A stretch of 64,000 nucleotides of DNA, taken from the NCBI GenBank assembly GCA_031415995.1, contig JANOSS010000105.1, positions 14,089-78,088 of the forward strand, read 5' to 3'. Origin of the DNA: Caulobacter sp. Lineage in GTDB: Bacteria; Pseudomonadota; Alphaproteobacteria; Caulobacterales; Caulobacteraceae. Each line of letters opens with the position of its first letter. Position 1 is the stretch's first letter. Below the pieces are notes generated by a model. The model saw nothing but the letters and a program-made list of their open reading frames with translations, did not search any database and had not been told where the DNA came from. Position numbers and translations under genes: made by a program. Below are positions 1 through 64,000 of the stretch, one piece after another.

Positions 1-1
1 G

Positions 2-733
2 ATGGCCGGGGCCGAAGAGATCATGGCGGCGCTGCCCGCCAACCTGAAATACGCGCGGATCGGCCTGGTGCTGAACATGCGCGGCTGGGAGCGCTGTGTG
101 GCGGCCCAGTGTGACGAGGCCAATGTGGTGGTCTGCGCCACCGACGGTTTCGGGACCCGCAACCAGGGCTCGACCACCAGCCAGCAGATCGACACGCTGG
201 CGGGCATTGTCGAGCGTCAAGCCGTCGAGGGCGGTCCGCCGATCACCGCGACCCTGTCGGTGGCCTTCGGCTGTCCGTTCGATGGCGAAGTCAGTGAGGA
301 TCAGGTCGTGGCCATCGTCCGCGAGATCGCCCTGCTTGGGGTTCCCGAAATCGCCATCGCCGACACCATCGGGGTCGCCGACCCCTGGACCGTCCGCAAA
401 CGGATCGAGGCCGTGCGCGCCGCCGCGCCGGACGCGCGCCTGCGCATGCACTTTCACGACACCCGCAATACCGGCCTGGCCAACGCCTTCGCCAGTGTCG
501 AGGCCGGCGTCGACGTGCTGGACGCCTCGGTCGGCGGCCTGGGCGGCTGTCCGTTCGCGCCCAACGCCACCGGCAATATCGGCACCGAGGATCTGGTCTA
601 CATGCTGGAGCGGGCCGGCTTTGAGACCGGCTATGATCTTGGCGCGTTGATCCAGACCGGGCGCGCGATCAGCGAGCGTCTGGGCAAGGCGCCGGCCTCT
701 TCCCTGGCGCGCGCTGGAGGTTTCCCCGCATGA
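2..733 (+). CDS. hmgL: Hydroxymethylglutaryl-CoA lyase (5' end outside the window)
   Basis: Motifs VAFGCPFDG, IADTIG, MHFHDTRNTGLAN and GGLGGCPFAPNATGNIGTED of the HMG-CoA lyase family. Confidence 0.9.
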   Translation: MAGAEEIMAALPANLKYARIGLVLNMRGWERCVAAQCDEANVVVCATDGFGTRNQGSTTSQQIDTLAGIVERQAVEGGPPITATLSVAFGCPFDGEVSEDQVVAIVREIALLGVPEIAIADTIGVADPWTVRKRIEAVRAAAPDARLRMHFHDTRNTGLANAFASVEAGVDVLDASVGGLGGCPFAPNATGNIGTEDLVYMLERAGFETGYDLGALIQTGRAISERLGKAPASSLARAGGFPA

Positions 734-1101
734 TCCGCTTCGTCCTGATCGCCGGGGCCGCCCTCGTATTGCTGAGCGCCTGCGCCGCCACCCCGCCGGC
801 CCCGGACGCCGCGCGCTGCGATGTCACCGTCAAGTTCGGCAGCTATGGCATGGGCATTGATCACGTGCTGGCTGACAGCGTCGGCGCGGCGGTCAAGGGC
901 GACCGCGATCTGGCCCGCGTCGAGCGCAAGCCGTGGGGGCGCGAGGGGGAATACGACCTGTGCCTGCAGGCCAAGAGCGGCCGCGACGCCAAGGCGATCT
1001 ACGAACGCTACCGCGCCATGCTGCCGGGCCGGGCCCTGAAGGCGCCGACCTCGATCGAGGGGCCGGATGGTCTGAGATACGAGACAATCGCGCCGATGTA
1101 G
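730..1101 (+). CDS. Small predicted lipoprotein of unknown function
   Basis: Hydrophobic signal with lipobox LLLSAC; ATGA overlap with the hmgL stop. Confidence 0.7.
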   Translation: MIRFVLIAGAALVLLSACAATPPAPDAARCDVTVKFGSYGMGIDHVLADSVGAAVKGDRDLARVERKPWGREGEYDLCLQAKSGRDAKAIYERYRAMLPGRALKAPTSIEGPDGLRYETIAPM

Positions 1102-1116
1102 CGGCTTGGCCGCTAT

Positions 1117-1132
1117 CCCGGCGAAAGCCGGG
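1117..1132. terminator. GAAA-tetraloop hairpin between convergent genes (terminator or REP-like remnant)
   Basis: cccggc-gaaa-gccggg between the stops at 1101 and 1148; no clear U tract. Confidence 0.35.
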
Positions 1133-1147
1133 GGCAGCCGGGCCCGA

Positions 1148-2074
1148 CTAGATCGGCCGCCCGGTGATCTTCCACAGTAGCGGACGGCAGACCGACATCA
1201 GCATGATGGCCGGGGCCAGGAACACGGCCAGGGCGTAGCGCTGCAGGGTGTCGGCGCGCTTGATGAAGTAGCGGGACAGGCCCACGCCCTTGTGGAACTC
1301 GACCTTGACCGGGTGTTCCAGGCTGGTGTGGCCCAGATGCACGACCTGGGCCTTGGGCTGGAAGATCACTTCGCCGCCGGCCTGACGGGCGCGCCAGCAC
1401 AGGTCGATGTCCTCGACGTGCAGGAAATAGCCCTCGTCAAAGCCGTCCAGCGCCTCAAAATCAACCCGCCGCAGTGCGAAACAGGCGCCCGAAATGGTCG
1501 GCATCGGCACCGGCGAGCGCGGCAGGGGTTCGGTTTCCCGATGAATCTCGTAGCCTGACAACCCGGCATAGCGACGGGTCAGATGACCAAAGCTGAGCAG
1601 GGTCGTGATCGGCGTTACCTCGCCGCGACGCCCGCCGCGCTGCTCGGAGCCGTCGGTGTTCATCACCCGCGCGCCGACCACGGTCGGGGTGGGCTGGCCG
1701 CGGAAGGCGGTCACCAGCGCCGCGATGCAACCGGTCTGCATGTTGGCGTCGGGATTGATGAAAATGATGTATTCGCCCTTGGCCGTCGTGGCGCCCAGAT
1801 TGGCGCCGCGCGCGAAGCCGACATTGCCGTGGCCCTGCTGGAGCACGACGCGCGGCTCGGTCAGGCCCAGGGCCCGCAGCATCTCGGCGTCGCGCGGGGA
1901 CGAGCCATTGTCGACGATGACGAACTCGTCGACCAGCGGCTCGTCCAGCACGTGCTTGATGCTTTCGATCAGCGCGCCACCCGTCCGGTACACGACCATC
2001 ACCACCGAAATATTCGGTCTCGCCGGGCGGGCGCCGGCGGCAAGGGTCGTGAAGGATGGGAGGATGCTGTTCAT
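1148..2074 (-). CDS. Family 2 glycosyltransferase (rhamnosyltransferase-like, possibly surface polysaccharide)
   Basis: VIVDNGS, NVGFARGANLG, FINPDA, SGACF and FDEGYFLHVEDIDLCWRA motifs; start overlaps the thrS stop. Confidence 0.85.
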   Translation of the reverse strand: MNSILPSFTTLAAGARPARPNISVVMVVYRTGGALIESIKHVLDEPLVDEFVIVDNGSSPRDAEMLRALGLTEPRVVLQQGHGNVGFARGANLGATTAKGEYIIFINPDANMQTGCIAALVTAFRGQPTPTVVGARVMNTDGSEQRGGRRGEVTPITTLLSFGHLTRRYAGLSGYEIHRETEPLPRSPVPMPTISGACFALRRVDFEALDGFDEGYFLHVEDIDLCWRARQAGGEVIFQPKAQVVHLGHTSLEHPVKVEFHKGVGLSRYFIKRADTLQRYALAVFLAPAIMLMSVCRPLLWKITGRPI

Positions 2075-4056
2075 CAGGCGAGCGCTGCCTCTTGCACAGG
2101 CTTGGAAACACCGCGCGCACGGGCCAGATCCGGCGGGGTCGCTTCGGCGGTCAGAACGCGCACGGCCTCGTCGAGCGACAGAATGTTCTGCCCCTCGCCG
2201 CCCAGACGACGCAGGGCCACCTGCCCCGTCTCTGCTTCCTTGCGCCCCACCACAGCGATCACCGGAACCTTTGCGAGACTGTGCTCGCGAATCTTGTAGT
2301 TGATCTTTTCATTACGCAGATCGACCTCCGCGCGGATCCCCATACTCGTCAACTTTTCGACGACCTGAAGCGCATATTCATCCGCGTCAGAGGTAATCGT
2401 CGTCACAACAACCTGCGTCGGCGCCAGCCAAAGCGGCAGATGGCCAGCGAAGTTTTCCAGCAGAATACCGATAAACCGTTCGAACGACCCCAAGATTGCC
2501 CTGTGAAGCATCACCGGACGCTTTTTTGAACCGTCTTCCGAAACGTACTCTGCGTCCAGTCGTTCCGGCAAAACAAAGTCCAGCTGCAGCGTGCCGCACT
2601 GCCAGACGCGACCGATCGCGTCCTTTAGCGAGAACTCCAGCTTGGGGCCATAGAAAGCGCCTTCGCCGGGCTGGTCAACCAGACGTTCGCCGGCGGCCTC
2701 GGCGGCCGTGGCCAGAGCGTGCTCGGCCTTGTCCCAAACCTCGTCGGAGCCCGCGCGAAGCTCCGGACGCGTCGAGAACTTCACGTCGTGAAGCTGCATA
2801 CCGAGGTCGTTATACACGCTGCGCAACAGTTCGATGAACCTGGCGCTTTCCTCAGTGACCTGCTCTTCGCGGCAGAAGATGTGGGCGTCGTCCTGGGTGA
2901 AGGCCCGTACCCGCATGATGCCGTGCATGGCCCCCGAAGGCTCATAGCGGTGGCAGGCCCCGAACTCGGCCATGCGCAGCGGCAGTTCGCGATAGCTCTT
3001 CTGGCCGATATTGAAGATCTGGATATGACCCGGGCAGTTCATCGGCTTGACGGCTAGGACCTCGCCCTCGGCGCTTTCACACATGAACATGGCGTGGCCG
3101 AACTTTTCGGCGTGGCCCGACTTTTCCCACAGGCTGCGATCGAGGATCTGGGGGGTCTTGACCTCTTGATAGCCCGCAGCGTCCAGGCGGCGGCGCATAT
3201 AGGCCTCCAGCGCCAGATACAGCGTCCAGCCCTTGGGGTGCCAGAAGATCATGCCCTTGCCCTCTTCCTGCAGGTGGAAGAGGTTCATGGTGCGGCCCAG
3301 CTTGCGGTGATCGCGCTTCTCGGCTTCCTCGACCCGCAGCAGATAGGCGGCCAGATCGGCGTCGCTGGCCCACGAGGTGCCATAGATGCGCTGCAGCTGG
3401 GCGTTGTTCTGGTCGCCGCGCCAATAGGCGCCGGCCAGCTTGGTCAGCTTGAAGGCCTTGCCCACCGCCTTGGTCGAGGGAAGGTGCGGCCCGCGGCACA
3501 GGTCCTTCCACTTTTCGCCCTGGTGATAGACCGTGATCGTGTCGCTGGCCGGTAGATCACGGATGATCTGGGCCTTGTAGCTTTCGCCCAGGGCTTCGAA
3601 GTCGGCGATGGCCGCGTCGCGGTCGACCTCTTCGCGGCGGATCTTCTCGTCGCGGTCGACGATCTGGCGCATGCGCTCTTCGATCTTCGGCAGATCGTCC
3701 AGGCTGAAAGGCTCATCACTGGCGAAGTCGTAATAGAAGCCGTCCTCGACATTGGGGCCGATCGTCACCTGGGTGCCGGGGAACAGCTCCTGCACCGCCT
3801 GGGCCAGCACGTGGGCGGTGTCGTGGCGGATGACCTCCAGCACTTCGGGGGCGTCGCGGGTGATGATCTCGAACTTCCGATCGCCGGTCAGGAGATCGGG
3901 CGTCAGGGGGCGATCAAGGTCCAGCAGCACGCCGTCCAGCTTGATCAGAAGCGCCTTCTTTTCCAGCGACTTGGAAATGGCGGCCGCCACGTCGCGACCG
4001 CTGGAGCCAGCGGGGTATTGACGGGACGAACCGTCGGGGAAAACCAGGTCGATCAT
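2074..4056 (-). CDS. thrS: Threonyl-tRNA synthetase
   Basis: TGS domain, [55 protein letters not shown]. Confidence 0.99.
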
Positions 4057-4307
4057 TCTTCACATGTCCACTTGCGTGGCTGGTCGCGCGGCGGAGGCGG
4101 GTCATACCCCGAACCTCCAAACGGATTGCATCGGCAAATCCGTCGCAACGCCAGCCAGGACCCCTTGGCGGGTCCGTGATCCTTGAGCGCCTGAGCCGCA
4201 TACTCCGAACAACTCGGCATGAAACGGCACTGACGCCCGATGAGGGGCGAGAGCGTCAACTTGTAGACCCGAAGGCCAAGGTCGACGGTGCGGTCGTAAA
4301 AGGTCAT
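4053..4307 (-). CDS. yidD: Membrane protein insertion efficiency factor YidD
   Basis: [18 protein letters not shown] and [17 protein letters not shown]; ATG at 4307 preferred over the TTG at 4319. Confidence 0.92.
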
Positions 4308-4359
4308 GCCAGCGCGCAATTGTTTCGAGGGTGGTTATCGCACCCGCGAAAAGCCGCAA

Positions 4360-4821
4360 TCAAGCGGCGCCGGCGCTGCTAGTTCGCGTTTCCGTCGCGG
4401 CTGTGGCCCGAGAGACAGCCTCCACCGCCGCCTCGAACGCCAGAAGCGTCGACGCATGACGGGCGGGGTAGGCCTTTACAGGCTCAAGCACGGCAAGCTC
4501 CGAGAACCGGCCCGCAGGAGATGGGCCGTTGCGCTTGAGCATAGCGCGTAGGGAATCTCGCGCCAACTCGATCTCGGAAAGATCCGCGCCGATGATGTTG
4601 GCGCCCAGGATTGCGGCGCTGGCCTGCCCCAGGGCGCAGGCCGAAACCTCCTGGGCGAAGTCGCTGACCTTGCCGTCCGCCATCGTCACATCGACCGTGA
4701 TGCGGCTGCCGCACAGCTTGGCGGTCTTCTCCGACGACGCATCGGGCGTCGCCAGCCGCCCGGCGCGCGGGATATTGGCGACCAGAGTCAGGATCTTGGC
4801 GCTGTAGAGCTCGTCGATCAT
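4360..4821 (-). CDS. IscU/NifU-N-like Fe-S scaffold family protein
   Basis: LYSAKIL, LCGSRITVDV, SACALGQASA and RHAS resemble the NifU_N fold. Confidence 0.75.
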   Translation of the reverse strand: MIDELYSAKILTLVANIPRAGRLATPDASSEKTAKLCGSRITVDVTMADGKVSDFAQEVSACALGQASAAILGANIIGADLSEIELARDSLRAMLKRNGPSPAGRFSELAVLEPVKAYPARHASTLLAFEAAVEAVSRATAATETRTSSAGAA

Positions 4822-5288
4822 CAGGCTGAAGTGGGGCTGTTCTGGCGCTGAGACCAGAGGGCCTCGGCATGATCGCGCAGGGCCTCGCCCATCTGGGTGT
4901 AGGCCGCCTTCAGCTTGCGGCGGTCATCCCTGCTGATCCAGCGCACCAGCAGGCCCATGAACAGCTCGCCGTTCGAGAAGGTCGAGCTGCCGGGGCCCAT
5001 GGTCTCGATCTCGATATAGCGGATGGCGGTAACGAAGCCGCCCAGGCGGGTCGAGCGCCAGTGAAGTTGCTCATACGGCACCCAGTCCTGGACGACCGGC
5101 TGGATCACCCGCACCGGCTCGCCCGGCAGGGCCTGGTGCACGCTCAATGACGTGCCGATCTTCAGCTGGCCCTCGGCCCGGGGATGGACCGGGTTCCACT
5201 GCTCCCAGGTCGAGAAGTCCGAGATCAGCTCCCAGATCAGTTCGGCCGGGGCCTGGATGCCAATGCGGTGTTCGACGGCTCTTTGCAT
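4821..5288 (-). CDS. SRPBCC (polyketide cyclase/dehydrase-like) family protein
   Basis: IGIQAPAELIWELISDFSTWEQWNP N-terminus typical of START/SRPBCC proteins. Confidence 0.75.
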   Translation of the reverse strand: MQRAVEHRIGIQAPAELIWELISDFSTWEQWNPVHPRAEGQLKIGTSLSVHQALPGEPVRVIQPVVQDWVPYEQLHWRSTRLGGFVTAIRYIEIETMGPGSSTFSNGELFMGLLVRWISRDDRRKLKAAYTQMGEALRDHAEALWSQRQNSPTSA

Positions 5289-5384
5289 GGGCGGGCTTTT
5301 AGCACTGGAAGCGCGCCGGGTTAAACCCGTCCACGGTGCCGATCATTTTCCTGGCCGCTATCTCGACGGCCGCAGACCGCCCTC

Positions 5385-5418
5385 CGGGATTTCCGTAGAC
5401 ATATATACGGAAATCCCG
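5385..5418. promoter_or_regulatory. 13-bp perfect inverted repeat, probable toxin-antitoxin autoregulatory operator
   Basis: cgggatttccgta-N8-tacggaaatcccg about 20 bp upstream of brnT. Confidence 0.7.
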
Positions 5419-5438
5419 CATGATTTTCATCCATGGGG

Positions 5439-5723
5439 ATGGAGTTTGAATGGGACGACGCCAAGGCGCAGAGCAATCTGGCCAAGCACGGCGTCCCGTT
5501 CGCCTATGCCGCCCGGGTGTTTCTTGACGCGGGGCTGATCGATTTCGATACGTCCCGCCCTGGAGATGGCGAGCCGCGCCGCAAGGCGGTGGGCGCGATC
5601 GAAGGGCGCCTGTTTACCGTGGTCTACACATCGCGGGGCGAACGCATTCGGATGATTTCGGCGCGGCGCTGCAACCTGACGGAGGAACGACGCTATGGTC
5701 CGCTTCACCCTCAACCTGAATGA
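5439..5723 (+). CDS. brnT: BrnT family (DUF497) toxin
   Basis: MEFEWDDAKAQSNLAKHGVPF, VVYTSRGERIRMISARR. Confidence 0.9.
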   Translation: MEFEWDDAKAQSNLAKHGVPFAYAARVFLDAGLIDFDTSRPGDGEPRRKAVGAIEGRLFTVVYTSRGERIRMISARRCNLTEERRYGPLHPQPE

Positions 5724-6051
5724 GCTTCCGGCGCTGAGCGCCGACCAGAAGGCGCGCCTGGACGCCATGGACGATGCGGCGTTGAGCGTCGCGGCGGCGT
5801 CCGATGCCGACAATCCGCCCCTGACGGAGGATGAGCTCGATCGCCTGAGCGCCGCGCGACATGTGCGTCAGGTGCGGGCCCAGACCGGCCTGAGCCAGAC
5901 GCTGTTCGCCAAGACCTTCCACATCAATGTAGCCCGCCTGCGCGATCTGGAGCAGGGCCGCACCCAGCCCGACAGCGCCGTGCTGGCCTATCTGGCCGTG
6001 ATCGACAAGGAGCCCGACGCCGTGCGCCGGGCGCTGGCCAGCGTCGACTGA
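5695..6051 (+). CDS. Antitoxin with C-terminal XRE-type HTH domain
   Basis: Overlaps brnT; DNPPLTEDEL region followed by VRAQTGLSQTLFAKTFHINVARLRDLEQGRTQP. Confidence 0.8.
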   Translation: MVRFTLNLNELPALSADQKARLDAMDDAALSVAAASDADNPPLTEDELDRLSAARHVRQVRAQTGLSQTLFAKTFHINVARLRDLEQGRTQPDSAVLAYLAVIDKEPDAVRRALASVD

Positions 6052-6053
6052 CC

Positions 6054-6815
6054 TCAGTCCCGCACCAGTCCGCCATCGACGACCAGGTTCTGGCCGGTGA
6101 CCGCGCGGCTCCAGGGCGAGGCGAAGAACAGCACCGCGTCGGCGAACTCGGCCGGGGTGGTCACCCGGCGCAGAGGCGTGCTCTGGGCGATCAGGTCGAA
6201 GATCGCTTCCGGCGTCGCCGCGCTGGCGTCGGTGGTGCGCAGCAGGCCGCCCGACAGCATGTTGACGGTGATACCGCCGGGACCGAGATCGGCCGCCGCC
6301 GTGCGGGTCAGCGACAGCAGGGCGGCCTTGGCGGCGGTATAGTCGTGGTAGGGCACGACCGGGTTCTGGAACAGGTTGGTGCCGATATTGATCACCCGAC
6401 CAAAGCCAGCGTTTTCCATGGCCGGCGCCGTGGCCTGGATCAAGTTCAGCGACCCGCGCAGCGACACGTCCAGCTGGCCCTGGAAATCCTCCCACGGGAT
6501 TGACTGGATGGTTTCCCGGCTATCGCCGTTGAAGCTGAAGTCGCCCAGGGCATTGTTGACCACCGTGGTGACGTGGCTGCCGAAATGCTCGGCCGCCTCA
6601 TTGACCATGCGGCGGACGCCTTCGCGATCGCTGACATCGGCCTGGATCGCCACGGCATGGTCGCCCAGCTCCTCGGCCAAGGCGAGGGCGGCGGCTTCGC
6701 TACGGCGATAGTTGATCACCACCGACGCGCCGTGGCCCGCGAAGGCCCGAGCGATGGCCGCGCCCAGTCCCCGGCCCGCGCCGGAGACCAGGACGATCTG
6801 TTCGTTCAGCTTCAC
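6054..6815 (-). CDS. Short-chain dehydrogenase/reductase (FabG-like)
   Basis: GAGRGLG, NNA, YTAAK catalytic motif, VTGQNLVVDGG; GTG start 5 bp after the cysS stop. Confidence 0.85.
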   Translation of the reverse strand: MKLNEQIVLVSGAGRGLGAAIARAFAGHGASVVINYRRSEAAALALAEELGDHAVAIQADVSDREGVRRMVNEAAEHFGSHVTTVVNNALGDFSFNGDSRETIQSIPWEDFQGQLDVSLRGSLNLIQATAPAMENAGFGRVINIGTNLFQNPVVPYHDYTAAKAALLSLTRTAAADLGPGGITVNMLSGGLLRTTDASAATPEAIFDLIAQSTPLRRVTTPAEFADAVLFFASPWSRAVTGQNLVVDGGLVRD

Positions 6816-6820
6816 GACGC

Positions 6821-8212
6821 TCAGTCCTTCATCCGCCAGGTCGCCCCGGCCGGACCGTCCATGACCACCACGCCCAGAGCATCGAGCTCCGCGCGGATGG
6901 CGTCGGCGGCGGTCCAGTCCTTGGCGGCGCGGGCCTCAACCCTGCGCTTGAGCAGGTCCTCGACCTGGGCCTTCAGGTCGTCGGAGGCGTCGCCCTCGAA
7001 CCAGCTGTCAGGATCGGCCTGCAGGAAGCCCAGCAGGGCGCCGGCCTCGATCAGCCGGGCCTTGTTGGCGGCGATGGCGACGGTGTCGCCGGCGGTGACC
7101 GCCCGCTCGATGGCGCTGGAGACCTCGAAGAAGCAGGCAATCGCCTGCGGCGTGTTGAGATCGTCCTCAAGCGCGGCGACCACTTCTTCGGGGGCCTCCA
7201 TCGCCTGGTCCATCGGCACGTCCTTGGCGCGACGCAGGGCGCCGTACAGACGGTCCAGGGCCTTGCGCGACTGCTCCAGCAGCTCCGGCGTCCAGTCTAG
7301 AGGCTGGCGATAGTGCGCCGACAGCAGGGCCCAGCGGATCACTTCGCCCGGCGTGGTCTTCAGCAGCTCGTTGGGCAGGATCACATTGCCCAGGCTCTTG
7401 GACATCTTCTCGCCGGACATATCCAGGAAGCCGTTGTGCATCCAGTAATTGGCCAGCACCGGCAGGTCATGGGCGCAGCGGCTCTGGGCCAGCTCGTTCT
7501 CATGGTGCGGGAAGGCCAGGTCGATGCCGCCGCCATGGATGTCGATGGTCTGACCCAGCGCCTTGTCGATCATGGCCGAGCATTCGATGTGCCAGCCGGG
7601 ACGGCCCGCGCCGAATGGGCTTTCCCACACCGGCTCGTTTTCCTTGGACGGCTTCCACAGCACGAAGTCGGCGGGGTGGCGCTTATAGGGCGCGACCTCG
7701 ACGCGGGCCCCGGCGATCATGTCGTCCATGTTGCGGCCCGACAGCTGGCCGTAGTCAGGGAAGGCCTGGGTGTCGAACAGCACATGGCCCTCGGCGGCAT
7801 AGGCCTTGCCGGTTTCGACCAGCTTGCCGATCATCGCGACGATCTCGCCGATATGCTCTGTGGCCCGGGGCTCGAGGTCGGGGCGCAGGGCCAGCAGACC
7901 GTCAGCGTCGGCGTGATAGGCGGCCAGATAGCGATCGGTGATCGTCTTGATCGGCACGCCTTCTTCGAAGGCCTTCTTGTTGATCTTGTCGTCCACGTCA
8001 GTGACGTTGCGGGCATAGACCACCGCGTCCGCGCCATAGATGTGGCGCAGCATCCGGTACAGCACGTCGAACACCACCACCGGCCGGAAGTTGCCGATGT
8101 GGGAGTAGTTGTAGACCGTGGGCCCGCAGACATACATCGTCACCCGGTTCGGATCGGCGGGAACGAAGGCGCGCTTTTCGCGCGTCAGGGTGTCGTGGAG
8201 CTTCAAGGTCAT
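6821..8212 (-). CDS. cysS: Cysteinyl-tRNA synthetase
   Basis: MYVCGPTVY, HIGN, GRPGWHIECSAM, DIHGGGIDLAFPHHENE, KMSKS. Confidence 0.99.
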   Translation of the reverse strand: MTLKLHDTLTREKRAFVPADPNRVTMYVCGPTVYNYSHIGNFRPVVVFDVLYRMLRHIYGADAVVYARNVTDVDDKINKKAFEEGVPIKTITDRYLAAYHADADGLLALRPDLEPRATEHIGEIVAMIGKLVETGKAYAAEGHVLFDTQAFPDYGQLSGRNMDDMIAGARVEVAPYKRHPADFVLWKPSKENEPVWESPFGAGRPGWHIECSAMIDKALGQTIDIHGGGIDLAFPHHENELAQSRCAHDLPVLANYWMHNGFLDMSGEKMSKSLGNVILPNELLKTTPGEVIRWALLSAHYRQPLDWTPELLEQSRKALDRLYGALRRAKDVPMDQAMEAPEEVVAALEDDLNTPQAIACFFEVSSAIERAVTAGDTVAIAANKARLIEAGALLGFLQADPDSWFEGDASDDLKAQVEDLLKRRVEARAAKDWTAADAIRAELDALGVVVMDGPAGATWRMKD

Positions 8213-8406
8213 GGGAAACGCGTCTGCCTGACGTAGCGGGAGGGTGTTGCGGAGGGCCGGGAGGGTCCCATATAGCTATTGGACACGCCGACGACACGTC
8301 ATCTTTTCGACGAGCTCGGTCGTAGCTGTGAAACGGGTGGCACGCGTCATTCCAGAGCGACAGGCGCTCTGGCGCAACTCAGCCCGTGGAAAGACTCTCT
8401 CAAACC

Positions 8407-9045
8407 ATGGACGCCCTGACCAGCGCGCGAACCCTGACCGGCCAAGAAGACGCCGCTCTTGATCTTGAACCCGCCCAGCGCCCCACCCGCGACGAGGCCA
8501 TGGCCGCCGTCCGGACCCTGCTGGCCTGGGCCGGCGACAATCCCGACCGCGAAGGCCTGCTCGACACGCCCAAGCGCGTGGTCGACGCCTATGGCGAGTG
8601 GTTCGCCGGCTATGACGGCGACCCGGCCAAGGAGCTGAGCCGCACCTTCGAGGACGTGCAGGGCTATGACGACATGGTCATGCTGCGCGGCATCGACGTG
8701 CAGAGCCATTGCGAGCACCACATGGCGCCGTTCCTGGGCAAGGCCTGGGTGGCCTATATGCCGACCGGCAAGGTGGTCGGCCTCTCCAAGCTGGCCCGCC
8801 TGGTCGAGATCTACGCCAAGCGTCTCCAGACCCAGGAGACCATGACCATGCAGGTGGCCGACGCCATCGAGGACCACCTCAGCGCCGCCGGCGTCGCCGT
8901 GCTGATCGACGCCGAACATCAGTGCATGAGCACCCGCGGCGTCCACCACCACGACGTCTCGACCATCACTAACCAGTTCCGCGGCGTGTTCAGGACCGAC
9001 AAGGTCCTGCAGCAGCGGTTCATGGACCTGGTGGTGCGGAAGTAG
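8407..9045 (+). CDS. folE: GTP cyclohydrolase I
   Basis: GLLDTPKRV, SHCEHHMAPF, GLSKLARLV, RLQTQE, HQCMSTRGV. Confidence 0.97.
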   Translation: MDALTSARTLTGQEDAALDLEPAQRPTRDEAMAAVRTLLAWAGDNPDREGLLDTPKRVVDAYGEWFAGYDGDPAKELSRTFEDVQGYDDMVMLRGIDVQSHCEHHMAPFLGKAWVAYMPTGKVVGLSKLARLVEIYAKRLQTQETMTMQVADAIEDHLSAAGVAVLIDAEHQCMSTRGVHHHDVSTITNQFRGVFRTDKVLQQRFMDLVVRK

Positions 9046-9053
9046 TTTCGGCC

Positions 9054-9156
9054 GTGCGTCCTTCGAGGCCCGCTGCGCGGGCGCCTCAGGATGAGGAACT
9101 CAGAAAATCTTCCTCATCCTGAGGTGCGAGGCGAAGTCGAGCCTCGAAGGACGCAC
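9054..9156. repeat. ~103-bp palindromic intergenic (REP/MITE-like) element
   Basis: 16-bp terminal inverted repeat gtgcgtccttcgaggc/gcctcgaaggacgcac and inner repeat cctcaggatgagga/tcctcatcctgagg. Confidence 0.8.
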
Positions 9157-9251
9157 AGCTAAACCGATCCCTTGATCCCCTCGCGGATCTTCGCCACGCA
9201 GGCGTCCACGGGCCGGTGGACCAGCGAGGCCTGTCGGCGCCATATGGGCGC

Positions 9252-9662
9252 ATGACCGCGCCCATCTTCCCGCCCGCCCCCGACAAGCACGCCCTGGAAC
9301 GGGGCGACCAGCTGGCCCCGCGCTTCAACGCCGACGGCCTGGTGGTCGCCATCGCCCAGCACGCCGACACCGGCGAGATCCTGATGCTGGCCTGGATGAA
9401 CGACGAAGCCTTGAAGCTGACCGTCGACACCGGGATCGCCCACTATTTCAGCCGCTCGCGCGGCGAACTCTGGAAAAAGGGCGAGACCAGCGGCCAGCTT
9501 CAGCTGGTCGAGGCACTGCGGGTCGACTGCGACCAGGACGCCGTGCTGATCAAGGTGCGGCCGCAGGGCGATGGCGGCGCCTGCCACGTCGGCTTCCGCT
9601 CGTGCTTCTATCGGGTGATGGAAGACGGCCGGCTGGTCGAGCGGGAAGACGCGATCGCATGA
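9252..9662 (+). CDS. hisI: Phosphoribosyl-AMP cyclohydrolase
   Basis: [44 protein letters not shown]. Confidence 0.96.
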
Positions 9663-10285
9663 CCACGCTGCAGGCCCTGCTGGCCTTCAGCCTCGCCGCC
9701 TTCCTGCTGACCATCACGCCGGGCCTGGACACCGCCCTGGTGCTGCGCACCGCCGCCACCGAGGGGCTGCGGCGGGCCTTTGCAGCGGCGCTGGGCATCG
9801 GGATCGGTTGTCTGGTCTGGGGCGTAGCCGCCGCCTGCGGCGCCGGGGCCCTGCTGACCGCGTCCGAACTCGCCTATACCGCCCTGAAATGGGCCGGCGC
9901 GGCCTATCTGGTCTGGGTCGGCAGCAAGATGCTGATCAAGCCCCGCGAAAGGTTCGAGCCCGGCGCTGTGGCCCCCACCGGCGGCGGCACCTTCGCCGCC
10001 CTGCGGCGGGGCCTGCTGACCAACCTGCTCAATCCCAAGGTCGGGGTGTTCTACATCTCGTTCCTGCCGCAGTTCGTGCCGACCGGCGCCAGCCCGGCCA
10101 CCTTCGGCGTGCTGCTGGCGGGTCTGCACGTGGTCATGGGCCTGATCTGGGCAGGACTGCTGATCGCCGCCACCGCGCCCCTGGCCGGCCTACTGCGCGA
10201 GGCCTCGGTGATCCGGTGGTTGGACCGGATCACCGGCGGCGTCTTCATCGCCTTTGGCCTGCGCCTGGCGCTGGAGCGGCGTTAG
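9659..10285 (+). CDS. LysE/RhtB family exporter
   Basis: [32 protein letters not shown]. Confidence 0.9.
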
Positions 10286-10288
10286 GCC

Positions 10289-11995
10289 CTAGCCTTCGGC
10301 CAGAGCCTCGACGCCGCCGCCCTTGGTGGGCGTGACCACGAAGCGCTTGAGCACCCGGGTCGTGTAGGCCAGCTCGACGATGGTCGAGACCGCGATCATC
10401 TCGCTGGTCGCCCTGCCATGCTCCAGGGTCAGCAGCACGAAGCCCTTGGCACCCGGATCGGCGAACTTGACCTCGGTGTTGCGCGCCGCGAAGGCCTGAC
10501 CCAGCGGCACGCCGGGCAGGATGTCGCCATAGCCCGGCGAGGTGATCCCGGTGGTCCCGAACTCGGCGGCCACCCGCTTGGCGCCACCCTGGTCAAACAG
10601 TTCATTGGCCCAGAACGAATGGCTGTCGCCCGACAGCACGATCGGATGGGCCCCGGCGCTCTTGAACAGGTCATAAAGCCGCTCGCGATCGGCGGGATAA
10701 CCGTCCCAGGCGTCGAGATTGTAGGGCAGGCCCAGGGCCGACAGGGCCACGCCCTGCAGGATGCGACCGCGGACGTATTCGGGCAGCTTGGCCAGCATGG
10801 GCTCGAACCTGTCGCCCAGCAGGGTCTTCAGATTGGGACCGGCGACGCGGGCCATGACGATCTGATTGCCCAGCACCTGCCAGGCGCTGCCGGCCTTGAC
10901 CGAGGCGTTGACCTGCCCGGCCAGCCATTGGGCCTGGGCCTGGCCCAGCAGGCGGTGGTCGGGATTTTTCCACTTGGCGGAGAAGGCGGCCACGTCGGGC
11001 TTGCCGTCCACGATCGGCAGGTCGGTGGCGTAGTCCAGCGCCTCGGTCCTGGCGGCCAGGCGCGTTTCGGTCATCAGAAGGGTGGCCACATCGCCAAACT
11101 GGAACCCGCGCCAGCTGGCTTCCGGCAGGGCGCCGGCCGCCGGTTCGCGGATCGGCATCCACTCGTAATAGGCCTTCAGGGCGGCGGCCTTGCGCGCGGC
11201 CCAGTCGCCCTCGCCCTTGTCGGGATCATGGTTCTCGGCCCCGCCCTGCCAGCTGTCATTGGCGGTCTCATGATCGTCCCAGACCACGATCCACGGCGCG
11301 CGCGCATGGGCGGCCTGCAGGAGGGGGTCGGACTTGTAGCGAGCGTGACGGCGGCGATAATCGTCCAGGGTGACGATCTCGTGCATCGGATCGGGCATCC
11401 GCTGGGCCGCGACCGGCGAGTTCATCCCGTAGTCCGTGGGCGCGCCGCCATACTCGTAGATATAGTCGCCCAGGTGCAGCACGGCGTCGACGCGCGGCAG
11501 CTTGGCGATGGCGTCATAGGCGTTGAAATAGCCGTTGGAATAGAGCGAGCACGAGGCCACGGCCAGGACCACATCCTTGGTCGGCCCGGCCGGCAGGGTG
11601 CGAGTGCGGCCCACCGGCGAGGTCACGCCATTGGCGATGAAGCGGTACCAGTAGTCCGTGCCCGGCTTAAGGCCCCGGCCGTCCAGATCATGCTTGAGCG
11701 TCCAGTCGCGGCTGGCCCTGGCGCGCAGGCCTTTGCCGGTGCGGACGATGGTCTTGAAGGCCGGATCCGCCGCCACTTGCAGATCCGCCAGCACATCGCG
11801 GTCGGTCGCGGCCTTGGGGGTGACGCGGGTCCAGAAGATGGCGCTGGTCTGATCAGGATCGCCGCTGGCAACGCCGTGCTCGAACGCCACCGCGCCCGTG
11901 TGGAGGTTCGGCCCCTGGGCAGAAACACCGCTTGCAGCGCCTGCGGCGCCACCCAGGCCGAGAAAGGCGAGAGCCCTGCGACGATCGATCTTCAT
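10289..11995 (-). CDS. phoD: Alkaline phosphatase D, Tat-exported
   Basis: Tat signal MKIDRRRALAFLG; HGVASGDP, HLGDYIYEYG, WDDHETAND, DAWDGYPADR, LSGDSH. Confidence 0.93.
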   Translation of the reverse strand: MKIDRRRALAFLGLGGAAGAASGVSAQGPNLHTGAVAFEHGVASGDPDQTSAIFWTRVTPKAATDRDVLADLQVAADPAFKTIVRTGKGLRARASRDWTLKHDLDGRGLKPGTDYWYRFIANGVTSPVGRTRTLPAGPTKDVVLAVASCSLYSNGYFNAYDAIAKLPRVDAVLHLGDYIYEYGGAPTDYGMNSPVAAQRMPDPMHEIVTLDDYRRRHARYKSDPLLQAAHARAPWIVVWDDHETANDSWQGGAENHDPDKGEGDWAARKAAALKAYYEWMPIREPAAGALPEASWRGFQFGDVATLLMTETRLAARTEALDYATDLPIVDGKPDVAAFSAKWKNPDHRLLGQAQAQWLAGQVNASVKAGSAWQVLGNQIVMARVAGPNLKTLLGDRFEPMLAKLPEYVRGRILQGVALSALGLPYNLDAWDGYPADRERLYDLFKSAGAHPIVLSGDSHSFWANELFDQGGAKRVAAEFGTTGITSPGYGDILPGVPLGQAFAARNTEVKFADPGAKGFVLLTLEHGRATSEMIAVSTIVELAYTTRVLKRFVVTPTKGGGVEALAEG

Positions 11996-12054
11996 GGGAT
12001 TTCTTTCCGGGGTCCACGGCGCCGCTTGGGCGTTTCGTGCGTTAGCGCCACAGC

Positions 12055-12072
12055 ACAACAGGAAGATGACGC
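12055..12072 (-). promoter_or_regulatory. Possible Pho box upstream of phoD
   Basis: Minus strand GCGTCAT-CTTC-CTGTTGT, 11-bp periodicity resembling CTGTCAT-N4-CTGTCAT; second half weak. Confidence 0.35.
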
Positions 12073-12381
12073 ATGTCGAGTGAAGGCCTTCACGTTCCCC
12101 GCGAAAAACTCAGCCGCAAGACCCTAAACCGCCACTACGCCATCACCTCGCTGATCGAGGAGTTCGAGGCGGTGGACTGGTATCGTCAGCGCGCAGATGA
12201 CTGCGACGACGTCGAGCTGAAGAAGATCCTGCTGCATAACGCCCGCGAGGAGCTGGAACACGCCGCCATGGTGCTGGAATGGCTGCGGCGAGACGATCCC
12301 GAGACCGACGAACAGCTGCGCAAGTACCTGTTCAAGGACGGCTCGATCGCCGGCCACGAGGAAGAGGCGGTCGGAAAATAG
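12073..12381 (+). CDS. Encapsulin-associated ferritin-like protein (EncFtn type)
   Basis: AITSLIEEFEAVDWYRQR and HNAREELEHAAMVLEWLRR match the EncFtn ferroxidase signature (EExEAVDWY, ExEH). Confidence 0.85.
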   Translation: MSSEGLHVPREKLSRKTLNRHYAITSLIEEFEAVDWYRQRADDCDDVELKKILLHNAREELEHAAMVLEWLRRDDPETDEQLRKYLFKDGSIAGHEEEAVGK

Positions 12382-12393
12382 GCGCCGAGACTT

Positions 12394-12425
12394 CTGCTCT
12401 GCCCGGCCAAGGCCGGGCAGAGCAG
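12394..12425. terminator. Strong hairpin between convergent genes
   Basis: ctgctctgcccggcc-aa-ggccgggcagagcag, 15-bp perfect inverted repeat. Confidence 0.7.
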
Positions 12426-12435
12426 TTATCATTGC

Positions 12436-14784
12436 CTAACGCTTGATCGACAGCGCCACGCCCACAAAGCGCGGCTCGCCGGCGATGAAGGTGGGGATGC
12501 CGAAGGCGTCGCCGGTGTTGCCGGCGTCCTTGATATAGTCCTGCTCGAGCAGGTTGGTCGCGAACGCCTCGATCTTGATGGCGCTGTCCTTGCTGGGCTG
12601 ATAGCCGATGCGCAGGTTCATCAGGCCATAGGCCTTCTGCTTCTCATCCTGGATCACGTCGCCCGTGGTCTGCAGCGCGGCCCGATCGTTGGCATTGTCG
12701 AAAAACACCTCCGACTGCCACGTATAGGTCGGGGTGATCGTGAAGCGGCCGATCGGCGCGTCGAAGGCCAGGTTGGCGCCCAGCGAGAAGCTGTCGTCCG
12801 GCGACAGACGGAAACGGTTATCCTTGAACAGACCGTTGCCGAAGCGGGCCTTGCTGTGCGCGTAGGTGCCGAACACGGTGGCATTGGCCGTGACCTGGAA
12901 GGTGGTCTGACCTTCAAAACCGGTGGCCGAGGCCTCGCCCGCATTGGTCGAAACGACCTGGCCGGACGGCAGACGGATCGAGGTCTGGAAGTTCTCGTAG
13001 TCATAGCGATAGACCGCGCCCTCCAGGGTCAGGCGACGATCCATGAGGGCGACCTTGGAGCCAATCTCGTAAGAGATGACTTCTTCGGCCGGGATCTCGG
13101 TGAACCGCGCCGCAGCGCCGGGAACGGTGTTGCCGCCCTGAACGACCTTGGGACGACGGCCGGTGGCCACCGAGGCGTAGAGGTTGGCGTCAGGCGTGAC
13201 GGCGTAGCGGCCGACGACGCGGTAGGTGATGCCGTTGTCGGTGAAGCTCTTGTATTGCGGCTGCCCGCCGGTGGTGGGCTGCACGAACAGGCCGCGTGGC
13301 GTGGTCGGCGTGCTGCCGCCCAGGACGGAGCCACCATTGCCCAGGACGACGCCGTAGCCGCTTTCCTTGTCGTCATAGGTGTAGCGCAGGCCGGCGGCCA
13401 GTTCGAGCTTGTCGGTCGCCTTCCAGGTCACATCGCCATAGGCGTCATACGACTTGGTCTTGCCGTAGTTGGTGAAGGTTTCCAGGTGCTGGCTCTTCAG
13501 CGGCCCGAAGGCCGGGATCGCGTTGATGAACGCCAGACCGGCGACATTGGGACGCACAAAGCCCGGGATCGCGCCGGCGCGGGCGGCGAACACCCGCTCG
13601 TTGAACAGCAGCGGCACGCGCTGGCTGCCGTCTTCCCAGAAATAGCTGAGCCCGCCAAAGGCCGTGATCGCGCCATCGGCGTCATAGTTCAGGCGCAGGT
13701 CCTGGCTGGCCGACTTGCCCTGGGCGTCTTCGGCGAAGGTGAACAGCGGCAGGGAGAAGCCGTCGGCGTCGAAAATCTCCTCGCCCGCAAAACGGCGGAA
13801 GGCGGTCGTCGAGGCCAACGAAAGGGCGTCATTGATCTTGTAGTTGGCCAGGCCGGTGACGCTGAACACGTCGCGCTCAAGACCCAGCTTCTGGTCGTTC
13901 TCGAAGCCGGCCACGGTGGCCAGGGCTGCGCCGGAATTGCGATCCAGATTACCCAGCACCGCGCCCGTGGTCGGGTCGGTCGGCAGATAGGTCAGCGACT
14001 TGAACGAGGTGCCCGACGGGCTGTCGGACTGATAGTTGACCAGCAGGTCGGCGTCGAAACGCTCGGTCGGGCGCCAGTTCAGCGCAACGCGCACCGCCGT
14101 GGTCTGGGTGGAGTTGAAGTCTTCGCCGACCAGCAGGTTCTTCACATAGCCGTCGCGGTGCTTGATGCGGCCGCCGACGCGGATCGACAGGGTGTCGGTA
14201 ATCGGAGCGTTGAACATGCCCTCGGCCATCATGTAGCCGAAGTTGCCGCCCTCGAAACGCGCCGAGGCGGCATAGCCCGGACGGGCCTTGGCCTGGATGA
14301 TGTTGACCGCGCCGATCAGCGCGCCGCGACCATAGAGGGTCGATTGCGGGCCCTTGGCCACTTCGACGCGCTCCAGGTCGAACAGCTCGACATAGGAGCC
14401 GCGCGACTTCGAGATCGAGACGCCGTCCTGATAGACCGAAACACGGGGTTCGTTGGTGGCTTCGCCGGAGTCGGAGGTGATGCCGCGCATCACGAAGCCC
14501 GGATTGTTCGGCGACTGGTTCTGGACCTCGAAGCCGGGAACGAACAGCGACAGCTCCTCGAACTCCTGAACGCCCAGCATCTCGAGCGTCGAGCCCGAAT
14601 AGGCGGTCAGCGAGACCGGCACATCCATGGCCTTCTGCTCGCGCTTCTGGGCGGTGACGACAACCTGCTCGACCTGAGCGGCGTCGGTCGGCGCATCGAC
14701 GTCGGCCGCAGCGGCCATGGAGGCGACGCTGAGCGCCAGAACACTGGCGGCAGACATCAGCAAGGTGGTGTGGATCGCGCGCAT
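12436..14784 (-). CDS. TonB-dependent receptor
   Basis: Signal peptide, TonB box EQVVVTAQKRE, plug ERVEVAKGPQSTLYGRGALIG, C-terminal beta strand. Confidence 0.95.
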   Translation of the reverse strand: MRAIHTTLLMSAASVLALSVASMAAAADVDAPTDAAQVEQVVVTAQKREQKAMDVPVSLTAYSGSTLEMLGVQEFEELSLFVPGFEVQNQSPNNPGFVMRGITSDSGEATNEPRVSVYQDGVSISKSRGSYVELFDLERVEVAKGPQSTLYGRGALIGAVNIIQAKARPGYAASARFEGGNFGYMMAEGMFNAPITDTLSIRVGGRIKHRDGYVKNLLVGEDFNSTQTTAVRVALNWRPTERFDADLLVNYQSDSPSGTSFKSLTYLPTDPTTGAVLGNLDRNSGAALATVAGFENDQKLGLERDVFSVTGLANYKINDALSLASTTAFRRFAGEEIFDADGFSLPLFTFAEDAQGKSASQDLRLNYDADGAITAFGGLSYFWEDGSQRVPLLFNERVFAARAGAIPGFVRPNVAGLAFINAIPAFGPLKSQHLETFTNYGKTKSYDAYGDVTWKATDKLELAAGLRYTYDDKESGYGVVLGNGGSVLGGSTPTTPRGLFVQPTTGGQPQYKSFTDNGITYRVVGRYAVTPDANLYASVATGRRPKVVQGGNTVPGAAARFTEIPAEEVISYEIGSKVALMDRRLTLEGAVYRYDYENFQTSIRLPSGQVVSTNAGEASATGFEGQTTFQVTANATVFGTYAHSKARFGNGLFKDNRFRLSPDDSFSLGANLAFDAPIGRFTITPTYTWQSEVFFDNANDRAALQTTGDVIQDEKQKAYGLMNLRIGYQPSKDSAIKIEAFATNLLEQDYIKDAGNTGDAFGIPTFIAGEPRFVGVALSIKR

Positions 14785-14861
14785 CGATTATCCCCTTCGA
14801 CGACAAGCTGGAACTAACGCCCCGGCGGATAGGCACCGCTCGTGTCGGACGCGCGACGAGC

Positions 14862-15905
14862 TTGCGACGGAGCGATGAAACACCCTTGAGCCCGCTGGAC
14901 GACGATACAGACGACATCGAGACCGAGGCACCGGTGCCACAAACCGAGGCCAGGCTTGAGGTTGCGCTGTCGGCGGATGACGCAGGGGAACGCCTGGACA
15001 AGATTCTGGCGACGCGCTTCGAGAACCTGTCGCGCGCTCGGCTGCAGGCCCTGATCGCCGACGGCCGGCTCAGCCTTGAGGGCCGGGCGATGACCGACGG
15101 CTCGCAAAAGGCCCGCCCTGGCCTGTATCAACTGCAGATCCCCGCCCCGATCGCCGCCGAGCCCTCGCCCGAGGACATTCCGCTGAGCGTCCTCTACGAG
15201 GACGCCCACCTGATCGTGGTCGACAAGCCGGCCGGCATGGCCGCCCACCCGGCCCCCGGCAACTATTCCGGCACCCTGGTCCACGCCCTGCTGCACCATT
15301 GCCGGGGCAGCCTGTCGGGCGTCGGCGGGGTCGCGCGGCCCGGCATTGTCCACCGGCTGGACAAGGAAACCTCCGGCGTCATGGTCGCGGCCAAGACCGA
15401 CGCGGCTCACCAGGGCCTGTCGGCGCTGTTTTCCACCCACGACATCGACCGCCTCTACATCGCCCTGACCCGCGGCGCGCCCTATCCGGCCCACGGCACA
15501 ATCCAGACCCAGCTGGGTCGCTCGCCGCACGACCGCAAGAAGATGGCGATCCTCAAGAGCGGCGGCCGCGAAGCCATCACCCACTATCGCGTCGAGGAAG
15601 CCTTTGGTCCGACCGACAAGCCGGCGGCGGCGCGCGTGGCCTGCCGGCTGGAGACCGGCCGCACCCACCAGATCCGCGTCCACCTGGCCAGCAAGGTCGC
15701 GCCCTGCCTTGGCGACCCGGTCTATGGCGGCGGCCCGCCGGCGGCGGGCGTGAAGGCCGTGATCGAGGCGATCGGCTTTCAGCGCCAGGCCCTGCACGCC
15801 GCCGTGCTGGGATTTGTCCATCCGATCACCGGCGAGACCCTGCGCTTCGAAACCGGCCTGCCCGCCGACATGGCGGCGCTGGAGGCCGGCCTCAAGGCGC
15901 TCTGA
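14862..15905 (+). CDS. rluD: RluA/RluD family 23S rRNA pseudouridine synthase (start uncertain)
   Basis: S4 domain RLDKILA, LIVVDKPAGM, GIVHRLDKETSG, LETGRTHQIRVH, QALHA. Confidence 0.92.
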   Translation: MRRSDETPLSPLDDDTDDIETEAPVPQTEARLEVALSADDAGERLDKILATRFENLSRARLQALIADGRLSLEGRAMTDGSQKARPGLYQLQIPAPIAAEPSPEDIPLSVLYEDAHLIVVDKPAGMAAHPAPGNYSGTLVHALLHHCRGSLSGVGGVARPGIVHRLDKETSGVMVAAKTDAAHQGLSALFSTHDIDRLYIALTRGAPYPAHGTIQTQLGRSPHDRKKMAILKSGGREAITHYRVEEAFGPTDKPAAARVACRLETGRTHQIRVHLASKVAPCLGDPVYGGGPPAAGVKAVIEAIGFQRQALHAAVLGFVHPITGETLRFETGLPADMAALEAGLKAL

Positions 15906-15999
15906 GACAACCGTCTCTTGCGGTCGCGTTACAAACGCGCCCTAATTCCGCTGACGGAGCGGCCTACAGCCTACAGACCGCCGCTTTCCGGAAGGCCTG

Positions 16000-16713
16000 A
16001 TGACCTCGATGCGATCCCTGCTCGTTCTGCTGGCCGGCCTCGCCGTAGCCGGACCCGCCCTGGCCCAGATGGTTGCCGGCGAGGACGAAGTCGTCTCGAC
16101 CGCCGCCCACCGGCTCGACGCCAGAACAGCGGCAGAGGCCCAGAACGCGCCCGCCGTCACCGCGCCCCCGCCCCGCATCCTGACCACCGACGAGCAGATC
16201 GCCGAGTTCCTGGCGACCTCCCCGGCTCTCGAAGGCCGCGACGGCCTGGTCGGGCTTGGGCGCAGCGACGAAGAGACCACACGCAAGATCCACGGCTCGG
16301 CCGGCGTCACGGTCGGCACCCGCGGCTATCGCAGCGCCTATGTCTCGACCCTGATCCCGATCGGTGAAACCTCGACCCTGGGCCTGGCCTATTCCCAGAC
16401 CGATCACGGCAACAACGCCGTCTTCCATCCCTATGACGACTACGGCTATGGCGGCCATGACCGGGGCGGCTGGAACGGCGACGGCGTCGGCCTGGGCCGG
16501 CCAGGCTATTGGGGCCGCGGCGGAAAGCAGCAGTCTCTGGCCGTTTCCCTGGCCGTCGGCGGCGATCGCCGCAGCCCACCCGATGGCTGCGCGCCGGCGT
16601 TTCGCGCCGGAGAGCGTTATATAGAGCCGCTTTGGGCAACCCAGATGCGGGGCCAGATGCGGGGCCATATGCGGGGCCAGGCCAGTCCCTGCGCGCCCGA
16701 GGGATCGCGCTGA
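16000..16713 (+). CDS. Secreted hypothetical protein
   Basis: Signal peptide (LLVLLAGLAVAGPALA); IHGSAGVTVGTRGYRSAYVS strands; Gly/Tyr-rich segment. Confidence 0.7.
   Translation: MTSMRSLLVLLAGLAVAGPALAQMVAGEDEVVSTAAHRLDARTAAEAQNAPAVTAPPPRILTTDEQIAEFLATSPALEGRDGLVGLGRSDEETTRKIHGSAGVTVGTRGYRSAYVSTLIPIGETSTLGLAYSQTDHGNNAVFHPYDDYGYGGHDRGGWNGDGVGLGRPGYWGRGGKQQSLAVSLAVGGDRRSPPDGCAPAFRAGERYIEPLWATQMRGQMRGHMRGQASPCAPEGSR
16642..16677 (+). repeat. 12-bp tandem repeat x3 encoding (Q/H)MRG
   Basis: cagatgcggggc cagatgcggggc catatgcggggc. Confidence 0.9.
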
Positions 16714-16826
16714 GCCGTTCACCCCGCCCAGGCTCACCGAAACCATTGTCTTGTGAACGCCCGTCGTTCGCGGAAGCTTAACAGCTTAGCGCCATGGTTC
16801 CCTATCGGGATCTATCAGGCGTTCGC

Positions 16827-17672
16827 ATGCAGCCGGAAATCATCGCCCATCATCACCCCGCCACGGGGAGGGTGACCTATCTTGTCGTAGATCCAGCCAC
16901 ATTGCTGTGCGCGATCGTCGATCCCGTTCTGGATTTCGATCCAGAGACGCAGGCCACCGACACCCGTTTTGTCGATGGGATCATCGCGGAAATCCGCGCC
17001 CGCGACATGGGTCCGACCTGGATCCTGGAAACCGGCCTGCACGCCACCCACCTGTCGGCGGCCGGCCATCTGAAATATGAAACCGGCGCCTCGATCTGTA
17101 TCGGAGCCGGGGTAATCGACAGCCTCAAGCGTCTGGTGCCGGCCATGGGCGAGGACGGCGTCGACCTCGAAGGCTGGGACTTCGACAAACTGGCTCAGGA
17201 CGGCGAAGTCATGCCGATGGGCGGGCTGGAAATCACCGCCCACACCGTCACCGGTCGCCTGCCCGGCGCCGTGGCCTATCAGATCGGCGACGTGGTCTTC
17301 ACCGGCGACGCCGTGCTGGCTCCGGACCTGGGCTCGGGCCGCTGCGACCTGCCCGGTGCCGACGCCGAGGGTCTGTATGCATCCGCCCGCCGGTTTCTCT
17401 CGCTGCCAGACGACACTCGCCTCCTGGCGGGCTGGGAAGACGCCGCCGGTCGGGCCGCAACCACCGTGGCCCAGCAGCGGGCCGACAATGTCCAGCTCCA
17501 GGACGGCATCGACATGGCCGCCTTCACGGCCCTGCGCGGCGCCGCCGACGCGGCCCTGGCGCCGGCCCCCTATCCCGCCCAGGCCCTGCGCGTGGCGATC
17601 CGCTCCGGCAAGTTGCCGCCAGAGGGCGAAGACGGCCGTCGTTTCCCGCCGACCGATATCAGTTCCTTTTAG
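16827..17672 (+). CDS. MBL-fold persulfide dioxygenase (ETHE1/Blh-like) homolog with degenerate metal site
   Basis: CAIVDPVLDFD, WILET, FTGD, GRCDLPG and LSLPDDTRL fit the PDO family; HxHxDH reads GLHATH and TPGH reads VTGR. Confidence 0.8.
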   Translation: MQPEIIAHHHPATGRVTYLVVDPATLLCAIVDPVLDFDPETQATDTRFVDGIIAEIRARDMGPTWILETGLHATHLSAAGHLKYETGASICIGAGVIDSLKRLVPAMGEDGVDLEGWDFDKLAQDGEVMPMGGLEITAHTVTGRLPGAVAYQIGDVVFTGDAVLAPDLGSGRCDLPGADAEGLYASARRFLSLPDDTRLLAGWEDAAGRAATTVAQQRADNVQLQDGIDMAAFTALRGAADAALAPAPYPAQALRVAIRSGKLPPEGEDGRRFPPTDISSF

Positions 17673-17703
17673 AAACGGACTTGCATTCAGCCCTGATCGG
17701 TAG

Positions 17704-17731
17704 CCATATGTTTCGCACACGAAACATATGG
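17704..17731. promoter_or_regulatory. 12-bp perfect inverted repeat, probable operator of the thioesterase gene
   Basis: ccatatgtttcg-caca-cgaaacatatgg, 17 bp downstream of TTGCAT (17681-17686) and just before the RBS. Confidence 0.7.
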
Positions 17732-17739
17732 AGCCCCTG

Positions 17740-18159
17740 ATGGCCGAGGATTTTAGCGCGACCCTGACCCAGGCCCAGGCCGGCCATCTGCCCGATCTGC
17801 TGGGCCTGGAATGGCTGGAAGCACGCAGCGGTTTTGTTAAGGGCCGCTTCACCGTGGCCAAGCATCACATGGCCCCCAACGGCTTCCTGCACGCCGCCAG
17901 CGTCATCGCCCTGGCCGACAGCGCCTGCGGCTATGGTTGTGTGGTGTCGCTGCCTGACGGAGCCAACGGTTTCACGACGATTGAACTGAAATCCAACTTC
18001 CTGGGCACGGTTCGCGAAGGCGGTGTTCTTTGCCAAGCCCGCCTGGCTCATGGCGGTCGCCAGACCCAGGTCTGGGACGCGGTCGTGACCGCTGAAGCGA
18101 CGGGCAAGACCATCGCGCTTTTCCGCTGCACCCAGATGGTTTTGCATCCCAGGACGTGA
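17740..18159 (+). CDS. PaaI family hotdog-fold thioesterase
   Basis: PNGFLHAASVIALADSACG, FTTIELKSNFLG, GGRQTQVWDA; GGAG RBS before ATG 17740. Confidence 0.9.
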   Translation: MAEDFSATLTQAQAGHLPDLLGLEWLEARSGFVKGRFTVAKHHMAPNGFLHAASVIALADSACGYGCVVSLPDGANGFTTIELKSNFLGTVREGGVLCQARLAHGGRQTQVWDAVVTAEATGKTIALFRCTQMVLHPRT

Positions 18160-18264
18160 CCGCGAGAGAAAGCCGTGACAGGGACTTGCGTTCCCGCGAC
18201 GACACCGCTAGGTATCGCGCCCTCGACCTCAGGCCCTTTAAAAAGGGGCTCACGAACGGCGCCT

Positions 18265-18354
<90 letters not shown>

Positions 18355-18580
18355 CTACCCTGTGAATTTCCGGAACTTTTCGCCACCGCCGCCCACCAAA
18401 ACACACTATCTCGATTGGCGATTGCGATTGCGTACGCAGGCTGTTGGCGGGCGCCTGGGGGCCCTGCGGGATTTCCTGGGCGCCATGCCGCGCGGTAGGG
18501 ATCCGGGCGTCAATGCTTGCGGATTGGTTGGTTCCAGCCCCCGTCGGGGACCGGAACCTTGGGAAGCCCCGCAACAGGGA

Positions 18581-18592
18581 TGGTCTATACCA
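18581..18592. promoter_or_regulatory. PhnR/PhnF-type operator, site 1
   Basis: TGGTCTATACCA, identical to site 4; lies downstream of the phnR stop. Confidence 0.7.
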
Positions 18593-18658
18593 AAATAGGG
18601 ACATTTCGACGCCTGCGCAGCGCGCTCAAGGAAAGCGCCCGTACGTGTCCGGCGAAGG

Positions 18659-19378
18659 TCAACGCACGCGGATATCGACGCTGATCTTGAGGGCGTCATG
18701 TCGCCAGTGCTCGCGGTCGAACTCGACCACGCGCCCCTGTGCATTGTAGCAGGTGCGCTCCACGCTGAGCCCAGGCAGGCCCGACTTGACCCGCAGGGCT
18801 TCGGCTTCACCCAGCGTCAGGGCGCAGGGCCGCATGTCGACCTTGTTGCGCGCGACGCCGATGCCGTAGACCGATTTCAGAACGCTGGTCAGCGAGCCGT
18901 CGAGATCGTGCTCCATAAGACCTGGCGCCAGGGAGGCGTCGACGACGATGCTCTCGATCAGCACGGCCCGGTCATCGATCGAGCGCCGGCGGCGGATCCA
19001 GTACATCGGCGCGCCAACGGGGCGTGAAAAGATCTGCGCCAGCATGCCGTCGCAGGCGATCTCGACCTTGCTGAGCGTCTCGGTCGCCGGCCGCCGCCCT
19101 TGCGCCTCGACATAGGACATGAAGCCCTCCCAGCGGGTCGGGTCATAGACCACCGGCGGCGGGGAAACGTACCAGCCGCTGCGGTCCTTTCGATAGATCA
19201 GCCCCTCGGCCTCAAGCTGAAACAGGGCCTCGCGAACGGTGCCCCGCGCCACGCCGCCGCCGACCTGCAACTGGCGCTCTGACGGCAGCCGTTCGCCAGC
19301 CTTCAGTTCGCCACTGACGATCCGCACGGCGATACCGTCGCGGACTCCAAGATAATGGAGAGTGTCGGACTGATGCAT
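18659..19378 (-). CDS. phnR: GntR/HutC family regulator with UTRA domain, PhnR-like
   Basis: LPSERQL, GLIYRKDRSGWYV, YDPT, DLDGSLT and WRHDALKISVD match Salmonella PhnR as recalled. Confidence 0.85.
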   Translation of the reverse strand: MHQSDTLHYLGVRDGIAVRIVSGELKAGERLPSERQLQVGGGVARGTVREALFQLEAEGLIYRKDRSGWYVSPPPVVYDPTRWEGFMSYVEAQGRRPATETLSKVEIACDGMLAQIFSRPVGAPMYWIRRRRSIDDRAVLIESIVVDASLAPGLMEHDLDGSLTSVLKSVYGIGVARNKVDMRPCALTLGEAEALRVKSGLPGLSVERTCYNAQGRVVEFDREHWRHDALKISVDIRVR

Positions 19379-19503
19379 CGGAAAGACCTGTCAGCGGTCG
19401 AATCCCGCCAGCGGCAAGGATGGGAGCCCGCTCCGTCAAGGTCAAGAAACGGGATCAAACCCCTGACGCCCATTCTCGACATGATCGCGGCTTCACGAAA
19501 GTT

Positions 19504-19537
19504 TTGCCAAGCATAAGCCGATTTTGGTATATACCAA
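19504..19537 (+). promoter_or_regulatory. Sigma70-type promoter with operator site 2 over the -10
   Basis: TTGCCA (19504-19509), 16-bp spacer, GGTATATA inside the perfect palindrome TTGGTATATACCAA (19524-19537). Confidence 0.8.
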
Positions 19538-19560
19538 TCTAGCAACCAGGAGGCGGATCC

Positions 19561-19716
19561 ATGACCACCCACCTTCGCACACGCGGCGACGACCACGGGC
19601 ACAATCCAACCCCGAGCTCAGCGGGCGGCCCGCTGCCGGCCCAGCGCCTGGTCGCCCCTCTGGAAACGGAGCGGAAAAGCCGCACCGACCCCAGCATCGG
19701 ACGGCGGCTGCTGTAA
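19561..19716 (+). CDS. 51-aa small ORF (leader peptide or scar of a deleted gene)
   Basis: AGGAGG RBS 7 nt before ATG, first ORF after the operator; MTTHLRTRGDDHGHNPTPSSAGGPLPAQRLVAPLETERKSRTDPSIGRRLL. Confidence 0.45.
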   Translation: MTTHLRTRGDDHGHNPTPSSAGGPLPAQRLVAPLETERKSRTDPSIGRRLL

Positions 19717-19757
19717 GCGCGCTCGCCCAATTCCGACCCTGTCAGCACCACGGATAC

Positions 19758-20342
19758 ATGATGACGACACGTCCTGCGGCCGATGCTTTCGTGGCCGAAC
19801 TCGCCGATCTCTTCGCCCGACTGGGCGGCCTGCGCTACGGGGAAGACGTCAGCCAGCTGGAGCACGCGCTGCAGACGGCGCATCATGCCAAGGTCGACAA
19901 CGCGCCGCCCGCCATGATCGTCGCCGCCCTGCTGCATGACGTAGGCCACCTGATGCAGAGGGCCGGCGAACACGCCGCCGACCTTGGCATCGATACGCGC
20001 CACGAGCACATCAGCGCCGGCTATCTGGCGCGGGCGTTCGGCCCGGCGGTGACAGAGCCGATCCGCCTTCACGTGGCGGCCAAGCGCTACAGGGTGGCCG
20101 TGGACCCCGCCTATTTCGCCCGCCTCAGCAAGGCGTCCCTGCAGAGTCTGGCTCTGCAGGGCGGCCCGATGCGTGAGGCCGAGATCGAGGCGTTCCTGGC
20201 CGAGCCGGCGGCGCAAGCCGCCCTGCGACTGCGCGGCTACGACGAAGCGGGCAAGGCCCAGGACGCCGAGGTGGCCGGTTTCGAGGCCTATCACGACCAT
20301 CTTCGAGATCAGATCGATCGCGCGGACGAAGTTTCAGTCTGA
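19758..20342 (+). CDS. phnZ: PhnZ/TmpB-like HD-domain diiron oxygenase (oxidative C-P cleavage)
   Basis: RYGE, QLEHALQ, ALLHDVGH, RHE, LHVAAKRY, SLALQGGPM and LRGYDEAGK; all PhnZ-type ligands present. Confidence 0.85.
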   Translation: MMTTRPAADAFVAELADLFARLGGLRYGEDVSQLEHALQTAHHAKVDNAPPAMIVAALLHDVGHLMQRAGEHAADLGIDTRHEHISAGYLARAFGPAVTEPIRLHVAAKRYRVAVDPAYFARLSKASLQSLALQGGPMREAEIEAFLAEPAAQAALRLRGYDEAGKAQDAEVAGFEAYHDHLRDQIDRADEVSV

Positions 20343-20412
20343 TCGCGAAGCCACGCCAGGGCCGCGACAAGCCGCTTCTCGTGCGCTGCGGGCTGTATCT
20401 GCGAGCGGCGGT

Positions 20413-20530
20413 CTTGAGCGTTTTCCGATAAGTGTGAAACGGTTATCGGTTCGAAAAACGCTCTAAACTTCTGATTTGGAGCCCTTTTCGCCCGGCCCTG
20501 ATGAAGCCATCAGGTCGGAAAGGGCTCTAG
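20413..20530 (+). repeat. CIR/Bru-RS-like intergenic repeat, copy 1
   Basis: Two tandem hairpins bounded by (T)AGAGC..GCTCTA; near-identical to 45550-45668 and, reversed, 49100-49217. Confidence 0.9.
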
Positions 20531-21471
20531 ACCTCGTCTGAGACCAGATGCTGCAAGACGCGTTTCTCGAGCACCAGCAGCGCGCTGGCGTTGTTGGTGC
20601 GCATGACCAGACCTGCGGCGAGCGGCCTGACGGCCTCGTGTACGGCGCGAGCCAGGCGCAGGAAGTCTGATCGCCCCCGTCCTGCGGCGCCATGCAAGGC
20701 GCAGAGCTGGCGCCAGTCGGATACAAAGTCCTCCAGCAGCATGCTGAACCGCGCAGCCCGGACCCTGGCTTCGGCGGTATCGGCAGCGAGCGCCAGTTCC
20801 GCGCGCAGATCGTCGACCAGCAGTTGCACTTCAGCGGCAGGCATCACCGGCGTGCGCTGGTCACCCTCGGTAAGCAAACTGGGACGCATCCCGGGATCCC
20901 AGGCCACCGTCCGCCATTGGGCGCGCGGCGGCGGCTGTCCACGGACGAATTGCCAGAAGGCCGCTGTGCCGCTGGTGTCCGCGACGAGATGGATGCGCTC
21001 GGCGCTGGCCCTGTTTTCCACATGGTGCGGGCGCCAGTTATCGAAGATCCAGGCTTCGCCAGCGGCCATGTGCACCGATTGCCCGTCGCAGTGAAAGGCG
21101 ACCTCCGGCCAGGTGAAGACCGGAATGTGCAGCCGCACCCGCGTATGCCAGTGGTAGTTGATATCGGCGTGCTCGGGCACGCTCGCGCCTGGGGCCAGGC
21201 GCATCAGCCGTGAGCGGCTCCAGACCACGCCAAAGGCCGCCAGGGCCTGGGTTGTATAGGGCATGGCCTCGAGCCAGCGCGTTGGCAGCATCTGCCCATG
21301 GACCGAGTCCGTCTCAGCCCCGCCCGCGCTGATCAACCGCGCCGCACTGTTGCCGGGCAAGCGGTCCGGGTGTGACGTCCAGGCTTCGTCTGGCAAGGCC
21401 GCGACCTCAGCCTGCAAACGCCCGACGTCGAAGAGCAGGGGGAGGTGGAAGAAGGGGCGTGAAAGCCGCAT
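20527..21471 (-). CDS. Aspartyl/asparaginyl beta-hydroxylase family Fe(II)/2OG oxygenase with C-terminal helical extension
   Basis: RSRLMRLAPG, PEHAD, RLHIPV, GEAWIFDNWRPHHVEN, RIHLVAD (HxD..H triad). Confidence 0.85.
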   Translation of the reverse strand: MRLSRPFFHLPLLFDVGRLQAEVAALPDEAWTSHPDRLPGNSAARLISAGGAETDSVHGQMLPTRWLEAMPYTTQALAAFGVVWSRSRLMRLAPGASVPEHADINYHWHTRVRLHIPVFTWPEVAFHCDGQSVHMAAGEAWIFDNWRPHHVENRASAERIHLVADTSGTAAFWQFVRGQPPPRAQWRTVAWDPGMRPSLLTEGDQRTPVMPAAEVQLLVDDLRAELALAADTAEARVRAARFSMLLEDFVSDWRQLCALHGAAGRGRSDFLRLARAVHEAVRPLAAGLVMRTNNASALLVLEKRVLQHLVSDEV

Positions 21472-21474
21472 GGG

Positions 21475-23406
21475 TCAGGCCTTGTAGCTGGCGAGCGCGT
21501 CACCCAGCCCGTCCCGCAGAGGCGCTAGCCATTGCTCGTAAGGCCGCCACTGCCCGAGGCCATCACGGCCGATGGGCTGGCGCACCTGCTCTGAACTGGG
21601 CGTGCGCACGCTGCGCTGGGTCTCGTGGAAAGCCAGGCAGGCCGGCTCAAAGGGCAGCCTGCAACCCTCCAGCATACGCTGTACGCTGTCTTCAAGGTCC
21701 TCGACCACATCCTCGTACGCCACCTTCAGCACCCGCCCCGGCAGCACCTCGCCCCAGTGCCTCATGAGGTCGAGATAGGAGCGATAGTGACGGGCGAGAT
21801 GATCCATGCCGTAGGTGAATTCCTGGTTGGTGGTCCCAAACAGCTGCTTGAGGTTGCTGAAGCAGCACGCCATGGGCTCGCGACGCACATCGATGATTGT
21901 CGACCGCGGCAGGATGAGATGGATCAGGCCGATGTGCCAGAAATTGTTGGGCATCTTGTCGATGAAGACGGCCTTCCCCAGCCTGCGATAGGTGCGGGTT
22001 TCGGCCAGAAAGCGCGCGCCGAGCGCCCGGGCGTCCTGCGCGGTAAGGCGCAGCAGGGCCTCGGGATCCAGCGGCAAGCCGCAATCAGGATCGCGGCCGC
22101 AGAGCTCGCCTGCATACCGGTCGATTTCTGTCAGCTCCTGCGTGCCTTCAACCTGGGAATGGGAGGCCAGGATCTGCTCGATCAAGGTTGACCCCGAACG
22201 CGGCAACCCCACGATAAAGATGGGTGCCGGATCGGCCAGACCCCAGTCAGCGCGCGCGGCAAAGACTTCGGCGGTGAAGACCTGTTTCAGTCGCAGGACG
22301 CAGGATTCCGCGACCTCGGGGCGATATCGGCTGGAGACAGCGCGGATCGCATTGCCGCGATCGTAATATTGCCAGGATGATGCGTAGTCTGCCCGGTCCT
22401 CCAGCGCCTTGCCCAACGCAAAACAGAGATAGACGCGGTCCATGTCCTGGACGGTCGGCTGGGCTTGCGCAGCGCGCAGGCGCGCGATGTCATCGTCGGT
22501 GAAGCGGTAGGTCTTGAGGTTGGCCAGGCTAAACCAGGCCACGCCGTAGTCTGGCCTCGCCGCCAGGGCGGCGCGATAGTCCGCAATGGCGTCCTGTTGC
22601 CGGCCCGTGACCTTCAGGGCGTTCGCCCGCCAAAGACGCAGGTCAGCGACTTCCGCCCCCAGGAGGGCTGGGCTGGCCAGCAGCCGTCCATAGAGATCAA
22701 TCAGCGGCTCATGGTCGCCCAGAGCGATGCAGGCCGCGCCGTACTGCTTGAGATACTGGCGATTGTCGGGGTCGTGTCCGAGCAAGTGCTCGGCCTCCTG
22801 CCGCGCCTGCAGGGGCTTTTGCTGCTGCAAGAGCACCATGGCGTAGTCGAGGCGCGCAGCGTGATAGTCCGGGGCGCGATCAAGCACAGACTTCAGCAAC
22901 GCCTCGGCCTCGCCAGGCGCCCCGCTCGCCATGCAGATACGCGCCAGCAGGCGAAGGGCGCCGACGTTTCCGCCATCCGTGTACAGATAATCACGGATGA
23001 CCTCCTCGGCCGAGGACAGATCGCCGTCGGCAAGCAGGCTGCTGGCCGCCACCACCGCCGGCGGGAGCTGCCTCAGCATCGCCAGATGCTGTTCGGCCGT
23101 GGCCGCCTGGGCCGTATCGCCGACCATGCGGTAGAGCTGTTCCAGCATGTCCCAGCTCGCCGGCAGGGTCGGGTTGAGGCGCACGGCCTCCCGCAGCGCC
23201 TCGATGGCGGCCGGCGCATCGCCAAGCACCACATGGCAGTGGCCGCGCTCCTGATACAGGCGGCTGAACCCGGGATCCAGTTCCTGGAGCCGCGCGAGGC
23301 TGGCCAGGGCTTCCGCGATGCGTTGGCCCGACCGCAGTTCCCTGGCTTCCTGCAACAGCGCGTCGCGATCGCGAGACGGGGGGCTGGAACTCTCGGAGGG
23401 CGTCAC
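21475..23406 (-). CDS. TPR-repeat sulfotransferase
   Basis: Several TPRs; PIFIVGLPRSGSTLIEQIL PAPS-binding loop; IDKMPNNF; VRTPSSEQVRQPI. Confidence 0.9.
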   Translation of the reverse strand: MTPSESSSPPSRDRDALLQEARELRSGQRIAEALASLARLQELDPGFSRLYQERGHCHVVLGDAPAAIEALREAVRLNPTLPASWDMLEQLYRMVGDTAQAATAEQHLAMLRQLPPAVVAASSLLADGDLSSAEEVIRDYLYTDGGNVGALRLLARICMASGAPGEAEALLKSVLDRAPDYHAARLDYAMVLLQQQKPLQARQEAEHLLGHDPDNRQYLKQYGAACIALGDHEPLIDLYGRLLASPALLGAEVADLRLWRANALKVTGRQQDAIADYRAALAARPDYGVAWFSLANLKTYRFTDDDIARLRAAQAQPTVQDMDRVYLCFALGKALEDRADYASSWQYYDRGNAIRAVSSRYRPEVAESCVLRLKQVFTAEVFAARADWGLADPAPIFIVGLPRSGSTLIEQILASHSQVEGTQELTEIDRYAGELCGRDPDCGLPLDPEALLRLTAQDARALGARFLAETRTYRRLGKAVFIDKMPNNFWHIGLIHLILPRSTIIDVRREPMACCFSNLKQLFGTTNQEFTYGMDHLARHYRSYLDLMRHWGEVLPGRVLKVAYEDVVEDLEDSVQRMLEGCRLPFEPACLAFHETQRSVRTPSSEQVRQPIGRDGLGQWRPYEQWLAPLRDGLGDALASYKA

Positions 23407-24032
23407 CGCGCGGCGCCGGCCAGCAGAAACGGCTCCAGCCAGCTGGGTTCCGGCTGGTCGGCGTCATAGTACTCGAAGATCAGATGGACGCGGTCGGTAT
23501 CACCGTCGTTGCGCACCCAGTGTGGACCCAGGTTGTTGACCTCCACCGCCTCGCCCGGTGGGAAATGGTGTTCACCGCCGCCGAAGAAGGACACCACCTG
23601 GGGATTGGTCGACAACGGCACATGGATCTTGTGCGGCCATTTCGCGGCGGGGTTGGCGTCGATATGAGGGTGGATCACCCCGCCCGGCGGCATCCTTGCC
23701 AACATCACTCGAGGAAACACTCCGCGCGCATAGCCATAGTCGCGGACGGCCTGAGCCAGCACCGGCTCCAGCAATCCGCGCCAGTCGGGCCAGGCCGCGC
23801 GATCGTGCGAACTGCGCCAGTCGCGAGGACCGTCGATAAACCGGAAAACGATGTGGCGGGTCGCGTCCAGCACCTCAAACCTGTTGGGCTTGCCCGCGTT
23901 TTCCGCAGCCCAGACGTCCGCGGCAATCTCCAGAACGGCCGCCTGCAGCGCGGCGATGTCGACCGGCCCGAGCTTGCGGACGCCGGTGGTCTTGCGCGGG
24001 TTGGCGGCAGGCGCAAAAGGGGTAGCGTTCAT
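23403..24032 (-). CDS. Aspartyl/asparaginyl beta-hydroxylase family Fe(II)/2OG oxygenase
   Basis: RVMLARMPPGG, HPHID, KIHVPL, NNLGPHWVRN, DRVHLIFE. Confidence 0.85.
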   Translation of the reverse strand: MNATPFAPAANPRKTTGVRKLGPVDIAALQAAVLEIAADVWAAENAGKPNRFEVLDATRHIVFRFIDGPRDWRSSHDRAAWPDWRGLLEPVLAQAVRDYGYARGVFPRVMLARMPPGGVIHPHIDANPAAKWPHKIHVPLSTNPQVVSFFGGGEHHFPPGEAVEVNNLGPHWVRNDGDTDRVHLIFEYYDADQPEPSWLEPFLLAGAAR

Positions 24033-24667
24033 CGCATATCTTCGAAGCTGTAGCCGAACTGTTCCAGATCCTGGGCGTAGCGGGCGGCGACGCCGTCGAT
24101 CAGGTCCTGGTCGTAATAGTGACGATAGTCACCGTGATGGCTGCCGTTGACGCGGTCCAGAGGGCGGGAGGGAATGCCGATGCGCGCGCAGATCGCATCA
24201 TACGACCCCTGCATATCCTCGACGTGGCCGATGTGGTCGGCCATCAGGGTCTTGCCGTCCTCGCCCACCAGAAGCGAGGCTTGTGGCTGGAACAGGATGT
24301 GGTGTTCCGGCGGCTTCTCGAAAAGAAAGTGCCGCATGACCGCCTGCGGTTGCTGCTCAAAGACGTCACCGCCCCGCAGCATGAAGGCGCAGTACGAGAC
24401 GAAGCGATCGAACGGATTGCGCACGAAGGCGAACTTGAAATAACCGCTGAAGGCCGCCTCGCCGAGATAGGGGCGCACCTGCTGCAGAGACAGGTGGCCA
24501 TGCCGGATCGCCGCCAGATCCTCCCAAGGGAAGCGCTTGTCGACGAACAGCCCGACCTGCTCGAGGTCGCCGTCGCTCAGGTGTTCGCGCAGGGCCTGTC
24601 GCACGGCATGGGTCCCGGTCTTGGGCACGGCGGCGAAGATGAAGCGATGGCTGTGGGAAACAATCAT
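24029..24667 (-). CDS. Sulfotransferase family 2 protein
   Basis: FIFAAVPKTGT 5'-PSB loop and FAFVRNPFDRFVSY 3'-PB motif. Confidence 0.85.
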   Translation of the reverse strand: MIVSHSHRFIFAAVPKTGTHAVRQALREHLSDGDLEQVGLFVDKRFPWEDLAAIRHGHLSLQQVRPYLGEAAFSGYFKFAFVRNPFDRFVSYCAFMLRGGDVFEQQPQAVMRHFLFEKPPEHHILFQPQASLLVGEDGKTLMADHIGHVEDMQGSYDAICARIGIPSRPLDRVNGSHHGDYRHYYDQDLIDGVAARYAQDLEQFGYSFEDMR

Positions 24668-24684
24668 GTTTCAGGGACACCCAG

Positions 24685-24718
24685 AAAAAGCGCCCCACCT
24701 CTCAGGAAGGCGGGGCGC
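24685..24718 (-). terminator. Intrinsic terminator between the TBDR and the sulfotransferase
   Basis: Minus strand GCGCCCCGCC-N9-GGTGGGGCGC-TTTTT. Confidence 0.75.
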
Positions 24719-24741
24719 AAAGTCTACATTAAGCGGTGGCC

Positions 24742-27528
24742 TTAGAACTTGTAGCTAAGCCCAACCATATAGGTCGAGCCGCTCTGGTTCTGGTTGTAGA
24801 GGTACTGGTTCTGGCCCCAGAACTGCGTGTCCTCCTGGTTCGTCAGATTGATACCGTTCAGCGTGAGCTGCAGTTGATCGGTGACGTTCAGGAAGGCCGA
24901 GGCGTCCACATAGGTCGACCCCTCGAAGCCGCGCGTGCTGGCGCTCATGACAGTGGCGCTGTTCCCGGAGAACCAGCGATTGCGGTGGCTCATGGAACCA
25001 CGGACACCCCAGCGCGCGGTCTCGTAGTAGAGCGTGGCGTTGTAGCTGGTGTTCGAGATGCCGGTGAGCGCCTCGTCAGCGTCCACATAGGTGTAGTTGG
25101 CCACCGCACCCAGCTTGTCGAACGGCGCCGGCAGGAACGAGAATTGGCCCTGTGCGGCCAGTTCCACACCGGTCAGCTTCTTGGTGCCGGCGATATTGAC
25201 CGGCATCGAGAACTCTTTGACGATCGTATTGGCCGTGGCGCCCGGGATCGTGGTGAACGGGACGCCCGTCTGGCTGAAGGGGATGTTCTCGAGGGTCTGT
25301 GAGCCGATAAAGTTCTTGATGCTCTTCTGGAACACGCTGGCCGAGAGCAGGCCGTCCACGCCGAAATAGTACTCCGCCGCGAAGTCCAGCGTGTTGTCCT
25401 TGTAGGGCTCAAGGTTTGGATTGCCGCGCGACGCCGAGATGTCGCCGCTATCCGAATTCTGGAACGCACTGCCCTTGGCCGCCATCGAACCCAGGCCCGG
25501 ACGGTTGAGGTTCTGCGTGGCGGAGAAGCGCACCAGCACGTCCGGAGCCACCTCCAGCACCGAGTTCATGGCCGGCAGCACGCCTGAGTAGCTGCCTTCG
25601 ACGTCCGTCGTGCCCAGATAGGCGTAGCTGTCGCCCTGGATCCAGCCGGTGCTGTGGGTGTCAGTCTGATAGCCCCGCAGGCCGATGTTACCGCGGAAGC
25701 GCTTGCCGAAGAGGTCGGTGTCCCAGTCCGCCTGCACATACTCGGAGAAGGTCTTTTCCGAGGTCTCGTAGACGTTCTCGATGTCCTGCAGCGCGCCGCC
25801 CGTACCGTCCTTGTTGGGACCGAAGCGGTGGTACTCGTTGTACTTCGCAAAGGCCTTGGCGTAGTCGCCGACCAGCCACGACCCGAAGCTGTTGGTGAAC
25901 ACCGAGGTGACGTCGGCAACGGCCGTCCCGCGCATCTTGGTCCGGGTTCCATTGACGTTGTCGTCATAGAACAGGTCGATGCCGCCTTGCGTGAACTTGT
26001 GATAGGCCACGCCGGCCCGCAGGGTCCAAACCTCGTTCAGCACGTATTGGGCGTCCAGCACGCCTTCCTGCAGTTCCGACTGATTGTTGAAGCCGCGATA
26101 GTAGAACGAGTCCATCGCGTAGTTGGCGGGGTTGGTTCTATCCCAGCCCGGATACTGGAACGTCGCCGACCGGCCATCGCTGCCATAGTTGGCGATCAGA
26201 TTGCCCTTGGCGCGCATATAGAGCTTGTCGTCATAGGGCGTCTCGTAGGTCGACTTCTCGTAGCCGACATGTCCGTCGATCGTGAGGCGATCCGAGAGGT
26301 CCCACTTGCCGGTCAGCGCCACCTGGTCGAAGTTGTTTTCGTTCAGCGAGCGGCGGTGCTCGCTGCCGAAGGTGGTGCCCGTGACATCGGTCATGGTCAC
26401 GTAGTTGCTGTTGTCCCAGGCCAGGTTGTTGATGACGGACGCCTTCTGGAAGGCGATAGGCCAGACCGTGCTGGCCGCAGTATCGAACGCAACCGAGCCC
26501 TTGGACGCGAGCGGCCGCGTGGCGAGATGCAGTTCGTCGCGATGCGTGGTGTACTCGCCGTGCAGCACATCAAGCGTCAGCAGCAGGTTGTCCACCGGAC
26601 GCCACTGCACAGCTCCCGTCAGACCGAGGCGCTCCTGCTGCGAGTTCCAGGATGAGATGCGGTTGCCATCCGCAAAGTACAGGTCGCCGGACTGGAACTT
26701 GGTCTGCTGCGCAGCGCTTAGCTTGGAGATGTCCAGACCCTTGGCGACCAGGCCCTTCATGGCCGCCGCATCCGGTTTCGTGTAGTTATAGGTATTGTGG
26801 CCCTGTTCCGTGGTCTCACGCTTTGAATAGGCGACCGAGAACGCCACGCCAAACTTGTTGTCCCAGTTCTGGCTGAACAAGGCCGCGATGCGCGGCTGCG
26901 CGTCCTCGGTGTATTCGTTGGTTCCGAGCTTAAACGACACCGCACCCTTGGAGCCCGACGCGTAGTCAAACGGCTTGCCGGTGAACAGGCCGACCGTGCC
27001 GGCCATGCCGCCCTCGTTTTGGGCCGCCTGGAAGGTCTTTTCGACCTCCACGCGGGAGAACAGTTCCGAGGCGAAAATGTTGAAGTCGAAAGCGCGATCG
27101 CGTGAACGCTGGCCGCGGCTGTCCTGGGCGGAATCGACGTTGCCCAGCACCTCCATGCCATTGAGCTGCACACGGGCGAAATCTGGACCCAGGCCCCGCA
27201 GCGAGATCCGCCGGCCTTCGCCCGCTTCCCGGGTGATCTGCACGCCCGGCAGGCGTTGCAGCGATTCAGCCAGGTTGAGTTCCGGGAACTTCGCCATGTC
27301 CTCGGCGACGATCACGTCCTTCTGGATGACCGAATCTCTCTTGATGGCGCGCGCATCGCTGAGCGACTTCCGGTAGCCGGTGACGACAACTTCGTCGACC
27401 AGATCGCCAGAAGCCTGCTGCGCGAGCGCGGCCGATGAATGCGCGCCAGCGACCAGCACCGCTACGGTAGCTAGCAAAAAGCTCTTGAGATGCGGGCGGG
27501 TAGCCCGAACAGGATATCGCTTAAACAT
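24742..27528 (-). CDS. TonB-dependent receptor of the island
   Basis: Signal peptide, DEVVVTG TonB box, NLAESLQRLPGV plug, C-terminal YKF; AAGGA RBS before ATG 27528. Confidence 0.95.
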   Translation of the reverse strand: MFKRYPVRATRPHLKSFLLATVAVLVAGAHSSAALAQQASGDLVDEVVVTGYRKSLSDARAIKRDSVIQKDVIVAEDMAKFPELNLAESLQRLPGVQITREAGEGRRISLRGLGPDFARVQLNGMEVLGNVDSAQDSRGQRSRDRAFDFNIFASELFSRVEVEKTFQAAQNEGGMAGTVGLFTGKPFDYASGSKGAVSFKLGTNEYTEDAQPRIAALFSQNWDNKFGVAFSVAYSKRETTEQGHNTYNYTKPDAAAMKGLVAKGLDISKLSAAQQTKFQSGDLYFADGNRISSWNSQQERLGLTGAVQWRPVDNLLLTLDVLHGEYTTHRDELHLATRPLASKGSVAFDTAASTVWPIAFQKASVINNLAWDNSNYVTMTDVTGTTFGSEHRRSLNENNFDQVALTGKWDLSDRLTIDGHVGYEKSTYETPYDDKLYMRAKGNLIANYGSDGRSATFQYPGWDRTNPANYAMDSFYYRGFNNQSELQEGVLDAQYVLNEVWTLRAGVAYHKFTQGGIDLFYDDNVNGTRTKMRGTAVADVTSVFTNSFGSWLVGDYAKAFAKYNEYHRFGPNKDGTGGALQDIENVYETSEKTFSEYVQADWDTDLFGKRFRGNIGLRGYQTDTHSTGWIQGDSYAYLGTTDVEGSYSGVLPAMNSVLEVAPDVLVRFSATQNLNRPGLGSMAAKGSAFQNSDSGDISASRGNPNLEPYKDNTLDFAAEYYFGVDGLLSASVFQKSIKNFIGSQTLENIPFSQTGVPFTTIPGATANTIVKEFSMPVNIAGTKKLTGVELAAQGQFSFLPAPFDKLGAVANYTYVDADEALTGISNTSYNATLYYETARWGVRGSMSHRNRWFSGNSATVMSASTRGFEGSTYVDASAFLNVTDQLQLTLNGINLTNQEDTQFWGQNQYLYNQNQSGSTYMVGLSYKF

Positions 27529-27547
27529 GAGTGTCCTTCGCCCCAAC

Positions 27548-27559
27548 TGGTATGAACCA
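27548..27559. promoter_or_regulatory. PhnR-type operator, site 3 (variant)
   Basis: ACTGGT-ATGA-ACCAGT about 20 bp upstream of the TBDR start; same TGGT-N4-ACCA spacing. Confidence 0.55.
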
Positions 27560-27775
27560 GTCAGACTAAAGCAGCCAGCGACGACACCCGCGTGACAGCG
27601 CCGTCCCGCACGACGCAATTTGTCCGCTCCGCGCCGCACGTCAGGTCGATTGTGGCCCTGCGGGGGTGACTTTAGGGAATATTGGGCGCTCTATCGGCCC
27701 TGTCGCCCGGCGCATTGACGCTCCTCAACACCCTGACGTCGCGGCTCATTTGGCCAACGGGTCACAGTCGCAAAA

Positions 27776-27809
27776 CTGCCAACTTCTCGTGATATTTGGT
27801 CTATACCAA
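27776..27809 (+). promoter_or_regulatory. Promoter with operator site 4 over the -10
   Basis: CTGCCA, 16-bp spacer, GGTCTATA inside TTGGTCTATACCAA (27796-27809); same geometry as 19504-19537. Confidence 0.8.
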
Positions 27810-27834
27810 TAGTCAGCCGCTGGATGATCGCAAC

Positions 27835-28014
27835 ATGAGTCCAGCGGACAAGCCGGCCCTGAAGGCCTTGCCTCAGACGCGCGGACCATCTCGGCCGCCG
27901 GCGGCGACGCGCAGCAGCGCCGCCGCCGGCGCGGTGATCGACGCCGCCGCCAGACATCCCTTCGCGCTGGCTGCACTTCCCATTCACAGCCCTGATTCAT
28001 GGAGTACGTTATGA
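27835..28014 (+). CDS. 59-aa upstream ORF overlapping the phosphatase start
   Basis: ATG 25 nt after the operator; TGA overlaps ATG 28011; no clear RBS. Confidence 0.25.
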   Translation: MSPADKPALKALPQTRGPSRPPAATRSSAAAGAVIDAAARHPFALAALPIHSPDSWSTL

Positions 28015-29675
28015 AGAATCCGATCCGGGTGATCCCGCTTCTCCTTGCGCTCCTCGCCGGCATGGCAGGCGCGGCCGGCGCCTATGCCGGCGAGGCCCGG
28101 AAGGCAGGCCATGTGATCATCATCGGCGTGGACGCCCTGAGCCCCGACGGCGTGATGAAGGCCGATACCCCCACCCTGCACGACATGATGAAGCGCGGCA
28201 GCTGGAGCATGCATGCCCGCGGCGTGCTGCCCACCACGAGCGGCGCCAACTGGGCGTCCATCATCGGTGGCGCAGGACCAGAGCAGCACGGCGTGACGAG
28301 CAACGACTGGCAGGTGGGCGAGTTCAATTTCCCCGCTTCGGTGACCGGCTCCGGGGGCTTCTTCCCATCCATCTTCCAGGTGCTCACAGATCAGAAGCCG
28401 GAATGGGAACTAGGCTCGATCTATAACTGGGACGGCTTCGGCAATCTCTACGACCACCGGTTCGTGGACTATGACGTCCACGGCAAGGATGAGGACGAAA
28501 CCACCGCGCTGGCGGTCAATTACATCAAGACCAAGCGGCCTGAGTTCCTGTTTGTGCATTTGGATCATGTCGATCACGCCGGACATGCCCATGGCCACGG
28601 CACGCCGCTGTTTTACGAGGCCGTGGCCAAGGCCGACAAGCTGATCGACAAGATCCGCCAGGCCACGGTGGAGGCCGGCATCGCGGACGAGACGGTGATC
28701 CTGGTCACCTCCGACCATGGCGGCGTGGGCAAGGGGCACGGCGGAGAAAGCCTGGCTGAACTTGAAATTCCCTGGATTGCCTATGGCAAGGACATCAAGC
28801 CGGGCCAGCTTGATCTGCCCATCAACACGTTCGACACCCCCGCCACCGCCGCCTGGCTGCTGGGCGCCAAGATCCCCTACGCCTGGCTAGGGCGCGCCGT
28901 GACGCCAATCCTGAAGGGCGAAAAGGCGCCAGAACAAGCCTATCGCTCCAGCAGCTTTTACGCCTCTCCGGTGATCGAACCGGCAAGCGACGGGAATGCG
29001 CCTGCAGGCGGGCTGTTCATCAACCGGACGGCGAAGATGACCATCCGCAACCCCAACGCCGCCGGACAGGTCCGCTACACGCTGGACAGTTCAATCCCCA
29101 CGGTCGGATCCCCGCTTTACACCGGCCCTGTCGAGATCGCTCGCAACACGATCGTGCGGGCCACGCTGTTCGTTTCCGGCCAAGCCGCCAGCGTTCCCGC
29201 CACGGCCTACTTCCGCATCCTCGACCTGAAAGGTCCCGAGGCGCGCGGGGTGAACTACAAGGTGTATCTGCTGCCGGAGACGCCGGTGCGGCTGCCCGAT
29301 TTCTCCCGGCTCGAGCCCGCAACCGCCGGCACATCCCATGAACTGACCATCGACGGGATGACGCTCCCGCGAGGCGACAGCGTGGCGGTGGTCTTCGAAG
29401 GGTATCTCCACATCGCGGCGGCAGGCGCCTACAGTTTCGCGCTCGCCTCCGACGACGGCAGCAAGCTCTATATCGACGGCAAACAGATAGTCGACAACGA
29501 TGGCGACCACGGCGTGGTTACGGCGAACGGCAACATCGACCTGCAGCCCGGCAAGCATGCGATCAGGGTTGAGTGGTTCAATGGCGGCGGCGGTGCCTGG
29601 TTGGGCGCATACTTCGAAGGCCCAGGCATTCCTCGCCAGTTCATCGATCCAAACCTGCTGACGCCGCAGGAGTGA
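28011..29675 (+). CDS. Secreted alkaline-phosphatase superfamily (NPP/phosphodiesterase-like) enzyme with chitobiase-C/Fn3-like and PA14 domains
   Basis: Sec signal; IIGVDAL, PTTSGANW (Ser nucleophile), HLDHVDHAGH, VTSDHG; QVRYTLDSSIP; FALASDDGSKLYIDG and HAIRVEWFNGGGG. Confidence 0.85.
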   Translation: MKNPIRVIPLLLALLAGMAGAAGAYAGEARKAGHVIIIGVDALSPDGVMKADTPTLHDMMKRGSWSMHARGVLPTTSGANWASIIGGAGPEQHGVTSNDWQVGEFNFPASVTGSGGFFPSIFQVLTDQKPEWELGSIYNWDGFGNLYDHRFVDYDVHGKDEDETTALAVNYIKTKRPEFLFVHLDHVDHAGHAHGHGTPLFYEAVAKADKLIDKIRQATVEAGIADETVILVTSDHGGVGKGHGGESLAELEIPWIAYGKDIKPGQLDLPINTFDTPATAAWLLGAKIPYAWLGRAVTPILKGEKAPEQAYRSSSFYASPVIEPASDGNAPAGGLFINRTAKMTIRNPNAAGQVRYTLDSSIPTVGSPLYTGPVEIARNTIVRATLFVSGQAASVPATAYFRILDLKGPEARGVNYKVYLLPETPVRLPDFSRLEPATAGTSHELTIDGMTLPRGDSVAVVFEGYLHIAAAGAYSFALASDDGSKLYIDGKQIVDNDGDHGVVTANGNIDLQPGKHAIRVEWFNGGGGAWLGAYFEGPGIPRQFIDPNLLTPQE

Positions 29676-29861
29676 GGCGTTTGAGGCGGCCCGGTTCCCG
29701 TAGAACGGCATCTGAAGAATTCAGCGAGACCCAGAGATCGTCCGGGCCTTCGCTGATCCTTGCGATTTGCTTTGGAAGCGGAGACCTCTAGGACTCTCCG
29801 GGTTCGCAACCAGCGCGAATCCGGACGCCTGCGGCAGACACCGCCCAATGCAGAGGCTTGC

Positions 29862-31061
29862 GTGACCGACAAAATCAGCGCCGAGGACTGGCTGCAGCAG
29901 GCGGTCATCGCCAGCAACCAGGGTCTGCACCCCCAAGCGCGCGAGGCTTTCAGTCGCGCGCTGTCGATCGACCCGACGCTGGGCGAGGCGATGCTGGGCC
30001 TTGGCCTCTCGCATATGGCGACGCGGGACTTCAGTGACGCCGTCATGCCTCTTCGTCAGGCGGCCGCGACGCCCGACGCGCCGGCGATCTGGCACGCCTG
30101 CCTGGCCCAGGGCCTCTATATGACCGGTGATTTCGCCGGGTGCGCGGAAGCCTTTGAACGCGCCGCGGCCCTGGAACCTCTGGCGACCAACGCCCGCCTG
30201 ACCCATGCCCGGGCCCGCACCTTCGCCAGCATGATCCAGGGCTCTGTGGACGATGCCCTGGCCCGCTATCCAGCCCTGGCCGGCGATGAAGCCGAGGACA
30301 TCGAGGTCATCGCCCGGGAGGCCTTTGCGATCCTCGGCGTCTTTGGACATGCCCCCGCAGCGGCGGCGGTCGGCGCCTGGCGGCTGGCCCGAAGCCCGGA
30401 CGATCAGATCCAGGCCTATCTGCTGCAGGCGGTCAGCGGGGCGGCGGTCGATCGCGCGCCGGCCGCCTATGTCGAGGCGCATTTCGACCGCTTCGCCGAC
30501 AATTTCGACCACCAGCTGGTCGATCTGCTGAACTATCGCGCTCCAGAGCGGATGGCGCAGTTGATGGAAGGTCACGCCGGCCCGTTCGCCGAGATCCTCG
30601 ACCTGGGCTGCGGCACCGGACTTTCGGCCCCCGCCCTCGCGCGCTTTGGCGGTCGCCTGACCGGCGTCGATCTCTCCGGCGGCATGCTGGACAGGGCAAG
30701 GGCGCGCGGCGGTTATGACCTGCTGGTCCAGGCCGAGGCCGTCGCGTTCCTCGACCAGCATCCGGCCGCCTTCGACCTGGTCTTCGCAGCCGACATGGTG
30801 ATCTATTTCGGCGACCTGTCGGACCTGTTCCGGGCAGCCGCAAAGGCGCTGCGCCCGGGCGGCTTTTTCACCCTGAGCACGGAGGTGGGAGCGGAGGGCT
30901 GGACGTTGCTGAGCTCGGGACGCTTCTCTCACGCGGACGCCTACGTCGCCCAGGCGGCGGGCCCTGAGTTTGCGCTGCTGGACCAGGAACCCATCGCCCT
31001 GCGCCACGAGGGCACGGCGCCCGTCAGGGGAACGCTGCACGTGTTCCAGCGGACCGCCTGA
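29862..31061 (+). CDS. TPR-containing SAM-dependent methyltransferase
   Basis: N-terminal TPRs; YVEAHFDRFADNFD, ILDLGCGTG, GVDLSGGML, GRFSHAD; GTG start after AGAGG. Confidence 0.85.
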   Translation: MTDKISAEDWLQQAVIASNQGLHPQAREAFSRALSIDPTLGEAMLGLGLSHMATRDFSDAVMPLRQAAATPDAPAIWHACLAQGLYMTGDFAGCAEAFERAAALEPLATNARLTHARARTFASMIQGSVDDALARYPALAGDEAEDIEVIAREAFAILGVFGHAPAAAAVGAWRLARSPDDQIQAYLLQAVSGAAVDRAPAAYVEAHFDRFADNFDHQLVDLLNYRAPERMAQLMEGHAGPFAEILDLGCGTGLSAPALARFGGRLTGVDLSGGMLDRARARGGYDLLVQAEAVAFLDQHPAAFDLVFAADMVIYFGDLSDLFRAAAKALRPGGFFTLSTEVGAEGWTLLSSGRFSHADAYVAQAAGPEFALLDQEPIALRHEGTAPVRGTLHVFQRTA

Positions 31062-31066
31062 CCCTT

Positions 31067-32779
31067 ATGTCCGCCATCGCCCTGCCCCATCCACTCATCG
31101 CCCAGGCGCGCGACCTTCTCAATCGGGGCCAGGTCGAACCGGCCCTGGCGACCGCAAGGCGGCGGCTGGCAGAGGCCGCCGATGACATCGACGCCCTGGA
31201 GATCCTGGCCCTGGTCTGCCAGCAGCGTGGACAGGCGGTCGAGGCCGTCAGCCTTCTGGAGCGGATCATCGCCCTCTCGCCGACCCTGGACTGGCCGCGC
31301 GACGACCTGGCGATCCTGCTGGCGGGGTTGGGCCGCAAGGCCCAGGCCGAGGCCGTCGTCCGCGCCGGCCTGGCGCTGAACGCCAGCAACCCCCAGGCCC
31401 TCGCCATGCTGGGAACCCTGCTGACCGAGCGGCGCGACCTGCCCGGCGGCGAGGCGGCGTTCCGAAGCGCCCTGGCGCTGGTGCGCGACCATCCGCCTAC
31501 CCAGACAGCCCTGGCAGCCAATCTGATCGAGCAGGGCAAGCTTGAGGCGGCCGAACCCCTGCTGGCCCGCGCTGACCAGTTGGCACCGGGCGACGGCGCG
31601 ACCCTGGCCCACTGGTCGCGATTGCGCGAGGCCATGGGCGACCTGCCCGCCAGCCGCGCCCTGCTGGACCGCGCCGCGGCGGCGGGGTTCGACGTCACCC
31701 TGCGCCGCGCCGTGCAGTTGGGCCGCGAGCAGCGTCACGCCGAAGCCCTGGCCGTGATCGAGGCCGTCCCCGGTCGCTTAGGCGGCGACGCCCTGCTGGA
31801 AAGCGGTCGCCTGAAGGAAAGGCTGGGACGTCCTGTCGAGGCCTTCGCTGACTTTGTCGAGGGCAAGGCCAGGCTGGCTGCGCGTGACGGCCTGGCCTAT
31901 GACGGCGGCGGCGTGGCCCGCGAGTTCGACGCCCTGGCGCGGCTGGTCGAGACCTGCGCCCCCCTACCCGGCGCGGCGCCGCACGAGGGACCGCAGCCGG
32001 TGTTCGTGTTCGGGTTTCCGCGTTCGGGCACCACCCTGGTCGAGCAGATGCTGTCGAGCCATTCGGCGATCGCGGCCGGCGGCGAGCTGCCGTTCGTCGC
32101 CGAGATGGTCTCGGCGCTGGAGAGCCAGTTTGGCGGCCTTTCGGCGCTGTGGACGCCCGGCGTCGCCGAGGCCCTGCGTGACCTCTATCTCGACCGCGCC
32201 AAAGCGTTCGGGCTGATGGACACCGGCAGGCCCCTGTTCACCGACAAGATGCCGCTCAGCGAAGTCTGGACGCCGGTGATCCGCGCGGCCTTCCCGCAGG
32301 CCAAGCTCATCCGCATGATCCGCCACCCGCTGGATACGGCTGTGTCAATGCTGTCGCACAACCTGACCCATGGCGAGTTCTGCGGCTATCGGATCGAGGA
32401 CATCGCCACGCACATGCGGGCCGTCCATGCCTTGACGGGACGCTATGCCAAGGCGCTGGACGATACGGCGCTGGGGGTCCGCTACGAGGACCTGGTGGCC
32501 GATCCGGAGACCTGGACGCGGCGGCTCCTGGACCATCTCGACCTGCCGTTCGAGCCGGCTTGCCTTCGCTTCCACGAGAACCGCCGCTATGCGCCAACGC
32601 CGTCCTACGCTCAGGTCAGCGAGCCGCTGAACGACCGCTCGATCGGGCGGTGGCGGCAGTATCGCGAGCGGTTGGCACCGCAGGTGGCGGCGCTGGCGGC
32701 CATCACTATGAACCTCGGCTATCCTTCTCCCCTTGCGGGAGAAGGATCAGGCAGACAGCAGCCTGATCGTATCGGCTAG
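31067..32779 (+). CDS. TPR-repeat sulfotransferase
   Basis: TPRs; PVFVFGFPRSGTTLVEQML; FTDKMPL; APTPSYAQVSEPL. Confidence 0.9.
   Translation: MSAIALPHPLIAQARDLLNRGQVEPALATARRRLAEAADDIDALEILALVCQQRGQAVEAVSLLERIIALSPTLDWPRDDLAILLAGLGRKAQAEAVVRAGLALNASNPQALAMLGTLLTERRDLPGGEAAFRSALALVRDHPPTQTALAANLIEQGKLEAAEPLLARADQLAPGDGATLAHWSRLREAMGDLPASRALLDRAAAAGFDVTLRRAVQLGREQRHAEALAVIEAVPGRLGGDALLESGRLKERLGRPVEAFADFVEGKARLAARDGLAYDGGGVAREFDALARLVETCAPLPGAAPHEGPQPVFVFGFPRSGTTLVEQMLSSHSAIAAGGELPFVAEMVSALESQFGGLSALWTPGVAEALRDLYLDRAKAFGLMDTGRPLFTDKMPLSEVWTPVIRAAFPQAKLIRMIRHPLDTAVSMLSHNLTHGEFCGYRIEDIATHMRAVHALTGRYAKALDDTALGVRYEDLVADPETWTRRLLDHLDLPFEPACLRFHENRRYAPTPSYAQVSEPLNDRSIGRWRQYRERLAPQVAALAAITMNLGYPSPLAGEGSGRQQPDRIG
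32722..32746. repeat. REP-like hairpin or terminator remnant directly after the nagE stop
   Basis: tccttctccc-cttgc-gggagaagga; read as PSPLAGEG in the sulfotransferase frame. Confidence 0.65.
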
Positions 32780-34528
32780 CGCATCGGCCTGCGGCCCCAT
32801 CACCACATGGATCGTCCGCTCGCCGATCCGGGCCACGCCGCGTGCGCCCAGGGTCTTGAGAGCAGCCTCGTCTATGGCCAGGGGATCGAGCACCACCACA
32901 CGCAGGCGGCTGGTGCAGCTGCTCAGGCTCTCGATATTGCGCGACCCGCCGAGGGCCGCGACCAAACGTTCGGCTTGCGCCTTGTCGCCCGCAGCAGGGG
33001 GCGCGGCGACGACCGGCCTCGGCGCGGCGGCCTTGGCGACGGCGCCGCCCATGGCCGCGCGGATCTCGCTCGCCACCTGGTCGGCGATCGGACCCAGCAC
33101 CACCTGCAGAGCGCGCTCCGAGGGTCGCACGAGGCCGCGCGCGCCCAGGGCCTTGAGTCGCGGCTCATCAACCACGCCCTGCCCGGTCACCACCATCCGC
33201 AGGCGCGTCGTGCAGGCATCCACCGAGACGAGATTGGCCGCGCCGCCCAAGGCGATCAGGAAGTCCTCGCCGCGTCCGCCGGCCGAGGCCGCGACCGGCG
33301 CGGCAATGGCGTCGTCGGGCTCGCGGCCCGGGGTCTTCAGGTCGAAGCGGACAATCACCCAGCGGAAGACGCCGTAATAGAGCGCGCCATAGACCAGCCC
33401 CACCGGGATCAGCATCAGCGGCCGGGTGGCCTTGTTGAAGTTCAGCACATAGTCGAACAGGCCCGCCGAGAAGCCGAAGCCCAGCTTCACGTCCAGCAGG
33501 TTCATGATCACCATCGACAGGCCCGTCAGCACGGCATGGACCGCGTAGAGGACCGGGGCCAAGAACATGAAGGAGAACTCGATCGGCTCAGTCACCCCGG
33601 TCAGGAACGAGGTCAGGGCCAGGGAGCCGAGCATGCCGCCCACGGCCTTGCGGCGTTCGGGACGGGCGGTGTGCAGCATGGCCAGGCACGCAGCGGGCAG
33701 GCCAAACATCATCACCGGGAAGAAGCCGCTCATGAACGCCCCGGCGGTGGGGTCGCCGGCCGCAAAGCGGTTCAGGTCGCCGGTGGCGCCGTTGAAGTCG
33801 CCCAGAATGAACCAGACCACATTGTTGAGGATGTGGTGCAGGCCCGTGACGATCAGCAGGCGGTTGAGCAGGCCATAGACGAACAGCCCCACATCGCCCG
33901 AGGCGATGACCAGACCGCTGAGACCGTCGACGCCGGCCTCCAGAGAACTCCAGAAGAAGCCAAACAGCAGGGCCAGGAGGACGCCGGCCAGACCCGCAAC
34001 GATCGGTACGAAGCGGCGGCCGCCAAAGAAGGCCAGGTATTCGGGCAGCTTGATGTTGGAATAGCGGTTGTACAGCCAGCCGCTGATCACGCCGGAGAGA
34101 ATGCCGACCGGGATCGACAGCTTGCCGATCTCCTTGGCCTTCCAGGCGGCGATGGTGAGGTCCCTGGCGCTTTCGACGACCGTCGCGGTCACTTCCGGCG
34201 GCACGACCATCAGCGCATCGACGCCCTTGGTGGCGATGACGTAGCAGACCACGCCGGCCAGGCCCGCCGCGCCATGGTTCTCTCGCGCCAGGCCAACGGC
34301 GACGCCGATGGCGAAGATCAGGCCCAGGCTGGAAAAGATCGCCCCGCCCGCTGCGCCGAACACATTGGCGATGTGCAAGGAGATGCCGCCGGTCATGGCG
34401 GCCAGGCCAGGCGCGCCCAGTAGGTCGGGTTGACCGATGCGCAGGAGCAGCGCCGCCACCGGCAACACGGCGATGGGCAGCATCAGGGCGCGGCCCAGGG
34501 GCTGGAGAACTTCGAGCGGCGACTTCAT
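32747..34528 (-). CDS. nagE: PTS N-acetylglucosamine permease EIIC with two EIIB domains
   Basis: LGRALMLPIAVLP, TGLHHILN, LTGVTEPIEF; ACTTRLR and SCTSRLR. Confidence 0.95.
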   Translation of the reverse strand: MKSPLEVLQPLGRALMLPIAVLPVAALLLRIGQPDLLGAPGLAAMTGGISLHIANVFGAAGGAIFSSLGLIFAIGVAVGLARENHGAAGLAGVVCYVIATKGVDALMVVPPEVTATVVESARDLTIAAWKAKEIGKLSIPVGILSGVISGWLYNRYSNIKLPEYLAFFGGRRFVPIVAGLAGVLLALLFGFFWSSLEAGVDGLSGLVIASGDVGLFVYGLLNRLLIVTGLHHILNNVVWFILGDFNGATGDLNRFAAGDPTAGAFMSGFFPVMMFGLPAACLAMLHTARPERRKAVGGMLGSLALTSFLTGVTEPIEFSFMFLAPVLYAVHAVLTGLSMVIMNLLDVKLGFGFSAGLFDYVLNFNKATRPLMLIPVGLVYGALYYGVFRWVIVRFDLKTPGREPDDAIAAPVAASAGGRGEDFLIALGGAANLVSVDACTTRLRMVVTGQGVVDEPRLKALGARGLVRPSERALQVVLGPIADQVASEIRAAMGGAVAKAAAPRPVVAAPPAAGDKAQAERLVAALGGSRNIESLSSCTSRLRVVVLDPLAIDEAALKTLGARGVARIGERTIHVVMGPQADALADTIRLLSA

Positions 34529-34531
34529 CGC

Positions 34532-37063
34532 TTAGACTCTCGTATTCGAAGACTGGGCCAGAAACGATTTGGCGGTTTCACGGACCGCCTCGGGCGAGGT
34601 GAGGTCAAGCACCTGGGCGGCAAGGGCGCGGCAGGCTTCGAGATCGAGGGTGCGGACCAGGGCCTTGACCTCGGGAACCACGGCGGCGGTAGCAGAAAGC
34701 TCGGTAACGCCAAGGCCCAGCAGGATCGGCACGGCGGTCAGATCCGAGGCCGCGCCGCCGCAGACGCCGACCCAGCGATGGTGTTTTGCGGCGCCTTGGC
34801 AGGTCTGGGCGATCATCCGCAGCACGGCCGGGTGCAGGGCGTCGATACGGGCGGCCAGCTCCGGATTGCCCCGGTCCATGGCCAGCACATACTGGGTCAG
34901 GTCATTGGTGCCGATCGACAGAAAGTCGGCCTCTGCGGCGAGCAGATCGGCGGTGACGGCTGCGGCCGGGGTCTCGATCATCACGCCCAGCTCGATGCGC
35001 TCCGAGATGCCCATCTCGCGCCTGGCTTCGTCGAGCACGGCACGGACAGCGCGCAGCTCGTCCAGGCTGGCGATCATGGGGACCATGATCTTGCACTGAC
35101 CAACAGGACGCACACGGAGTATGGCTCGGATCTGGGTCTTCAGCAGATGCGGCCGCCACAGGCTGACGCGCACCCCGCGCAGGCCGAGCGCGGGGTTCTC
35201 CTCGGCCGGGATCGGCAGATAGGGCGCAGCCTTGTCGCCGCCGACGTCCAGCGTGCGGATGATCAGCGGCTTGCCGTCCAGAGCCGAGGCGATGGCCTGG
35301 TACTGACGGGCCTGCTCGTCCTCGTCGGGCGGCGTCTCGCGATCCAGGAACAGAAACTCGGTGCGCAGCAGGCCGCTGCCTTCGGCCCCGTTGGCGGCAG
35401 CGGCCAAGGCGTCGTTCAGCGAGCCGACATTGCCGAACACCTCGATACCGACACCGTCCTTCGTGACGCAGGCCTGATGCGCCGAAGCCTTGGCGAGCGC
35501 CTTGCGTTCCTGGCGCTGGGCCAGCTGGGTCTGGGCGGCTTCGAGCGCCGGCGCGTCGGGCGCAACGCGCAGCTGACCGCCATCGGCGTCGAGGATCAGT
35601 GTTGCGCCGTCGGCCACGGTCAGCACCGCACCGCCGACGGCGACCAGGGCCGGAATACCCATGGCGGCGGCCAGGATGGCGACGTGCGAGGTCGGGCCTC
35701 CGCGCGCCGTGCAGAAGCCGGCGACGAGGGCTGGGTCGACGCCCATCAGCTGCGACGGCAACAGTTCGTCGGCCAGCAGGATCGAGCCCGCAGCCAAGGT
35801 CGCGACGCATTCCTCCTCGCCGGTCAAGGCGCGCAGGACCTGACGCTCAAGGTCGATCAGGTCGTCGACCCGCTCGGCCAGGCGGCTATCGCCCAGGCCG
35901 CGCAGGGCGTCGACATAGCCGCCGACCGCCTTGCGCCAGGCAAAGCCGGCGCTCTTGCCCTGATCGATCAGGGCGCGGGCTCCGGTCGCCAGTTCGGGAT
36001 CTTCAAGGAAGGCCAGGTGCGCGCCCAGGATCGCCTTGCGCGCCTTGTCGCCTTTAGACGCGGCCAACTCCAGTCGACCGCGCACCTTGGTCAGCGCCTG
36101 GGTCAGGGCGACCTGCTCGGTCGCGACGCCGTCGCCGGCCTCGCGCACGACGATCTCGGCGGAGGACAGCCGAACGGCCTTGCCGATGGCCAGACCCGGC
36201 GCGGCGAGCACGCCCTTGAGCACACCGTCCTTGGGTAGCTTGGCCGGGCGGGCCTCAACGGCCAGCTCGACGGGCGCCGGAGCAGCGGACGCGGCGACCG
36301 GGCCGCCCTCACCCATGCCATCCTCGATAAGCGCGATGACGGCGGCGATGGCAGAGTCGGCATCGACGCCGCTGGCGGCGATGGTGATCGCGTCGCCATG
36401 GCGGATGGCCATCGACATCACGCCGACCGGACTACTGGCGCTGGCGCGACGGCCGGCGGCGACAAGCACGATATCAGCCTTGAAGCGGCGGGCGGTTTCG
36501 GCGATGCGGGCGGCGGGCCGGGCGTGGATACCGTGGACCAGAGGCACCACGACCTGACGCCCGATCTCGTGTTCGGCCACCGCCGAAGGCGCGATGGATC
36601 CGCCGATCGGCGACAGCTCCATCAAGGCGTCCCCGACCTCGGCAGCCCGGTCCTGCTCGCGTCGCACGATCTGGAAGACCTCGGGATTGGTGATGACGAT
36701 CGGCGTGATCAGGCTGCGAACGTTCTGGGCCAGGAAGTCCAGGTCAAAGGCGATCAGCGGATCGCCGGCCTTAACGCTCTGGCCCTCGCGGACCTGCACC
36801 TCGAAGCCCGCGCCCTCCAGCGCCACGGTCTCCAGGCCAAGATGCATCAGGATCTCGGCGCCGTTGGCGGCGCGCAGGGTCACGGCGTGGCGGGCCCGGT
36901 GCACCGTCATCACCACCGCATCGCACGGCGCGTGCAGCATCGAGCCGGTGGGGTCGATGGCCAGGCCGTCGCCCCGCATGCGCGGGGCGAACACCGCGGC
37001 GGGCGGCTCGTCGAGCGGCGCGATCCAGCCCTGCAGCGGCGCGGAGAGAACGAGATTGGACAC
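34532..37063 (-). CDS. nagF: Multiphosphoryl transfer protein EIIA-HPr-EI
   Basis: EIIA HLGLETV, HPr GIHARPA, EI GGPTSHVAIL, LLRTEFLF, GVMIETPAA, SIGTNDLTQY. Confidence 0.93.
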   Translation of the reverse strand: MSNLVLSAPLQGWIAPLDEPPAAVFAPRMRGDGLAIDPTGSMLHAPCDAVVMTVHRARHAVTLRAANGAEILMHLGLETVALEGAGFEVQVREGQSVKAGDPLIAFDLDFLAQNVRSLITPIVITNPEVFQIVRREQDRAAEVGDALMELSPIGGSIAPSAVAEHEIGRQVVVPLVHGIHARPAARIAETARRFKADIVLVAAGRRASASSPVGVMSMAIRHGDAITIAASGVDADSAIAAVIALIEDGMGEGGPVAASAAPAPVELAVEARPAKLPKDGVLKGVLAAPGLAIGKAVRLSSAEIVVREAGDGVATEQVALTQALTKVRGRLELAASKGDKARKAILGAHLAFLEDPELATGARALIDQGKSAGFAWRKAVGGYVDALRGLGDSRLAERVDDLIDLERQVLRALTGEEECVATLAAGSILLADELLPSQLMGVDPALVAGFCTARGGPTSHVAILAAAMGIPALVAVGGAVLTVADGATLILDADGGQLRVAPDAPALEAAQTQLAQRQERKALAKASAHQACVTKDGVGIEVFGNVGSLNDALAAAANGAEGSGLLRTEFLFLDRETPPDEDEQARQYQAIASALDGKPLIIRTLDVGGDKAAPYLPIPAEENPALGLRGVRVSLWRPHLLKTQIRAILRVRPVGQCKIMVPMIASLDELRAVRAVLDEARREMGISERIELGVMIETPAAAVTADLLAAEADFLSIGTNDLTQYVLAMDRGNPELAARIDALHPAVLRMIAQTCQGAAKHHRWVGVCGGAASDLTAVPILLGLGVTELSATAAVVPEVKALVRTLDLEACRALAAQVLDLTSPEAVRETAKSFLAQSSNTRV

Positions 37064-37083
37064 GGGGTTACTCTCTGGAAAAA

Positions 37084-39375
37084 CTAGTTCGGCTTGAGCG
37101 TGACGCGGTCGATGGCGAAGGTCGGATCAACGCTTTTCGACGTAAACATCAGGCACAGGTCGTGCTGGCCGGCGCGCGCCGGGATCTTGCCGCTGATCGT
37201 CGACAGGGCCGGCTCGCGGGCGGCCTTGCCCAAGGGGATGGCGGCGACACGCTCGCCCTCGCAGCCCAGCAGCACCTCCAGCTCGCCCTCGGGCGTAGCG
37301 GGCTTGCGCAGCGCGATTTTCTCGCGCTCGGCTCCGATCTGGAAGTTGAACGGGACCTGGCCGATGCGGGCGGTCAGGGTCGCGCCCTTCGACAGGTCTG
37401 CGCCTTCCCAGATCCAGCAGGGGTTCATGATGTCGACATGGAACACGGCGCGGTCACCTTGGACCGGGGCGTCGTCTTCCAGCAGCAGGGTCAGCTTGTC
37501 GCTGCACGCCTTCAGCTGGTGGCCGGTGCGGGTGAGCAGGGAGTCAGGATTGACGCTGAGGTCGCGGATACGGCCCAGCGGACGGCCGTCGATAAACGTC
37601 CGAGCACGGAGCTTGTCGCTGGCTGTCAGGGCCAAGGCCTTCTCATAGAGGCTCGAGGCCGTCGTCGGCTCGGCTCCGCCGACCGTGTAGCGGATTTCGC
37701 CGATGGCCAGGCTGGAGGCCAGGGCGACATCCACCTTGCCGTCCTCGCCGGGCGACAGACTGGCCTGGGGCTCGAAGGGCACTGCGTCATAGGCTACGCC
37801 CAGGGCGTCCAGGCGGGCGAACTCGGCCGGCATGCGGCGGTTGAAATCAGCCCAGTCGGTGGTGGTCTGCGGCGACCAGCCCCGCTCGGCCACGGCGACC
37901 AGACGCGGGAAGATCATGCGCTCCAGCCGCGCGTCGGTGCGCATGTGCTCGGTCCAGGCATTGCCCTGCAGGCCGATGACATGCTTGCGCTCGGCCTCGG
38001 TCATCTCCTTGGGAGCCGGATCAAAGTCGTACACGTCCTTGAGACTGACCACCCGGCCCCGGCCCGGAGGCTCGTCGGGCGAAGCGCTCTGGCGGTTGTC
38101 CAGATACATCAGCGGCCAGGGCGACAGCACCGTGTCATGGCCCAGCTTGGCCGCAGCGATCGCGCCCTCCAGGCCGCGCCAGGACATCACAGTAGCGTTG
38201 GGGGCCAGGCCGCCCTCAAGGATCTCGTCCCAGCCGATCAGGCGGCGACCGCGCTTGTCCAGATGCTTGCCGACCCGCTGGATGAAATAGCTCTGGGCTT
38301 CGTGCTCGTCCTTCAGGCCCAGGGTCTTCATCTGCGCCTGTATCCTGGCGCTGGCCTTCCACTGGTCCTTCACGGCCTCATCGCCGCCGACGTGGATATA
38401 GTCGCTGGGGAAGAGGTCCATGACCTCGTCCAGCACGTCGTTGAGGAAGGCGAACGTGCCGTCGTCGAGATTATAGAGCCAAGGGAAGATGCCCCAGTTG
38501 TTGCGGTCGTTGGCCGGCGGATTGGCGTTCACGCCCAGCTGCGGATAGGCGACGATCGGCGCCAGGGCGTGACCCGGCATCTCGATCTCGGGCACGATGG
38601 TGACGTTGCGGGCGGCGGCGTAGGCGACCAGCTCGCGCACCTGGTCCTGGGTGTAGAAGCCGCCATAGCGGATGGCCTTGCCGGTCTTTGGATCCTTGCC
38701 CGCCGCGCCCGCCGGGGTGCGCCAGGCGCCGAGCTCGGTAAGTTTCGGGTACTTCTTGATCTCCAGCCGCCAGCCCTGGTCGTCGACCAGGTGCCAGTGG
38801 AAGGTGTTGAGCTTGTGGGCCGCCATGGCGTCGATGATCCCGCGAAGGGTCTCGACCGACTGAACGTGGCGGGCACTGTCGACCATCAGACCGCGCCAGC
38901 CAAAGCGGGGCGCGTCTTCGATGGCCAGGGCGGGCAGGTCGACCGGACCCTTGCCGGCTTCCTGGGTGGCCAGCTGCCACAGGGTCATGGCACCATAGAA
39001 CAGGCCCGCGCGCCTGGCGGCTGTGATGGTCACGCCCGAGGGGCTCGACTGCAGGGCGTAGGCCTCGCCGGCCGCGCCGCCGCGCGCCAGGACGATGGCG
39101 GGCTCGCCGGCGGCGGGCGCGCCATCGACTACGGCGGGCTTCAGGCCCCGGGCGCGGAACAGAAGATCGGAAAGCTGGACGGCCACGCCCCTGGCCTCGA
39201 CATCGCCCCTGGCGACGAAGATCCGGGTCTTGGCGGTCAGGGCGAAGACGCCCTCGGCGGTCGACAGCCTGGCCGGCATCGGCGTCAGGGCCACGGGACC
39301 CGCCAAGGCCGGAACGGCGGCGGCCAGAGCGATGACGGAAGCCAAGGCGGCGGCGACGGATCGGGCGAGGGTCAT
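37084..39375 (-). CDS. GH20 beta-N-acetylhexosaminidase, secreted
   Basis: DAPRFGWRGLMVDSARH, HWHLVDDQGWR, PEIEMPGH, HVGGDE, IGWDE; signal peptide. Confidence 0.93.
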   Translation of the reverse strand: MTLARSVAAALASVIALAAAVPALAGPVALTPMPARLSTAEGVFALTAKTRIFVARGDVEARGVAVQLSDLLFRARGLKPAVVDGAPAAGEPAIVLARGGAAGEAYALQSSPSGVTITAARRAGLFYGAMTLWQLATQEAGKGPVDLPALAIEDAPRFGWRGLMVDSARHVQSVETLRGIIDAMAAHKLNTFHWHLVDDQGWRLEIKKYPKLTELGAWRTPAGAAGKDPKTGKAIRYGGFYTQDQVRELVAYAAARNVTIVPEIEMPGHALAPIVAYPQLGVNANPPANDRNNWGIFPWLYNLDDGTFAFLNDVLDEVMDLFPSDYIHVGGDEAVKDQWKASARIQAQMKTLGLKDEHEAQSYFIQRVGKHLDKRGRRLIGWDEILEGGLAPNATVMSWRGLEGAIAAAKLGHDTVLSPWPLMYLDNRQSASPDEPPGRGRVVSLKDVYDFDPAPKEMTEAERKHVIGLQGNAWTEHMRTDARLERMIFPRLVAVAERGWSPQTTTDWADFNRRMPAEFARLDALGVAYDAVPFEPQASLSPGEDGKVDVALASSLAIGEIRYTVGGAEPTTASSLYEKALALTASDKLRARTFIDGRPLGRIRDLSVNPDSLLTRTGHQLKACSDKLTLLLEDDAPVQGDRAVFHVDIMNPCWIWEGADLSKGATLTARIGQVPFNFQIGAEREKIALRKPATPEGELEVLLGCEGERVAAIPLGKAAREPALSTISGKIPARAGQHDLCLMFTSKSVDPTFAIDRVTLKPN

Positions 39376-39556
39376 GGACGGGCTCTCACGGACACGGTGG
39401 GCGCGGCAAAAAGTGGGCGGAGCGACGAAGCGCCCCGCCCCAGCTCCATGCTTGCAGGTCAGGAGGATCGATTTGGCGGCGATGCGAAGCGGACCGGTCA
39501 TCAGGTGATCCTGAACCATGCCGCCCCCGATGCAATCGTCGCCTGAAAGAAGAAGA

Positions 39557-39590
39557 TCGGGACTTCCGGAGAGGGGGCCGGAAGTCCCGA
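39557..39590 (-). terminator. Intrinsic terminator after the nag TBDR
   Basis: tcgggacttccgg / ccggaagtcccga stem followed on the minus strand by tcttcttcttt. Confidence 0.75.
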
Positions 39591-39596
39591 CGCGCC

Positions 39597-42272
39597 TTAG
39601 AACTTGAAGCGGACCCCGGCGTAGAAGGTGCGGCCGTTGTCGTAGATTGCGCGCGGCACATCAGGCGTGCCCACGAAGTACTTCAGCTTCTCGTTCAGCA
39701 GGTTCTGGGCATCGAACGTCAGCGCGATGGTCTCGTTGACGTTGACGCTGACCGAGCCGTCCAGGGTGGCGAAATTGTCCTGGAACATGTCGGTGCCACG
39801 ATCGGTGCCCGACTTGAACTTCGAGCGGTAGCTGTAGGCCAGCCGCGCGCTGAGCAGGTCGTTCTCGAAATAGCCCGTCAGGTTGTAGGTGTGCTTGGAG
39901 CTGCCATCGATCGGCTTGCCCAGGTCGGTCTGAGCGTCCGAATAGGTGTAGTTGCCGATGAAGCCGAAGCCGCCGCCGATGGGCTGCTGAAGGGTGACCT
40001 CGAAGCCGCGGTTGGTGCCGCCGTCTCCGTTGATCGGACCCGTCATCGTGAAGGTGTCACCCTTGCCGGTGCCCAGGCGTTGCTGGGTCTGCTGGGTGAC
40101 GTGGAACTCTTTATAGGTCCGGCTGGTGATGTAGCTGTCGATATCCAGCAGGAAGACGCCGACCGACAGCAGGGCTTCCGGGCCATAATACCATTCAGCG
40201 GCGGCGTTAAACTGCCAGGCGCGGAAGGGATCCAGTTCCGGGTTGCCGCCGGCGGTGCCGGTGACGGCCGTGTCGTTCAGGCTGAAGGCGCCCGCCAGCT
40301 GGGCATAGCCAGGCCGCGACATGACCTTGGCGGCCGAGAGGCGAACCACGACATCCTCGTCGGCATTCACGACCAGGGTCGCGCTGGGCAGGATGTCCCA
40401 GTAGTCGCGATTGACGTTACGGGCGCCGAACGAGCCAAACAGGTTGGTGATCGTCGGGGGCGTTACCGAGCCCGAATACTGGGTGGTGTCCTGGTCGGTA
40501 TGGACGGCGCGGACGCCGACATTGCCGCGCCAGCGATCGCCGCCGAGCTTGGCCATCGCATAGACGGCCTGGGTCTTTTCCTGCACTGCGAAGCTAAGCG
40601 GCGGATAGTAGGCGAACTGACGACCGCCGTTGCCGCTAAGGGCGGCAAGGACCTTGGCGCGATCGGCCAGGACGTAGCCCTGACCTGACAGACCGATGTC
40701 CTCACCATAGTTGGACGGCGTCGACTTGCCGACCACAGTGCCCAGGTCAACGCCCGAGGTGCCGCTGTAGACGCCGTTACCGGCCCAGCCATAGGCGGTG
40801 TAGTTCACTTCGCGGGTGTGGTCGGTATAGCGGCCACCGAACAGCAGGGTCTTCAGATAGCCGTTGTCGACCGAGTACTCGACATCACCCTTGGCGTAGA
40901 GCTCTTCGTCCGGGCTATCGACCTTGCCGCCCCACGACCAGCTGTAGAAGTTGTTCAGATAGGCGGCCGAACCGACGGCCGGCAGGCCGGGATAGCTGAC
41001 CTTGGTGACCGGCGCGCCGAGCTCGTAGCTCATGCCGGTTTCCCAGTAGGTTTCCCACGCCTCGGTGTCGTCCGTGGCGCCTTCGCCCTTGGTGTAGCCG
41101 ATGTTGCCGCTGATCTTCAGCTTGTCGCTGGCGTGATAGACGCCGTCGAGGTTCAGATCCCAGGAGGTCGAATGCGCGGTGCGGAAGATGTCGTCCTGCA
41201 CCATGCCGCGGCTCTTGGTCCCGTTCGGCGAGGTCGCCGCCCAGGTCGCTGCGCTCAGAATGCCGTTGCTGATCTTGTAAGAGGTCAGCGCATTGCCGGC
41301 AGCGCCCGCCGGACCCGTATTGGCCGAGATCAGATTGCTGACCCACGCCATGCGGTTCACGTTGGTGTTGTCGGCGTCCATCTTGGTGTAGAGGCCCGAG
41401 AACGACAGTTCCAGCTTCTCGTTCGGCTCCCACTGGGTGACGAAGTTGGCACCCTTGCGCTTGCGGGTCTGCTGGAAGAAGGCGTTGCCGATCAGGTTCG
41501 GCGCCAGGACGGTCTGACCCGTGCCGGCGAAGTTCTGATACTCAGTATAGCCGAGGATTTCCTGGCCATCGCGACGGAATTCGCGCTCCTGATAAAAGGC
41601 GCCGACCAGGGTCCCGAAGGTGCCGGCCTCGTTCTTCCAGCTGAGCAGGCCCGAAACCTGGGGCGTCCACTTCTCGGCGCGGGTCGCATACAGACCCTGG
41701 ACCGAAGCGTTCGCCGTCATGCTGGGCAGGTCCAGCGGCATGCGGGTGTGCACGTCGACCGTGCCGCCCACGCCGCCCTCGGGGATATTTGCCGCCGAGC
41801 TCTTGATGATGTCGATGCGACCGACAACTTCCGACGGCAGCATGGAGTAGTTGAAGCTGCGACCGCCGCTGGTCTGATCGAGCACGAACCAGTCGCCGGT
41901 AGCGATGTTGTGGCCGTTCAGCAGGGTCAGGTTGAGGTTGGGATCGGTGCCGCGAACGCTGACGCGCTCATTCTCCCCGAAACCGCCCGCCGCAGCCGAT
42001 CCGGTGACGACATTGACGCCCGAAACGCGCGACAGAGAGTCGGCGACGTTCTTGTCCGGGAATTTGCCTATGTCTTCAGCGGTGACCACTTCCGACACCA
42101 AGTCGGAGTTACGCTTCTGCTGCATCGCCGCCTGCAGAGAGGCGCGAATACCGGTGACGACGACTTCGTCGACCGTGTCCGCCCGCGCGGTTTGCGCGTA
42201 GGCGGGCATTGCGACCATCATCGCCAGGGCACTGGCGGACGCGGTCAGGACCATTTTTTGAAAGCTTCTCAT
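39597..42272 (-). CDS. TonB-dependent receptor, probable chitooligosaccharide/GlcNAc importer
   Basis: DEVVVTG TonB box, NVADSLSRVSGV plug, C-terminal FKF; inside the nag cluster. Confidence 0.93.
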   Translation of the reverse strand: MRSFQKMVLTASASALAMMVAMPAYAQTARADTVDEVVVTGIRASLQAAMQQKRNSDLVSEVVTAEDIGKFPDKNVADSLSRVSGVNVVTGSAAAGGFGENERVSVRGTDPNLNLTLLNGHNIATGDWFVLDQTSGGRSFNYSMLPSEVVGRIDIIKSSAANIPEGGVGGTVDVHTRMPLDLPSMTANASVQGLYATRAEKWTPQVSGLLSWKNEAGTFGTLVGAFYQEREFRRDGQEILGYTEYQNFAGTGQTVLAPNLIGNAFFQQTRKRKGANFVTQWEPNEKLELSFSGLYTKMDADNTNVNRMAWVSNLISANTGPAGAAGNALTSYKISNGILSAATWAATSPNGTKSRGMVQDDIFRTAHSTSWDLNLDGVYHASDKLKISGNIGYTKGEGATDDTEAWETYWETGMSYELGAPVTKVSYPGLPAVGSAAYLNNFYSWSWGGKVDSPDEELYAKGDVEYSVDNGYLKTLLFGGRYTDHTREVNYTAYGWAGNGVYSGTSGVDLGTVVGKSTPSNYGEDIGLSGQGYVLADRAKVLAALSGNGGRQFAYYPPLSFAVQEKTQAVYAMAKLGGDRWRGNVGVRAVHTDQDTTQYSGSVTPPTITNLFGSFGARNVNRDYWDILPSATLVVNADEDVVVRLSAAKVMSRPGYAQLAGAFSLNDTAVTGTAGGNPELDPFRAWQFNAAAEWYYGPEALLSVGVFLLDIDSYITSRTYKEFHVTQQTQQRLGTGKGDTFTMTGPINGDGGTNRGFEVTLQQPIGGGFGFIGNYTYSDAQTDLGKPIDGSSKHTYNLTGYFENDLLSARLAYSYRSKFKSGTDRGTDMFQDNFATLDGSVSVNVNETIALTFDAQNLLNEKLKYFVGTPDVPRAIYDNGRTFYAGVRFKF

Positions 42273-42430
42273 AACTCGGCTTCTCCCCATTTCGCCGGAC
42301 CTAGGCCCGGAGCCGAACCCCAAGCCCAATGTGGTACCAATTATCTACGGACGTCCGCAGATCGCGGTACTTCTCAGGCCTCGGAGCCAGACTGTGACGA
42401 AAATTTGTCGGATGACAAGTCCAAAAAGAA

Positions 42431-42469
42431 ACCAATTGCAGACCATGTTCTTATTGGTATGAAAATGGT
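42431..42469. promoter_or_regulatory. Dyad-symmetric array of GntR (NagQ-type) half-sites
   Basis: ACCA 42431, ACCA 42442, TGGT 42455, TGGT 42466, symmetric about 42450; extra TGGTACCA at 42332-42339. Confidence 0.6.
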
Positions 42470-42528
42470 CATATGTTATCGAGACGACCAAGTGATGGCG
42501 TTGATTTGTGGGGGAGGCTGATTTGACC

Positions 42529-43272
42529 ATGTTTTCGGAACGGATTGGCAGGCTCGACGCCGGCGGTGCAGAGCACGCGCCCCTCTACAAGCAATTGCAG
42601 CGCGCCCTGCGCGACGCGATCCACAAGAAGATCCTGGGCCCCGATGACGCCCTGCCCGCCGAGCGGGACATGGCCGAGGAATTCAGCATCTCGCGCATCA
42701 CGGTGCGCAAGGCACTGGATGGTCTGGTCAGCGAGGGCCTGCTGACCCGCCGTCAGGGCGCCGGCACCTTCGTCGCCGCGCGGGTGGAAAAGAGCTTCTC
42801 CAAGCTCTCGTCCTTCACCGAAGACATGATCTCGCGCGGCCGCGTTCCGCGCAGCGAGTGGATCAGCAAGAGCGAAGGCTCGGTCACGCCCGAGGAATCG
42901 CTGACGCTTGGCCTGTCGCCCGGCACGCCCGTCTATCGCTTCGCCCGGATCCGCTATGCCGACGGCGCGCCGATGGCTGTCGAGTACACCACCGTCGCCG
43001 CCTTCGCCCTGTCCTCGGCCGAGACTGTCGGGACCTCGCTCTATGAGGCGCTTGAGGCCACGGGGCATCGGCCCGTCCGCGCCCTGCAGCGCCTTCGCGC
43101 CGTCCTGTTCAACGCCGAGCACGCCGATCTTCTGGGCGTGCCCGTCAAGGACGCCGGCCTGCTGATCGAGCGGCGCGGGTTCCTGAAGGACGGCCGGGCG
43201 GTAGAAGTCACACAATCCTACTATCGCGGCGACGCCTATGACTTCGTCGCCGAACTGAACGCCCTGTCCTGA
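42529..43272 (+). CDS. GntR/UTRA regulator of the nag cluster (NagQ/NagR type)
   Basis: LPAERDMA, RITVRKALDGL, RRQGAGTFV, LSSFTEDM, YYRGDAYDF. Confidence 0.9.
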   Translation: MFSERIGRLDAGGAEHAPLYKQLQRALRDAIHKKILGPDDALPAERDMAEEFSISRITVRKALDGLVSEGLLTRRQGAGTFVAARVEKSFSKLSSFTEDMISRGRVPRSEWISKSEGSVTPEESLTLGLSPGTPVYRFARIRYADGAPMAVEYTTVAAFALSSAETVGTSLYEALEATGHRPVRALQRLRAVLFNAEHADLLGVPVKDAGLLIERRGFLKDGRAVEVTQSYYRGDAYDFVAELNALS

Positions 43273-43285
43273 AGGAAGACCCATC

Positions 43286-44365
43286 TTGGAGGCCACGACC
43301 TTGACCCGACCGCAGGCCCCCGCGACATCGGCGCTGCTGGCGCCGGAATCGACCCGCATGTTCCTGGAAGCGGGTCAGGCCGCCCAGGTCGTCGCCGCCC
43401 AGCTGATCGACAACGCCGCCCGGGTCGAGGCGATCGCCCGGCGTCTGCGCGCCCATCCACCCCGCGCCGTGGTCACCTGCGCCCGAGGCAGCTCGGACCA
43501 CGCCGCCACCTTCGCCAAGTATCTGATCGAGACCCGCACCGGCGTCCTGACCTCATCGGCCGGCCTGTCGGTCAGCTCGGTCTACGCCGCCCCCCAGAAC
43601 ATGGACGAGGTGCTCTATCTGGCCATATCGCAATCGGGCAAGAGCCCCGATCTGCTGGCCTCGGTGCGCGCGGCCAAGGCGGCAGGCGCCTTCACCATCG
43701 CCCTGGTCAATGATGTGACCTCGCCTTTGGCCGAGTTGGTCGACGAGGTCCTGCCGCTGCACGCCGGGCCCGAGCTGAGCGTGGCGGCGACCAAGTCCTA
43801 TATCGCCGCCCTCTCGGCCATCACCCAGCTGGTGGCGGCCTGGACCGAGGACGCGGATCTGACCAAAGGCCTTGCCGCCCTGCCCGCTGGCCTGGCCGAG
43901 GCCTGGGCCCTGGACTGGACGCCCGCCATCGAACGTCTGACGCTGGCCCGCAATCTCTATGTGCTGGGACGCGGCGTGGGGTTCGGCGTCGCCCAGGAGG
44001 CGGCCCTGAAGTTCAAGGAAACCTGTGGCCTGCATGCTGAGGCCTTCAGCGCCGCCGAGGTGCTGCATGGCCCGATGGCGCTGGTGAAGACCGGCTTCCC
44101 CGTCCTGGTCTTCGCCCAGAACGATGAGAGCCGGGGCAGCGTCGACGAAATGGCCGCCAGCCTGACGGCCCGCGACGCCGACGTCCTGCTGGTCGGCGCG
44201 GGTGAAGTGGGCGCCGGCGTGCTGCCCGCCCTCGCCGCCCATCCGGCGATCGAGCCGATCCTGATGATCCAGAGCTTCTATCGCATGGCCAACGCACTGT
44301 CGGTCGCGCGCGGCTATGACCCCGACAGCCCGCCCCATCTCAACAAGGTGACAGAAACCGTCTGA
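43286..44365 (+). CDS. nagB: SIS-domain glucosamine-6-phosphate deaminase (NagB-II)
   Basis: CARGSSDHAA, ISQSGKSPDL, SVAATKSY, EAALKFKETCGLHAEAFSAAEVLHGP. Confidence 0.88.
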   Translation: MEATTLTRPQAPATSALLAPESTRMFLEAGQAAQVVAAQLIDNAARVEAIARRLRAHPPRAVVTCARGSSDHAATFAKYLIETRTGVLTSSAGLSVSSVYAAPQNMDEVLYLAISQSGKSPDLLASVRAAKAAGAFTIALVNDVTSPLAELVDEVLPLHAGPELSVAATKSYIAALSAITQLVAAWTEDADLTKGLAALPAGLAEAWALDWTPAIERLTLARNLYVLGRGVGFGVAQEAALKFKETCGLHAEAFSAAEVLHGPMALVKTGFPVLVFAQNDESRGSVDEMAASLTARDADVLLVGAGEVGAGVLPALAAHPAIEPILMIQSFYRMANALSVARGYDPDSPPHLNKVTETV

Positions 44366-45504
44366 TGCTGTCAGTCCTCGTAAATGGCCGCATCCTGACG
44401 CAAGCCGGCGTCGTCGACGGCAAGAGCCTGGTACTCGAGAACGGCAGGATCGCCGCGATCCTCGACGCCGGCGACGCGCCGGCCGACGCCACGCGGCATG
44501 ACCTGAACGGCGGCCTGCTGGTTCCCGGCTTCATTGACACCCAGGTCAATGGTGGCGGCGGCCTGCTGTTCAACGACGCCCCCACGGTAGAAACCATCGC
44601 CGCCATCGGCGCGGCACACCGCCCGTTCGGCACCACCGGCTTCCTGCCCACCCTGATAAGCGACGACCTGACGGTGGTCGATCGGGCCATGCGCGCCACC
44701 GAAGCCGCCATCGAGGCCGGCGTGCCTGGCGTGCTGGGCATTCATATCGAAGGCCCGTTCCTCAATGTGAAGCGCAAGGGCATCCACGACGCCGGAAAGT
44801 TCCGGGTCATCGACGACGCGGCCCTGGCGCTGCTGGGTTCGCTGAGGGTCGGCAAAACCCTGGTCACCCTGGCCCCCGAGACCACGACACCGGACATGAT
44901 CCGCCAACTGACGAGTGCGGGTGTTATTGTTGCGGCCGGCCACACCAACGCCGCCTATGGTACGATGCGCAAGGCGCTAGCGGCAGGGCTGAGCGGCTTC
45001 ACCCACCTGTTCAACGCCATGTCGCCGCTGACCAGCCGCGAGCCTGGCGCGGTCGGCGCGGCGCTGGAAAGCCAGACCGCCTGGTGCGGCCTGATCGTCG
45101 ATGGTCGTCACGTCGATCCTGCGGTGCTGCGCATCGCCCTGCGCACCCGGCCGCTGGACCGGTTCGTGCTGGTGACCGACGCCATGCCTACGGTCGGGAT
45201 GATCGACAAGAGCTTCGACCTGCAGGGCCGTCAGATCCACGTCGTCGATGGCGTTTGCGTCGACGCCCACGGCACCCTGGCCGGCTCGGATCTCGACATG
45301 ATCGGCGCGGTGCGCAACGCGATGTCGATGCTGGGGTTATCGCTGCAGGACGCTGTCTCGATCGCCTCGGGCTCGCCGGCGGCCTTCCTGGGCCTGCAAG
45401 ACGAGCGCGGGCGCATCTGCGTGGGCCAGGCCGCCGATCTGGTGTTGCTGGACGATGATCTGCGGGTTCGCGAGACCTGGATCGGCGGCGCCGCCAGCCT
45501 CTGA
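44365..45504 (+). CDS. nagA: N-acetylglucosamine-6-phosphate deacetylase
   Basis: PGFIDTQVNGGGG, GIHIEGPFL, AAGHTNA, THLFNAM, LVTDAM, LAGS. Confidence 0.95.
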   Translation: MLSVLVNGRILTQAGVVDGKSLVLENGRIAAILDAGDAPADATRHDLNGGLLVPGFIDTQVNGGGGLLFNDAPTVETIAAIGAAHRPFGTTGFLPTLISDDLTVVDRAMRATEAAIEAGVPGVLGIHIEGPFLNVKRKGIHDAGKFRVIDDAALALLGSLRVGKTLVTLAPETTTPDMIRQLTSAGVIVAAGHTNAAYGTMRKALAAGLSGFTHLFNAMSPLTSREPGAVGAALESQTAWCGLIVDGRHVDPAVLRIALRTRPLDRFVLVTDAMPTVGMIDKSFDLQGRQIHVVDGVCVDAHGTLAGSDLDMIGAVRNAMSMLGLSLQDAVSIASGSPAAFLGLQDERGRICVGQAADLVLLDDDLRVRETWIGGAASL

Positions 45505-45506
45505 CG

Positions 45507-45542
45507 AAAAAGGGGCGCCGGCTTTCGCCGACGCCCCTCGTT
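45507..45542. terminator. Terminator hairpin between nagA and the convergent TBDR
   Basis: aaaaaggggcgccggc-ttt-cgccgacgcccctcgtt. Confidence 0.6.
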
Positions 45543-45549
45543 CAACAGC

Positions 45550-45668
45550 CTAGAGCGTTTTCCGATAGGTGTGAAACGGTTATCGGATCGACAAACGCTC
45601 CAAACTTTTGATTTAGAGCCCCTTTCGTCCGACCCTGAAGAAGCCACCAGGGTCGGAAAGGGCTCTAG
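45550..45668 (+). repeat. CIR/Bru-RS-like intergenic repeat, copy 2
   Basis: ctagagcgttttccgata..gtgtgaaacggttatcgg..ggaaagggctctag. Confidence 0.9.
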
Positions 45669-45676
45669 GCTGAGGT

Positions 45677-48600
45677 CTAGAACTTGTACTTCACGCCCAG
45701 ATAATACTGGCGACCGAAGTGCACATACTCTTCCGAGATCTGACGGGTCGAGTCGTCCACCTTGCTGTCGAACTGGTCGGTCAGGTTGATGCCTTCCAGC
45801 GTTATGGTGAAGTTCTTGAACTCGTAGCTGACCTGAGTGTCGACGTTCAGGGTCTTTTGCTTGATCCGAACGTCGTTGTTGTTGGTCGCCGAAGGGGCGA
45901 CCTGGATCAGGTACGGGTCGCGATACGAAGCCGAGATGCGCGCCTTGAAGCCCGCCTTCTCGTAGTAAAGCGTGCCGTTATAGGCTTCCGGCGACAGGTT
46001 CAGGAGTGGTTGGGTGATCAGCGTCGCCGGCGTCAGCTGCACCCGGGGGGTGCCGCCGAAGATCGGGTTGGCGATCACGTACTCGATGTCGCTCTTGACG
46101 TGCGTGTAGTTCACAATGCCGCCGAAACCGTCAAACGGCGCCGGCAGGAAGGTGAACGGACGCTGCAGGCTGATCTCGTAGCCCTTCAGCTTGCCGCCCT
46201 TGGTGTTCTGCTGCGAGGTCACCGTGAACAGCGTGTCTGGCGTGTTGCCGTTGGTCAGCAGGCTCGTAGGCAGACCCGTTTCCGAAAACGGGATTGCGAC
46301 CGCCGTGGTCTGGATGAAGGACTTGATGTCCTTCTGGAACAGACCGATCGAGAACAGGGTTTCCCGGTCAGGATACCACTCGAAGCCCAGGTCGATGTTG
46401 TTGGACAACATCGGGTTCAGGTCCGGGTTGCCACGCGTCAGCGTCTGGGCCGACTGGCTGTTGGCCGTGAAGCCCGGCGTCAGGTTCTGCAGCTGCGGAC
46501 GCGTCATGACCTTGGCGGCCGCGAAGCGAACGAAGAAGTTTTCCAGCGGCTGGACCGACAGGTTCATCGACGGCAGCGTGTTGGTGTAGCTGCGCGACGT
46601 GGTCTGGGTGCCGTCGGTCGGGACCGTTTGCGACAGCGTGCCGACCGGCGTGACGGTCGAGACCGTGGTGCTGCCGGTGTTGAAGTGGCCCAGGGCGTCC
46701 TGCTCGGTCTTCACCCAGCGAACGCCGACGTTGCCGCGAACGGGGATCGAGCCGAAGTCGCGATCAAAATCGCCTTGCAGATAGTAGGACGTGTCGTTCT
46801 CGCTGATCTCCCGAAGCGCACCGAGCTGGTTGAGCGAGCTGAGGCGGAAGTCGCCGTTGGCGTTGATGCAGTTGCAGTCATAGCCGATGGCAGTCTTCAG
46901 CTTGTCGAGGTCGGGCGCGATCCACGAGGTGGGCGTACCGGCTGGCATGTCGAGACCACGGCCAAAGCCGGTGATCAGACGCGAGACGTCGGCGACGGTC
47001 ACGCCGGCCGGCAGCGGGAACGCCGCTTCGGCCACGAAGCCCGTGCCGCCCGGAATCACGCGCGAGAAGATGCGCTTTTCCGAGGAATTGAAGCCGTATT
47101 CCTTGAAGGCCGCGCCGGTGCGAACCTTCAGCCAGTCCATGACCTGATAGTCAAAGTCGAAGCGGAGGGTCTTGAAGGTGTTGACGGCCTTGCTGGGGCG
47201 CAGGCGCAACAGCGACGGGTCGCCTAGCGCCGAGCTGTTGCTATACTGGAAGTTGGCCGGGTTGGTCGCGTCGAAGCCGTAGTTGAACGACGGCCGACGC
47301 GGATCGGTTGAGTAGTCGTAGCTGTAGCCGTCGCTGTTGTAGCGGTCGAACGAGAAGGTCGTCTGGACCGGGTTGTTCTGGATCGAACGCGCCTGGCCGT
47401 AGGTGGCCACCAGCTTGCCCTTGTCACCGATCTTGGTGTCGTAGGTCAGGACGTTCTGGAAGAACTCGGTGTTCAGGTCGTCATGGCGATACTCGACGCG
47501 GGCATCGACGTCGTCGAAAGTGCCCTTGATCAGGTGACCCTTGGCGTCGGCCGCGAAATTGACGACGTCGGTCTGGGGCAGGCCCTGGCCGCTGCGGCTA
47601 AACGAAATGATTTCCAGATAGGTCTCATCGCGGTCGTTGGTGAAGTCCGCGAACAGAGTGTCCAGGGTCAGGGTCGAGTTGTCGGTCGGGCGCCATTGCA
47701 GCGAACCGGTCACGCCCAGACGCTTTTGATTGTACTCAAGCCGGCCATAGCGCGGAATCCGCGGGTGCCAAAGGTTGTTGGCGGTGCCAGCGGCGGCGGC
47801 GACGGTTGGCGAGGTGCCGCCGGTGACGGTGCCGATCTGGCCGCAGGTCAGGGGCGGACCGCTGACGGGGTTGTAGGCCGCGCCCGTGCAGGGGAAGGCC
47901 GTCGAGGAGTTGAAGCGAACGCTGGGGTTTTCCCAACGACCGGTCGAGGAGCCTTCCTCCAGCGTCTGGCGCTTGGCGTAGGCCACCGACAGCAGGGCGC
48001 CGAACTTTCCGTCGTTCCAAGTGTTAGCGATCAGGAAAGTGTAGCGCGGGTCGCTTTTACGCGACAGGTCGTTCCAGCCGTACTTGGCCCCTGCGCTCAT
48101 TGTGAACTTGTTGAAGTCGAACGGGCGAGCCGCCTGCAGGTCGATGATCGCGCCCAGCGAGCCTTCTTCGTTCGACGCCGAGGTCGACTTGCGCACGGTG
48201 ACGCTGTTGAAGAGTTCCGAGGCGAAGATGCTGAAGTCGAACTGACGGCTGCGGTTAGCGCCGCCTGAGCCGTCCTTGCCGCCCGTGGTGGCCAGGGCTT
48301 CCAGGCCATTCAGGCGCACGACGGTGAAGTCGGCGTTCAGGCCACGCACGGTGATGGTGCGGCCTTCGCCGCCGTCGCGGTCGATCGAGACGCCGGGGAT
48401 GCGCTGCAGCGACTCCGCCAGGTTCAGATCGGGGAAGTCGGCGATGTCGGTCGCCTTGATGACATCGACCATGTCATTCTCGCGACGCTTCACATCGAGC
48501 GCGTTGGCGAGGCTGGCGCGGAAGCCGGTGACAACGACCTCTTCCACCGCGCTGTCATCGGCCTGAGCCGGCGCAGTCTGGGCAGACGCGGTTCCAGCCA

Positions 48601-48679
48601 TCGCGATGGCGAGCGCCAAGGCGCCCGTGGAGACCCCAAGCTTCAGGACGTCGAGGCGCCCCCCGGAAATCTTAGACAT
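45677..48679 (-). CDS. TonB-dependent receptor (carbohydrate type)
   Basis: GAGGAGG RBS before ATG 48679; EEVVVTG TonB box, NLAESLQRIPGV plug, C-terminal YKF. Confidence 0.95.
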   Translation of the reverse strand: MSKISGGRLDVLKLGVSTGALALAIAMAGTASAQTAPAQADDSAVEEVVVTGFRASLANALDVKRRENDMVDVIKATDIADFPDLNLAESLQRIPGVSIDRDGGEGRTITVRGLNADFTVVRLNGLEALATTGGKDGSGGANRSRQFDFSIFASELFNSVTVRKSTSASNEEGSLGAIIDLQAARPFDFNKFTMSAGAKYGWNDLSRKSDPRYTFLIANTWNDGKFGALLSVAYAKRQTLEEGSSTGRWENPSVRFNSSTAFPCTGAAYNPVSGPPLTCGQIGTVTGGTSPTVAAAAGTANNLWHPRIPRYGRLEYNQKRLGVTGSLQWRPTDNSTLTLDTLFADFTNDRDETYLEIISFSRSGQGLPQTDVVNFAADAKGHLIKGTFDDVDARVEYRHDDLNTEFFQNVLTYDTKIGDKGKLVATYGQARSIQNNPVQTTFSFDRYNSDGYSYDYSTDPRRPSFNYGFDATNPANFQYSNSSALGDPSLLRLRPSKAVNTFKTLRFDFDYQVMDWLKVRTGAAFKEYGFNSSEKRIFSRVIPGGTGFVAEAAFPLPAGVTVADVSRLITGFGRGLDMPAGTPTSWIAPDLDKLKTAIGYDCNCINANGDFRLSSLNQLGALREISENDTSYYLQGDFDRDFGSIPVRGNVGVRWVKTEQDALGHFNTGSTTVSTVTPVGTLSQTVPTDGTQTTSRSYTNTLPSMNLSVQPLENFFVRFAAAKVMTRPQLQNLTPGFTANSQSAQTLTRGNPDLNPMLSNNIDLGFEWYPDRETLFSIGLFQKDIKSFIQTTAVAIPFSETGLPTSLLTNGNTPDTLFTVTSQQNTKGGKLKGYEISLQRPFTFLPAPFDGFGGIVNYTHVKSDIEYVIANPIFGGTPRVQLTPATLITQPLLNLSPEAYNGTLYYEKAGFKARISASYRDPYLIQVAPSATNNNDVRIKQKTLNVDTQVSYEFKNFTITLEGINLTDQFDSKVDDSTRQISEEYVHFGRQYYLGVKYKF

Positions 48680-48781
48680 GTATCCTCCTCCCGTTCGACG
48701 GAAACGGCGCTGTTGCACCGCCCGGCTTTGAACTGATCGCGCTTCCTTCCTGCGCGCCCAGTTCTCGGCCGTCTGTGTTTT

Positions 48782-48836
48782 TGACACCGGTGTCAGGTAC
48801 GGACAGAGACCTGTCCGCGCCTTGACACCGGTAGCA
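48782..48836. promoter_or_regulatory. Two LacI-type operators upstream of the TBDR
   Basis: TGACACCGGTGTCA (48782-48795, perfect palindrome) and TGACACCGGTAGCA (48823-48836). Confidence 0.65.
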
Positions 48837-48973
48837 AAGAGCTAACAAACCGTCGTTATGACGACAAGGCGAGATTGTGTTTGATGACAGGAGAAGTCGC
48901 GCGCGTGGCTTTTCCACCACATCGTGGCGACGCCCAGAAGACCGAGACAAGGGGAGCGCGACCGGCAGAGGCC

Positions 48974-49090
48974 GAAAATCATGGTCCGATAAGTGTGAAA
49001 CGCCTGTTGGATCGAAGAATGCTACAGATCTTCGGCTTGGAGCCCTTTTCGCCTGAACTGATAAAGCCATCAGCCCGAAGACGCCTTTAG
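48974..49090 (+). repeat. CIR/Bru-RS-like repeat, degenerate copy 3
   Basis: ccgataagtgtgaaacg, ggagcccttttcgcc and aagccatcag align colinearly with copies 1 and 2. Confidence 0.75.
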
Positions 49091-49099
49091 GGCGCTAGA

Positions 49100-49217
49100 T
49101 GTGAGCTCTTTCCGACCTGATAGCTTCATCAGGGTCGGGCGAAAAGGGCTCTAAATCAAAAGTTTAGAGCGTTTTTCGATCCAATAACCGTTTCACACGT
49201 ATCGGAAAACGCTCTGG
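49100..49217 (-). repeat. CIR/Bru-RS-like repeat, copy 4 (reverse orientation)
   Basis: Reverse complement nearly identical to copy 1. Confidence 0.9.
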
Positions 49218-49310
49218 TGAGCGTATAAAATGCCGACTTACCGCCGATTTCGCATTATGACGCAATCGCACGGAGCGACCGGCATCATCCCACCCATGGC
49301 GGCCTTTGCC

Positions 49311-49784
49311 CTATAACTCTTCTGTCTTGCGGTGGCTGACCTTGTGGAGCCCCTCGATCATGGACTGCCGGTCGGCCGCCGGCAGCTGATTTCCCATGGT
49401 GCGCAGTAGCCGCAGGGCGTGGAGGTGAACGTCGATGGCGTTCCAGCGCCAGGCGCCGGCCTCAGCGCAGCTGTCGGTGGTCGCGGCGAGGGAGACTGCT
49501 GCCTGATCTACGCCGGCGTCGGAGACGAAGGTGCTGACGTCGATTATTCTCATGCTCAGAGTATAGAGGTCCTCAAAGCTCTCGGACTGACGGTCGGCCG
49601 CTGCGGGGCCGAAGCGGCGCTCGATTTCGGCCAATGTGTCGTCGAGAACGACCAGAGAAACCTCGCGCAGGCTTTCAACCCCGACTTCAGCGGCGGTGAT
49701 CGCGTCCTTGGCCATCAGGCCACCGCTCTCCTTGATCATCTTGGCCAGCCGATTGGGCGGGCGAAATTTGCGAACGACGCTCAT
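49311..49784 (-). CDS. Chemotaxis-operon hypothetical protein (position of C. crescentus cheE)
   Basis: Last gene of the operon, overlaps the receiver gene; helical; name from recalled synteny. Confidence 0.7.
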   Translation of the reverse strand: MSVVRKFRPPNRLAKMIKESGGLMAKDAITAAEVGVESLREVSLVVLDDTLAEIERRFGPAAADRQSESFEDLYTLSMRIIDVSTFVSDAGVDQAAVSLAATTDSCAEAGAWRWNAIDVHLHALRLLRTMGNQLPAADRQSMIEGLHKVSHRKTEEL

Positions 49785-50380
49785 ATCTGCACCTTCGCGA
49801 CCTTCATCAGACTGTTGATCTCATCCTGAGACATGTTGGCTTCTTGCGCATTGCCGACCTCGGCAGGCAAGTCGTCCCGCCGCCGGCCTTCCATGCCGAT
49901 CGGCGGGCCTTCATACTTAAAGCGCCGATCAGGCCCGACATAGCTGTCGCACTCGATAAACGCCCGCTCTTCTCGCGCCACCCAGAAGATGCGCTCCAGC
50001 AGCACCTTCGGCGTGATCGGCTTGGCCACCGTGAAATTGGCCCCGGCGTCACGGGTGCGAAAGATGTCCGTGGTGCGGGTATGCCCGGTAACCAGGATCA
50101 CCGGAACGTAGCGATTGCTCTCCGGCGCGTCGCGTCGCAGCCAGTTGATAAACTCGATCCCGTCGACGTCGGGGATCTGAACGTCGCTGATGATCAGGTC
50201 AAAGGTCTTGGTTCCTACCAGCGACTGGGCGTCCTTGACCGTCTCGGCGCGGTGCAGTTGCTTGACCCCAAATCCGGAAACCACCTGCGACAGGATATCG
50301 AGCGAAGTCCCATTGTCGTCGAGCACCAGAACCGTGGCGCGCTCCAGATTGATACGGGTCGAAGCCTTTAGGGCGTCCAT
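49781..50380 (-). CDS. cleA: CheY-like c-di-GMP effector (Cle type, CheYIII)
   Basis: Receiver domain (LVLDD, ISDVQ, FTVAKP) followed by the Arg-rich YVGPDRR..GRRRDD region. Confidence 0.8.
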   Translation of the reverse strand: MDALKASTRINLERATVLVLDDNGTSLDILSQVVSGFGVKQLHRAETVKDAQSLVGTKTFDLIISDVQIPDVDGIEFINWLRRDAPESNRYVPVILVTGHTRTTDIFRTRDAGANFTVAKPITPKVLLERIFWVAREERAFIECDSYVGPDRRFKYEGPPIGMEGRRRDDLPAEVGNAQEANMSQDEINSLMKVAKVQI

Positions 50381-50389
50381 GGACGAAGC

Positions 50390-50776
50390 CTAGAAGAAGT
50401 CGAGTTCACCCGCCTCGACGTCCCAGGCTGTCGGCTCGCCGACAGCGCGCAGGCGCACCACCAGGTCCGCCAGGCCAAGGCCTTCGAGAAGGGGTTCGAT
50501 GGACATGCTCCACTCGCCGGACGCGTGCTGGCCGATGCGCTGCAGAACGTCTGACAGGCCGTGCAGGCGCTGGCTCAGCTCGTCCAGCGCCTGGAGCCGG
50601 GAGATGCTTTCCAGCGCCGCCCCGCCCTTGGCCAAATCGCCGGCAATATGTTCGCAATCCCGACACACCGCCGCAGCCGACATCAACTCGGCCGCAAGAC
50701 GGCGCGAGAGTTCGCCCACGGGAGTCAGGGTCTCCGGCGGGGCGATAGGGGATGTCGAGAGCTGCATGGAGGTCAT
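50390..50776 (-). CDS. Chemotaxis-operon hypothetical protein (position of cheU)
   Basis: Between cheD and cleA; ends GELDFF. Confidence 0.65.
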   Translation of the reverse strand: MTSMQLSTSPIAPPETLTPVGELSRRLAAELMSAAAVCRDCEHIAGDLAKGGAALESISRLQALDELSQRLHGLSDVLQRIGQHASGEWSMSIEPLLEGLGLADLVVRLRAVGEPTAWDVEAGELDFF

Positions 50777-50781
50777 GTGGA

Positions 50782-51345
50782 TCAGAACAGCTCCAGGTCG
50801 CCGCCAGAATTGACAGGCATGGGTGCGGGTGTAGGACGCCGGACGTCCTGCGGCGCGTTGTCCACAGCCACAAGCCGCTGACGAACGCGGCCGGAGGCTG
50901 GCCAGAATTCCACGCGACGCGCCGAAACACCGCCCGTGCTCGAAGAGACGATTGGAATCCCTTCGTCGCGCAGGAACCGCTCGGCAAAGCTGGCGTTGCT
51001 GGCGCCGACGTCAGACAGGCCCTCGAACAGCTTTCCGCCGCCGAAGATCTTGGCTTCCATCCGCTCGCGACGCGCGCCCCGCTTCAGCAGGCCGTTGATC
51101 AGCATCTCCATGGCGTAGGCGCCATAGCGGACGGCGTCTCCGTCCTTGCGACCGTCGCCTGAGTCAGGAAGCAGGAAATGGTTCATGCCGCCAATGCCGG
51201 CCTGCGGATCGCGGATACAGGCGGCGATGCACGAACCAAGCACGGTGGTCATCACCACGTTGGGGTCGGACGACACGTGGCTCTCGCCTTGCGTGACGTG
51301 GACCTTGACCGAGCGTTCCAGATCGTCGGGTTGTCCAAATGTCAT
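50782..51345 (-). CDS. cheD: Chemoreceptor glutamine deamidase
   Basis: [38 protein letters not shown]. Confidence 0.95.
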
Positions 51346-51731
51346 GTGAGCTGACCGAAGACCTGTTCGATCTTCTCCTTGAGGCCCTGAACGGTGAAAG
51401 GTTTGACGCAGTAGTTGTTGACGCCGAACTGCACGGCCCGCTGCACAAGCTCGCGGTCGGCCCGGCCGGTCAGCATGACAAAGGCTGTCTGCCGGATCGG
51501 CGGGTGCGAGCGCACGGCGCGCAGGAGGGCCAGCCCGTCCATCTTGGGCATGTTGAAGTCGGAGATCACAAGGTTCGCCGGCTTGGAAAGGAGGTTCTTC
51601 AGCGCCTCCTCGCCATCCGGCGCCTCACGGATGTCCTTGAACCCGATCTGCTGCAACGCATTGCGGATCAAGGCCCGCATGGTCAGCTGATCATCGACGA
51701 CGAGAACGGAAATGGTGCTTGCTTGGGGCAT
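51342..51731 (-). CDS. cheY: Chemotaxis response regulator (CheYII)
   Basis: [23 protein letters not shown]; real start ATG at 51731. Confidence 0.92.
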
Positions 51732-51735
51732 GGGT

Positions 51736-52764
51736 TCATCGCCTCGCGGAGGCCAGATCGAGGATGGATTGGCCCATGGAGGACAGGGAAACCTGCTTCT
51801 CCACGGCGCCGATTTCAAAGGCCGCGCGGGGCATGCCGTAAACGACACAGCTCTGCTCGTCCTGTCCGAGGGTCTTGGCACGGGCTTTACGCAGGGCAAG
51901 AAGGCCCTGGGCGCCGTCACGTCCCATACCGGTCAGGATCGCCCCGACCGCCTTGTCGCCGACCGCGTTGGCCACCGAGTTGAAAAGAACGTCCACCGAC
52001 GGGCGGTGACCGCTCACCGGATCGCCCGCGATCAGGCGACAGCGCAACCCGCCCGAACGAACGACCTCCAGGTGCGTCGCCCCGCCCGGGGCGACATAGA
52101 CCTTTCCGGGCTCCAGCAGGGCGCCGTCCGTGGCTTCCTGCACCTTGGCCCCGCTGGCGCGGTCGAGGCGCGCGGCGAAGCTGGCGGTAAAGGTCGCCGG
52201 CATGTGCTGGGTGATCACAGTCGGCGGGCAGGTGTCCGGGAACATCGTCAGGATCGCCAGCAGCGCCTCGACACCGCCGGTCGAAGAGCCGATGGCCACG
52301 ATGTCGCCCGAGGGCATATAGCTTTTGGTCCGGGCCACGACGGGCGCCGTGTCGGCCTTGGTCCGCACCGAGGCTCGGGCCGCGATCTTCACCTTGACCA
52401 CAATCTCGTTGAGCGCTTCTTGGGTGCCCAGTGCGTCCGCCGGCTTGGCCACACAGTCGATGGCGCCCAGCTCAAGAGCGCGCAGCGTCATCTCGGCGCC
52501 GGCCTGGGTCAGGGTCGAGACCATCACCACGGGCATGGGCCGCAGGCGCATGATCTTCTCGAGGAACTCGATGCCGTTCATGTTCGGCATCTCGATGTCG
52601 AGCGTCACGACATCGGGATTGAGGGCCTTGATCATGCCCCGGGCTTCGAAGGGATCACCGGCGGCACCGCAGACCTCGATATCCGGATCTCGATTAAGGG
52701 CAGCCGTGATCAGGCTCCGCATGGTGGCGGAGTCGTCGACGACGAGAACGCGAATCTTGGCCAT
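51736..52764 (-). CDS. cheB: Chemotaxis methylesterase
   Basis: Receiver domain plus [27 protein letters not shown]. Confidence 0.97.
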
Positions 52765-53642
52765 CAGCGACCTCCCACCTTGCGATAAGCTGTCAGGCCC
52801 GCGCTTTCAAAGGCGGTGATCGAGGTCCCTACCCGTTCTGAGTGACCGACATAGAGACGGCCGCCCGGCGCGACGAGGGGCGCGAAGCGGTTCCAGACAC
52901 GCTCCTGGGTCGGCTCGTCGAAATAGATCACGACGTTGCGACAGAAGATGGCGTCGAACGGGCCCTTCATCGGCCAGCTGGGGCCGTTGAGGTTCAGCTC
53001 GCGGAAGGCCACCAGGCTGCGCGCGGCTTCACAGACGCGGAAGGCGCGGCGATCGCTCGTGTCGCGCTCGAAATACTGGTTGCGGGCGTGAGCCGGAATG
53101 CCTTCCAGCAGGCTCTCGTCATAGACGGCGGCGCGACCGGTCGCGAGCACGGAGGTGTCGAATTCCGTGCCCAGGATCCGGATATCCAGGTCAGCGGCGT
53201 TGGGCCACACCGACAGGACCGTGAAGGCCATTGAATAGGGCTCCTGGCCCGACGAACTGGCCGCCGACCAGAGGCGCAGACGGCCGCCGGCGCGGACCTT
53301 GTCGGCCATCGGCTCCAGAATGTTGGCGCGCAGGTCGTCGAAATGGTGCGGCTCCCGGAAGAAGCGGGTGACGTTGGTCGTCAGGGCGCGCAGCATTTCC
53401 TGCTGCTCGTCGACGCTGCTCTCCAGCGCCACGAAGGCGCAGTATTCGGTGAAGGTCTTCATGCCCAGTGAGCGCAGCCGCTTGGCCAGACGGGAATAGA
53501 CCAGGGTCGCCTTGGTCTCGGGCAGGCTGATACCAGCCTGCGCGTAGAGCAGCGCCGCGATCTTCTTGAAGTCCTGGTTTGTGAACGCGAACTCGCCATC
53601 GACAATGGCTTCGCGACGTTCTGTCATTGAGGCTGAGGTCAT
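52764..53642 (-). CDS. cheR: Chemotaxis methyltransferase
   Basis: [33 protein letters not shown]. Confidence 0.97.
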
Positions 53643-54109
53643 CAGGCGGCCAGGGCCTCTCGTTCTGGGAGGATACGGTCGAGCGAGATCTCGCTGATCA
53701 TGCGCTCTTCGATCGAAATAATGCCGCGGACGAAGTTGCGAACAGTCTCGCAGGCCACATCCGGGGTAGCTTGAACCATGTCGTCATTGATCGACAGAAT
53801 GTCCGACACCGCATCGACCAACAGGCCAACCGTGCGGTCGCCTGCCTGAACGACAATGAACACGCTGCGAACCGTCGGCTCGACCATTGGCATGCCAAGA
53901 CGCGCCGCCAGGTCCATGATCGGCAGGACCGCGCCCCGCAGATTGATCACGCCGCGCATATAGCTTGGCGTCTGGGGTAGAGCGGTGGCGGGGCTCCAGC
54001 CCCGGATCTCCCGCACCGCCATGATGTTCACGCAGTATTCCTGATCGCCGACCCTGAACGAGATCAGCTCGCGGCGTGCGGTACTCGCGACGACAGTTGG
54101 GTCAATCAT
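53642..54109 (-). CDS. cheW: Chemotaxis coupling protein
   Basis: [30 protein letters not shown]. Confidence 0.96.
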
Positions 54110-54112
54110 GAC

Positions 54113-56362
54113 TTACTCCGCCGCAATCAAAGTGGGTTCGACGGGGCGGGGCGTTTCCCGGCGGCGAAGATTGATCACCGCGTCGACGTCCAGGATGAGG
54201 GCCACGCGGCCGTCGCCCAGGATCGTTGCGGCGGCAACGCCCTCGACCTGCTGGTAGTTCTGTTCCAGCGACTTGATGACAACCTGGCGCTGGCCGTGGA
54301 TCGCGTCGGCCACCAGGGCGGCGCGCGAGCCGTCCTCGCCCTCGACCAGCAGCACGACACCTTCGGTCGGCGACGGCGAGGTGGTGCGATAGCCCAGGGT
54401 CAGGCCGACATCGATGAGCGGCACGAAGCTGTCGCGGACCGCCAGCACCGAGCCGACGGGCCCCAGGGGGCGAACCTCTTCGGCCTTGGGACGCAGGCTT
54501 TCGACAATGGCGGCCAACGGCACGACCAAGGTCTCACCGGCTACGTCGACCACCATGCCGTCGAGCACGGCCAGGGTCAGCGGCAGGCTGAGCGTGAAGG
54601 TCGAGCCCAGACCGGGACGCGAGGTGATCGAGATGCGACCGCCCAGGGCCTGGACGCTCCTTCGCACCACGTCCATGCCGACGCCGCGGCCCGACACATC
54701 CGAGATCTTGTCGGCGGTTGAGAAGCCCGGCAGGAAGATCAGATTGTCGATCTCCTCATCGGTCAGCTGCAGGTCGGGCGAAATCAGGCCCTTCTTGACG
54801 GCGATCGACAAGACCCGTTCGCGATTGATGCCCTTGCCGTCGTCCTGGACCTCGATAACGATCCGACCGCTGCGGTGCAGGGCCGCCAGGCGCACGACGC
54901 CTTCCGGATTCTTGCCTGCCGCCTTGCGCTCCTCGGGGCTTTCCAGCCCGTGGTCGATGGCATTGCGCAGCATGTGGGTGATCGGGTCGGCCAGTCGTTC
55001 GATGACCGTCTTGTCGACCTCGGTGTTTTCCCCATCCATGACCAGGCGCGCCTGCTTGCCGGTCATGTTGGCGACTTCACGAACCAGGCGCGGCATGCGC
55101 TGGAACACCGACTTCACGGGCTGGGCGCGGATCGCCATCACGCTGTCCTGGATCTGGCGGGTGAGCTGCTCCAGCTCGTCCAGACCCATGGCCAGACTGG
55201 ACGACGGCGCGATGCCGTACTCGCCCACGCGCTGGGCCAGCATGGCCTGATTGATCACCAGCTCGCCCACCAGATCGATCAGGCTGTCGATGCGCTCGGG
55301 ATCAACGCGGATGACCGACTGGCCAGGACCGGGGACGTCGACCTGCGTGGCCTTGGTTGGGGCAGCGGCCGGCGCCGGAGCGCGCGCAGCGACCGGGGCG
55401 GGCGGCGGCGCTTCCACGACCGCGAGCGCGATTTCGGCGATCTCGGGGGCGACCGGCGGGGCGACCTCGGGAGCGACGGGCTCGGCGGCCGGTGTCTCAA
55501 TGGCGCTCAGCAGGTTGGCCAGGGCAGCCTCGACGGGCGCTTCGCCCCGAACGATTTCAAGATCGCAGTCACCGTCGACGAATTCGAAGACCTCGCGGAT
55601 GGCGTCTTCGCCATCATCGGTCTCTACGCGCACACTCCAGGTGACATAGGCGGCCTCGGCGTCGAGGAACTCCAGGGTCGGCAGGGCGCTGTCGTCCATG
55701 GTCGCGACGATCGGGCCAAGGCGGCTCAGCTCGCGCAACAGCAAGGCCGTTTCATTGGCCTTGCGATAGAGGTCCGACTTGGGACGGATCGACACCGTCC
55801 ACACATTGATGGGGATCAGTTCGGCGTCGGCCGCCTGCGCGTCTACCGAGATCGTCATCGGCTGGAAGTCGAAGCCGAGATCGTCGTCGTCCAGATCATC
55901 CGACGCCGCGACGAGCTCGGGCGCGGGCGCGGTTTCAGCGGCCTCGGCCACTGAAACCGGAGCGGCCGCGGCCGCAGAAGGATCGGTCCAGACCTTCAGT
56001 TCAGCGGCCATGGCGGCCGAGGCCGCCATGTCGACATCGCCCATGCCGCGCGCGGCGCTCACATGGTCGGCCAAAACGTCGGAGGCGCGCAGCATGACGG
56101 CGGCCAGATCCACGGTGTTGGGAACCTCATTGGACCGAACAGCGTCCAGCAAGGTCTCGAACACGTGGGCGAAACGGACCAACGGCTCGAGGCCGAAGGC
56201 GCCCGCGCCGCCCTTGATCGAATGCACGGCCCGGAAGACGGCATTGACAGTCTCGCTGTCGCCGACACCCTCCTGCATGGCCAGGAGCCCGCCTTCGAGG
56301 TCGGCGAGCAGTTCCTCGCATTCCTGAAAGAAGGTGACCTTGATGGCCTCTAGCTCGTCCAT
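54113..56362 (-). CDS. cheA: Chemotaxis histidine kinase
   Basis: FRAVHSIKGGA, LVGELVI, HMLRNAIDHG, GRGVGMDVV, CheW-like C-terminus. Confidence 0.98.
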   Translation of the reverse strand: MDELEAIKVTFFQECEELLADLEGGLLAMQEGVGDSETVNAVFRAVHSIKGGAGAFGLEPLVRFAHVFETLLDAVRSNEVPNTVDLAAVMLRASDVLADHVSAARGMGDVDMAASAAMAAELKVWTDPSAAAAAPVSVAEAAETAPAPELVAASDDLDDDDLGFDFQPMTISVDAQAADAELIPINVWTVSIRPKSDLYRKANETALLLRELSRLGPIVATMDDSALPTLEFLDAEAAYVTWSVRVETDDGEDAIREVFEFVDGDCDLEIVRGEAPVEAALANLLSAIETPAAEPVAPEVAPPVAPEIAEIALAVVEAPPPAPVAARAPAPAAAPTKATQVDVPGPGQSVIRVDPERIDSLIDLVGELVINQAMLAQRVGEYGIAPSSSLAMGLDELEQLTRQIQDSVMAIRAQPVKSVFQRMPRLVREVANMTGKQARLVMDGENTEVDKTVIERLADPITHMLRNAIDHGLESPEERKAAGKNPEGVVRLAALHRSGRIVIEVQDDGKGINRERVLSIAVKKGLISPDLQLTDEEIDNLIFLPGFSTADKISDVSGRGVGMDVVRRSVQALGGRISITSRPGLGSTFTLSLPLTLAVLDGMVVDVAGETLVVPLAAIVESLRPKAEEVRPLGPVGSVLAVRDSFVPLIDVGLTLGYRTTSPSPTEGVVLLVEGEDGSRAALVADAIHGQRQVVIKSLEQNYQQVEGVAAATILGDGRVALILDVDAVINLRRRETPRPVEPTLIAAE

Positions 56363-56406
56363 TCCCGCAATTCCTTAGAGTTCTAGACGTCGAAGTCGGT
56401 GAAGGA

Positions 56407-56772
56407 TCAGGCCGCGACGCGGCGAATGGCTTCGACCAGCTTTTCAGGATTGAACGGCTTGACGATCCAACCCGTCGCGCCGGCTTCGCGAGCCCGCTGC
56501 TTCTTGGTGGGATCGCTTTCCGTGGTCAGCACCAGGATCGGGATCGCGCGATAGTCATCATCGATGCGAACCGCCTCGATGAAACCAAAGCCATCCAGCT
56601 TGGGCATGTTGATGTCGGTGATGATGACGTCCGGACGATGGGCGGAAAGCACTTCCAGCCCATGTTCGCCGTCAACGGCCTCGACCACATTAAAGCCTGC
56701 GCCGACCAGGGCCATGCGCAGCATGTCCCTCATCGTGCGGGAATCGTCGACCGTTAGAATCGTGCGCGTCAC
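56407..56772 (-). CDS. cheY: Chemotaxis response regulator (CheYI)
   Basis: ILTVDDS, ITDINMPKLDG, GWIVKPF. Confidence 0.93.
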   Translation of the reverse strand: MTRTILTVDDSRTMRDMLRMALVGAGFNVVEAVDGEHGLEVLSAHRPDVIITDINMPKLDGFGFIEAVRIDDDYRAIPILVLTTESDPTKKQRAREAGATGWIVKPFNPEKLVEAIRRVAA

Positions 56773-57053
56773 GATTGGACTCCATGGATGTCCGCCGAAA
56801 GGAGCGCCCCATCGGCGCCGAAAAGACGGGTGGTTTCTACAAAGGCCTCCGAAGGCCCCGTAATTGAAAAGGGTTTGCCGTCAGCGGCCCAGGCCTTGCG
56901 GGCCGCGAGCAGAATCTGGAGACACAGGCCGCCGAGGCGACGGACCTGGCCGGCCTCGATCTCAAGCGGCTGGCCTCGGTGCGCCAGGAAGGCGGACTTC
57001 AGCGGGCCGGCGGCCTTTAGATCGAGTGTTTCAGGCAGCGCGAGTGCGGCCAT
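56769..57053 (-). CDS. STAS-domain protein of the che operon (called CheX in Caulobacter)
   Basis: LPETLDLKAA, VRRLGGLCLQILLAA. Confidence 0.85.
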   Translation of the reverse strand: MAALALPETLDLKAAGPLKSAFLAHRGQPLEIEAGQVRRLGGLCLQILLAARKAWAADGKPFSITGPSEAFVETTRLFGADGALLSADIHGVQS

Positions 57054-59017
57054 CAGAATTCCTCCCATCCAGCGGACGCCGGAGCGGCCGCGGTAGCTGC
57101 GCCGCCACGCGTGGGCCGGGCGAAGGCGCCCAGACGGGCCCTTTGCTCGGCGACCGGGTTGCGGGCCGGTGCGTGTTGAGCCGAATCGGCGGCAGTCGGG
57201 CGACCGTAGGCGGCCTGGCCGCCACCGACCCGGAAACGGGCCATCAGTCGGACCAGCTCGGCGGTCTCGCCCTTCAGCGAGTGCGTCGCGGCGGTCGATT
57301 CCTCGACCATTGCGGCGTTCTGCTGAGTGACCTGATCCATCTGGTTCACGGCCGTGTTCACTTCGTTCAGCCCGGTGGCCTGTTCGGCGGCGGAAGCCGC
57401 GATCTCGGTCACCAGGGCGTCGATCTCGCCAACCTTCAAGACGATGCGTTGCAGCGCCTCGCCCGTTTGACCGACCAGGTTCACGCCCTGGCTGACCTGC
57501 TGGGTCGAGGACGAGATCAGGGTCTTGATCTCCTTGGCGGCCTCGGCGGAGCGCTGGGCCAGGGCCCGGACTTCCTGAGCCACGACGGCGAAGCCGCGAC
57601 CCGCTTCACCCGCGCGGGCGGCCTCGACCCCGGCGTTCAGGGCCAAAAGGTTGGTCTGGAACGCGATCTCGTCGATCACGCCGATGATCTGGCTGATCTG
57701 CTTGGAGGAGTTTTCGATCTCGCCCATGGCCGACACTGCTTGATGCACGACCTGACCGGAATGCGTCGCTTCGCCACGGGTGGTTGAAACAACGTCCGAG
57801 GCCTGACGAGCGCCGGCCGCCGTGCGGCGGACCGTGGCGGTCAGTTCGTCGAGGGCGGCGGCGGTCTCTTCCAGCGAGGCGGCCTGCTGTTCGGTGCGGC
57901 GCGACAGGTCGTCAGAAGCATGGGCGATCTCGTCGGCGCCGGTGCTCAGGCCGTCTGTCGAGGCGGCGATGACCTTCATCGTCTCCTGCAGCGAGGCCAT
58001 GGCGCCGTTGAAATCGTCCTTCAGCTTGGCGTAGTCCCCCGGGAAGTTTGCATTGACGCGGAAGGTCAGATCGCCCGAGGCCAGCTTTTCGAGGCCCTCG
58101 GCCAGGCTGGTCACCACCAGGGCGCCTTCGCGAGCGGCGGCGGCAGCAGCCTCTTCCTTCGAGCGACGCTCGTCGGCGGTCTGGGCCGCAGTTTTTTCCT
58201 GCTCGGACCGCATCTGTTCAAGGTGCAGCTGGTTGTCGCGGAAAATCCTCAAGGAGCGGACGATGGCGCCCAGCTCGTCCAGGCGAGTCATCTTTTCAAG
58301 ATCAATGCTGTTGTCGCCCTTTGACAGGCGTTCGGTCGCACCGGCGATATCGGCGATCGACTTGCGGACATTCATGACCGTGAGGAAGGCGAGCGCTCCC
58401 ACGGAGCCAAGCGTGATCAGCGACAGCGTGATGGTGGCGCTCATGGCCGCAGTCGCTTCGGCCTTGTGCTGGTCGGCCGTCTCGGTGGCCCGGGTGCCGG
58501 CGTCATCGACCACCTTCTGAAGCTGGGCCGCCATCTTGACATACTGGTCTTCAAAGCTGCCAGCGAAGCTCATGGCCATGCCCGTATCGACGTCGATCAT
58601 GCCGCTGACCGTGTCGACGGCGCTGCGGCATTCTGCCAGGGCCTTGACGAGGGCCTCGATCTTCGGATGCTCAGAGGCGGGCAGGCGGCTCGAAAGCGCC
58701 TTCATGTCCTTGCCCAAGGTGTCAAATTCGGCAAGCAACTCGATGATGCGTGGACCGGCCGAAGGGGCCATCGGATCGGCCTTCGACGCCAGGATTTGAT
58801 AGAGCGTCCCGTGAGCGTCAGTGATCCGGCGCGACAGCGTCTGAATATCGCTATTGATGCGCATGTCCTGCTCGACGACCTGCCGCAGAGCGGCGGTCTG
58901 GCTGCGCTGCACGACGACGGCGCCGCCGGCCATGAGGGCCATCATCAACAGTGCGAAAGCCGGCGCGAAGCCGATCTTGATAATCAGTGGTAGGTCGACA
59001 AGCCGAAATCGCTTCAT
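57053..59017 (-). CDS. mcpA: Membrane methyl-accepting chemotaxis protein
   Basis: Two TM segments, HAMP domains, IAFQTNLLALNAGVEAARAGEAGRGFAVVA, C-terminal GWEEF. Confidence 0.93.
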   Translation of the reverse strand: MKRFRLVDLPLIIKIGFAPAFALLMMALMAGGAVVVQRSQTAALRQVVEQDMRINSDIQTLSRRITDAHGTLYQILASKADPMAPSAGPRIIELLAEFDTLGKDMKALSSRLPASEHPKIEALVKALAECRSAVDTVSGMIDVDTGMAMSFAGSFEDQYVKMAAQLQKVVDDAGTRATETADQHKAEATAAMSATITLSLITLGSVGALAFLTVMNVRKSIADIAGATERLSKGDNSIDLEKMTRLDELGAIVRSLRIFRDNQLHLEQMRSEQEKTAAQTADERRSKEEAAAAAAREGALVVTSLAEGLEKLASGDLTFRVNANFPGDYAKLKDDFNGAMASLQETMKVIAASTDGLSTGADEIAHASDDLSRRTEQQAASLEETAAALDELTATVRRTAAGARQASDVVSTTRGEATHSGQVVHQAVSAMGEIENSSKQISQIIGVIDEIAFQTNLLALNAGVEAARAGEAGRGFAVVAQEVRALAQRSAEAAKEIKTLISSSTQQVSQGVNLVGQTGEALQRIVLKVGEIDALVTEIAASAAEQATGLNEVNTAVNQMDQVTQQNAAMVEESTAATHSLKGETAELVRLMARFRVGGGQAAYGRPTAADSAQHAPARNPVAEQRARLGAFARPTRGGAATAAAPASAGWEEF

Positions 59018-59087
59018 TTCCAGGTCCCCTTCTTGCGGCGGTTCCGTGCCCACGGATCACCAGCAAGCCAGGGGGATCATCACTATA

Positions 59088-59266
59088 GATTCCTAACAGA
59101 CTCTGACCTTGGTTAAGAGAAACTGGAGGTCAGGGGGCCAGGCGCTGCCTTGAGGGACAAATGGCCGCAGGTGAATCTATGGAGATAGCGCCCAAAAGCA
59201 GCCGCGCGGGTAAAATCCGAAGTAAGGTTACCATAAAGTAAATTTAGAATATTCCGGGGCCGACTC
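59088..59266. promoter_or_regulatory. mcpA control region with four GANTC (CcrM) sites
   Basis: GATTC 59088, GACTC 59099, GAATC 59173, GACTC 59262. Confidence 0.5.
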
Positions 59267-59355
59267 AGAATATTTTAACTAGCCGCTGCGATAAAGGGCA
59301 TGCGTCCGGTTGGCGCGTCGTCCACAGGACGGTATTCTTTACTAGGAGCAGCGGG

Positions 59356-59667
59356 ATGAAACATCCGATCGCTTTTGCCGCAGGAATCGCTGGCAGCTTG
59401 TTCATCGCTCAAGCCGCCTCGGCGGCTGGCGGATTCGAAGAGCAAATGAGCCGTTGCCTGCAACAGTTCGCCAATACCCGGGACGCCGCCCAGGTGATGC
59501 TGGAATGCACCGCTGACGCTGGCAAGCTCTCGGAATGCAAGGTCGTTGACAACAGCGCGGCCGGCAAGGGCTTCGACAAGGCCGCCATGTGCATCGCTGA
59601 CAAGCTGCCGATGGGCGCCAAGACCGGCACCGTGAAGGTTCCGTTCCGCTTCCCGGGCGGCGCGTAA
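59356..59667 (+). CDS. Small secreted TonB-C-terminal-like protein (position of cagAI)
   Basis: Signal peptide; VMLECTADAGKLSECKVV, GFDKAAMC, VKVPFRF. Confidence 0.75.
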   Translation: MKHPIAFAAGIAGSLFIAQAASAAGGFEEQMSRCLQQFANTRDAAQVMLECTADAGKLSECKVVDNSAAGKGFDKAAMCIADKLPMGAKTGTVKVPFRFPGGA

Positions 59668-59693
59668 ACTTCAAGCTCCTTACCAAGGGGCTC

Positions 59694-59763
59694 AAAACGC
59701 CTCCGCCGACCAGACCGAAGCGTTCCGATGGATCGCTTCGCGTCTGGTACGCGGGGGCGTTTT
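59694..59763. other. ~70-nt extended imperfect hairpin (terminator or structured RNA)
   Basis: aaaacgcc/ggcgtttt, tccgc/gcggg, accagac/gtctggt and cgaagcg/cgcttcg stacked helices. Confidence 0.55.
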
Positions 59764-59785
59764 GCCGTATGCGACGCCCGCCAGG

Positions 59786-59817
59786 AAAAAGGCGGCCGCC
59801 CGTCGGGGCGGCCGCTT
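59786..59817 (-). terminator. Intrinsic terminator of the globin MCP gene
   Basis: aaaaa-ggcggccgccc / gggcggccgc stem, U tract on the minus strand. Confidence 0.7.
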
Positions 59818-59867
59818 CTATCGATACATCCTGCGCTGGGTCTCAGCCTGCTGGCGGCAGCCGTTTC

Positions 59868-61460
59868 TCAGAACTCTTCCCACGTCTCGCGAACGGCCGT
59901 CGCCGCTGAGCCCCGGGAGACCGGACGCGCGCCGCCGCCCGGACGACTGGCCTGCGATGAAGGTCGAGCGACCGGGCGGGCGGGCGCAGCGGACGCTGCG
60001 GGCCGCGAATCGGCCACGCGGAAGGCCGAAATCAGATTGACCAGTTCGGCCGTTTGATCCTTGAGCGAGTGTGTCGCCGCCGTCGTCTGCTCGACCATGG
60101 CGGCGTTTTGTTGCGTCACCTGGTCCATCTGATTGACGGCGGTATTGACCTCATGCAGGCCAGTGGCCTGCTCCTGGGCCGAAGCAGAGATCTGGACGAT
60201 CAGGGTGTCGATCTCGGCAACCTTGGCGACGATGCCGCGCAGGGCGTCGCCGGTTTGTCCCACCAGGTTCACGCCCTGACCCACTTGCTGGGTCGAGGTC
60301 GAGATCAGGGTCTTGATCTGCTTGGCGGCGTCGGCGGAGCGCTGGGCGAGAGCCCGCACTTCCTGGGCGACGACCGCGAAGCCACGACCGGCTTCACCGG
60401 CACGCGCCGCTTCGACCCCGGCGTTCAGGGCCAGCAGGTTGGTCTGGAAGGCGATCTCGTCGATCACGCCGATGATGTTGCCGATTTCGCGCGACGAGCT
60501 TTCGATCTCGCCCATGGCGGCCACGGCCTGGTCGACCACGACGCCCGAGCGTTCGGCCTCGGTCTTGGCACCCGCCACAACCTCGGACGCCTGCTTGGCG
60601 CCCGCTGCCGAGCGCCGGACGGTCGAGGTGATCTGGTCGAGGGCGGCGGCGGTCTCTTCCAGACTGGCGGCCTGCTGCTCGGTGCGGCGCGACAGGTCGT
60701 CAGCCGCGATGCCGATTTCGTCCGAACCGGCGCGGATATTGCCGGTCACGCCGGAAATGCGGCTCATGGCCTCCTCGAGCGTGCGAACCGCGCTGTTGAA
60801 ATCGTCCTTCAGCTTCTGGAACTCGGGCTTCACCTCGTCGTCCATACGGCTGACCAGATCGCCCTGGGCCAGATGGGAGAGCGCCGTGGCCAGGCTTTGG
60901 ACGAGCCTGGTCTGGCTTTGCTCGTTCTCGATACGCGAGGCCTCAAGTCGCTGACGATCGGCTTCGATGGTCTCAAGATAGATCGAGATGGCAAAGTCCA
61001 TGTCGAGCATGACCGCCTTCATCAGGGCGCTGATCGCCTCGCCGGCCTGGGCGGGGTCGCCCTTGGCCATGAAGCCCTTGGGCCAGAGCGAGTCGACGGT
61101 GGCGCGCAGCAGCCGGTCCATGACCATGGCGTAGCCGCCGATGTACCAGCGCGGCTCAAGTCCAATGCGCGCATGAACCTGACCGATGGTCCGGACCGTA
61201 TTGACATAGGTGTCGCTAAACTCGGCCTGGGCGATGACGTCCCAGTGCACCGCCTGGCGACTGCTGGCGGCGTCCATGTGCCGCTCGTCCCTGAAGAACT
61301 TGCTGGTCGCCGGTGTCGTCTTGACCTTGCCGTAGAAGGCCGAGAGCGCGGGGCCGATTTCCTTGCGAATGAGCGGCCGCAGATCACGCAGCGCCTGCCG
61401 CGCACGATCATCCAGCCCCATAAACGCCACGCGGTCGTTTACGTCATGATCCTGACTCAT
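59868..61460 (-). CDS. mcpB: Soluble globin-coupled methyl-accepting chemotaxis protein (McpB/HemAT type)
   Basis: Protoglobin domain (AFYGKV, IGQVHARIGLEPRWYIGGY), no TM segment, MA domain, C-terminal TWEEF. Confidence 0.88.
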   Translation of the reverse strand: MSQDHDVNDRVAFMGLDDRARQALRDLRPLIRKEIGPALSAFYGKVKTTPATSKFFRDERHMDAASSRQAVHWDVIAQAEFSDTYVNTVRTIGQVHARIGLEPRWYIGGYAMVMDRLLRATVDSLWPKGFMAKGDPAQAGEAISALMKAVMLDMDFAISIYLETIEADRQRLEASRIENEQSQTRLVQSLATALSHLAQGDLVSRMDDEVKPEFQKLKDDFNSAVRTLEEAMSRISGVTGNIRAGSDEIGIAADDLSRRTEQQAASLEETAAALDQITSTVRRSAAGAKQASEVVAGAKTEAERSGVVVDQAVAAMGEIESSSREIGNIIGVIDEIAFQTNLLALNAGVEAARAGEAGRGFAVVAQEVRALAQRSADAAKQIKTLISTSTQQVGQGVNLVGQTGDALRGIVAKVAEIDTLIVQISASAQEQATGLHEVNTAVNQMDQVTQQNAAMVEQTTAATHSLKDQTAELVNLISAFRVADSRPAASAAPARPVARPSSQASRPGGGARPVSRGSAATAVRETWEEF

Positions 61461-61514
61461 CGGCTTTGGTCCATCCCGGGGTGTAGTTTGCGGGATGACC
61501 CTCGGTCAGCATGC

Positions 61515-61529
61515 TTAATGCAGTCTTAA
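61515..61529. promoter_or_regulatory. CtrA binding site upstream of mcpB
   Basis: TTAA-tgcagtc-TTAA, exact TTAA-N7-TTAA, about 55 bp upstream of the ATG. Confidence 0.8.
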
Positions 61530-61596
61530 ATATTCCCGCCCAAGGCGCGTCATCTCGCCACACTCGCCAAAAAGGTTTGGTTCGCCGAACACGCGT

Positions 61597-62745
61597 CTAT
61601 CCACCCTGTTTCATGGTCTCGCGGGCGATGATCACCTGCTGGATCTGGCTGGTACCCTCATAGATCCGGAAGATCCGCACGTCGCGATACAGGCGCTCGA
61701 TGCCATAGTCGGCGACATAGCCGGCCCCGCCGAAGATCTGCACGGCACGATCCGCCACGCGGCCGACCATCTCGGAGGCAAACAGCTTGGAGGCCGCCGC
61801 CTCCAGCGTCACGCCCTGCCCCGCGTCGCGCTTGCGGGCGGTCTCCATGACCAGAGCCTTGGCCGCCAGAGCCTCGGTCTTGCTGTCGGCCAGCATGGCC
61901 TGGATCAGCTGGAAGTTCGAGATCGCCTGACCAAACTGCTTGCGCTCGCCGGCATAGGCCACGCAGTCCTTGATCAGCCGCTCGGCCACGCCCACGCAGA
62001 CGGCGGCGATGTGCAGGCGGCCGCGATCCAGCACCTGCATGGCCACCTTGAAGCCCTCGCCCTCCTCGCCCAGCCGATTCCAGGCCGGCACGCGGACATT
62101 GTCGAAGGTGACGTCGTGGATATGGGCGCCTTGCTGGCCCATCTTCTTCTCGGGCTTGCTCACGGACAGGCCCGGCAGGCCGCTGGGGACCAGGAAGGCC
62201 GAGACGCCAGAGCCGCCCTTGGTCTCGGGACTGGTCCGGGCCATCACCGTGAACAATGAAGCCTTGCCGGCATTGGTGATGTAGCGCTTGGAGCCATTGA
62301 GCACGTAGTCGTCGCCGTCGCGGATAGCCAGGGTGCGGACAGAGGCGCTGTCGGAGCCGGCTTCCGGCTCGGTCAGGGCAAAGCTGGTGATGATCTCGCC
62401 CGAGGCGATGCCGGGCAGCCACTTGGCCTTTTGCTCGTCGGTTCCGAACATCACCAGACCCTGGCTGCCGATGCCGACATTGGTGCCGAACGCCGATCGG
62501 AAGGCCGGAGAGGTTCGGCCCAGCTCGACGCCGACCAGGCATTCCTCTTCCATGTTCAGGCCCAGGCCGCCGAACGCCTCGGGGATCGACAGGCCAAACA
62601 GGCCCAGGCCTTTCATCTCGTCGATGACGTCCTGCGGAACCGCGTCATCCTCGGCCACCTTGGCCTCGATGGGCCGCAGGCGCTCGGCGACGAAGCGGGC
62701 GACCATGTCGAGCAGTTGGTCGCGGGTTTCCAGATCGAGGGCCAT
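61597..62745 (-). CDS. Acyl-CoA dehydrogenase
   Basis: FALTEPEAGSD, LNGSKRYITNA, ERKQFGQ, QIFGGAGY, IYEGTSQIQ. Confidence 0.95.
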   Translation of the reverse strand: MALDLETRDQLLDMVARFVAERLRPIEAKVAEDDAVPQDVIDEMKGLGLFGLSIPEAFGGLGLNMEEECLVGVELGRTSPAFRSAFGTNVGIGSQGLVMFGTDEQKAKWLPGIASGEIITSFALTEPEAGSDSASVRTLAIRDGDDYVLNGSKRYITNAGKASLFTVMARTSPETKGGSGVSAFLVPSGLPGLSVSKPEKKMGQQGAHIHDVTFDNVRVPAWNRLGEEGEGFKVAMQVLDRGRLHIAAVCVGVAERLIKDCVAYAGERKQFGQAISNFQLIQAMLADSKTEALAAKALVMETARKRDAGQGVTLEAAASKLFASEMVGRVADRAVQIFGGAGYVADYGIERLYRDVRIFRIYEGTSQIQQVIIARETMKQGG

Positions 62746-62851
62746 GGGGTTTCTTCCTGCGTCAAACACTTGTTTTGACGCGGACTGTAGCCGTCAAGCT
62801 CAGGAATGGAAGGGCCGGCGCGCGACACGCCGGCCCTAAGTCGCCTTGCCG

Positions 62852-64000
62852 CTAGGTTCGCTCGGCGCGCGCCAGCAGGCTGTTGCGCATGCCAAACGCC
62901 ACATAGACCACCACGCCGATGCAGTGGGCGTAGAGGAAATACAGCTGGGTCTTGGTCGGAAGGCTGGAGAACAGATACAGGCAACCCAGGATCGCGCCCG
63001 AGGCCACGACCGGCCAGAGCGGCGTCGAGAACACCCGCTGGCGGTCCGGATCCTTGATCCGCAGGATGATCACCGACAGGCCCACAGCGATAAAGGCCGC
63101 CAGGGTGCCGGCATTGGCCAGCTCGGCGATGTCCTTCAGCGACAGCCAGCCCGAGATCAGGGCCGACAGGGCGCCGGTCAGCAGGGTCATCAGCACGGGC
63201 GTGCCGGTCCTGGCGTTGACCCGGGCCAGGGTCTTGGGCAGCAGGCCGTCGCGGGCCATCACGAAGAAGATCCGGCTCTGGCCATACATGAAGGCCAGGA
63301 TCACGGTCGGCAGGGCGACCACGGCGGCCAGGGCCACCAGCTGGGCGACCTTGGGATGGTTCAGGCTTTCCAGGATGAAGACCAGCGGGGCCTCGCTCTT
63401 GGAGAACACTTCGGTGCGCGAGGCCCCGATCGAGACGGCGGCCACGACCATGTAGATCGCGGTGCAAACGGCCATCGAGCCGACGATGCCGATGGTCAGG
63501 TCGCGCTTGGGGTTCTTGGTCTCCTCAGCGGCGGTCGAGACCGCGTCAAAGCCGTAGAAGGCGAAGAAGATCAGGCTGGCGGCGGCCATGACGCCCACCT
63601 TGATGCCGTTAGCGTCGGGGGTGGCGGCGAAGCCCTGGGGCATGAACGGCGTAAAGTGGCTGATGTCGAACGCGGGGATGCACAGCACGACAAAGACGGC
63701 CAGAGCGATGATCTTCACCGCCACCAGCACCATGTTGATCGTGGCGCTCTCCTTGGTGCCCAGGGCCAGCAAGCCAGCGACGGCGAACGAGATGATCACG
63801 GCGGGCAGGTTGACGATGCCACCCATGTGGGGTCCGGCCAGCAGCATCTCCGGCGTGCCGATCATCCGGAACAGGCCCGTGGCGTGGGCTGACCAGCCGA
63901 CGGCGACAGCCGCGCAGACCAGGGTGTATTCGAGGATCAGGCTCCAGCCGACAAACCAGGCCACCGGCTCGCCCATGGCGACGTAGCTGTAGGTATAGGC
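62852..64000 (-). CDS. APC family amino acid permease (5' end outside the window)
   Basis: AYTYSYVAMGE, FFAFYGFDAVSTAAEETKNPKRDL, MARDGLLP; frame open to the window edge. Confidence 0.92.
   Translation of the reverse strand, partial: AYTYSYVAMGEPVAWFVGWSLILEYTLVCAAVAVGWSAHATGLFRMIGTPEMLLAGPHMGGIVNLPAVIISFAVAGLLALGTKESATINMVLVAVKIIALAVFVVLCIPAFDISHFTPFMPQGFAATPDANGIKVGVMAAASLIFFAFYGFDAVSTAAEETKNPKRDLTIGIVGSMAVCTAIYMVVAAVSIGASRTEVFSKSEAPLVFILESLNHPKVAQLVALAAVVALPTVILAFMYGQSRIFFVMARDGLLPKTLARVNARTGTPVLMTLLTGALSALISGWLSLKDIAELANAGTLAAFIAVGLSVIILRIKDPDRQRVFSTPLWPVVASGAILGCLYLFSSLPTKTQLYFLYAHCIGVVVYVAFGMRNSLLARAERT

Follow-up and report, generated by a model that had tools for sequence, protein, structure and literature searches.

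The window analysed here, 64 kb of DNA from a freshwater Caulobacter sp., probably carries a phosphonate-scavenging regulon under PhnR and PhoB control that has decayed in the source strain, and a five-gene cassette headed by a TonB-dependent receptor (TBDR) would belong to it. A preliminary description had identified genes for PhnR, PhnZ, hydroxylases, sulfotransferases, a TBDR and a PA14 esterase, all of which are upheld by Pfam and NCBIfam matches:

18659..19378, minus strand: phnR-like GntR/HutC repressor, 239 aa (PF00392 and PF07702, GntR plus UTRA)
19758..20342, plus strand: phnZ-like HD-domain diiron oxygenase, 194 aa (best match TIGR03276)
20527..21471, minus strand: AspH1, PF05118-family Fe(II)/2OG hydroxylase, 314 aa (56 bits), last cassette gene
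21475..23406, minus strand: TPR and Sulfotransfer_3 protein, 643 aa (PF13469, 155 bits, plus TPR families)
23403..24032, minus strand: AspH2, second PF05118 hydroxylase, 209 aa (39 bits), AspH1 paralogue
24029..24667, minus strand: ST2, Sulfotransfer_2-type sulfotransferase, 212 aa (PF03567, 47 bits)
24742..27531, minus strand: TBDR, cassette gene 1 of 5 (TIGR01782 plus Plug and barrel domains)
28011..29675, plus strand: NPP-PA14, secreted NPP-type phosphodiesterase with CHB_HEX_C and PA14 domains (PF01663, 101 bits; PF13290; PF07691)
29760..31061, plus strand: TPR-methyltransferase (Pfam)
31067..32779, plus strand: second TPR-sulfotransferase (Pfam)

The repressor has its best NCBIfam match in PhnR (TIGR03337, 236 bits, under the equivalog cut-off of 296.75), with the next family at 80 bits, and the solved structures nearest to it are NagR/YvoA, DasR and 3f8m. 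The PhnZ-like protein also lies under its equivalog cut-off (202 vs 214.6 bits for TIGR03276); it scores 165 bits with the TmpB model and 149 with the PhnZ1 model, and matches TmpB (6npa, 114 bits) and PhnZ (4mlm, 96 bits) in the PDB. Alignment to 4n71 reveals conserved counterparts of the residues that we take to be, in numbering and role, PhnZ Y24, E27, H34, H58/D59, H80, H104 and D161. In the cassette, the receptor reaches 611 bits against TIGR01782 (cut-off 310), and the presumed PAPS-binding motifs of ST2, PKTGTH and RNPFDRFVS, are invariant (alignment A3) in a protein that retains 83-85% identity in Sphingobium, Rhizomicrobium and Phenylobacterium. AspH2 is 29% identical to AspH1, with the HxD and distal His aligned, and the HxD...H triad of AspH1 aligns to that of L-proline cis-4-hydroxylase (4p7w). 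Protein-tyrosine sulfotransferase 8w5z is the nearest solved relative of the sulfotransferase domain in the TPR-sulfotransferase (E 1e-4), the TPR part of which resembles OGT. Metatranscriptome contigs, at low depth, cover the TBDR and phnR.

PDB matches of NPP-PA14 include ENPP1/5, the Xanthomonas NPP 2gsn and a phosphonate monoester hydrolase. The next two genes, which follow at gaps of 85 nt and 6 nt, are possibly co-transcribed with it; in Caulobacter sp. ErkDOM-E a TPR-GT41 gene is inserted downstream of NPP-PA14. In locus L092, NPP-PA14 is co-directional with pbfD-phnX, and in L083, L086, L087 and L099 its position is held by a phospholipase C (PLC). The C. crescentus list of phosphate-starvation genes includes a non-hemolytic PLC (PMC11208175, supplement file 4).

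Control of these genes would rest on two kinds of element, short 12-mers and Pho-box-like repeats:

18581..18592: PhnR box 1, TGGTCTATACCA, in the gap between tRNA-Ser (18265-18354, plus strand) and the phnR stop (18659)
19491..19508, plus strand: Pho-box-like direct repeat, CTTCAC-GAAA-GTTTTGC, in place of the -35 element of the PLC/phnZ promoter and including TTGCCA
19525..19536: PhnR box 2, TGGTATATACCA, in the control region between the divergent phnR and PLC-phnZ genes
27548..27559: PhnR box 3, TGGTATGAACCA, or TGGTTCATACCA in the orientation of the TBDR gene, near position +1 of its promoter
27581..27598, minus strand: Pho-box-like repeat CTGTCAC-GCGG-GTGTCGT, an exact pattern match, in the TBDR promoter
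27767..27783, plus strand: Pho-box-like element GTCGCAAAACTGCCAAC in the NPP-PA14 promoter, including CTGCCA
27797..27808: PhnR box 4, TGGTCTATACCA, overlapping the NPP-PA14 promoter at -10

All four 12-mers are intergenic, as first described. Box 2 is flanked by phnR (start at 19378) and the phnZ-like gene (19758), box 3 precedes the TBDR ATG (27531, minus strand) by 17 nt, box 4 is about 200 nt upstream of NPP-PA14, and box 1 occupies a convergent gap with no gene downstream of it in the source strain. A scan of the 64 kb at up to two mismatches returned no further match, with chance expectations of 0.00 for the degenerate 12-mer pattern and 0.20 at two mismatches. Across other genomes the boxes track the regulator: 72 occur in 466 kb from 22 loci with phnR vs 7 in 1,057 kb from 67 phnZ loci lacking it, an enrichment of about 23-fold in samples of 80 of more than 500 matches, so that the counts are not a census. 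Conserved positions precede PLC/phnZ, DUF5690, PAP2-pbfD-phnX, TBDR, NPP-PA14 and PI-PLC genes in Caulobacter, Brevundimonas, Asticcacaulis, Phenylobacterium and Sphingobium, five alphaproteobacterial genera, and in unclassified loci. The boxes before phnZ/PLC, the TBDR cassette and NPP-PA14 are kept in Caulobacter and Phenylobacterium, and that before the TBDR also in Sphingobium and other metagenome loci. Box 2 keeps its position in all Caulobacter, Brevundimonas and Phenylobacterium loci; box 3 is invariant or nearly so in an alignment of 11 loci (Caulobacter, Phenylobacterium, Sphingobium and one unclassified genome); box 4 has counterparts directly upstream of NPP-PA14 in L081 (6860) and Phenylobacterium L086 (13551); and box 1 has counterparts that precede the DUF5690 ATG by 20-35 nt in L001, L003-L005, L007, L009, L085 and L086. 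In Rhizomicrobium, where a DeoR regulator replaces PhnR, no box passes the scan and just a two-mismatch remnant is found. This conservation and enrichment support the original reading of the 12-mers as PhnR operators, and they are best described as conserved predicted operators to which the adjacent PhnR-type repressor would bind.

The geometry reported earlier, (T/C)TGCCA-N16-GGT, recurs as described, with TTGCCA (19504-19509) and CTGCCA (27776-27781) each separated by 15 nt from a TGGT at 19525 and 27797, respectively. Its reading as a TGCCA-type -35 element does not hold, the hexamers being the proximal halves of conserved Pho-box-like repeats, 14-25 nt downstream of which the PhnR boxes lie. 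At the PLC/phnZ promoter the block TTCACGAAAGTTTCGCC is kept amid variable flanks in 10 loci, those of Brevundimonas and Phenylobacterium among them. The TBDR upstream regions of 11 loci hold just three conserved blocks, the PhnR box and the invariant TGTCAC-N4-RTGTNG and CTGCTTTA, with sequence further upstream unconserved; in the window a -10-like TTTAGT follows the repeat after 10 nt. The 17-mer of the NPP-PA14 promoter is identical in the window, ErkDOM-E and Phenylobacterium L086 within divergent flanks, and both the window and L081 have a decayed repeat upstream of box 1. These elements are presumed Pho boxes from their likeness to the E. coli consensus; with one mismatch allowed, the pattern has at least one match in 57 of 100 shuffles and is not significant within one window.

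Comparison with relatives shows that the window retains only part of a conserved locus that is larger elsewhere and has decayed here. The genes that relatives have in addition encode Tat-type phospholipases C, the DUF5690 permease, and PbfD with PhnX (the phosphonatase route), and in the fuller loci PC-PLC (TIGR03396), DUF5690, PhnX (TIGR01422) and TIGR03364/PbfD score above curated cut-offs where these exist. PbfD oxidizes AEP and N-methyl-AEP to phosphonoacetaldehyde (PMC10590968). The scars of loss in the window are these:

18265..18354, plus strand: tRNA-Ser(CGA) (ARAGORN; Rfam tRNA, 59.5 bits)
18519..18561, minus strand: DUF5690 permease gene stub, about 40 nt from the 5' end, start codon lost (blastn)
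19562..19717, plus strand: 51-codon ORF (Shine-Dalgarno AGGAGG), what is left of a phosphocholine-type PLC exported by Tat
20416..20530: 112-nt dispersed, MITE-like repeat with two hairpins in the phnZ-AspH1 gap

The tRNA gene marks the boundary of the rearrangement downstream of phnR, and homology to the fuller locus L004 starts only at 18519. Window 18519-19456 corresponds by blastn to L004 6765-7716, in which DUF5690 starts at 6807; the promoter-region alignment places the loss of the permease start at a change of CATGAG to CAAGG, and DUF5690 is absent from the whole window. Box 1 is, on this alignment, an orphan of the predicted operators, left by the deleted permease. Window 19456 to 19640 spans L004 7716 to 9877, a deletion of about 2.2 kb in PLC (765 bits to TIGR03396 when intact), residues 657-709 of which (PLC_b) match window 19555-19713 by tblastn. 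The pbfD-phnX pair, whose loss was mapped by the same two methods, sits in relatives in the gap that here holds the 112-nt repeat. That repeat has a read depth of 600-2,700 vs about 15 elsewhere, loose ends on both sides and further copies at 45553-45668 and 49103-49214, and it is not present in L081, where the flanks are contiguous. The earlier statement that the window lacks phnWX stands in that phnX is absent; with PLC, the permease, pbfD and phnX deleted, however, the absence is a result of gene loss rather than of how the system is built. Purifying selection acts on the eight retained genes, with dN/dS of 0.015-0.27 (phnR 0.015 against ErkDOM-E, NPP-PA14 0.08, ST2 and AspH1 0.11, the TPR-sulfotransferase 0.20, AspH2 0.23 and the phnZ-like gene 0.27). 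The lineage to which the window and ErkDOM-E belong has deleted PLC, permease and pbfD-phnX and has kept PhnR, PhnZ, the receptor cassette and NPP-PA14.

Membership of the cassette in the phosphonate regulon is well supported by its gene neighbourhoods. The cassette is highly conserved, with its gene order kept in more than 15 loci, and phosphonate or PLC genes adjoin it in 14 of the 14 surveyed close-homologue loci (ST2 at least 74% identical, at least 12 kb of sequence), which supports the link drawn in the preliminary description. The cassette accompanies three mechanistically unrelated C-P cleavage systems, including C-P lyase phnI/J/K in a single case (L100), and the successive reading frames of L085 from ST2 to phnX have overlapping stop and start codons, one 3-nt gap excepted. 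A full-text literature search found no paper linking these gene types with phosphonate metabolism, in keeping with the claim that a tie of such hydroxylases and sulfotransferases to C-P metabolism is new to the searchable literature.

Because the boxes lie just downstream of a Pho-box-like repeat that replaces the -35 element, we infer that the promoters are AND gates. PhoB~P would activate them under phosphate limitation, and PhnR would block the -10/+1 region until released by an aminophosphonate inducer, most likely 2-aminoethylphosphonate or a close derivative. In related alphaproteobacteria the complete regulon has three layers, with a presumed inward flow. Secreted phosphoesterases (Tat phospholipases C, PI-PLC, PAP2 and NPP-PA14) could free phosphonate or phospho-headgroups from lipids or glycans; the TBDR and the DUF5690 permease would carry the products across the outer and inner membranes, respectively; and cytoplasmic C-P cleavage would fall to PbfD oxidase with PhnX phosphonatase and, for 1-hydroxy-aminophosphonates, to the PhnZ-type oxygenase. 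Behind the receptor there are always four cytoplasmic enzymes, ST2, AspH2, the TPR-sulfotransferase and AspH1, which would be regulon members.

What those four enzymes act on is the point at which other readings enter. It is possible, though less probable than the PhnR-controlled regulon, that the cassette serves TBDRs or phosphate starvation in general and merely has Pho control and neighbourhood in common with phosphonate genes. Its enzymes would then never touch a phosphonate; they might, for example, save phosphate by sulfating and hydroxylating a lipid or glycan of the envelope or an exported protein. The Pho-like repeat is found at all cassette promoters examined other than those of L093 and L098, which are ambiguous in the segments viewed, and persists where PhnR control is lost, both in L082, L094 and L100, whose PhnR box is decayed, variant or absent, and in Rhizomicrobium, despite its lack of PhnR. 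In L139 the same enzyme set accompanies three TBDRs, and no gene for phosphonate use, PLC or PhnR lies within 10 kb of it; more distant ST2-AspH2 pairs adjoin PepQ prolidase and GH85. The earlier proposal that the hydroxylases and sulfotransferases act on a phosphonate product is not supported. PAPS-dependent sulfation is costly and typically anabolic, the likeness of the TPR-sulfotransferase to protein-tyrosine sulfotransferase and OGT-type TPRs suggests a protein or peptide substrate, and LpxO and OlsC are precedents for lipid hydroxylases of the PF05118 family (the LpxO model scores 20.6 bits here vs a cut-off of 500). A general module does not, however, account for the PhnR box that 11 or more loci of several genera have near position +1 of the TBDR promoter, for coding regions that overlap from the cassette into pbfD-phnX, or for the variety of C-P cleavage systems alongside; a TBDR as first gene also speaks for import rather than envelope biosynthesis. 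An unlikely variant of phosphonate use would have one AspH-type oxygenase replace PhnY/TmpA, supplying the PhnZ-like oxygenase by hydroxylation at C1 of AEP itself or of AEP with an N-alkyl group or another modification, in which case the window strain would keep a complete oxidative route of TBDR, AspH and PhnZ. Among the loci examined, those of Caulobacter and Sphingomonads have no TauD-type partner near phnZ (in a wider sample of 80 loci, 9 do), the reduced lineage retains exactly PhnZ and the cassette under purifying selection, and the sole solved AspH1 relative, whose triad is intact in AspH1, hydroxylates a free amino acid. But the PhnZ clade of the window lacks any hydroxylase partner in many loci: neither cassette nor TauD accompanies PhnZ, PbfD and PhnX in Brevundimonas, Asticcacaulis and many Planctomycetota loci, or PhnZ with PhnR, PLC and DUF5690 in Sphingomonas, so the enzyme can work on a pre-hydroxylated environmental substrate. 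The cassette, for its part, occurs away from phnZ in L087, L092 and L100, and two sulfotransferases would be left unexplained.

For the PhnR-controlled regulon, the identity of the regulator bears on the 12-mers themselves. Their core is common to DasR/NagR-type regulators, so another paralogue could in principle bind, and a second GntR+UTRA regulator of NagQ type (42508-43272), a complete nag locus and the chitobiase-type C-terminal domain of NPP-PA14 would suit an amino-sugar regulon. This is very improbable: the nag locus has no 12-mer at up to two mismatches, the boxes flank phnR and follow its presence across genomes, and in relatives they precede pbfD-phnX and DUF5690. The preliminary description had likened the motif to the M. 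smegmatis PhnF site; by itself the motif cannot identify PhnR, since its core TGGTCTAGACCA is the dre core of DasR and NagR (PMC4333415, PMC2853113). The predicted operators are in this respect like those of DasR and NagR, with a generic HutC-family dre-type palindrome at their centre (PMC4333415).

The gene calls of the preliminary description agree with domain and family searches, and the locus is composed as follows:

18265-18354, tRNA-Ser (gene call)
18581, 19525, 27548 and 27797, the four 12-mer boxes
18659-19378, minus strand, PhnR-like regulator
19758-20342, plus strand, PhnZ-like HD oxygenase (best family, TIGR03276)
20527-27531, minus strand, the cassette: a TonB-dependent receptor (TBDR); ST2, a Sulfotransfer_2 protein (24029-24667); AspH2, a PF05118 hydroxylase; a TPR protein with a Sulfotransfer_3 domain; AspH1, a second PF05118 hydroxylase
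28011-29675, plus strand, NPP-PA14, a phosphodiesterase

The regulator joins a GntR winged-helix domain (PF00392, 62.7 bits) to a UTRA effector domain (PF07702, 108.4 bits). Its top NCBIfam match is PhnR (TIGR03337) at 236.2 bits, a margin of 156 bits over the next family (80) and below the curated equivalog cut-off of 296.75 bits. The closest solved structures are NagR, DasR and 3f8m. The divergently transcribed HD protein also falls below curated cut-offs (TIGR03276, 202.4 against 214.6; TmpB, 164.9 against 300; PhnZ1, 149.3 against 300), and the two products are therefore called PhnR-like and PhnZ-like rather than members of those families. Alignment of the HD protein with 4n71 reveals conservation of the residues matching PhnZ H34, H58, D59, H80, H104, D161, Y24 and E27; we take the His and Asp residues to be the six metal ligands and the Tyr/Glu pair (Y24, E27) to hold the 2-amino group. 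A TauD-family partner was found neither among the larger window genes, those scanned with Pfam, nor beside phnZ in Caulobacter loci.

The cassette receptor scores 611.1 bits against TIGR01782 (cut-off 310) and contains plug (PF07715) and barrel (PF00593) domains; the transcript evidence consists of low-depth metatranscriptome contigs over TBDR and phnR. ST2 (PF03567, 46.8 bits) carries PKTGTH and RNPFDRFVS, both invariant in an alignment of 12 ST2 sequences, and the TPR-sulfotransferase (PF13469, 154.7 bits) carries PRSGST in its translation. We take PKxGT/S to be the 5'-PSB loop and RxPxxRxxS the 3'-PB motif, both PAPS-binding, and on this basis read both sulfotransferases as PAPS-dependent. 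The sulfotransferase domain of the TPR protein is closest to protein-tyrosine sulfotransferase, and its TPRs resemble those of OGT. The PEHAD and PHH motifs of AspH1 match the H-x-D and the distal His of 4p7w, as does AspH2 at the same positions, so that both hydroxylases retain the HxD...H iron-binding triad of Fe(II)/2-oxoglutarate oxygenases; the sole solved relative of AspH1 is a free-proline hydroxylase. PDB sequence searches with ST2 and AspH2 returned nothing usable, and modelling ST2 with AlphaFold2 on the same 12 aligned sequences gave a mean pLDDT of 39.5, too low for a fold search. NPP-PA14, divergent from the TBDR, is a secreted PF01663 phosphodiesterase (100.7 bits) with CHB_HEX_C and PA14 domains, a signal-like N-terminus, and PTTSG, DHVDHAGH and TSDHGG in its translation, assigned by inspection as nucleophile and metal-ligand motifs.

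Window proteins are 85-98% identical to Caulobacter proteins, and one freshwater-sediment metagenome run covers the window DNA almost completely. For comparison, the phnZ-like gene was used as an anchor to collect 80 loci from species-representative genomes, out of more than 500 matches, so that counts hold among the matches listed; cassette contexts were taken from six look-ups together with a metagenome scan anchored on ST2 (80 of more than 500 matches).

Solid comparative evidence, drawn from sequence, supports assignment of the 12-mers as putative operators of the PhnR-like regulator and of the regulon they define. The degenerate pattern TGGTMTAKACCA has three matches in the window (18581, 19525 and 27797; 0.00 predicted by shuffles), and allowing up to two mismatches to TGGTATATACCA adds 27548 and nothing else (0.20 predicted). 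Pattern scan and gene calls thus bear out the four sites first noticed by eye, all of them intergenic. Across the comparison, 22 loci with a phnR-like gene hold 72 boxes in 466 kb, as against 7 boxes in 1,057 kb for 67 phnZ loci without one; these numbers, together with the shuffle expectations, rule out chance as the origin of the 12-mers. The consensus box is TTGGT(A/C)TA(G/T)ACCAA. The preliminary description had likened the motif to the M. smegmatis PhnF site, which we take to be TGGTATAGACCA. The core of the box found here, TGGT-N4-ACCA, is a palindrome generic to HutC regulators, the dre site of DasR and NagR (PMC4333415, PMC2853113), so that the motif alone cannot name the regulator; co-variation with phnR does. 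Among the comparison loci, boxes of the same family precede phnR and the divergent phospholipase C (PLC)-phnZ region, the gene for a DUF5690 membrane protein, PAP2-pbfD-phnX and PI-PLC, and the box at the TBDR is always a conserved weaker variant, TGGTTCATACCA or TGGTCCATACCA. NPP-PA14 is preceded by a box in the window, in Caulobacter sp. ErkDOM-E and in Phenylobacterium. Box positions are kept in Caulobacter, Brevundimonas, Asticcacaulis, Phenylobacterium, Sphingobium and unclassified loci. In Rhizomicrobium a DeoR regulator replaces PhnR; there, zero boxes pass the scan, and a two-mismatch remnant lies near the TBDR start.

The window also contains a complete N-acetylglucosamine-type utilisation locus of the classical nag type (32747-48787), with PTS EIIBC, an EI-HPr-EIIA fusion, a GH20 hexosaminidase, two TBDRs, a SIS-domain deaminase-like gene, a NagA-like amidohydrolase and a second GntR/UTRA regulator, NagQ-like, at 42508-43272. 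Control of the 12-mers by a NagQ-type regulator is rejected because this locus holds none of them: the window scan at up to two mismatches finds no PhnR-type 12-mer near the second HutC regulator or elsewhere in 32747-48787. Further along, chemotaxis genes for CheB, CheR, CheA and a pair of MCPs are clustered at 51736-61460; one MCP (59868-61460) has an N-terminal protoglobin sensor domain.

A second conserved element accompanies the boxes. The E. coli Pho box has the consensus CTGTCAT-N4-CTGTCAT. In a promoter of this kind a pair of TGTCA-type direct repeats, each 7 bp long and set 4 bp apart, replaces the -35 element approximately 10 bp upstream of the -10. In an alignment of 11 regions upstream of the TBDR, drawn from Caulobacter, Phenylobacterium, Sphingobium and one unclassified genome, conservation was confined to three blocks: [C]TGTCAC-N4-RTGTNG, a direct repeat of 7+4+7 form like the Pho box; CTGCTTTA, approximately 10 nt past the first; and the PhnR box, after which come the ribosome-binding site and ATG. 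Conserved repeats also stand ahead of the box at the PLC/phnZ promoter (TTCACGAAAGTTTCGCC), at the DUF5690 promoter (CCGTCATCGAnCCGnCATG, decayed in the window and ErkDOM-E) and at the NPP-PA14 promoter (GTCGCAAAACTGCCAAC, identical between Caulobacter and Phenylobacterium). The (T/C)TGCCA-N16-GGT spacing described earlier is present exactly as claimed, at 19504 and 27776; the TGCCA hexamers are the promoter-proximal halves of two Pho-like repeats. Some loci keep the repeat although their PhnR box has decayed, differs from the usual form or is missing, and the two elements are therefore separable. Such repeats ahead of the boxes suggest promoters that would be activated by PhoB and repressed by PhnR. 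Within the single window the Pho-like pattern is not significant, and the reference consensus is that of E. coli. The C. crescentus phosphate-starvation gene list includes a non-hemolytic PLC, which weakly supports Pho control (PMC11208175); no PhoB motif is given in that paper. Elsewhere in the window, a PhoD-family phosphatase (10289-12058, minus strand) lies downstream of another TBDR (12436-14784, minus strand), and the pair is a further candidate for a unit responding to phosphate starvation; inspection of short stretches upstream, as an internal positive control (10289-14784), shows no clear Pho-like repeat.

Most Caulobacter copies of the locus are larger than that of the window. The fuller ones additionally encode two phosphocholine-type PLCs (TIGR03396, 886 and 765 bits; Tat-like N-termini by inspection), the DUF5690 protein immediately downstream of phnR and, between AspH1 and phnZ, a TIGR03364 FAD oxidase (405 bits) and a PhnX phosphonatase (333 bits), both above curated cut-offs. 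TIGR03364 is the PbfD class, which converts 2-aminoethylphosphonate (AEP) or N-methyl-AEP to phosphonoacetaldehyde and stands in for PhnW in phnX-only clusters (PMC10590968). These extra genes are absent from the 64-kb window with one exception, a 53-residue match to a PLC C-terminus at 19555-19713, and tblastn with PhnX and PbfD queries from a fuller Caulobacter locus finds no match in the 64 kb. Comparison by blastn places three breakpoints. Homology with the fuller locus begins at 18519, leaving approximately 40 nt of the DUF5690 5' end without a start codon; 19456-19640 stands in place of 2.16 kb of PLC and leaves a 51-codon ORF with an AGGAGG Shine-Dalgarno sequence; and 20320-20531 stands in place of 2.0 kb of phnX-pbfD. 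The 51-aa ORF was considered as a new small protein and rejected, being a PLC remnant by both tblastn and blastn. Site 18581 lies where the tRNA gene and phnR converge, between the 3' end of the former and the stop of the latter, and precedes no gene; in relatives the same box sits 20-35 nt before the DUF5690 ATG, and, given the surviving stub, 18581 is therefore the operator of a lost permease promoter. The preliminary description had correctly reported the lack of phnX, but the degraded state of the copy, the orphan operator and the gene remnant had escaped it. ErkDOM-E has the same reduced layout at 89-94% nucleotide identity. Between the two genomes the eight retained genes have dN/dS values of 0.015-0.27, so the remaining genes are still under selection.

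In ErkDOM-E, the gene for an R subunit of a type I restriction enzyme and AAA/SMC-like genes lie downstream of phnR (L081, its comparison locus, 16521-20639) where the window has tRNA-Ser (18265-18520). The tRNA-Ser flank thus resembles a hotspot for the insertion of islands and for rearrangement, which may have removed the DUF5690 gene. Between 17.5 and 30 kb, Rfam detects the tRNA plus sub-threshold matches and nothing more. One of the latter, to the proteobacterial sRNA sX4 (18255-18423), reaches 40.8 bits where the gathering score is 70; it overlaps tRNA-Ser together with the 3' flank, and the tRNA probably accounts for it. The gap between phnZ and AspH1 has taken up a MITE- or REP-like dispersed repeat of 112 nt with two hairpins (20416-20530). 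In ErkDOM-E this spot lacks the repeat, which recurs in the window at 45553-45668 (plus) and 49103-49214 (minus). Its depth in metagenome and metatranscriptome contigs is 600-2,700, compared with approximately 15 in the flanks, and it gives a weak sub-threshold Rfam match to a fragment of the Brucella sRNA CI408.

The cassette is linked to phosphonate scavenging, an assignment for which the comparative evidence is solid. At all 14 surveyed loci with ST2 identity of at least 74% and at least 12 kb of sequence, it adjoins phosphonate or phospholipase genes. Its neighbours in individual lineages are as follows:

Rhizomicrobium, PLC and PhnZ
Sphingobium, PLC, PAP2, DUF5690, PbfD and PhnX
Phenylobacterium, the whole set plus NPP-PA14
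L087 (a comparison locus), TauD, PLC and PI-PLC
L092 (a comparison locus), pbfD-phnX-NPP-PA14, divergent from the TBDR

Among the phnZ-anchored loci, phnR, phnZ and the whole cassette stand together in at least seven Caulobacteraceae loci (L001-L005, L007 and L009, six labelled Caulobacter) and one Novosphingobium MAG. Among the matches listed, Brevundimonas, Asticcacaulis and Sphingomonas have phnR and phnZ without the cassette. In one Caulobacter locus (L085) the reading frames from ST2 through phnX abut or overlap, and Caulobacter K31 and C. segnis isolates encode PhnZ of the same type. At locus L100 the C-P lyase genes phnI, phnJ and phnK lie immediately upstream of the TBDR, which brings to three the mechanistically unrelated systems for C-P cleavage that accompany the cassette. 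L100 (2294-5063 and 7070-12567 of the metagenome contig WSSedL1CaDRAFT_10000013) belongs to a 59% GC organism and has TBDR-ST2-TPR-sulfotransferase directly downstream of phnI/J/K; tblastn detects no AspH genes there. Its candidacy as a cassette without phosphonate genes was rejected when Pfam found the adjoining phnI/J/K. ST2 is 83-85% identical across Caulobacter, Phenylobacterium, Rhizomicrobium and Sphingobium, which, with the TBDR promoter block travelling along, suggests that the cassette spread horizontally as a unit. For an accessory enzyme it is unusually conserved, with well over half of the positions in the 12-sequence alignment invariant. NPP-PA14 and PLC alternate in the position divergent from the TBDR, and these secreted phosphoesterases could release a phosphonate headgroup from the phosphonate monoester bond in lipids or glycans.

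The regulon and the tie between cassette and phosphonate were sound elements of the preliminary description; its hydroxylase and sulfotransferase steps acting on the C-P product are not supported, and the same enzyme set occurs elsewhere without phosphonate genes. In an extended form of such a scheme, the ST2-AspH2 and TPR-sulfotransferase-AspH1 pairs would hydroxylate and then O-sulfate the imported aminophosphonate or its carrier moiety, which could feed the PhnZ-type oxygenase without PhnY or could activate a group for elimination before PbfD/PhnX, PhnZ or C-P lyase. At L139, three TBDRs surround a more distant version of the enzyme set, and the 10 kb around it are free of phosphonate, PLC and PhnR genes (TPR-sulfotransferase, AspH1-like, ST2 and AspH2 genes plus a prolyl-hydroxylase-type 2OG oxygenase, 2705-17856). 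In other taxa ST2-AspH2 pairs adjoin PepQ prolidase and GH85: the distant pairs at L147 (7758-11189) and L155 (4213-8870), with 54-58% identity, follow a PepQ-type Xaa-Pro dipeptidase, and L155 also has a GH85 endo-N-acetylglucosaminidase. These neighbours hint at (glyco)peptide-derived compounds as possible substrates of the pair in those lineages. The PhnZ clade, for its part, is accompanied by PhnX in 23, PbfD in 20 and a TauD-type partner in 9 of the 80 loci listed, and many of these loci have neither cassette nor TauD, so there is no need to posit an AspH enzyme standing in for PhnY. Taken together, the L139 set, the PepQ and GH85 pairs and the distribution of the PhnZ clade argue against a direct phosphonate role.

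That the cassette enzymes act directly in phosphonate chemistry is accordingly improbable, and we are similarly doubtful that the two pairs add new steps in the cytoplasm to organophosphonate catabolism and are coupled to the first phosphonate-dedicated TBDR. A cassette co-regulated with the phosphonate genes yet chemically separate, serving to modify the envelope or proteins or to process some other portion of the molecule taken up, is a tentative alternative and itself somewhat unlikely.

Phosphonates are a major organic phosphorus pool, and PhnWX, PbfD/PhnX, PhnYZ and C-P lyase account for cytoplasmic C-P cleavage. To our knowledge, these modules leave unexplained the release of lipid- or glycan-bound phosphonates and their crossing of the outer membrane. 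The locus family proposes a full, testable chain from secreted phosphoesterases through a dedicated TBDR and a DUF5690 permease to C-P cleavage, which would be under joint PhoB and PhnR control. Four very strongly conserved enzymes become attached to this proposed chain, DUF5690 gains a candidate function, and K31 and C. segnis, as PhnZ encoders, are candidate experimental systems. Locus decay is also on view, with operators and accessory genes outliving the core enzymes, which calls for caution when phosphonate use is deduced from metagenome annotation. Literature searches returned no relevant paper on DUF5690 or on sulfotransferase, beta-hydroxylase, TonB-dependent receptor and phosphonate together, and nothing relevant on the cassette/phosphonate combination with Caulobacter. 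Relative to the searchable literature, the new elements are a TBDR within a phosphonate regulon; a secreted arm made up of PLCs, PI-PLC, PAP2 and NPP-PA14; a likely inner-membrane carrier in DUF5690; the sulfotransferase/AspH cassette; and the paired Pho-like/PhnR-box promoter layout.

Among known systems, the PhnR regulon of Salmonella enterica (a GntR/HutC repressor of phnSTUV-phnWX for 2-AEP use; TIGR03337) shares regulator family and architecture: a HutC-type repressor of AEP genes adjoins aminophosphonate catabolic genes, putative palindromic operators overlap promoters, and the Salmonella regulon sits within the Pho response, a dependence that the Pho-like repeats here would suggest. Unlike in Salmonella, the regulator scores below the equivalog cut-off; the targets are PbfD/PhnX, PhnZ, DUF5690, PLCs, the TBDR cassette and NPP-PA14 instead of an ABC transporter and PhnW/PhnX; and the window has lost the phosphonatase branch. 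The window's relatives share a TIGR03364 (PbfD-class) oxidase and PhnX with the pbfD-phnX clusters that have no phnW (Zangelmi et al. 2023, PMC10590968), but add PLCs, a TBDR, two sulfotransferases and two PF05118 hydroxylases, and the window itself has neither pbfD nor phnX; the words TonB, sulfotransferase and phospholipase do not occur in the text of that study. As in the PhnY/PhnZ and TmpA/TmpB pathways, the HD protein keeps the aligned metal ligands and the Tyr/Glu pair, here without a TauD-family hydroxylase partner. The DasR/NagR dre operators of the HutC family have the same palindromic core, and these two regulators are the nearest solved structures, whereas the regulator clade, gene set and full box consensus differ. 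Caulobacter and Xanthomonas TBDR nutrient loci, such as the NagQ/NagR-controlled GlcNAc locus, use the same TIGR01782 receptor subfamily (611 bits here) and the same logic of secreted hydrolase, TBDR, inner-membrane carrier, cytoplasmic enzymes and local HutC-type repressor. In contrast to those loci, the presumed substrate here is a phosphonate or phospho-headgroup, the promoters pair Pho-like repeats with PhnR boxes, and sulfotransferases and hydroxylases take the place of glycoside hydrolases as accessory genes.

Follow-up and report, generated by a model that had tools for sequence, protein, structure and literature searches.

[quoted passage not shown] The window, that is, the whole 64-kb stretch of DNA that was analysed, comes from a freshwater Caulobacter; a search for RNA runs with this sequence found none, and the runs that hold it are DNA metagenomes only, a freshwater sediment sample foremost. 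The features of the locus, in order of position, are these:

18580..18593, no strand: operator-like site ATGGTCTATACCAA, two mismatches, just 3' of phnR, where relatives have DUF5690
18659..19378, minus strand: phnR, PhnR-like GntR/HutC regulator with a GntR HTH and a UTRA domain, divergent from phnZ
19524..19537, no strand: presumed PhnR operator TTGGTATATACCAA, a perfect palindrome in the divergent phnR/phnZ promoter region
19561..19716, plus strand: mini-ORF of 51 codons with an AGGAGG Shine-Dalgarno sequence, what remains of a phosphocholine-type phospholipase C (PLC) gene after an in-frame deletion
19758-20342, plus strand: phnZ, the PhnZ/TmpB-family oxygenase, of a clade specific to the island
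20343..20526, no strand: convergent intergenic region of 184 bp with two long hairpins
20527..21471, minus strand: AspH314, AspH-like Fe/2OG oxygenase whose C-terminal domain is helical, at the end of its operon and convergent on phnZ
21475..23406, minus strand: TPR (OGT-like) and Sulfotransfer_3 protein, its catalytic domain tyrosylprotein sulfotransferase-like
23403..24032, minus strand: AspH209, second AspH-like Fe/2OG oxygenase
24029..24667, minus strand: small Sulfotransfer_2 protein without a signal peptide; its PAPS-binding motifs are PKTGT and RNPFDR
24742..27639, minus strand: TonB-dependent receptor (TBDR) of the Xanth-Caul subfamily, first of the five operon genes; its true start is probably an internal Met at about 27528
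27796..27809, no strand: operator TTGGTCTATACCAA, one mismatch, in the gap that separates the TBDR operon from the NPP-PA14 operon
27999..29675, plus strand: phosphodiesterase of the NPP type, secreted, carrying CHB_HEX_C and PA14 domains; putative (phosphono)ester hydrolase
29760-31061: TPR-methyltransferase, after the NPP gene
31067-32779: TPR-sulfotransferase, after the TPR-methyltransferase

Family and active site of the phnZ product

The protein matches the NCBIfam family TIGR03276, "phosphonate degradation HD-domain oxygenase", at E 3.8e-60 and 202.5 bits, a near miss of the curated cut-off of 214.6; it scores 165 bits against the TmpB equivalog NF049941 and 149 bits against the PhnZ1 hydroxymethylphosphonate dioxygenase equivalog NF052439, both under a cut-off of 300. 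The NCBIfam match is Phn-HD, while Pfam returns a weak MIOX match only. Among solved structures, TmpB (6NPA, E 1e-31) aligns best and PhnZ (4MLM) aligns at E 3e-26. All six iron ligands of the H...HD...H...H...D pattern are kept (H36, H60, D61, H82, H105 and D162, aligning with H34, H58, D59, H80, H104 and D161 of PhnZ), and so are the phosphonate-binding residues K108, S126, S/T129, Q133 and R158 together with H62 (PhnZ numbering), which are conserved in more than 90% of 131 aligned PhnZ-family members. With this family match, the full ligand set and the phosphonate pocket, the PhnZ/TmpB assignment made in the initial annotation stands: judged by its sequence, 19758-20342 is an intact and genuine PhnZ-type gene for a C-P-cleaving oxygenase, predicted to act on 1-hydroxyphosphonates.

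The gating loop retains its Tyr and Glu with the spacing Y-G-E, one residue shorter than Y-x-G-E (YxxE); this short form (30 sequences) outnumbers every other loop type in the alignment of 131 members. Loop length was considered as a marker of partner type and rejected, as it showed no correlation with TauD, PhyH or HAD fusions. The gating-loop Glu touches the substrate amino group in both PhnZ and TmpB.

In a neighbour-joining (NJ) tree the protein falls into a separate clade of 22 of the 139 sequences, which holds every island copy, and its eight nearest neighbours exclude the PhnZ of the marine fosmid HF130_AEPn_1. The PhnY*/PhnZ system of that fosmid (4MLM/4MLN) shares with the window protein the HD fold, the diiron site, the phosphonate-binding residues and the gating Tyr and Glu, but differs from it in tree position, in its longer loop, in having a PhyH-type PhnY* and in genomic company, which for the island clade consists of PLC, PhnR, DUF5690, PbfD and PhnX. 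Likewise, the TmpA/TmpB pathway for trimethyl-AEP (Leisingera caerulea; 6NPA) offers the best solved match and agrees in all its ligands and in the gating Tyr and Glu, whereas the window protein lies far below the TmpB cut-off, in a separate clade, and the window has no GBBH/TauD-type TmpA gene.

An Asp-hydroxylase-like Fe/2OG enzyme and an HD-domain oxygenase are also paired, on paper, in the SmaO/SmaX system (Kim et al. 2025, PMC12186529), a published pair that converts Asp through beta-hydroxy-Asp to aminomalonate; a peptide cascade of this type would suit the peptide-directed look of the operon's TPR-sulfotransferase. SmaX, however, is a mono-iron DUF6817/HD_4 protein with Asn in place of the HD aspartate and a peptide substrate, whereas the window protein is a canonical diiron PhnZ member with six ligands, a Lys/Ser/Ser/Gln/Arg pocket and a TIGR03276 match at E 4e-60, and its neighbours across dozens of genomes are PhnR, PLC, PbfD, PhnX and DUF5690. 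The SmaO/SmaX-type reading was rejected on the active-site inventory, above all the full diiron set, and has a negligible probability.

Control and reduction of the phnR-phnZ locus

The phnR product scores 236 bits against TIGR03337 (cut-off 296.75), the next best family reaching only 80 bits, and phnR is 99.6% identical in ErkDOM-C and ErkDOM-E, with dN/dS of 0.014-0.084. Sites of the PhnR-type operator motif TTGGTMTAKACCAA number three in the window against 0.14 expected; a scan of 1.46 Mb gave 105 sites, 101 of them next to island genes, with about 0 expected by chance. The palindrome at 19524..19537, conserved in four genomes, is presumed to be the PhnR operator. The operator sites of relatives fall in the gap between phnR and DUF5690, and the site at 18580..18593 is probably an orphaned operator. 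A candidate regulon is thereby defined, with one operator and three promoter regions. A scan for Pho boxes (CTGTCAT-N4-CTGTCAT) found 2 matches against 3.3 expected, no excess. The PhnR regulon of Salmonella (phnR, phnSTUV, phnWX) is similarly governed by a GntR/UTRA regulator that is nearest TIGR03337 and whose divergent promoter contains a palindromic operator. In comparison, the window PhnR stays below the family cut-off, and its putative regulon comprises the TonB receptor operon, PLC/phnZ, DUF5690 and NPP, where Salmonella has an ABC importer and PhnWX.

The mini-ORF between operator and phnZ joins the region of the PLC start codon to the last ~44 PLC codons. An intact PLC (TIGR03396, 753 bits) occupies its position in three related loci (L005, L010 and L013); the gene is missing at this position in the window, in ErkDOM-C, in ErkDOM-E and in Caulobacter 32-67-35, while Caulobacter RL271 (L007) and Brevundimonas albigilva (L041) carry disrupted copies. 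These losses, together with the orphaned operator at 18580 and the faster evolution of phnZ relative to phnR at the same locus, would fit phnZ as a functionless leftover of a decaying island that has lost PLC, DUF5690, PbfD and PhnX around it. Against such decay, the phnZ ORF is intact with every catalytic residue kept, the geometry of operator, Shine-Dalgarno sequence and mini-ORF upstream of it is preserved, phnR is highly conserved, and phnZ has a dN/dS of 0.18-0.27 (with dS reaching 0.48), a level close to that of AspH314. The gene is still under purifying selection, and its being a relic is improbable.

On its other side, phnZ is bounded by the two hairpins of the convergent intergenic region (MFE -85 kcal/mol, z -4.6), which probably form a bidirectional terminator parting phnZ from the AspH operon.

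Hydroxylase partners and the phosphonate module

PhnZ-type enzymes represent one of the few routes that break the C-P bond, and PhnZ thus opens a large and poorly mapped phosphorus pool. The initial annotation was right that no PhnY, PhnY* or TmpA is encoded next to phnZ: Pfam scans of ~45 of the ~50 called ORFs of the window found no PhyH or TauD domain, and six-frame tblastn of the window, queried with eight PhyH/TauD domains that belong to PhnZ fusion proteins, gave no match (best E 0.04). It was right, too, that the two AspH-like proteins are the sole 2OG oxygenases in the island, and this holds for the whole window. Its premise that the absence of PhnY is an anomaly proved mistaken, as there are published precedents and 32 of 70 diverse PhnZ-family loci, among matches listed in a scan that samples the family and is not a census, have no PhyH or TauD neighbour, against 38 with an adjacent one.

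Zangelmi et al. (2021, PMC8154272) found PhnZ in 15 phnWX and 24 phnWAY clusters but in only 7 phnY*Z clusters, and read PhnZ without PhnY* in hydrolytic AEP clusters as the use of natural R-HAEP, a compound that PhnW/PhnX do not process; HAEP has been reported from Acanthamoeba and Bdellovibrio lipids (PMC8154272; PMC12366243). The phnWX/phnWAY clusters with PhnZ and the accessory lyase PbfA (PMC8154272) are the closest functional analogue of the locus, a PhnZ without PhnY* beside a phosphonoacetaldehyde-based pathway. The island differs from them in that relatives use a PbfD-PhnX arm rather than PhnW-PhnX, in the co-transcription of phnZ with PLC, in its GntR-type PhnR and, in the window itself, in the complete absence of the hydrolytic arm.

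In C. segnis and other Caulobacter, phnZ lies ~18-48 bp behind the phosphocholine-type PLC gene and divergent from phnR-DUF5690(-PbfD-PhnX), without a 2OG hydroxylase. The PbfD-PhnX pair of relatives matches TIGR03364 (405 bits) followed by the phosphonatase family TIGR01422 (333 bits); PbfD converts AEP and N-methyl-AEP to phosphonoacetaldehyde, the substrate of PhnX (Zangelmi et al. 2023, PMC10590968). A panel of 68 loci, each spanning +-6 kb around PhnX, contained PbfD in 68, DUF5690 in 56, PhnZ in 40, PLC in 34, TauD in 1 and PhyH in 0. A scan for PhnX gave at least 600 rows, and known PhnX-bearing Caulobacter loci such as L015, L083 and L087 lie outside the matches listed; that ErkDOM-C and ErkDOM-E, the closest complete genomes, are not among these matches either therefore carries no information on whether they have PhnX elsewhere. 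DUF5690, PbfD and PhnX are all absent from the 64-kb window. The published PbfD-PhnX clusters are not described with a PLC, a TonB receptor or an AspH/sulfotransferase operon, and the words "phospholipase" and "DUF5690" do not occur in that text (PMC10590968).

A conventional PhnY*- or TmpA-type partner might instead be encoded elsewhere in the chromosome, beyond the window. Such partnerships are common in the 70-locus panel, TmpB is the best solved match of the phnZ product, and the island of Asticcacaulis solisilvae plasmid pAS1 carries a TauD-HD fusion (L048 1102-2724). Canonical partners, however, almost always lie immediately upstream of phnZ in that panel, none was found within 20 kb around phnZ at 13 Caulobacter-type loci, and TauD and PhyH are nearly absent from the PhnX-centred panel. 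A word-indexed search with the TmpA-like domain of Asticcacaulis, a weak argument, returned 150 proteins, none labelled Caulobacter, among them one from a Caulobacteraceae MAG at 45% identity. An unlinked partner has a slim chance of being the answer.

The initial annotation had offered two ways out, a new class of phosphonate hydroxylase or the direct consumption of natural (R)-1-hydroxy-2-AEP. The second is the better supported, by the make-up of the PhnX-centred module, by the published clusters (PMC8154272) and by fusions: twenty PhnZ fusion proteins join the enzyme to HAD/PhnX-like domains (5), TauD (5), PhyH (3) or DUF5690 (2), and none to AspH, while NPP-HD-TauD triple fusions are found elsewhere. 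The best explanation, held with about even confidence, is a stand-alone PhnZ-type oxygenase using an aminophosphonate that is already C1-hydroxylated, without a dedicated Fe/2OG partner. Its substrate would most likely be (R)-1-hydroxy-2-aminoethylphosphonate or a close N-methylated relative, cleaved to glycine (or a derivative) and phosphate, within a phosphorus-scavenging island presumably under PhnR control. In relatives, a Tat-exported phosphocholine-type PLC and/or a secreted NPP would free phosphonate head groups from glycans or, as we infer, lipids; import would proceed through the TonB-dependent receptor and the DUF5690 permease; PbfD and PhnX would break down plain and N-methyl AEP; and PhnZ would handle the hydroxylated species beyond the reach of this hydrolytic route. 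In the present lineage, the in-frame deletion of PLC and the disappearance of DUF5690, PbfD and PhnX from the locus would have left a reduced module of phnR, operator and phnZ, under selection.

Several observations run counter to the stand-alone reading: the sub-cut-off scores in TIGR03276, TmpB and PhnZ1 and the shortened gating loop; the loss from the window of both the releasing PLC and the inner-membrane permease DUF5690; and the operator that the adjoining AspH operon has in common with phnZ, in keeping with a tighter functional link than this reading requires.

This PhnZ clade, widespread among Caulobacterales and Sphingomonadales of fresh water and soil, would work with no hydroxylase, and its co-transcription with a secreted PLC in relatives suggests that hydroxylated head groups of phosphonolipids serve as a genuine nutrient. 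Phosphonate use would then also be underestimated by gene surveys restricted to phnY*-phnZ pairs.

The AspH/sulfotransferase operon

Both AspH-like proteins match Pfam PF05118 above its cut-off of 22.6 bits (AspH314 at 56 bits, AspH209 at 39 bits) and carry the complete HxD...H...R motif, as H101/D103/H149/R159 in AspH314 and H123/D125/H171/R181 in AspH209. They belong to the PF05118/cupin family, with no PhyH or TauD match, and on sequence grounds could only be functional analogues of PhnY*/TmpA, not members of their families. The AF2 model of AspH314 (pLDDT 79) matches proline hydroxylases and AspH, in line with a DSBH fold; the solved structures closest to AspH314 belong to 4- and 3-hydroxylases of free L-proline rather than to peptide AspH. 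Sequence searches against solved structures gave nothing usable for AspH209 and the Sulfotransfer_2 protein.

One or both of these oxygenases might hydroxylate C1 of an imported aminophosphonate, replacing PhnY*/TmpA as the supplier of PhnZ, with AEP, N-methyl-AEP, trimethyl-AEP or the aspartate isostere phosphonoalanine as substrate; taken together, enzyme role and substrates make an unlikely proposition. In its favour, phnZ and the TBDR-ST-AspH-ST-AspH operon of the window both have the same operator in front of them, and 23 of 67 loci have it ahead of their TBDR orthologues. Synteny between the operon and the phosphonate module extends over two orders, Caulobacterales and Sphingomonadales, with 31 of 53 species-level loci lying within 10 kb of PhnZ or PhnX; in 13 species PbfD-PhnX directly follows AspH314 in the same orientation, 3-52 bp behind it, and in L013 the stop and start codons overlap. 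The AspH314 family is small (833 proteins) and sits within the five-gene operon in the 80 loci examined, the best 80 of 261, at 72-97% identity. The complete HxD...H...R motif of both proteins and the free-amino-acid hydroxylases nearest to AspH314 also count in its favour.

Against it, PhnZ is missing from the 10 kb around 25 of the 53 AspH loci, all with full flanks, and at 22 of the 53 PhnX is missing as well. Of the 40 PhnX loci that contain PhnZ, 28 lack AspH314 within 6 kb; the two modules occupy separate contigs in Asticcacaulis AC466 and in one MAG. AspH fusions are absent from the twenty PhnZ fusion proteins, and AspH stands beside PhnZ at only 2 of the 70 PhnZ-family loci among the matches listed, both from the island. 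In relatives phnZ is co-transcribed with PLC and not with the AspH genes, and the hairpins lie between them. Two PAPS sulfotransferase genes invariably alternate with the AspH genes, an arrangement that a PhnY-like role leaves unexplained, and one of them, with its OGT-like TPR and tyrosylprotein-sulfotransferase-like domain, suggests that the substrate is a peptide or protein, or else that the chemistry is different. Conservation between the two orders, at 64-87% for the operon versus 47-53% for PhnZ, suggests separate modules. Separate recruitment of PhnZ beside the operon in each order was rejected; the island PhnZ copies form one clade, and the adjacency of AspH and phnZ is thus largely inherited. 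Despite the common operator, the AspH-like oxygenases are probably not the partners of phnZ.

The two AspH-like oxygenases and two PAPS sulfotransferases, a cytoplasmic set of high conservation behind a TBDR and a PhnR-type operator, could constitute a new aminophosphonate-processing pathway, for instance a third, AspH-fold class of C1-hydroxylase feeding PhnZ, or a hydroxylate-then-sulfate route from AEP-type compounds to phosphonoacetaldehyde for PhnX, an unlikely prospect. This five-gene operon, which is strongly conserved, is the best next target in phosphonate catabolism.

Identity and setting of phnZ

The initial annotation had pointed to a PhnZ encoded without a PhnY-type hydroxylase, and had proposed that two AspH-like Fe/2OG oxygenases substitute for this partner or that PhnZ uses (R)-1-hydroxy-2-AEP (R-HAEP) directly. 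The observation holds within the 64-kb window, because neither Pfam scans of about 45 of its roughly 50 called ORFs nor a six-frame search using eight PhyH/TauD domains as queries gave any PhyH or TauD match. The features concerned are:

18265-18354, tRNA-Ser(CGA)
18580-18593, degenerate operator-like site
18659-19378, minus strand, GntR/UTRA regulator gene (phnR)
19561-19716, mini-ORF of 51 codons
19758-20342, plus strand, phnZ (194 aa)
20527-27639, five-gene operon with overlapping stop and start codons: TonB-dependent receptor, Sulfotransfer_2, AspH209 (AspH-like, 209 aa; 23403-24032, minus strand), TPR-Sulfotransfer_3, AspH314 (AspH-like, 314 aa; 20527-21471, minus strand)
27796, operator shared by the five-gene operon and a second unit
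27999-32779, the second unit, divergent from the operon: secreted NPP-PA14 phosphodiesterase, TPR-methyltransferase, TPR-sulfotransferase

The window is high-GC Caulobacter DNA, near-complete in a freshwater sediment metagenome run; its PhnZ-like protein shares 95% identity with the Caulobacter sp. ErkDOM-C protein, and the GC3 of the ORF (0.81) is on par with its neighbours. The protein matches NCBIfam TIGR03276 (“phosphonate degradation HD-domain oxygenase”, E 3.8e-60) at 202.5 bits, slightly under the curated cut-off of 214.6, and falls well short of the TmpB (165 vs 300) and PhnZ1 (149 vs 300) equivalog cut-offs; it aligns end to end with the solved structures of TmpB (6NPA, E 1e-31) and PhnZ (4MLM, E 3e-26). 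In an alignment with 128 family representatives, it keeps all six iron ligands and H62, as well as the phosphonate-binding K108, S126, S129, Q133, and R158 (PhnZ numbering). Of the substrate-gating loop of PhnZ/TmpB enzymes (PMC8177086), Tyr and Glu are kept too, with a spacing one residue shorter; this is the most frequent loop type in the family alignment, in which loop length and partner type showed no correspondence. Since iron ligands and phosphonate-binding residues are all there, the protein is, on sequence grounds, a genuine diiron oxygenase of the PhnZ/TmpB family. The full six-ligand site led to the rejection of a mono-iron enzyme of SmaX type (PMC12186529), and a SmaO/SmaX-like peptide cascade is highly improbable. 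In some Sphingomonas island PhnZ proteins (loci L025, L057, L091), Gln replaces the second His of the HDxGH motif (PhnZ H62).

Upstream and divergent from phnZ lies the regulator gene, whose product is nearest to PhnR (236 bits; next family 80 bits). The 380-bp gap between them holds a perfect palindrome, TTGGTATATACCAA, and the mini-ORF with its strong Shine-Dalgarno; two long hairpins (z -4.6) separate phnZ from the convergent downstream operon.

Probable remnants of a larger phosphonate module

In C. segnis, Caulobacter RL271, and several metagenomic Caulobacter, the phnR-phnZ space is filled by an intact phosphocholine-type phospholipase C (PLC; TIGR03396, 753 bits) with a twin-arginine signal, and phnZ starts ~18-48 bp after it. 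DUF5690, a polytopic membrane protein and presumably a permease, comes after phnR in those relatives, many of which then add a PbfD-family FAD oxidase (TIGR03364, 405 bits) and PhnX, a phosphonoacetaldehyde hydrolase (TIGR01422, 333 bits); by oxidizing AEP and N-methyl-AEP, PbfD enzymes supply PhnX with phosphonoacetaldehyde (PMC10590968). The window holds no DUF5690, PbfD, or PhnX homologue. Its mini-ORF, preceded by AGGAGG, fuses the region around the PLC start codon to the final 44 codons of the gene (50% identical, E 7e-6) and is an in-frame deletion scar of PLC, common to the window and ErkDOM-E; in ErkDOM-C and Caulobacter 32-67-35 it has become shorter still. Because it ends 41 nt before phnZ, near the PLC-phnZ spacing of intact loci, it may still deliver ribosomes to phnZ. 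Loss of the PLC gene is recurrent; it is frameshifted in Caulobacter sp. RL271 (L007 7850-9966) and split in Brevundimonas albigilva (L041 760-2852).

The motif TGGT[AC]TA[GT][AT]CCA occurs 105 times in 1.46 Mb of AspH loci (~0 expected); 101 of these sites either lie beside phnR, phnZ, PLC, DUF5690, NPP, or PhnX or precede the TonB receptor gene, a position occupied in 23 of 67 loci. This putative PhnR operator, assigned solely from its position, has three sites in the window against 0.14 expected, with one mismatch in the receptor/NPP divergent promoter region. The degenerate copy at 18580-18593, downstream of phnR and exactly at the expected DUF5690 promoter region, appears to be an orphaned operator-like site. 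The tRNA gene lies just beyond it, and the left flank is a rearrangement boundary, since ErkDOM-C is syntenic there with the window and ErkDOM-E is not.

That phnZ is itself a functionless relic of this erosion is improbable: despite the loss of PLC, DUF5690, PbfD, and PhnX around it, its dN/dS is 0.18-0.27 at dS up to 0.48, similar to AspH314. On the leading account given below, it would be what survives of a PhnR-controlled module scavenging phosphonolipids and phosphonate esters. Its substrate may be of lipid head-group origin, which fits the fact that in relatives phnZ is co-transcribed with the gene of a secreted phospholipase C.

PhnZ without PhnY in other genomes

PhnZ lacking PhnY is not unusual. 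The genome scans for the PhnZ family and PhnX are samples, not censuses; among the matches listed, 70 PhnZ-family loci spanning many phyla divide into 38 with a TauD (35) or PhyH (3) gene, in almost every case immediately upstream, and 32 with neither, and AspH occurs in only two, both of this island. Loci centred on island-type PhnX (68 among the matches listed) contain PbfD (68), DUF5690 (56), PhnZ (40), PLC (34), TauD (1), and PhyH (0). A conventional hydroxylase partner encoded elsewhere in the Caulobacter genome is improbable. On the 736-kb plasmid pAS1 of Asticcacaulis solisilvae, the same island has a TauD-HD fusion (L048 1102-2724; TmpA-TmpB-like) beside DUF5690, besides an island-type PhnZ.

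The 20 multidomain PhnZ proteins carry TauD (5, two also with an NPP phosphodiesterase), PhyH (3), HAD/PhnX-like (5), or DUF5690 (2) partners, and none is fused to AspH. The NPP-HD-TauD triple, five HAD(PhnX-like)-HD, and two DUF5690-HD fusions (P0252, P0265, P0130, P0143, P0153, P0176, P0219, P0191, P0202) are Rosetta-stone links of PhnZ with ester hydrolysis, phosphonatase, and the DUF5690 membrane protein. PhnZ genes have been counted in 15 phnWX and 24 phnWAY clusters and only 7 phnY*Z clusters; R-HAEP is not processed by PhnW/PhnX, and the PhnZ genes in phnWX/phnWAY clusters were read as R-HAEP degraders (Zangelmi et al., PMC8154272). HAEP has been reported in Acanthamoeba and in the membrane lipids of Bdellovibrio (PMC8154272; PMC12366243). 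The leading account, to which we give an even chance, is that the window PhnZ acts alone on an already hydroxylated aminophosphonate.

The AspH operon

The AspH operon and the phosphonate module are genuinely linked, and this link is not specific to PhnZ. The AspH314 family is small (~833 members among 5.8 billion proteins); an exhaustive pattern scan of species-representative genomes found 261 relatives, and the best 80 of these, 72-97% identical, come from Caulobacter, Phenylobacterium, Brevundimonas, Asticcacaulis, Sphingomonas, Novosphingobium, Sphingobium, and relatives. Where full 10-kb flanks were available (53 loci), the operon is intact in 51; nearby, the 53 loci contain PLC (39), PhnR-like (37), PhnZ (28), or PhnX (20) genes, and only two contain none of these. 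In 13 species, AspH314 leads straight into PbfD-PhnX on the same strand. The TPR-methyltransferase and TPR-sulfotransferase of the second unit are lineage-specific, with few matches across 80 loci.

That the AspH proteins are replacement hydroxylases for PhnZ is a live but minority hypothesis, and an unlikely one. Their operon lies within the same operator set as phnR and phnZ, both AspH proteins retain an intact HxD...H...R motif, and among solved structures AspH314 is closest (sequence profile; Foldseek with a pLDDT-79 model) to free L-proline hydroxylases and to a nucleoside-antibiotic hydroxylase, with human AspH ranking behind them. Against this, PhnZ is absent within 10 kb in 25 of the 53 AspH loci (both C-P enzymes in 22), AspH314 is absent within 6 kb in 28 of 40 PhnZ-containing PhnX loci among the matches listed, and some genomes carry the two modules on separate contigs. 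Two bona fide PAPS sulfotransferase genes (motifs PKTGT/RNPFDR and PRSGST) invariably alternate with the AspH genes, and a PhnY-like role leaves them unexplained; one product combines an OGT-like TPR array with a tyrosylprotein-sulfotransferase-like catalytic domain. Between Caulobacterales and Sphingomonadales, the operon is also far better conserved (64-87% identity) than PhnZ (47-53%), PhnR (~60%), or PhnX (~65%), and the AspH-PhnZ adjacency is mostly inherited rather than repeatedly selected, since island PhnZ copies form one clade. Within the inferred PhnR regulon, the operon of receptor, sulfotransferase, and AspH genes is the genuinely new lead.

A simple scan gave no conspicuous Pho box. 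Genes for a PhoD phosphatase and another TonB-dependent receptor are located 4-9 kb upstream (10289-14784), which makes this part of the chromosome rich in phosphorus-acquisition genes overall. Two further clusters are ordinary and unrelated to phnZ: one for N-acetylglucosamine utilisation at 32747-48787 (PTS EIICB, EI-HPr-EIIA, GH20 hexosaminidase, two TonB receptors, GntR, SIS, NagA) and one for chemotaxis at 51342-61460 (CheB, CheR, CheA, and two MCPs, of which one has a protoglobin domain).

Follow-up and report, generated by a model that had tools for sequence, protein, structure and literature searches.

A TBDR, sulfotransferase and oxygenase cassette in phosphorus-related gene neighbourhoods of Caulobacterales and Sphingomonadales

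The window, the whole 64,000-nucleotide stretch of Caulobacter sp. DNA analysed here, contains five consecutive genes encoding a TBDR, two sulfotransferases (ST2 and TPR-ST) and two oxygenases (AspH209 and AspH314; Table 1). ST2 and AspH209 overlap by 4 nt (ATGA, 24029-24032), as do AspH209 and TPR-ST (GTGA, 23403-23406), and 3 nt (21472-21474) separate TPR-ST from AspH314. These open reading frames and their tight coupling agree with the initial annotation. Its family calls, a TBDR, two sulfotransferases and two Asp/Asn beta-hydroxylases, likewise held, with Pfam and TIGRFAM matches well above threshold for all five proteins: PF00593 + PF07715 and TIGR01782 (611 bits) for the TBDR, PF03567 for ST2, PF05118 for both oxygenases and TPR + PF13469 (5.6e-45) for TPR-ST.

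All four enzymes show intact cofactor motifs, as had been proposed. ST2 contains PKTGT, HGH and RNPFDRFVS; H58, R83 and P85 are invariant in a 48-member family alignment with pairwise identities down to 29%, and the ST2 profile aligns with SULT1C3 across the catalytic His and PAPS-binding motifs. TPR-ST carries PRSGST and, by reading of the sequence, a Glu spaced as Glu99 of TPST2, and its sulfotransferase domain matches the protein-tyrosine sulfotransferase 8w5z (1.2e-4) and CurM ST. Both oxygenases retain HxD...H plus Arg. The nearest solved relative of AspH314 by sequence is the L-proline cis-4-hydroxylase 4p7w (1.9e-5), and its C-terminal extension appears helical in a low-confidence model. 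No signal peptide was apparent when the N-termini of the four enzymes were inspected, which is in line with the earlier view of cytoplasmic enzymes.

Table 1 Features of the cassette locus. Positions refer to the window; a dot marks features given without a strand.
Feature	Position	Strand	Description
Orphan operator TGGTCTATACCA	18581..18592	.	downstream of phnR; DUF5690 promoter position in other loci
PhnR-like regulator	18659..19378	-	GntR/UTRA (HutC subfamily), PF00392 + PF07702
Operator TGGTATATACCA	19525..19536	.	phnR / (plc remnant)-phnZ divergent region
plc remnant	19561..19716	+	51 codons left of a phospholipase C (PLC) gene, phosphocholine type, preceded by its operator and Shine-Dalgarno
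PhnZ/TmpB-like	19758..20342	+	HD-domain oxygenase
Hairpin	20411..20468	.	separates AspH314 from the convergent phnZ-like gene; possible bidirectional terminator, closing the unit in the window
AspH314	20527..21471	-	PF05118 oxygenase, 314 aa, C-terminal extension of ~145 aa
TPR-ST	21475..23406	-	~380 aa of TPR repeats + PF13469 sulfotransferase domain
AspH209	23403..24032	-	Fe(II)/2-oxoglutarate oxygenase, Asp/Asn beta-hydroxylase family, PF05118, 209 aa
ST2	24029..24667	-	small PAPS-type sulfotransferase, PF03567, 212 aa
Hairpin	24685..24718	-	terminator-like, GC-rich with T tract, between TBDR stop and ST2 start; candidate leaky terminator/attenuator
TBDR	24742..27528	-	first gene of the unit; TIGR01782 Xanthomonas/Caulobacter subfamily; Pfam Plug + barrel
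Operator CTGGTTCATACCAG	27547..27560	-	HutC/GntR-type palindrome, TBDR 5' leader
-10-like TTTAGT	27565-27570	-	after the Pho-box-like repeat
Pho-box-like direct repeat	27581..27598	-	CTGTCAC-GCGG-GTGTCGT, ~70 nt upstream of TBDR ATG
Operator TGGTCTATACCA	27797..27808	.	in the divergent intergenic region, towards NPP
NPP-type phosphodiesterase	27999..29675	+	CHB_HEX_C + PA14 domains; exported, signal-peptide-like N-terminus by eye
TPR-methyltransferase	29760-31061	+	lineage-specific accessory gene
Second TPR-PF13469 sulfotransferase	31067-32779	+	lineage-specific accessory gene

Of 80 genomes fetched from Caulobacterales and Sphingomonadales, about 70 share the gene order of the cassette and its translational coupling, with protein identities of 63-92% (74-88% for ST2 across the two orders). 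These include aquatic and soil proteobacteria, which bears out the recurrence suggested previously. In 75 of 80 loci the first cassette gene is a TBDR orthologue (65-92% identity). Among the 56 loci with full 10-kb flanks, the same order comprised the TBDR in 55, AspH209 in 51, TPR-ST in 55 and AspH314 in 53, and phosphorus-acquisition genes lay no more than 10 kb away in 51; the remaining neighbours in the window were never conserved among the compared loci. Identical 4-nt overlaps occur in the independent gene calls of L087, L088 and L093. The arrangement is not due to chance.

Pairing of an oxygenase with a sulfotransferase extends beyond the cassette. AspH314 is fused to a PF13469 sulfotransferase domain in Asticcacaulis, and the ST2-oxygenase pair is a recurring unit in unrelated contexts, all of which accords with the hydroxylate-then-sulfate logic of the initial annotation. 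It occurs alone in Lysobacter, without TBDR, transport or phosphorus context, and in RiPP-like clusters that hold PqqD, Asn-synthetase-like, HPr-kinase-like and glycosyltransferase genes; there, homologues of ST2 (43% identity) and AspH209 (49%) stand in the same ST-AspH-ST-AspH order, and no close counterparts of TPR-ST and AspH314 were found in the clusters compared. The rearranged locus L090 combines a TBDR unrelated to that of the cassette with a TPR-ST (46% identity), a BCCT inner-membrane transporter, ST2 (47%) and, alongside, a PhyH gene and a gene that resembles AspH314 throughout its full length (38.5% identity). The hydroxylate-then-sulfate idea was published earlier for beta-hydroxylase + sulfotransferase neighbourhoods by Iyer et al. 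2010, who separately described a link, in alpha- and gamma-proteobacteria, between tailoring oxygenases and a TonB-type receptor (PMC2938197). Unlike the cassette, these beta-hydroxylase + sulfotransferase and TBDR + halogenase + SapC + JmjC sets contain PhyH-methyltransferases, PAPS synthetases, collagen-like/tail-collar proteins, or halogenases and SapC; no link to phosphate or phosphonate control is made for any of them, and the five-gene cassette is not described among them (PMC2938197). Our literature searches aimed at the five-gene set found no published function, as had been stated.

The hairpin behind the TBDR gene consists of a 12-bp stem followed by TTTTT (-33.3 kcal/mol, z = -3.5). 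Of 77 loci examined, 73 have a hairpin of at least 8 pairs at this position; the stems represent 53 different sequences, and the hairpins end at a median of 20 nt before the ST2 ATG. The 'TBDR-headed operon' named earlier is a putative one: the TBDR leads the unit, and the conserved terminator-like structure lies between the receptor and the enzyme genes. The hairpin beyond AspH314 has a z of about -3.2 on both strands.

Upstream of the TBDR, the Pho-box-like repeat, the -10-like element, the HutC palindrome and the Shine-Dalgarno sequence are kept across orders. It is unlikely that the TBDR begins at a GTG further upstream (27639), as that extension would take in these conserved promoter elements. 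Of 74 regions upstream of the TBDR, 43 contain a relaxed form of the Pho box (~0.003 expected per region); this predicted site is presumably one for PhoB, given the E. coli consensus. TGGT-N4-ACCA occurs eight times in the window, compared with 0.42 expected, and four of these sites lie within the cassette locus. In 54 of 74 loci the strict palindrome falls within the 90 nt that precede the TBDR. Over 80 loci there are 169 sites (10-21 in shuffles), 120 of them intergenic and upstream of TBDR, DUF5690, PLC, phnR, NPP, phnZ, pbfD and PhoC-like genes.

The PhnZ/TmpB-like protein reached 202 bits for TIGR03276, slightly under the cut-off of 214.6, and matched TmpB 6npa (8e-32) and PhnZ (3e-26) in alignments that keep the His and Asp residues, which we take to be metal ligands. 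The PhnR-like regulator scored 236 bits for TIGR03337, under the cut-off of 296.75. The C-terminal part of the plc remnant corresponds to the last ~44 PLC residues of L010, L011, L023, L052 and others, and L001 carries the same remnant; PLC is linked in 44 and NPP present in 17 of 80 loci. Across loci the phnZ-like gene adjoins plc, NPP, phnR or AspH314. A TauD-type hydroxylase was never found beside it, and among 120 other gene clusters of the flanks only 2 were TauD. The pbfD-phnX pair continues from AspH314 in 9 of 73 loci and also in L088 and L093, co-directional and with no gap above 33 nt. Together with the shared operators and the Pho box, this operon fusion makes the phosphonate-regulator link much stronger than the initial annotation could show. 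Breakdown of AEP and N-methyl-AEP by PbfD together with PhnX has been demonstrated (PMC10590968). The window has lost pbfD-phnX and DUF5690 and holds plc only as a remnant, but retains the cassette, which is therefore not strictly dependent on them. The TPR-methyltransferase and the second TPR-PF13469 sulfotransferase, a TPR-ST paralogue (28% identity, 2e-39), are limited to 1-2 close relatives among the compared loci.

We tentatively propose, at somewhat less than even probability, that the cassette forms the core of a horizontally mobile island for phosphorus scavenging (~14 kb) in Caulobacterales and Sphingomonadales, induced by low phosphate and phosphonate, through which a small solute would be imported, hydroxylated and O-sulfated. 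We take the fullest arrangement, [TBDR-ST2-AspH-TPR-ST-AspH-pbfD-phnX], [plc-phnZ-like], [phnR-DUF5690], as ancestral. Transcription of the TBDR unit would require two signals: activation by PhoB at the Pho box, standing in for a -35 element, and derepression, with a PhnR-type HutC repressor coming off the palindrome that overlaps the predicted transcription start. Limited read-through of a leaky terminator behind the TBDR gene would then yield much receptor and little enzyme. Exported PLC and NPP might release amino or quaternary-ammonium head groups, such as 2-aminoethylphosphonate, N-methylated versions of it or similar solutes, from phospho- or phosphonolipids or glycans. The solute would be concentrated across the outer membrane by the TBDR and could reach the cytoplasm through an inner-membrane carrier, possibly DUF5690 in the regulon or the BCCT transporter in the rearranged variant. 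There, the pairs ST2/AspH209 and TPR-ST/AspH314 may install hydroxyls at C-H bonds and then use PAPS to O-sulfate them, a reaction order that we infer, as we do any role of the sulfate ester. One hydroxylation probably yields the 1-hydroxy-phosphonate required by the PhnZ/TmpB-like oxygenase, because no PhnY/TmpA-type partner is encoded beside its gene. The best reading of the imported substrate is a small nitrogen-containing solute of the head-group type. The BCCT variant in L090 and the action of AspH314's nearest solved relative on a free amino acid are consistent with such a substrate, and the Asticcacaulis fusion supports hydroxylase-sulfotransferase coupling.

Hydrolytic AEP clusters (phnWX; pbfD-phnX) resemble the cassette loci in their PhnR-like GntR/UTRA regulator and in pbfD (TIGR03364) and phnX (TIGR01422), which are co-regulated with the cassette in many loci, with predicted co-transcription in some (PMC10590968); however, the known clusters are without TBDR, sulfotransferase or PF05118 oxygenase, and the window no longer has pbfD-phnX. 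The PhnY/PhnZ and TmpA/TmpB systems provide the known logic of a 2OG oxygenase acting upstream, and an intact HD-domain homologue is present here, but the canonical TauD-family partner is missing beside phnZ and only PF05118-type oxygenases, with putative phosphonate activity, are available. Several points count against the phosphonate-scavenging reading. To our knowledge, PAPS-dependent sulfation is part of no phosphorus-scavenging or phosphonate pathway, and a hydroxyl, once sulfated, would no longer be open to PhnZ-type chemistry. The TPR array and TPST-like domain point to a peptide or protein substrate, the RiPP-like clusters and the Lysobacter pair also weigh against it, as does the retention of the cassette in the window without an intact plc, pbfD-phnX or DUF5690, and the hairpin could wholly uncouple the TBDR from the enzymes.

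Modification of a peptide or protein is less probable, though it ranks first among the alternatives. The TPR array would dock a polypeptide, the oxygenases would hydroxylate side chains and the sulfotransferases would sulfate those or tyrosines, with the phosphorus regulon setting the timing only; the substrate could be a ribosomal peptide, either imported or made by the cell itself, or else the precursor of the TBDR or an exported enzyme under shared regulation, e.g. the Tat-type PLC. TPR-ST joins TPR to a catalytic domain as OGT/SPINDLY do, and its PF13469 domain is TPST-like (TPST/RaxST), with PSB and Glu positions apparently conserved; however, the match is a weak one (E about 1e-4), the surrounding genes are those of nutrient uptake and a protein substrate is hypothetical. 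The nearby TPR-methyltransferase and second TPR-ST, as well as a neighbouring TPR-GT41 gene in L001, would suit a theme of TPR-directed protein modification, for which FlmG in Caulobacter is reportedly a precedent. The ST2/AspH209 homologues and their order also recall lasso-type RiPP tailoring, which comprises uncharacterised lasso-cluster sulfotransferases and CanE, a 2OG oxygenase that beta-hydroxylates Asp of a lasso precursor (PMC8498205), and a similar lasso-type cluster is listed for Pontixanthobacter (PMC10040529). Yet a screen that covered the cassette and the larger proteins of its flanks brought up no precursor, RRE, protease or cyclase, and a TPR domain takes the place of a leader-recognition element. 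No precursor gene fits within the cassette, because its genes overlap and the upstream partner of the TBDR varies. A small solute is the better fit to the pbfD-phnX operon fusion and the BCCT variant, and modification of a Sec substrate in the cytoplasm would be unprecedented.

It is improbable that the enzymes make a hydroxylated, sulfated small chelator or scavenger that is secreted under phosphate starvation and re-imported via the TBDR, in a siderophore-like manner. Such biosynthesis-plus-receptor logic has been proposed for the analogous TBDR-halogenase-SapC-JmjC neighbourhoods (PMC2938197) and would fit the constant link of the TBDR to enzymes, but the flanks hold no conserved scaffold synthetase (NRPS, NIS, amide ligase) or exporter, the L090 BCCT carrier is importer-type, and a substrate-responsive HutC repressor with catabolic partners suits uptake better. 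Lower still we rate phosphorus-sparing envelope remodelling, in which a post-PLC lipid or glycan (diacylglycerol, ceramide, glycolipid) would be hydroxylated and sulfated to phosphorus-free anionic surrogates of phospholipids. The Pho box, the frequent PLC linkage, the membership of the lipid A hydroxylase LpxO in PF05118 (a weak hit) and a host range of sphingolipid-producing Alphaproteobacteria would be compatible with it, and Caulobacter lipids are reported to be remodelled under phosphate starvation (PMC6445935); however, the enzymes have no evident membrane anchors, the homologues found sit in peptide or small-molecule contexts, and induction through a phosphonate-type repressor, the TBDR linkage and the BCCT variant would be left unexplained. 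That the TBDR and the enzymes are mere neighbours, with the hairpin ending TBDR transcription and the enzymes serving an unrelated process, is very unlikely: the strength and conservation of the hairpin and the TBDR-free ST2-AspH pair would allow it, but the ~20 nt between it and the ST2 ATG leave no space for a promoter of the enzymes' own, and about 75 of 80 loci retain the linkage, which in L090 was established anew with an unrelated TBDR.

Under the phosphonate-scavenging reading, freshwater and soil bacteria would hold sulfation enzymes within an island controlled by phosphate starvation and phosphonate, a membership that no known phosphorus pathway explains.

Re-deriving the open reading frames from the sequence returned five minus-strand genes at exactly the positions reported in the initial annotation: a TonB-dependent receptor (TBDR), a PF03567 sulfotransferase (ST2), a PF05118 oxygenase (AspH209), a sulfotransferase combining TPR repeats with a PF13469 domain (TPR-ST) and a second PF05118 oxygenase (AspH314), together referred to as the cassette. 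The reading frames are backed by codon-position G+C, and families were assigned with Pfam and NCBIfam. The tight coupling described for the four enzyme genes was recovered, with ATGA and GTGA overlaps and a gap of 3 nt, and inspection confirmed that all four enzymes lack signal peptides. The window has a G+C content of ~65%, and its proteins share 91-99% identity with those of Caulobacter sp. ErkDOM-E. Searching sequencing runs for the window sequence returned DNA metagenomes only and no RNA run, the best match being a freshwater sediment metagenome.

Features of the cassette and its surroundings in the window (positions in nt)
Feature	Position	Strand	Description
TBDR	24742-27528	-	Plug + barrel, TIGR01782
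Post-TBDR hairpin	24685-24718		GC-rich, 12 bp, with T tract; directly after the TBDR stop codon
ST2	24029-24667	-	212 aa, PF03567
AspH209	23403-24032	-	209 aa, PF05118
TPR-ST	21475-23406	-	643 aa, TPR + PF13469
AspH314	20527-21471	-	314 aa, PF05118
PLC remnant	19561-19716	+	51-codon ORF with strong Shine-Dalgarno, behind the phnR/phnZ operator; C-terminal 44 residues match PLC C-termini of other loci
Orphan PhnR-type operator	18581-18592		Just downstream of phnR
tRNA-Ser(CGA)	18265-18354		Adjoins the orphan operator
Second TBDR	12436-14784	-	
Hairpin of second TBDR	12385-12430		Perfect, GC-rich; CTGCTCTGCCCGGCC...GGCCGGGCAGAGCAG
PhoD phosphatase	10289-12058	-	
N-acetylglucosamine-type utilisation locus	32747-45504		
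TGGT-N4-ACCA site TGGTTCCTACCA	50209-50220		Between ORFs 49311-49784 and 50390-50776
CheA	54113-56362		Chemotaxis cluster
Methyl-accepting chemotaxis protein	59868-61460	-	With protoglobin domain, in the chemotaxis cluster

The receptor contains PF07715 and PF00593, scores 611 bits against a TIGR01782 cut-off of 310 and carries a DEVVVTG motif after its signal peptide, in agreement with the plug domain, 22-strand barrel, signal peptide and TonB box of such receptors. The catalytic motifs of both sulfotransferases and both oxygenases, previously described as intact, were found to be so in sequence motifs, Pfam matches and alignments. ST2 contains PKTGT, HGH (H58) and RNPFDRFVS (R83...S91), which are invariant or nearly so in a diverse alignment; only H58, R83 and P85 are invariant in the 48-member family alignment, in which pairwise identity falls to 29%. 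The family profile aligns with cytosolic SULT1C3 over exactly these motifs. TPR-ST possesses PRSGST, the 3'-phosphate motif RREPMACCFS and a Glu spaced like the catalytic base of TPST2, and its sulfotransferase domain matches protein-tyrosine sulfotransferase and the CurM ST weakly. Both proteins thus have the 5'-phosphosulfate-binding loop, the 3'-phosphate motif and the catalytic His or Glu of PAPS-dependent sulfotransferases and are predicted to act as such. AspH209 (HPHID...PHW...DRVH; PF05118, 8e-10) and AspH314 (EHAD...PHH...ERIH; 5e-15) are distant paralogues with 29% identity, and in both the alignment shows HxD...H plus an Arg, that is, the facial triad and the 2-oxoglutarate residue. 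Since the nearest solved relative of AspH314 is a free-proline hydroxylase, the substrate cannot be read from the PF05118 family name. Sequence searches against solved structures revealed nothing meaningful for AspH209, no match for ST2 alone or for its orthologue profile, and weak SULT and HS2OST matches only for a diverse-family ST2 profile. AlphaFold2 models, for which the alignments were shallow with 26 sequences of ≥79% identity, reached a mean pLDDT of 42.8 for ST2 and 40.6 for AspH314.

The database contains 3,574 relatives of ST2; the 120 best show at least 82% identity and belong to Caulobacter, Phenylobacterium, Sphingobium, Sphingomonas and Rhizomicrobium. A genome scan yielded 265 encoding loci, and the best 80 of these were analysed with 10-kb flanks. 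The order TBDR-ST2-AspH209-TPR-ST-AspH314 is kept in nearly all 80, at 63-92% identity; one cassette (L070) is plasmid-borne, and a few come from MAGs that carry the labels Rhizobiales, Acetobacteraceae or Gemmatimonadaceae. Conservation between orders is higher for the cassette proteins than for PhnR (56-93%) and PhnZ (43-92%) next to them, which fits strong constraint, lateral spread, or both. In five Asticcacaulis loci (L020:13200-15023 and four others) the AspH314 orthologue is a 607-aa fusion protein with an additional PF13469 domain, giving three sulfotransferase domains per cassette.

Clustering of all flank ORFs of the cassette loci revealed the following recurrent neighbours: a phosphocholine-type phospholipase C (PLC; TIGR03396), a PhnR-like GntR/UTRA regulator, a PhnZ-like HD oxygenase, the phosphonoacetaldehyde hydrolase PhnX (TIGR01422), an FAD oxidoreductase (TIGR03364), the membrane protein DUF5690, an exported phosphodiesterase (NPP), a PhoC-like phosphatase and a DeoR regulator. 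One or more of these neighbours, which with the cassette form the island, are present in 51 of 56 full-flank loci, and the window's other neighbours are found in none of the 56. The FAD oxidoreductase is taken to be of the PbfD type, which has been shown to convert 2-aminoethylphosphonate (AEP) and N-methyl-AEP to phosphonoacetaldehyde (PMC10590968). The fullest layout, in L088 and L093, comprises [TBDR-ST2-AspH-TPR-ST-AspH-pbfD-phnX], [plc-phnZ] on the opposite strand and [phnR-DUF5690]. As pbfD-phnX follows AspH314 with gaps of ≤33 nt in 9/73 loci, the cassette is fused with these genes into a single predicted transcription unit in some genomes.

The window holds a reduced version of the island, in which plc survives only as a remnant and DUF5690, pbfD and phnX were sought and are absent. 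Caulobacter sp. ErkDOM-E (L001) shares this plc deletion. The remnant ORF was also considered as a precursor peptide but rejected as such, since it derives from the PLC gene. Divergent from the window TBDR are genes for NPP, a TPR-methyltransferase and a second TPR-sulfotransferase; in L001 a TPR-GT41 (O-GlcNAc-transferase-like) gene, absent from the window, stands between NPP and the TPR-methyltransferase (L001:2958-4898). A tRNA-Ser and an orphan operator occupy the position after phnR where other loci have DUF5690, which suggests that sequence was deleted or rearranged at an island border flanked by a tRNA gene. In the N-acetylglucosamine-type locus, genes for PTS EIIBC, a fused EIIA-HPr-EI, a GH20 hexosaminidase and a TIGR01782 TBDR precede three plus-strand ORFs with no annotation; other genomes do not keep this locus beside the cassette. 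A chemotaxis cluster lies further along the window.

Upstream of the TBDR, a common layout is conserved across families: CTGTCAC-N4-xTGTCG, ~10 nt, a -10-like CTTTAAG/TTTAGT, CTGGTYCATACCAG, a G-rich ribosome-binding site and ATG. In the window, the repeat reads CTGTCAC-N4-GTGTCGT and lies 10 nt before TTTAGT. Pho-box-like repeats occur at this place in 43/74 loci (0.003 expected per region); as putative Pho boxes, they match the consensus of E. coli PhoB promoters (two 7-nt repeats with an 11-nt period, about 10 nt in front of a -10 element) in sequence, period and position. Supplements of a study of the C. crescentus PhoB regulon contained no matching gene names. The element CTGGTYCATACCAG, placed between the -10-like element and the ribosome-binding site, is a palindrome with the GT-N-TA-N-AC core of the HutC family. 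TGGT-N4-ACCA occurs eight times in the window (0.42 expected), including four sites within the locus (18581, 19525, 27548 and 27797), and 169 times across the 80 loci (10-21 in shuffles). The predicted operator is found in 54/74 TBDR leaders, and 120 of the 169 sites are intergenic, before TBDR, DUF5690, PLC, phnR, NPP, phnZ, pbfD and PhoC-like genes. Palindromic sites with a GntR/UTRA regulator nearby characterise PhnR/HutC-type regulons, and the sites found here are putative binding sites of such a regulator. The cassette and the rest of the island have a promoter design and a predicted repressor site in common. We propose that the TBDR unit is under dual control, with activation by PhoB and a PhnR-type repression that would be lifted by a phosphonate-type effector. 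The further TGGT-N4-ACCA site TGGTTCCTACCA has a centre unlike that of the PhnR-type sites.

The hairpin behind the TBDR (-33.3 kcal/mol, z = -3.5) has counterparts of at least eight pairs in 73/77 loci, built from 53 different stem sequences, and of those, 47 are accompanied by a T run; its structure is conserved and its sequence is not. The ST2 start codon follows at a median distance of 20 nt. Because the structure is conserved and there is no room for a promoter behind it, we read the hairpin as a putative leaky terminator or stabiliser that would set a high receptor:enzyme ratio. The hairpin itself argues for attenuation and the 20-nt spacing against a separate enzyme promoter. A further hairpin, located where the convergent AspH314 and phnZ genes meet, is a candidate for the end of the transcription unit in the window. 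Elsewhere in the window, the second TBDR shows the same receptor-then-hairpin design; a PhoD phosphatase gene lies further downstream on the same strand, with a 102-aa plus-strand ORF in between.

Alignment of the PhnZ-like protein to 6npa and 4mlm showed conserved His/Asp residues, which we take to be the metal ligands, in line with a predicted HD-domain mixed-valent di-iron oxygenase. Its TIGR03276 score of 202 lies just under the cut-off (214.6), and the Tyr and Glu substrate-contact positions compared between PhnZ and TmpB are both conserved and do not discriminate between the two. None of 48 loci has a TauD-family gene (PhnY/TmpA) adjacent to phnZ, and among the other flank clusters, typed by Pfam on 120 cluster representatives, TauD was found in only two. 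This leaves a PF05118 oxygenase as the only candidate for making the 1-hydroxy substrate.

Both the fusion of AspH314 to PF13469 and the occurrence of ST2-AspH as a travelling unit (alone in the Lysobacter core genome, in RiPP-like clusters and in the cassette) suggest that hydroxylase and sulfotransferase act on one substrate. In Lysobacter (L084:10001-11271), the pair, with an AspH of 214 aa, occurs by itself, flanked by an HlyIII-family gene and prfC; with 84 index blocks it is widespread, and thus also works outside a TBDR or phosphorus context. As the substrate, we tentatively rank a small imported solute first, although we would not put this at even probability. This is based on the operon fusion with pbfD-phnX, the phnZ-like gene without a TauD-type partner, the relationship of AspH314 to a free-proline hydroxylase and a variant locus (L090:516-9613) of an organism with 59% G+C. 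There, a rearranged cassette consists of PhyH, an unrelated TBDR that likewise has a hairpin behind it, TPR-ST (46% identity), a betaine/choline/carnitine-type (BCCT) transporter and ST2 (47%); an AspH314-like gene (38.5% over the full length) lies in convergent orientation, and an MttB-family methyltransferase adjoins the cassette; no phosphorus genes are visible within 10 kb.

A peptide or protein substrate, ranked second, appears rather unlikely to us. It draws on the long TPR array of TPR-ST, the TPST-like features of its sulfotransferase domain, the nearby TPR-methyltransferase, TPR-ST and TPR-GT41 genes and the RiPP-like contexts of homologues. Lasso/RiPP genes (precursor, RRE PqqD, leader protease, Asn-synthetase-like cyclase) were found neither in the window nor in the recurrent flank clusters, which derive from screens of ORFs of ≥100 aa and of 230-430 aa, a range above that of PqqD-sized genes and precursors; they occur only in the distant-homologue loci L081, L086 and L092. 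These RiPP-like clusters (L081:6032-16636, L086:8123-20636 and L092:378-9040) combine ST2, PF05118 oxygenases and further sulfotransferases with an HPr-kinase-like 'ScmC', PqqD, an Asn-synthetase-like enzyme and GT2/GT8 glycosyltransferases, and in L092 also with tryptophan halogenases; no precursor peptide was identified in the three.

A further reading, to which we assign a low probability, is that sulfation is an integral step of a new organophosphorus/quaternary-amine pathway. Hydroxylation followed by O-sulfation could create a leaving group and enable C-N, C-O or C-P cleavage of head groups that the known AEP routes do not handle; alternatively, sulfate esters similar to choline-O-sulfate might serve as surrogates of phosphate esters in a phosphorus-sparing response. 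Both versions would be supplied by dedicated TonB-dependent uptake of phosphonate-type solutes. We infer regulator binding, transcription and enzyme activities of the cassette throughout.

The initial annotation knew of no assigned function, and our literature search agreed, revealing no functional study. No cassette paper was found for sulfotransferase, beta-hydroxylase, TonB, PhnZ or DUF5690 in Caulobacter or phosphate starvation, and a paper on Brevundimonas stalks held no relevant data. Hydroxylate-then-sulfate logic has been predicted for other neighbourhoods of beta-hydroxylases and sulfotransferases, and a siderophore-like role for TBDR-halogenase-SapC-JmjC sets (Iyer et al., PMC2938197), but neither prediction covers the gene set of the cassette or its phosphorus control. 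The island's phosphonate genes (PhnR, PbfD-PhnX, PhnZ/TmpB-like) are of described kinds, whereas the cassette is not. We regard the cassette as a TBDR-linked tailoring module within a regulon for scavenging phosphonates and phospholipid head groups.

Phosphonates and lipid head groups rank among the main phosphorus sources of oligotrophic waters and soils. Few routes for their catabolism are known, and the catalogue of these is considered largely complete; in the present case, four enzymes that have been assigned no role form a module inside a phosphonate operon. The cassette lends itself to direct experimental tests, since it is carried by many cultured strains, such as Caulobacter sp. AP07, C. 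segnis CC215, Brevundimonas intermedia, Asticcacaulis spp., Sphingomonas echinoides and Novosphingobium spp. Once solved, its substrate could reveal the missing hydroxylase for the PhnZ/TmpB-like oxygenase, and could provide the first link between a TonB-dependent receptor and phosphonate-type solutes and the first physiological role of bacterial sulfotransferases in nutrient scavenging.
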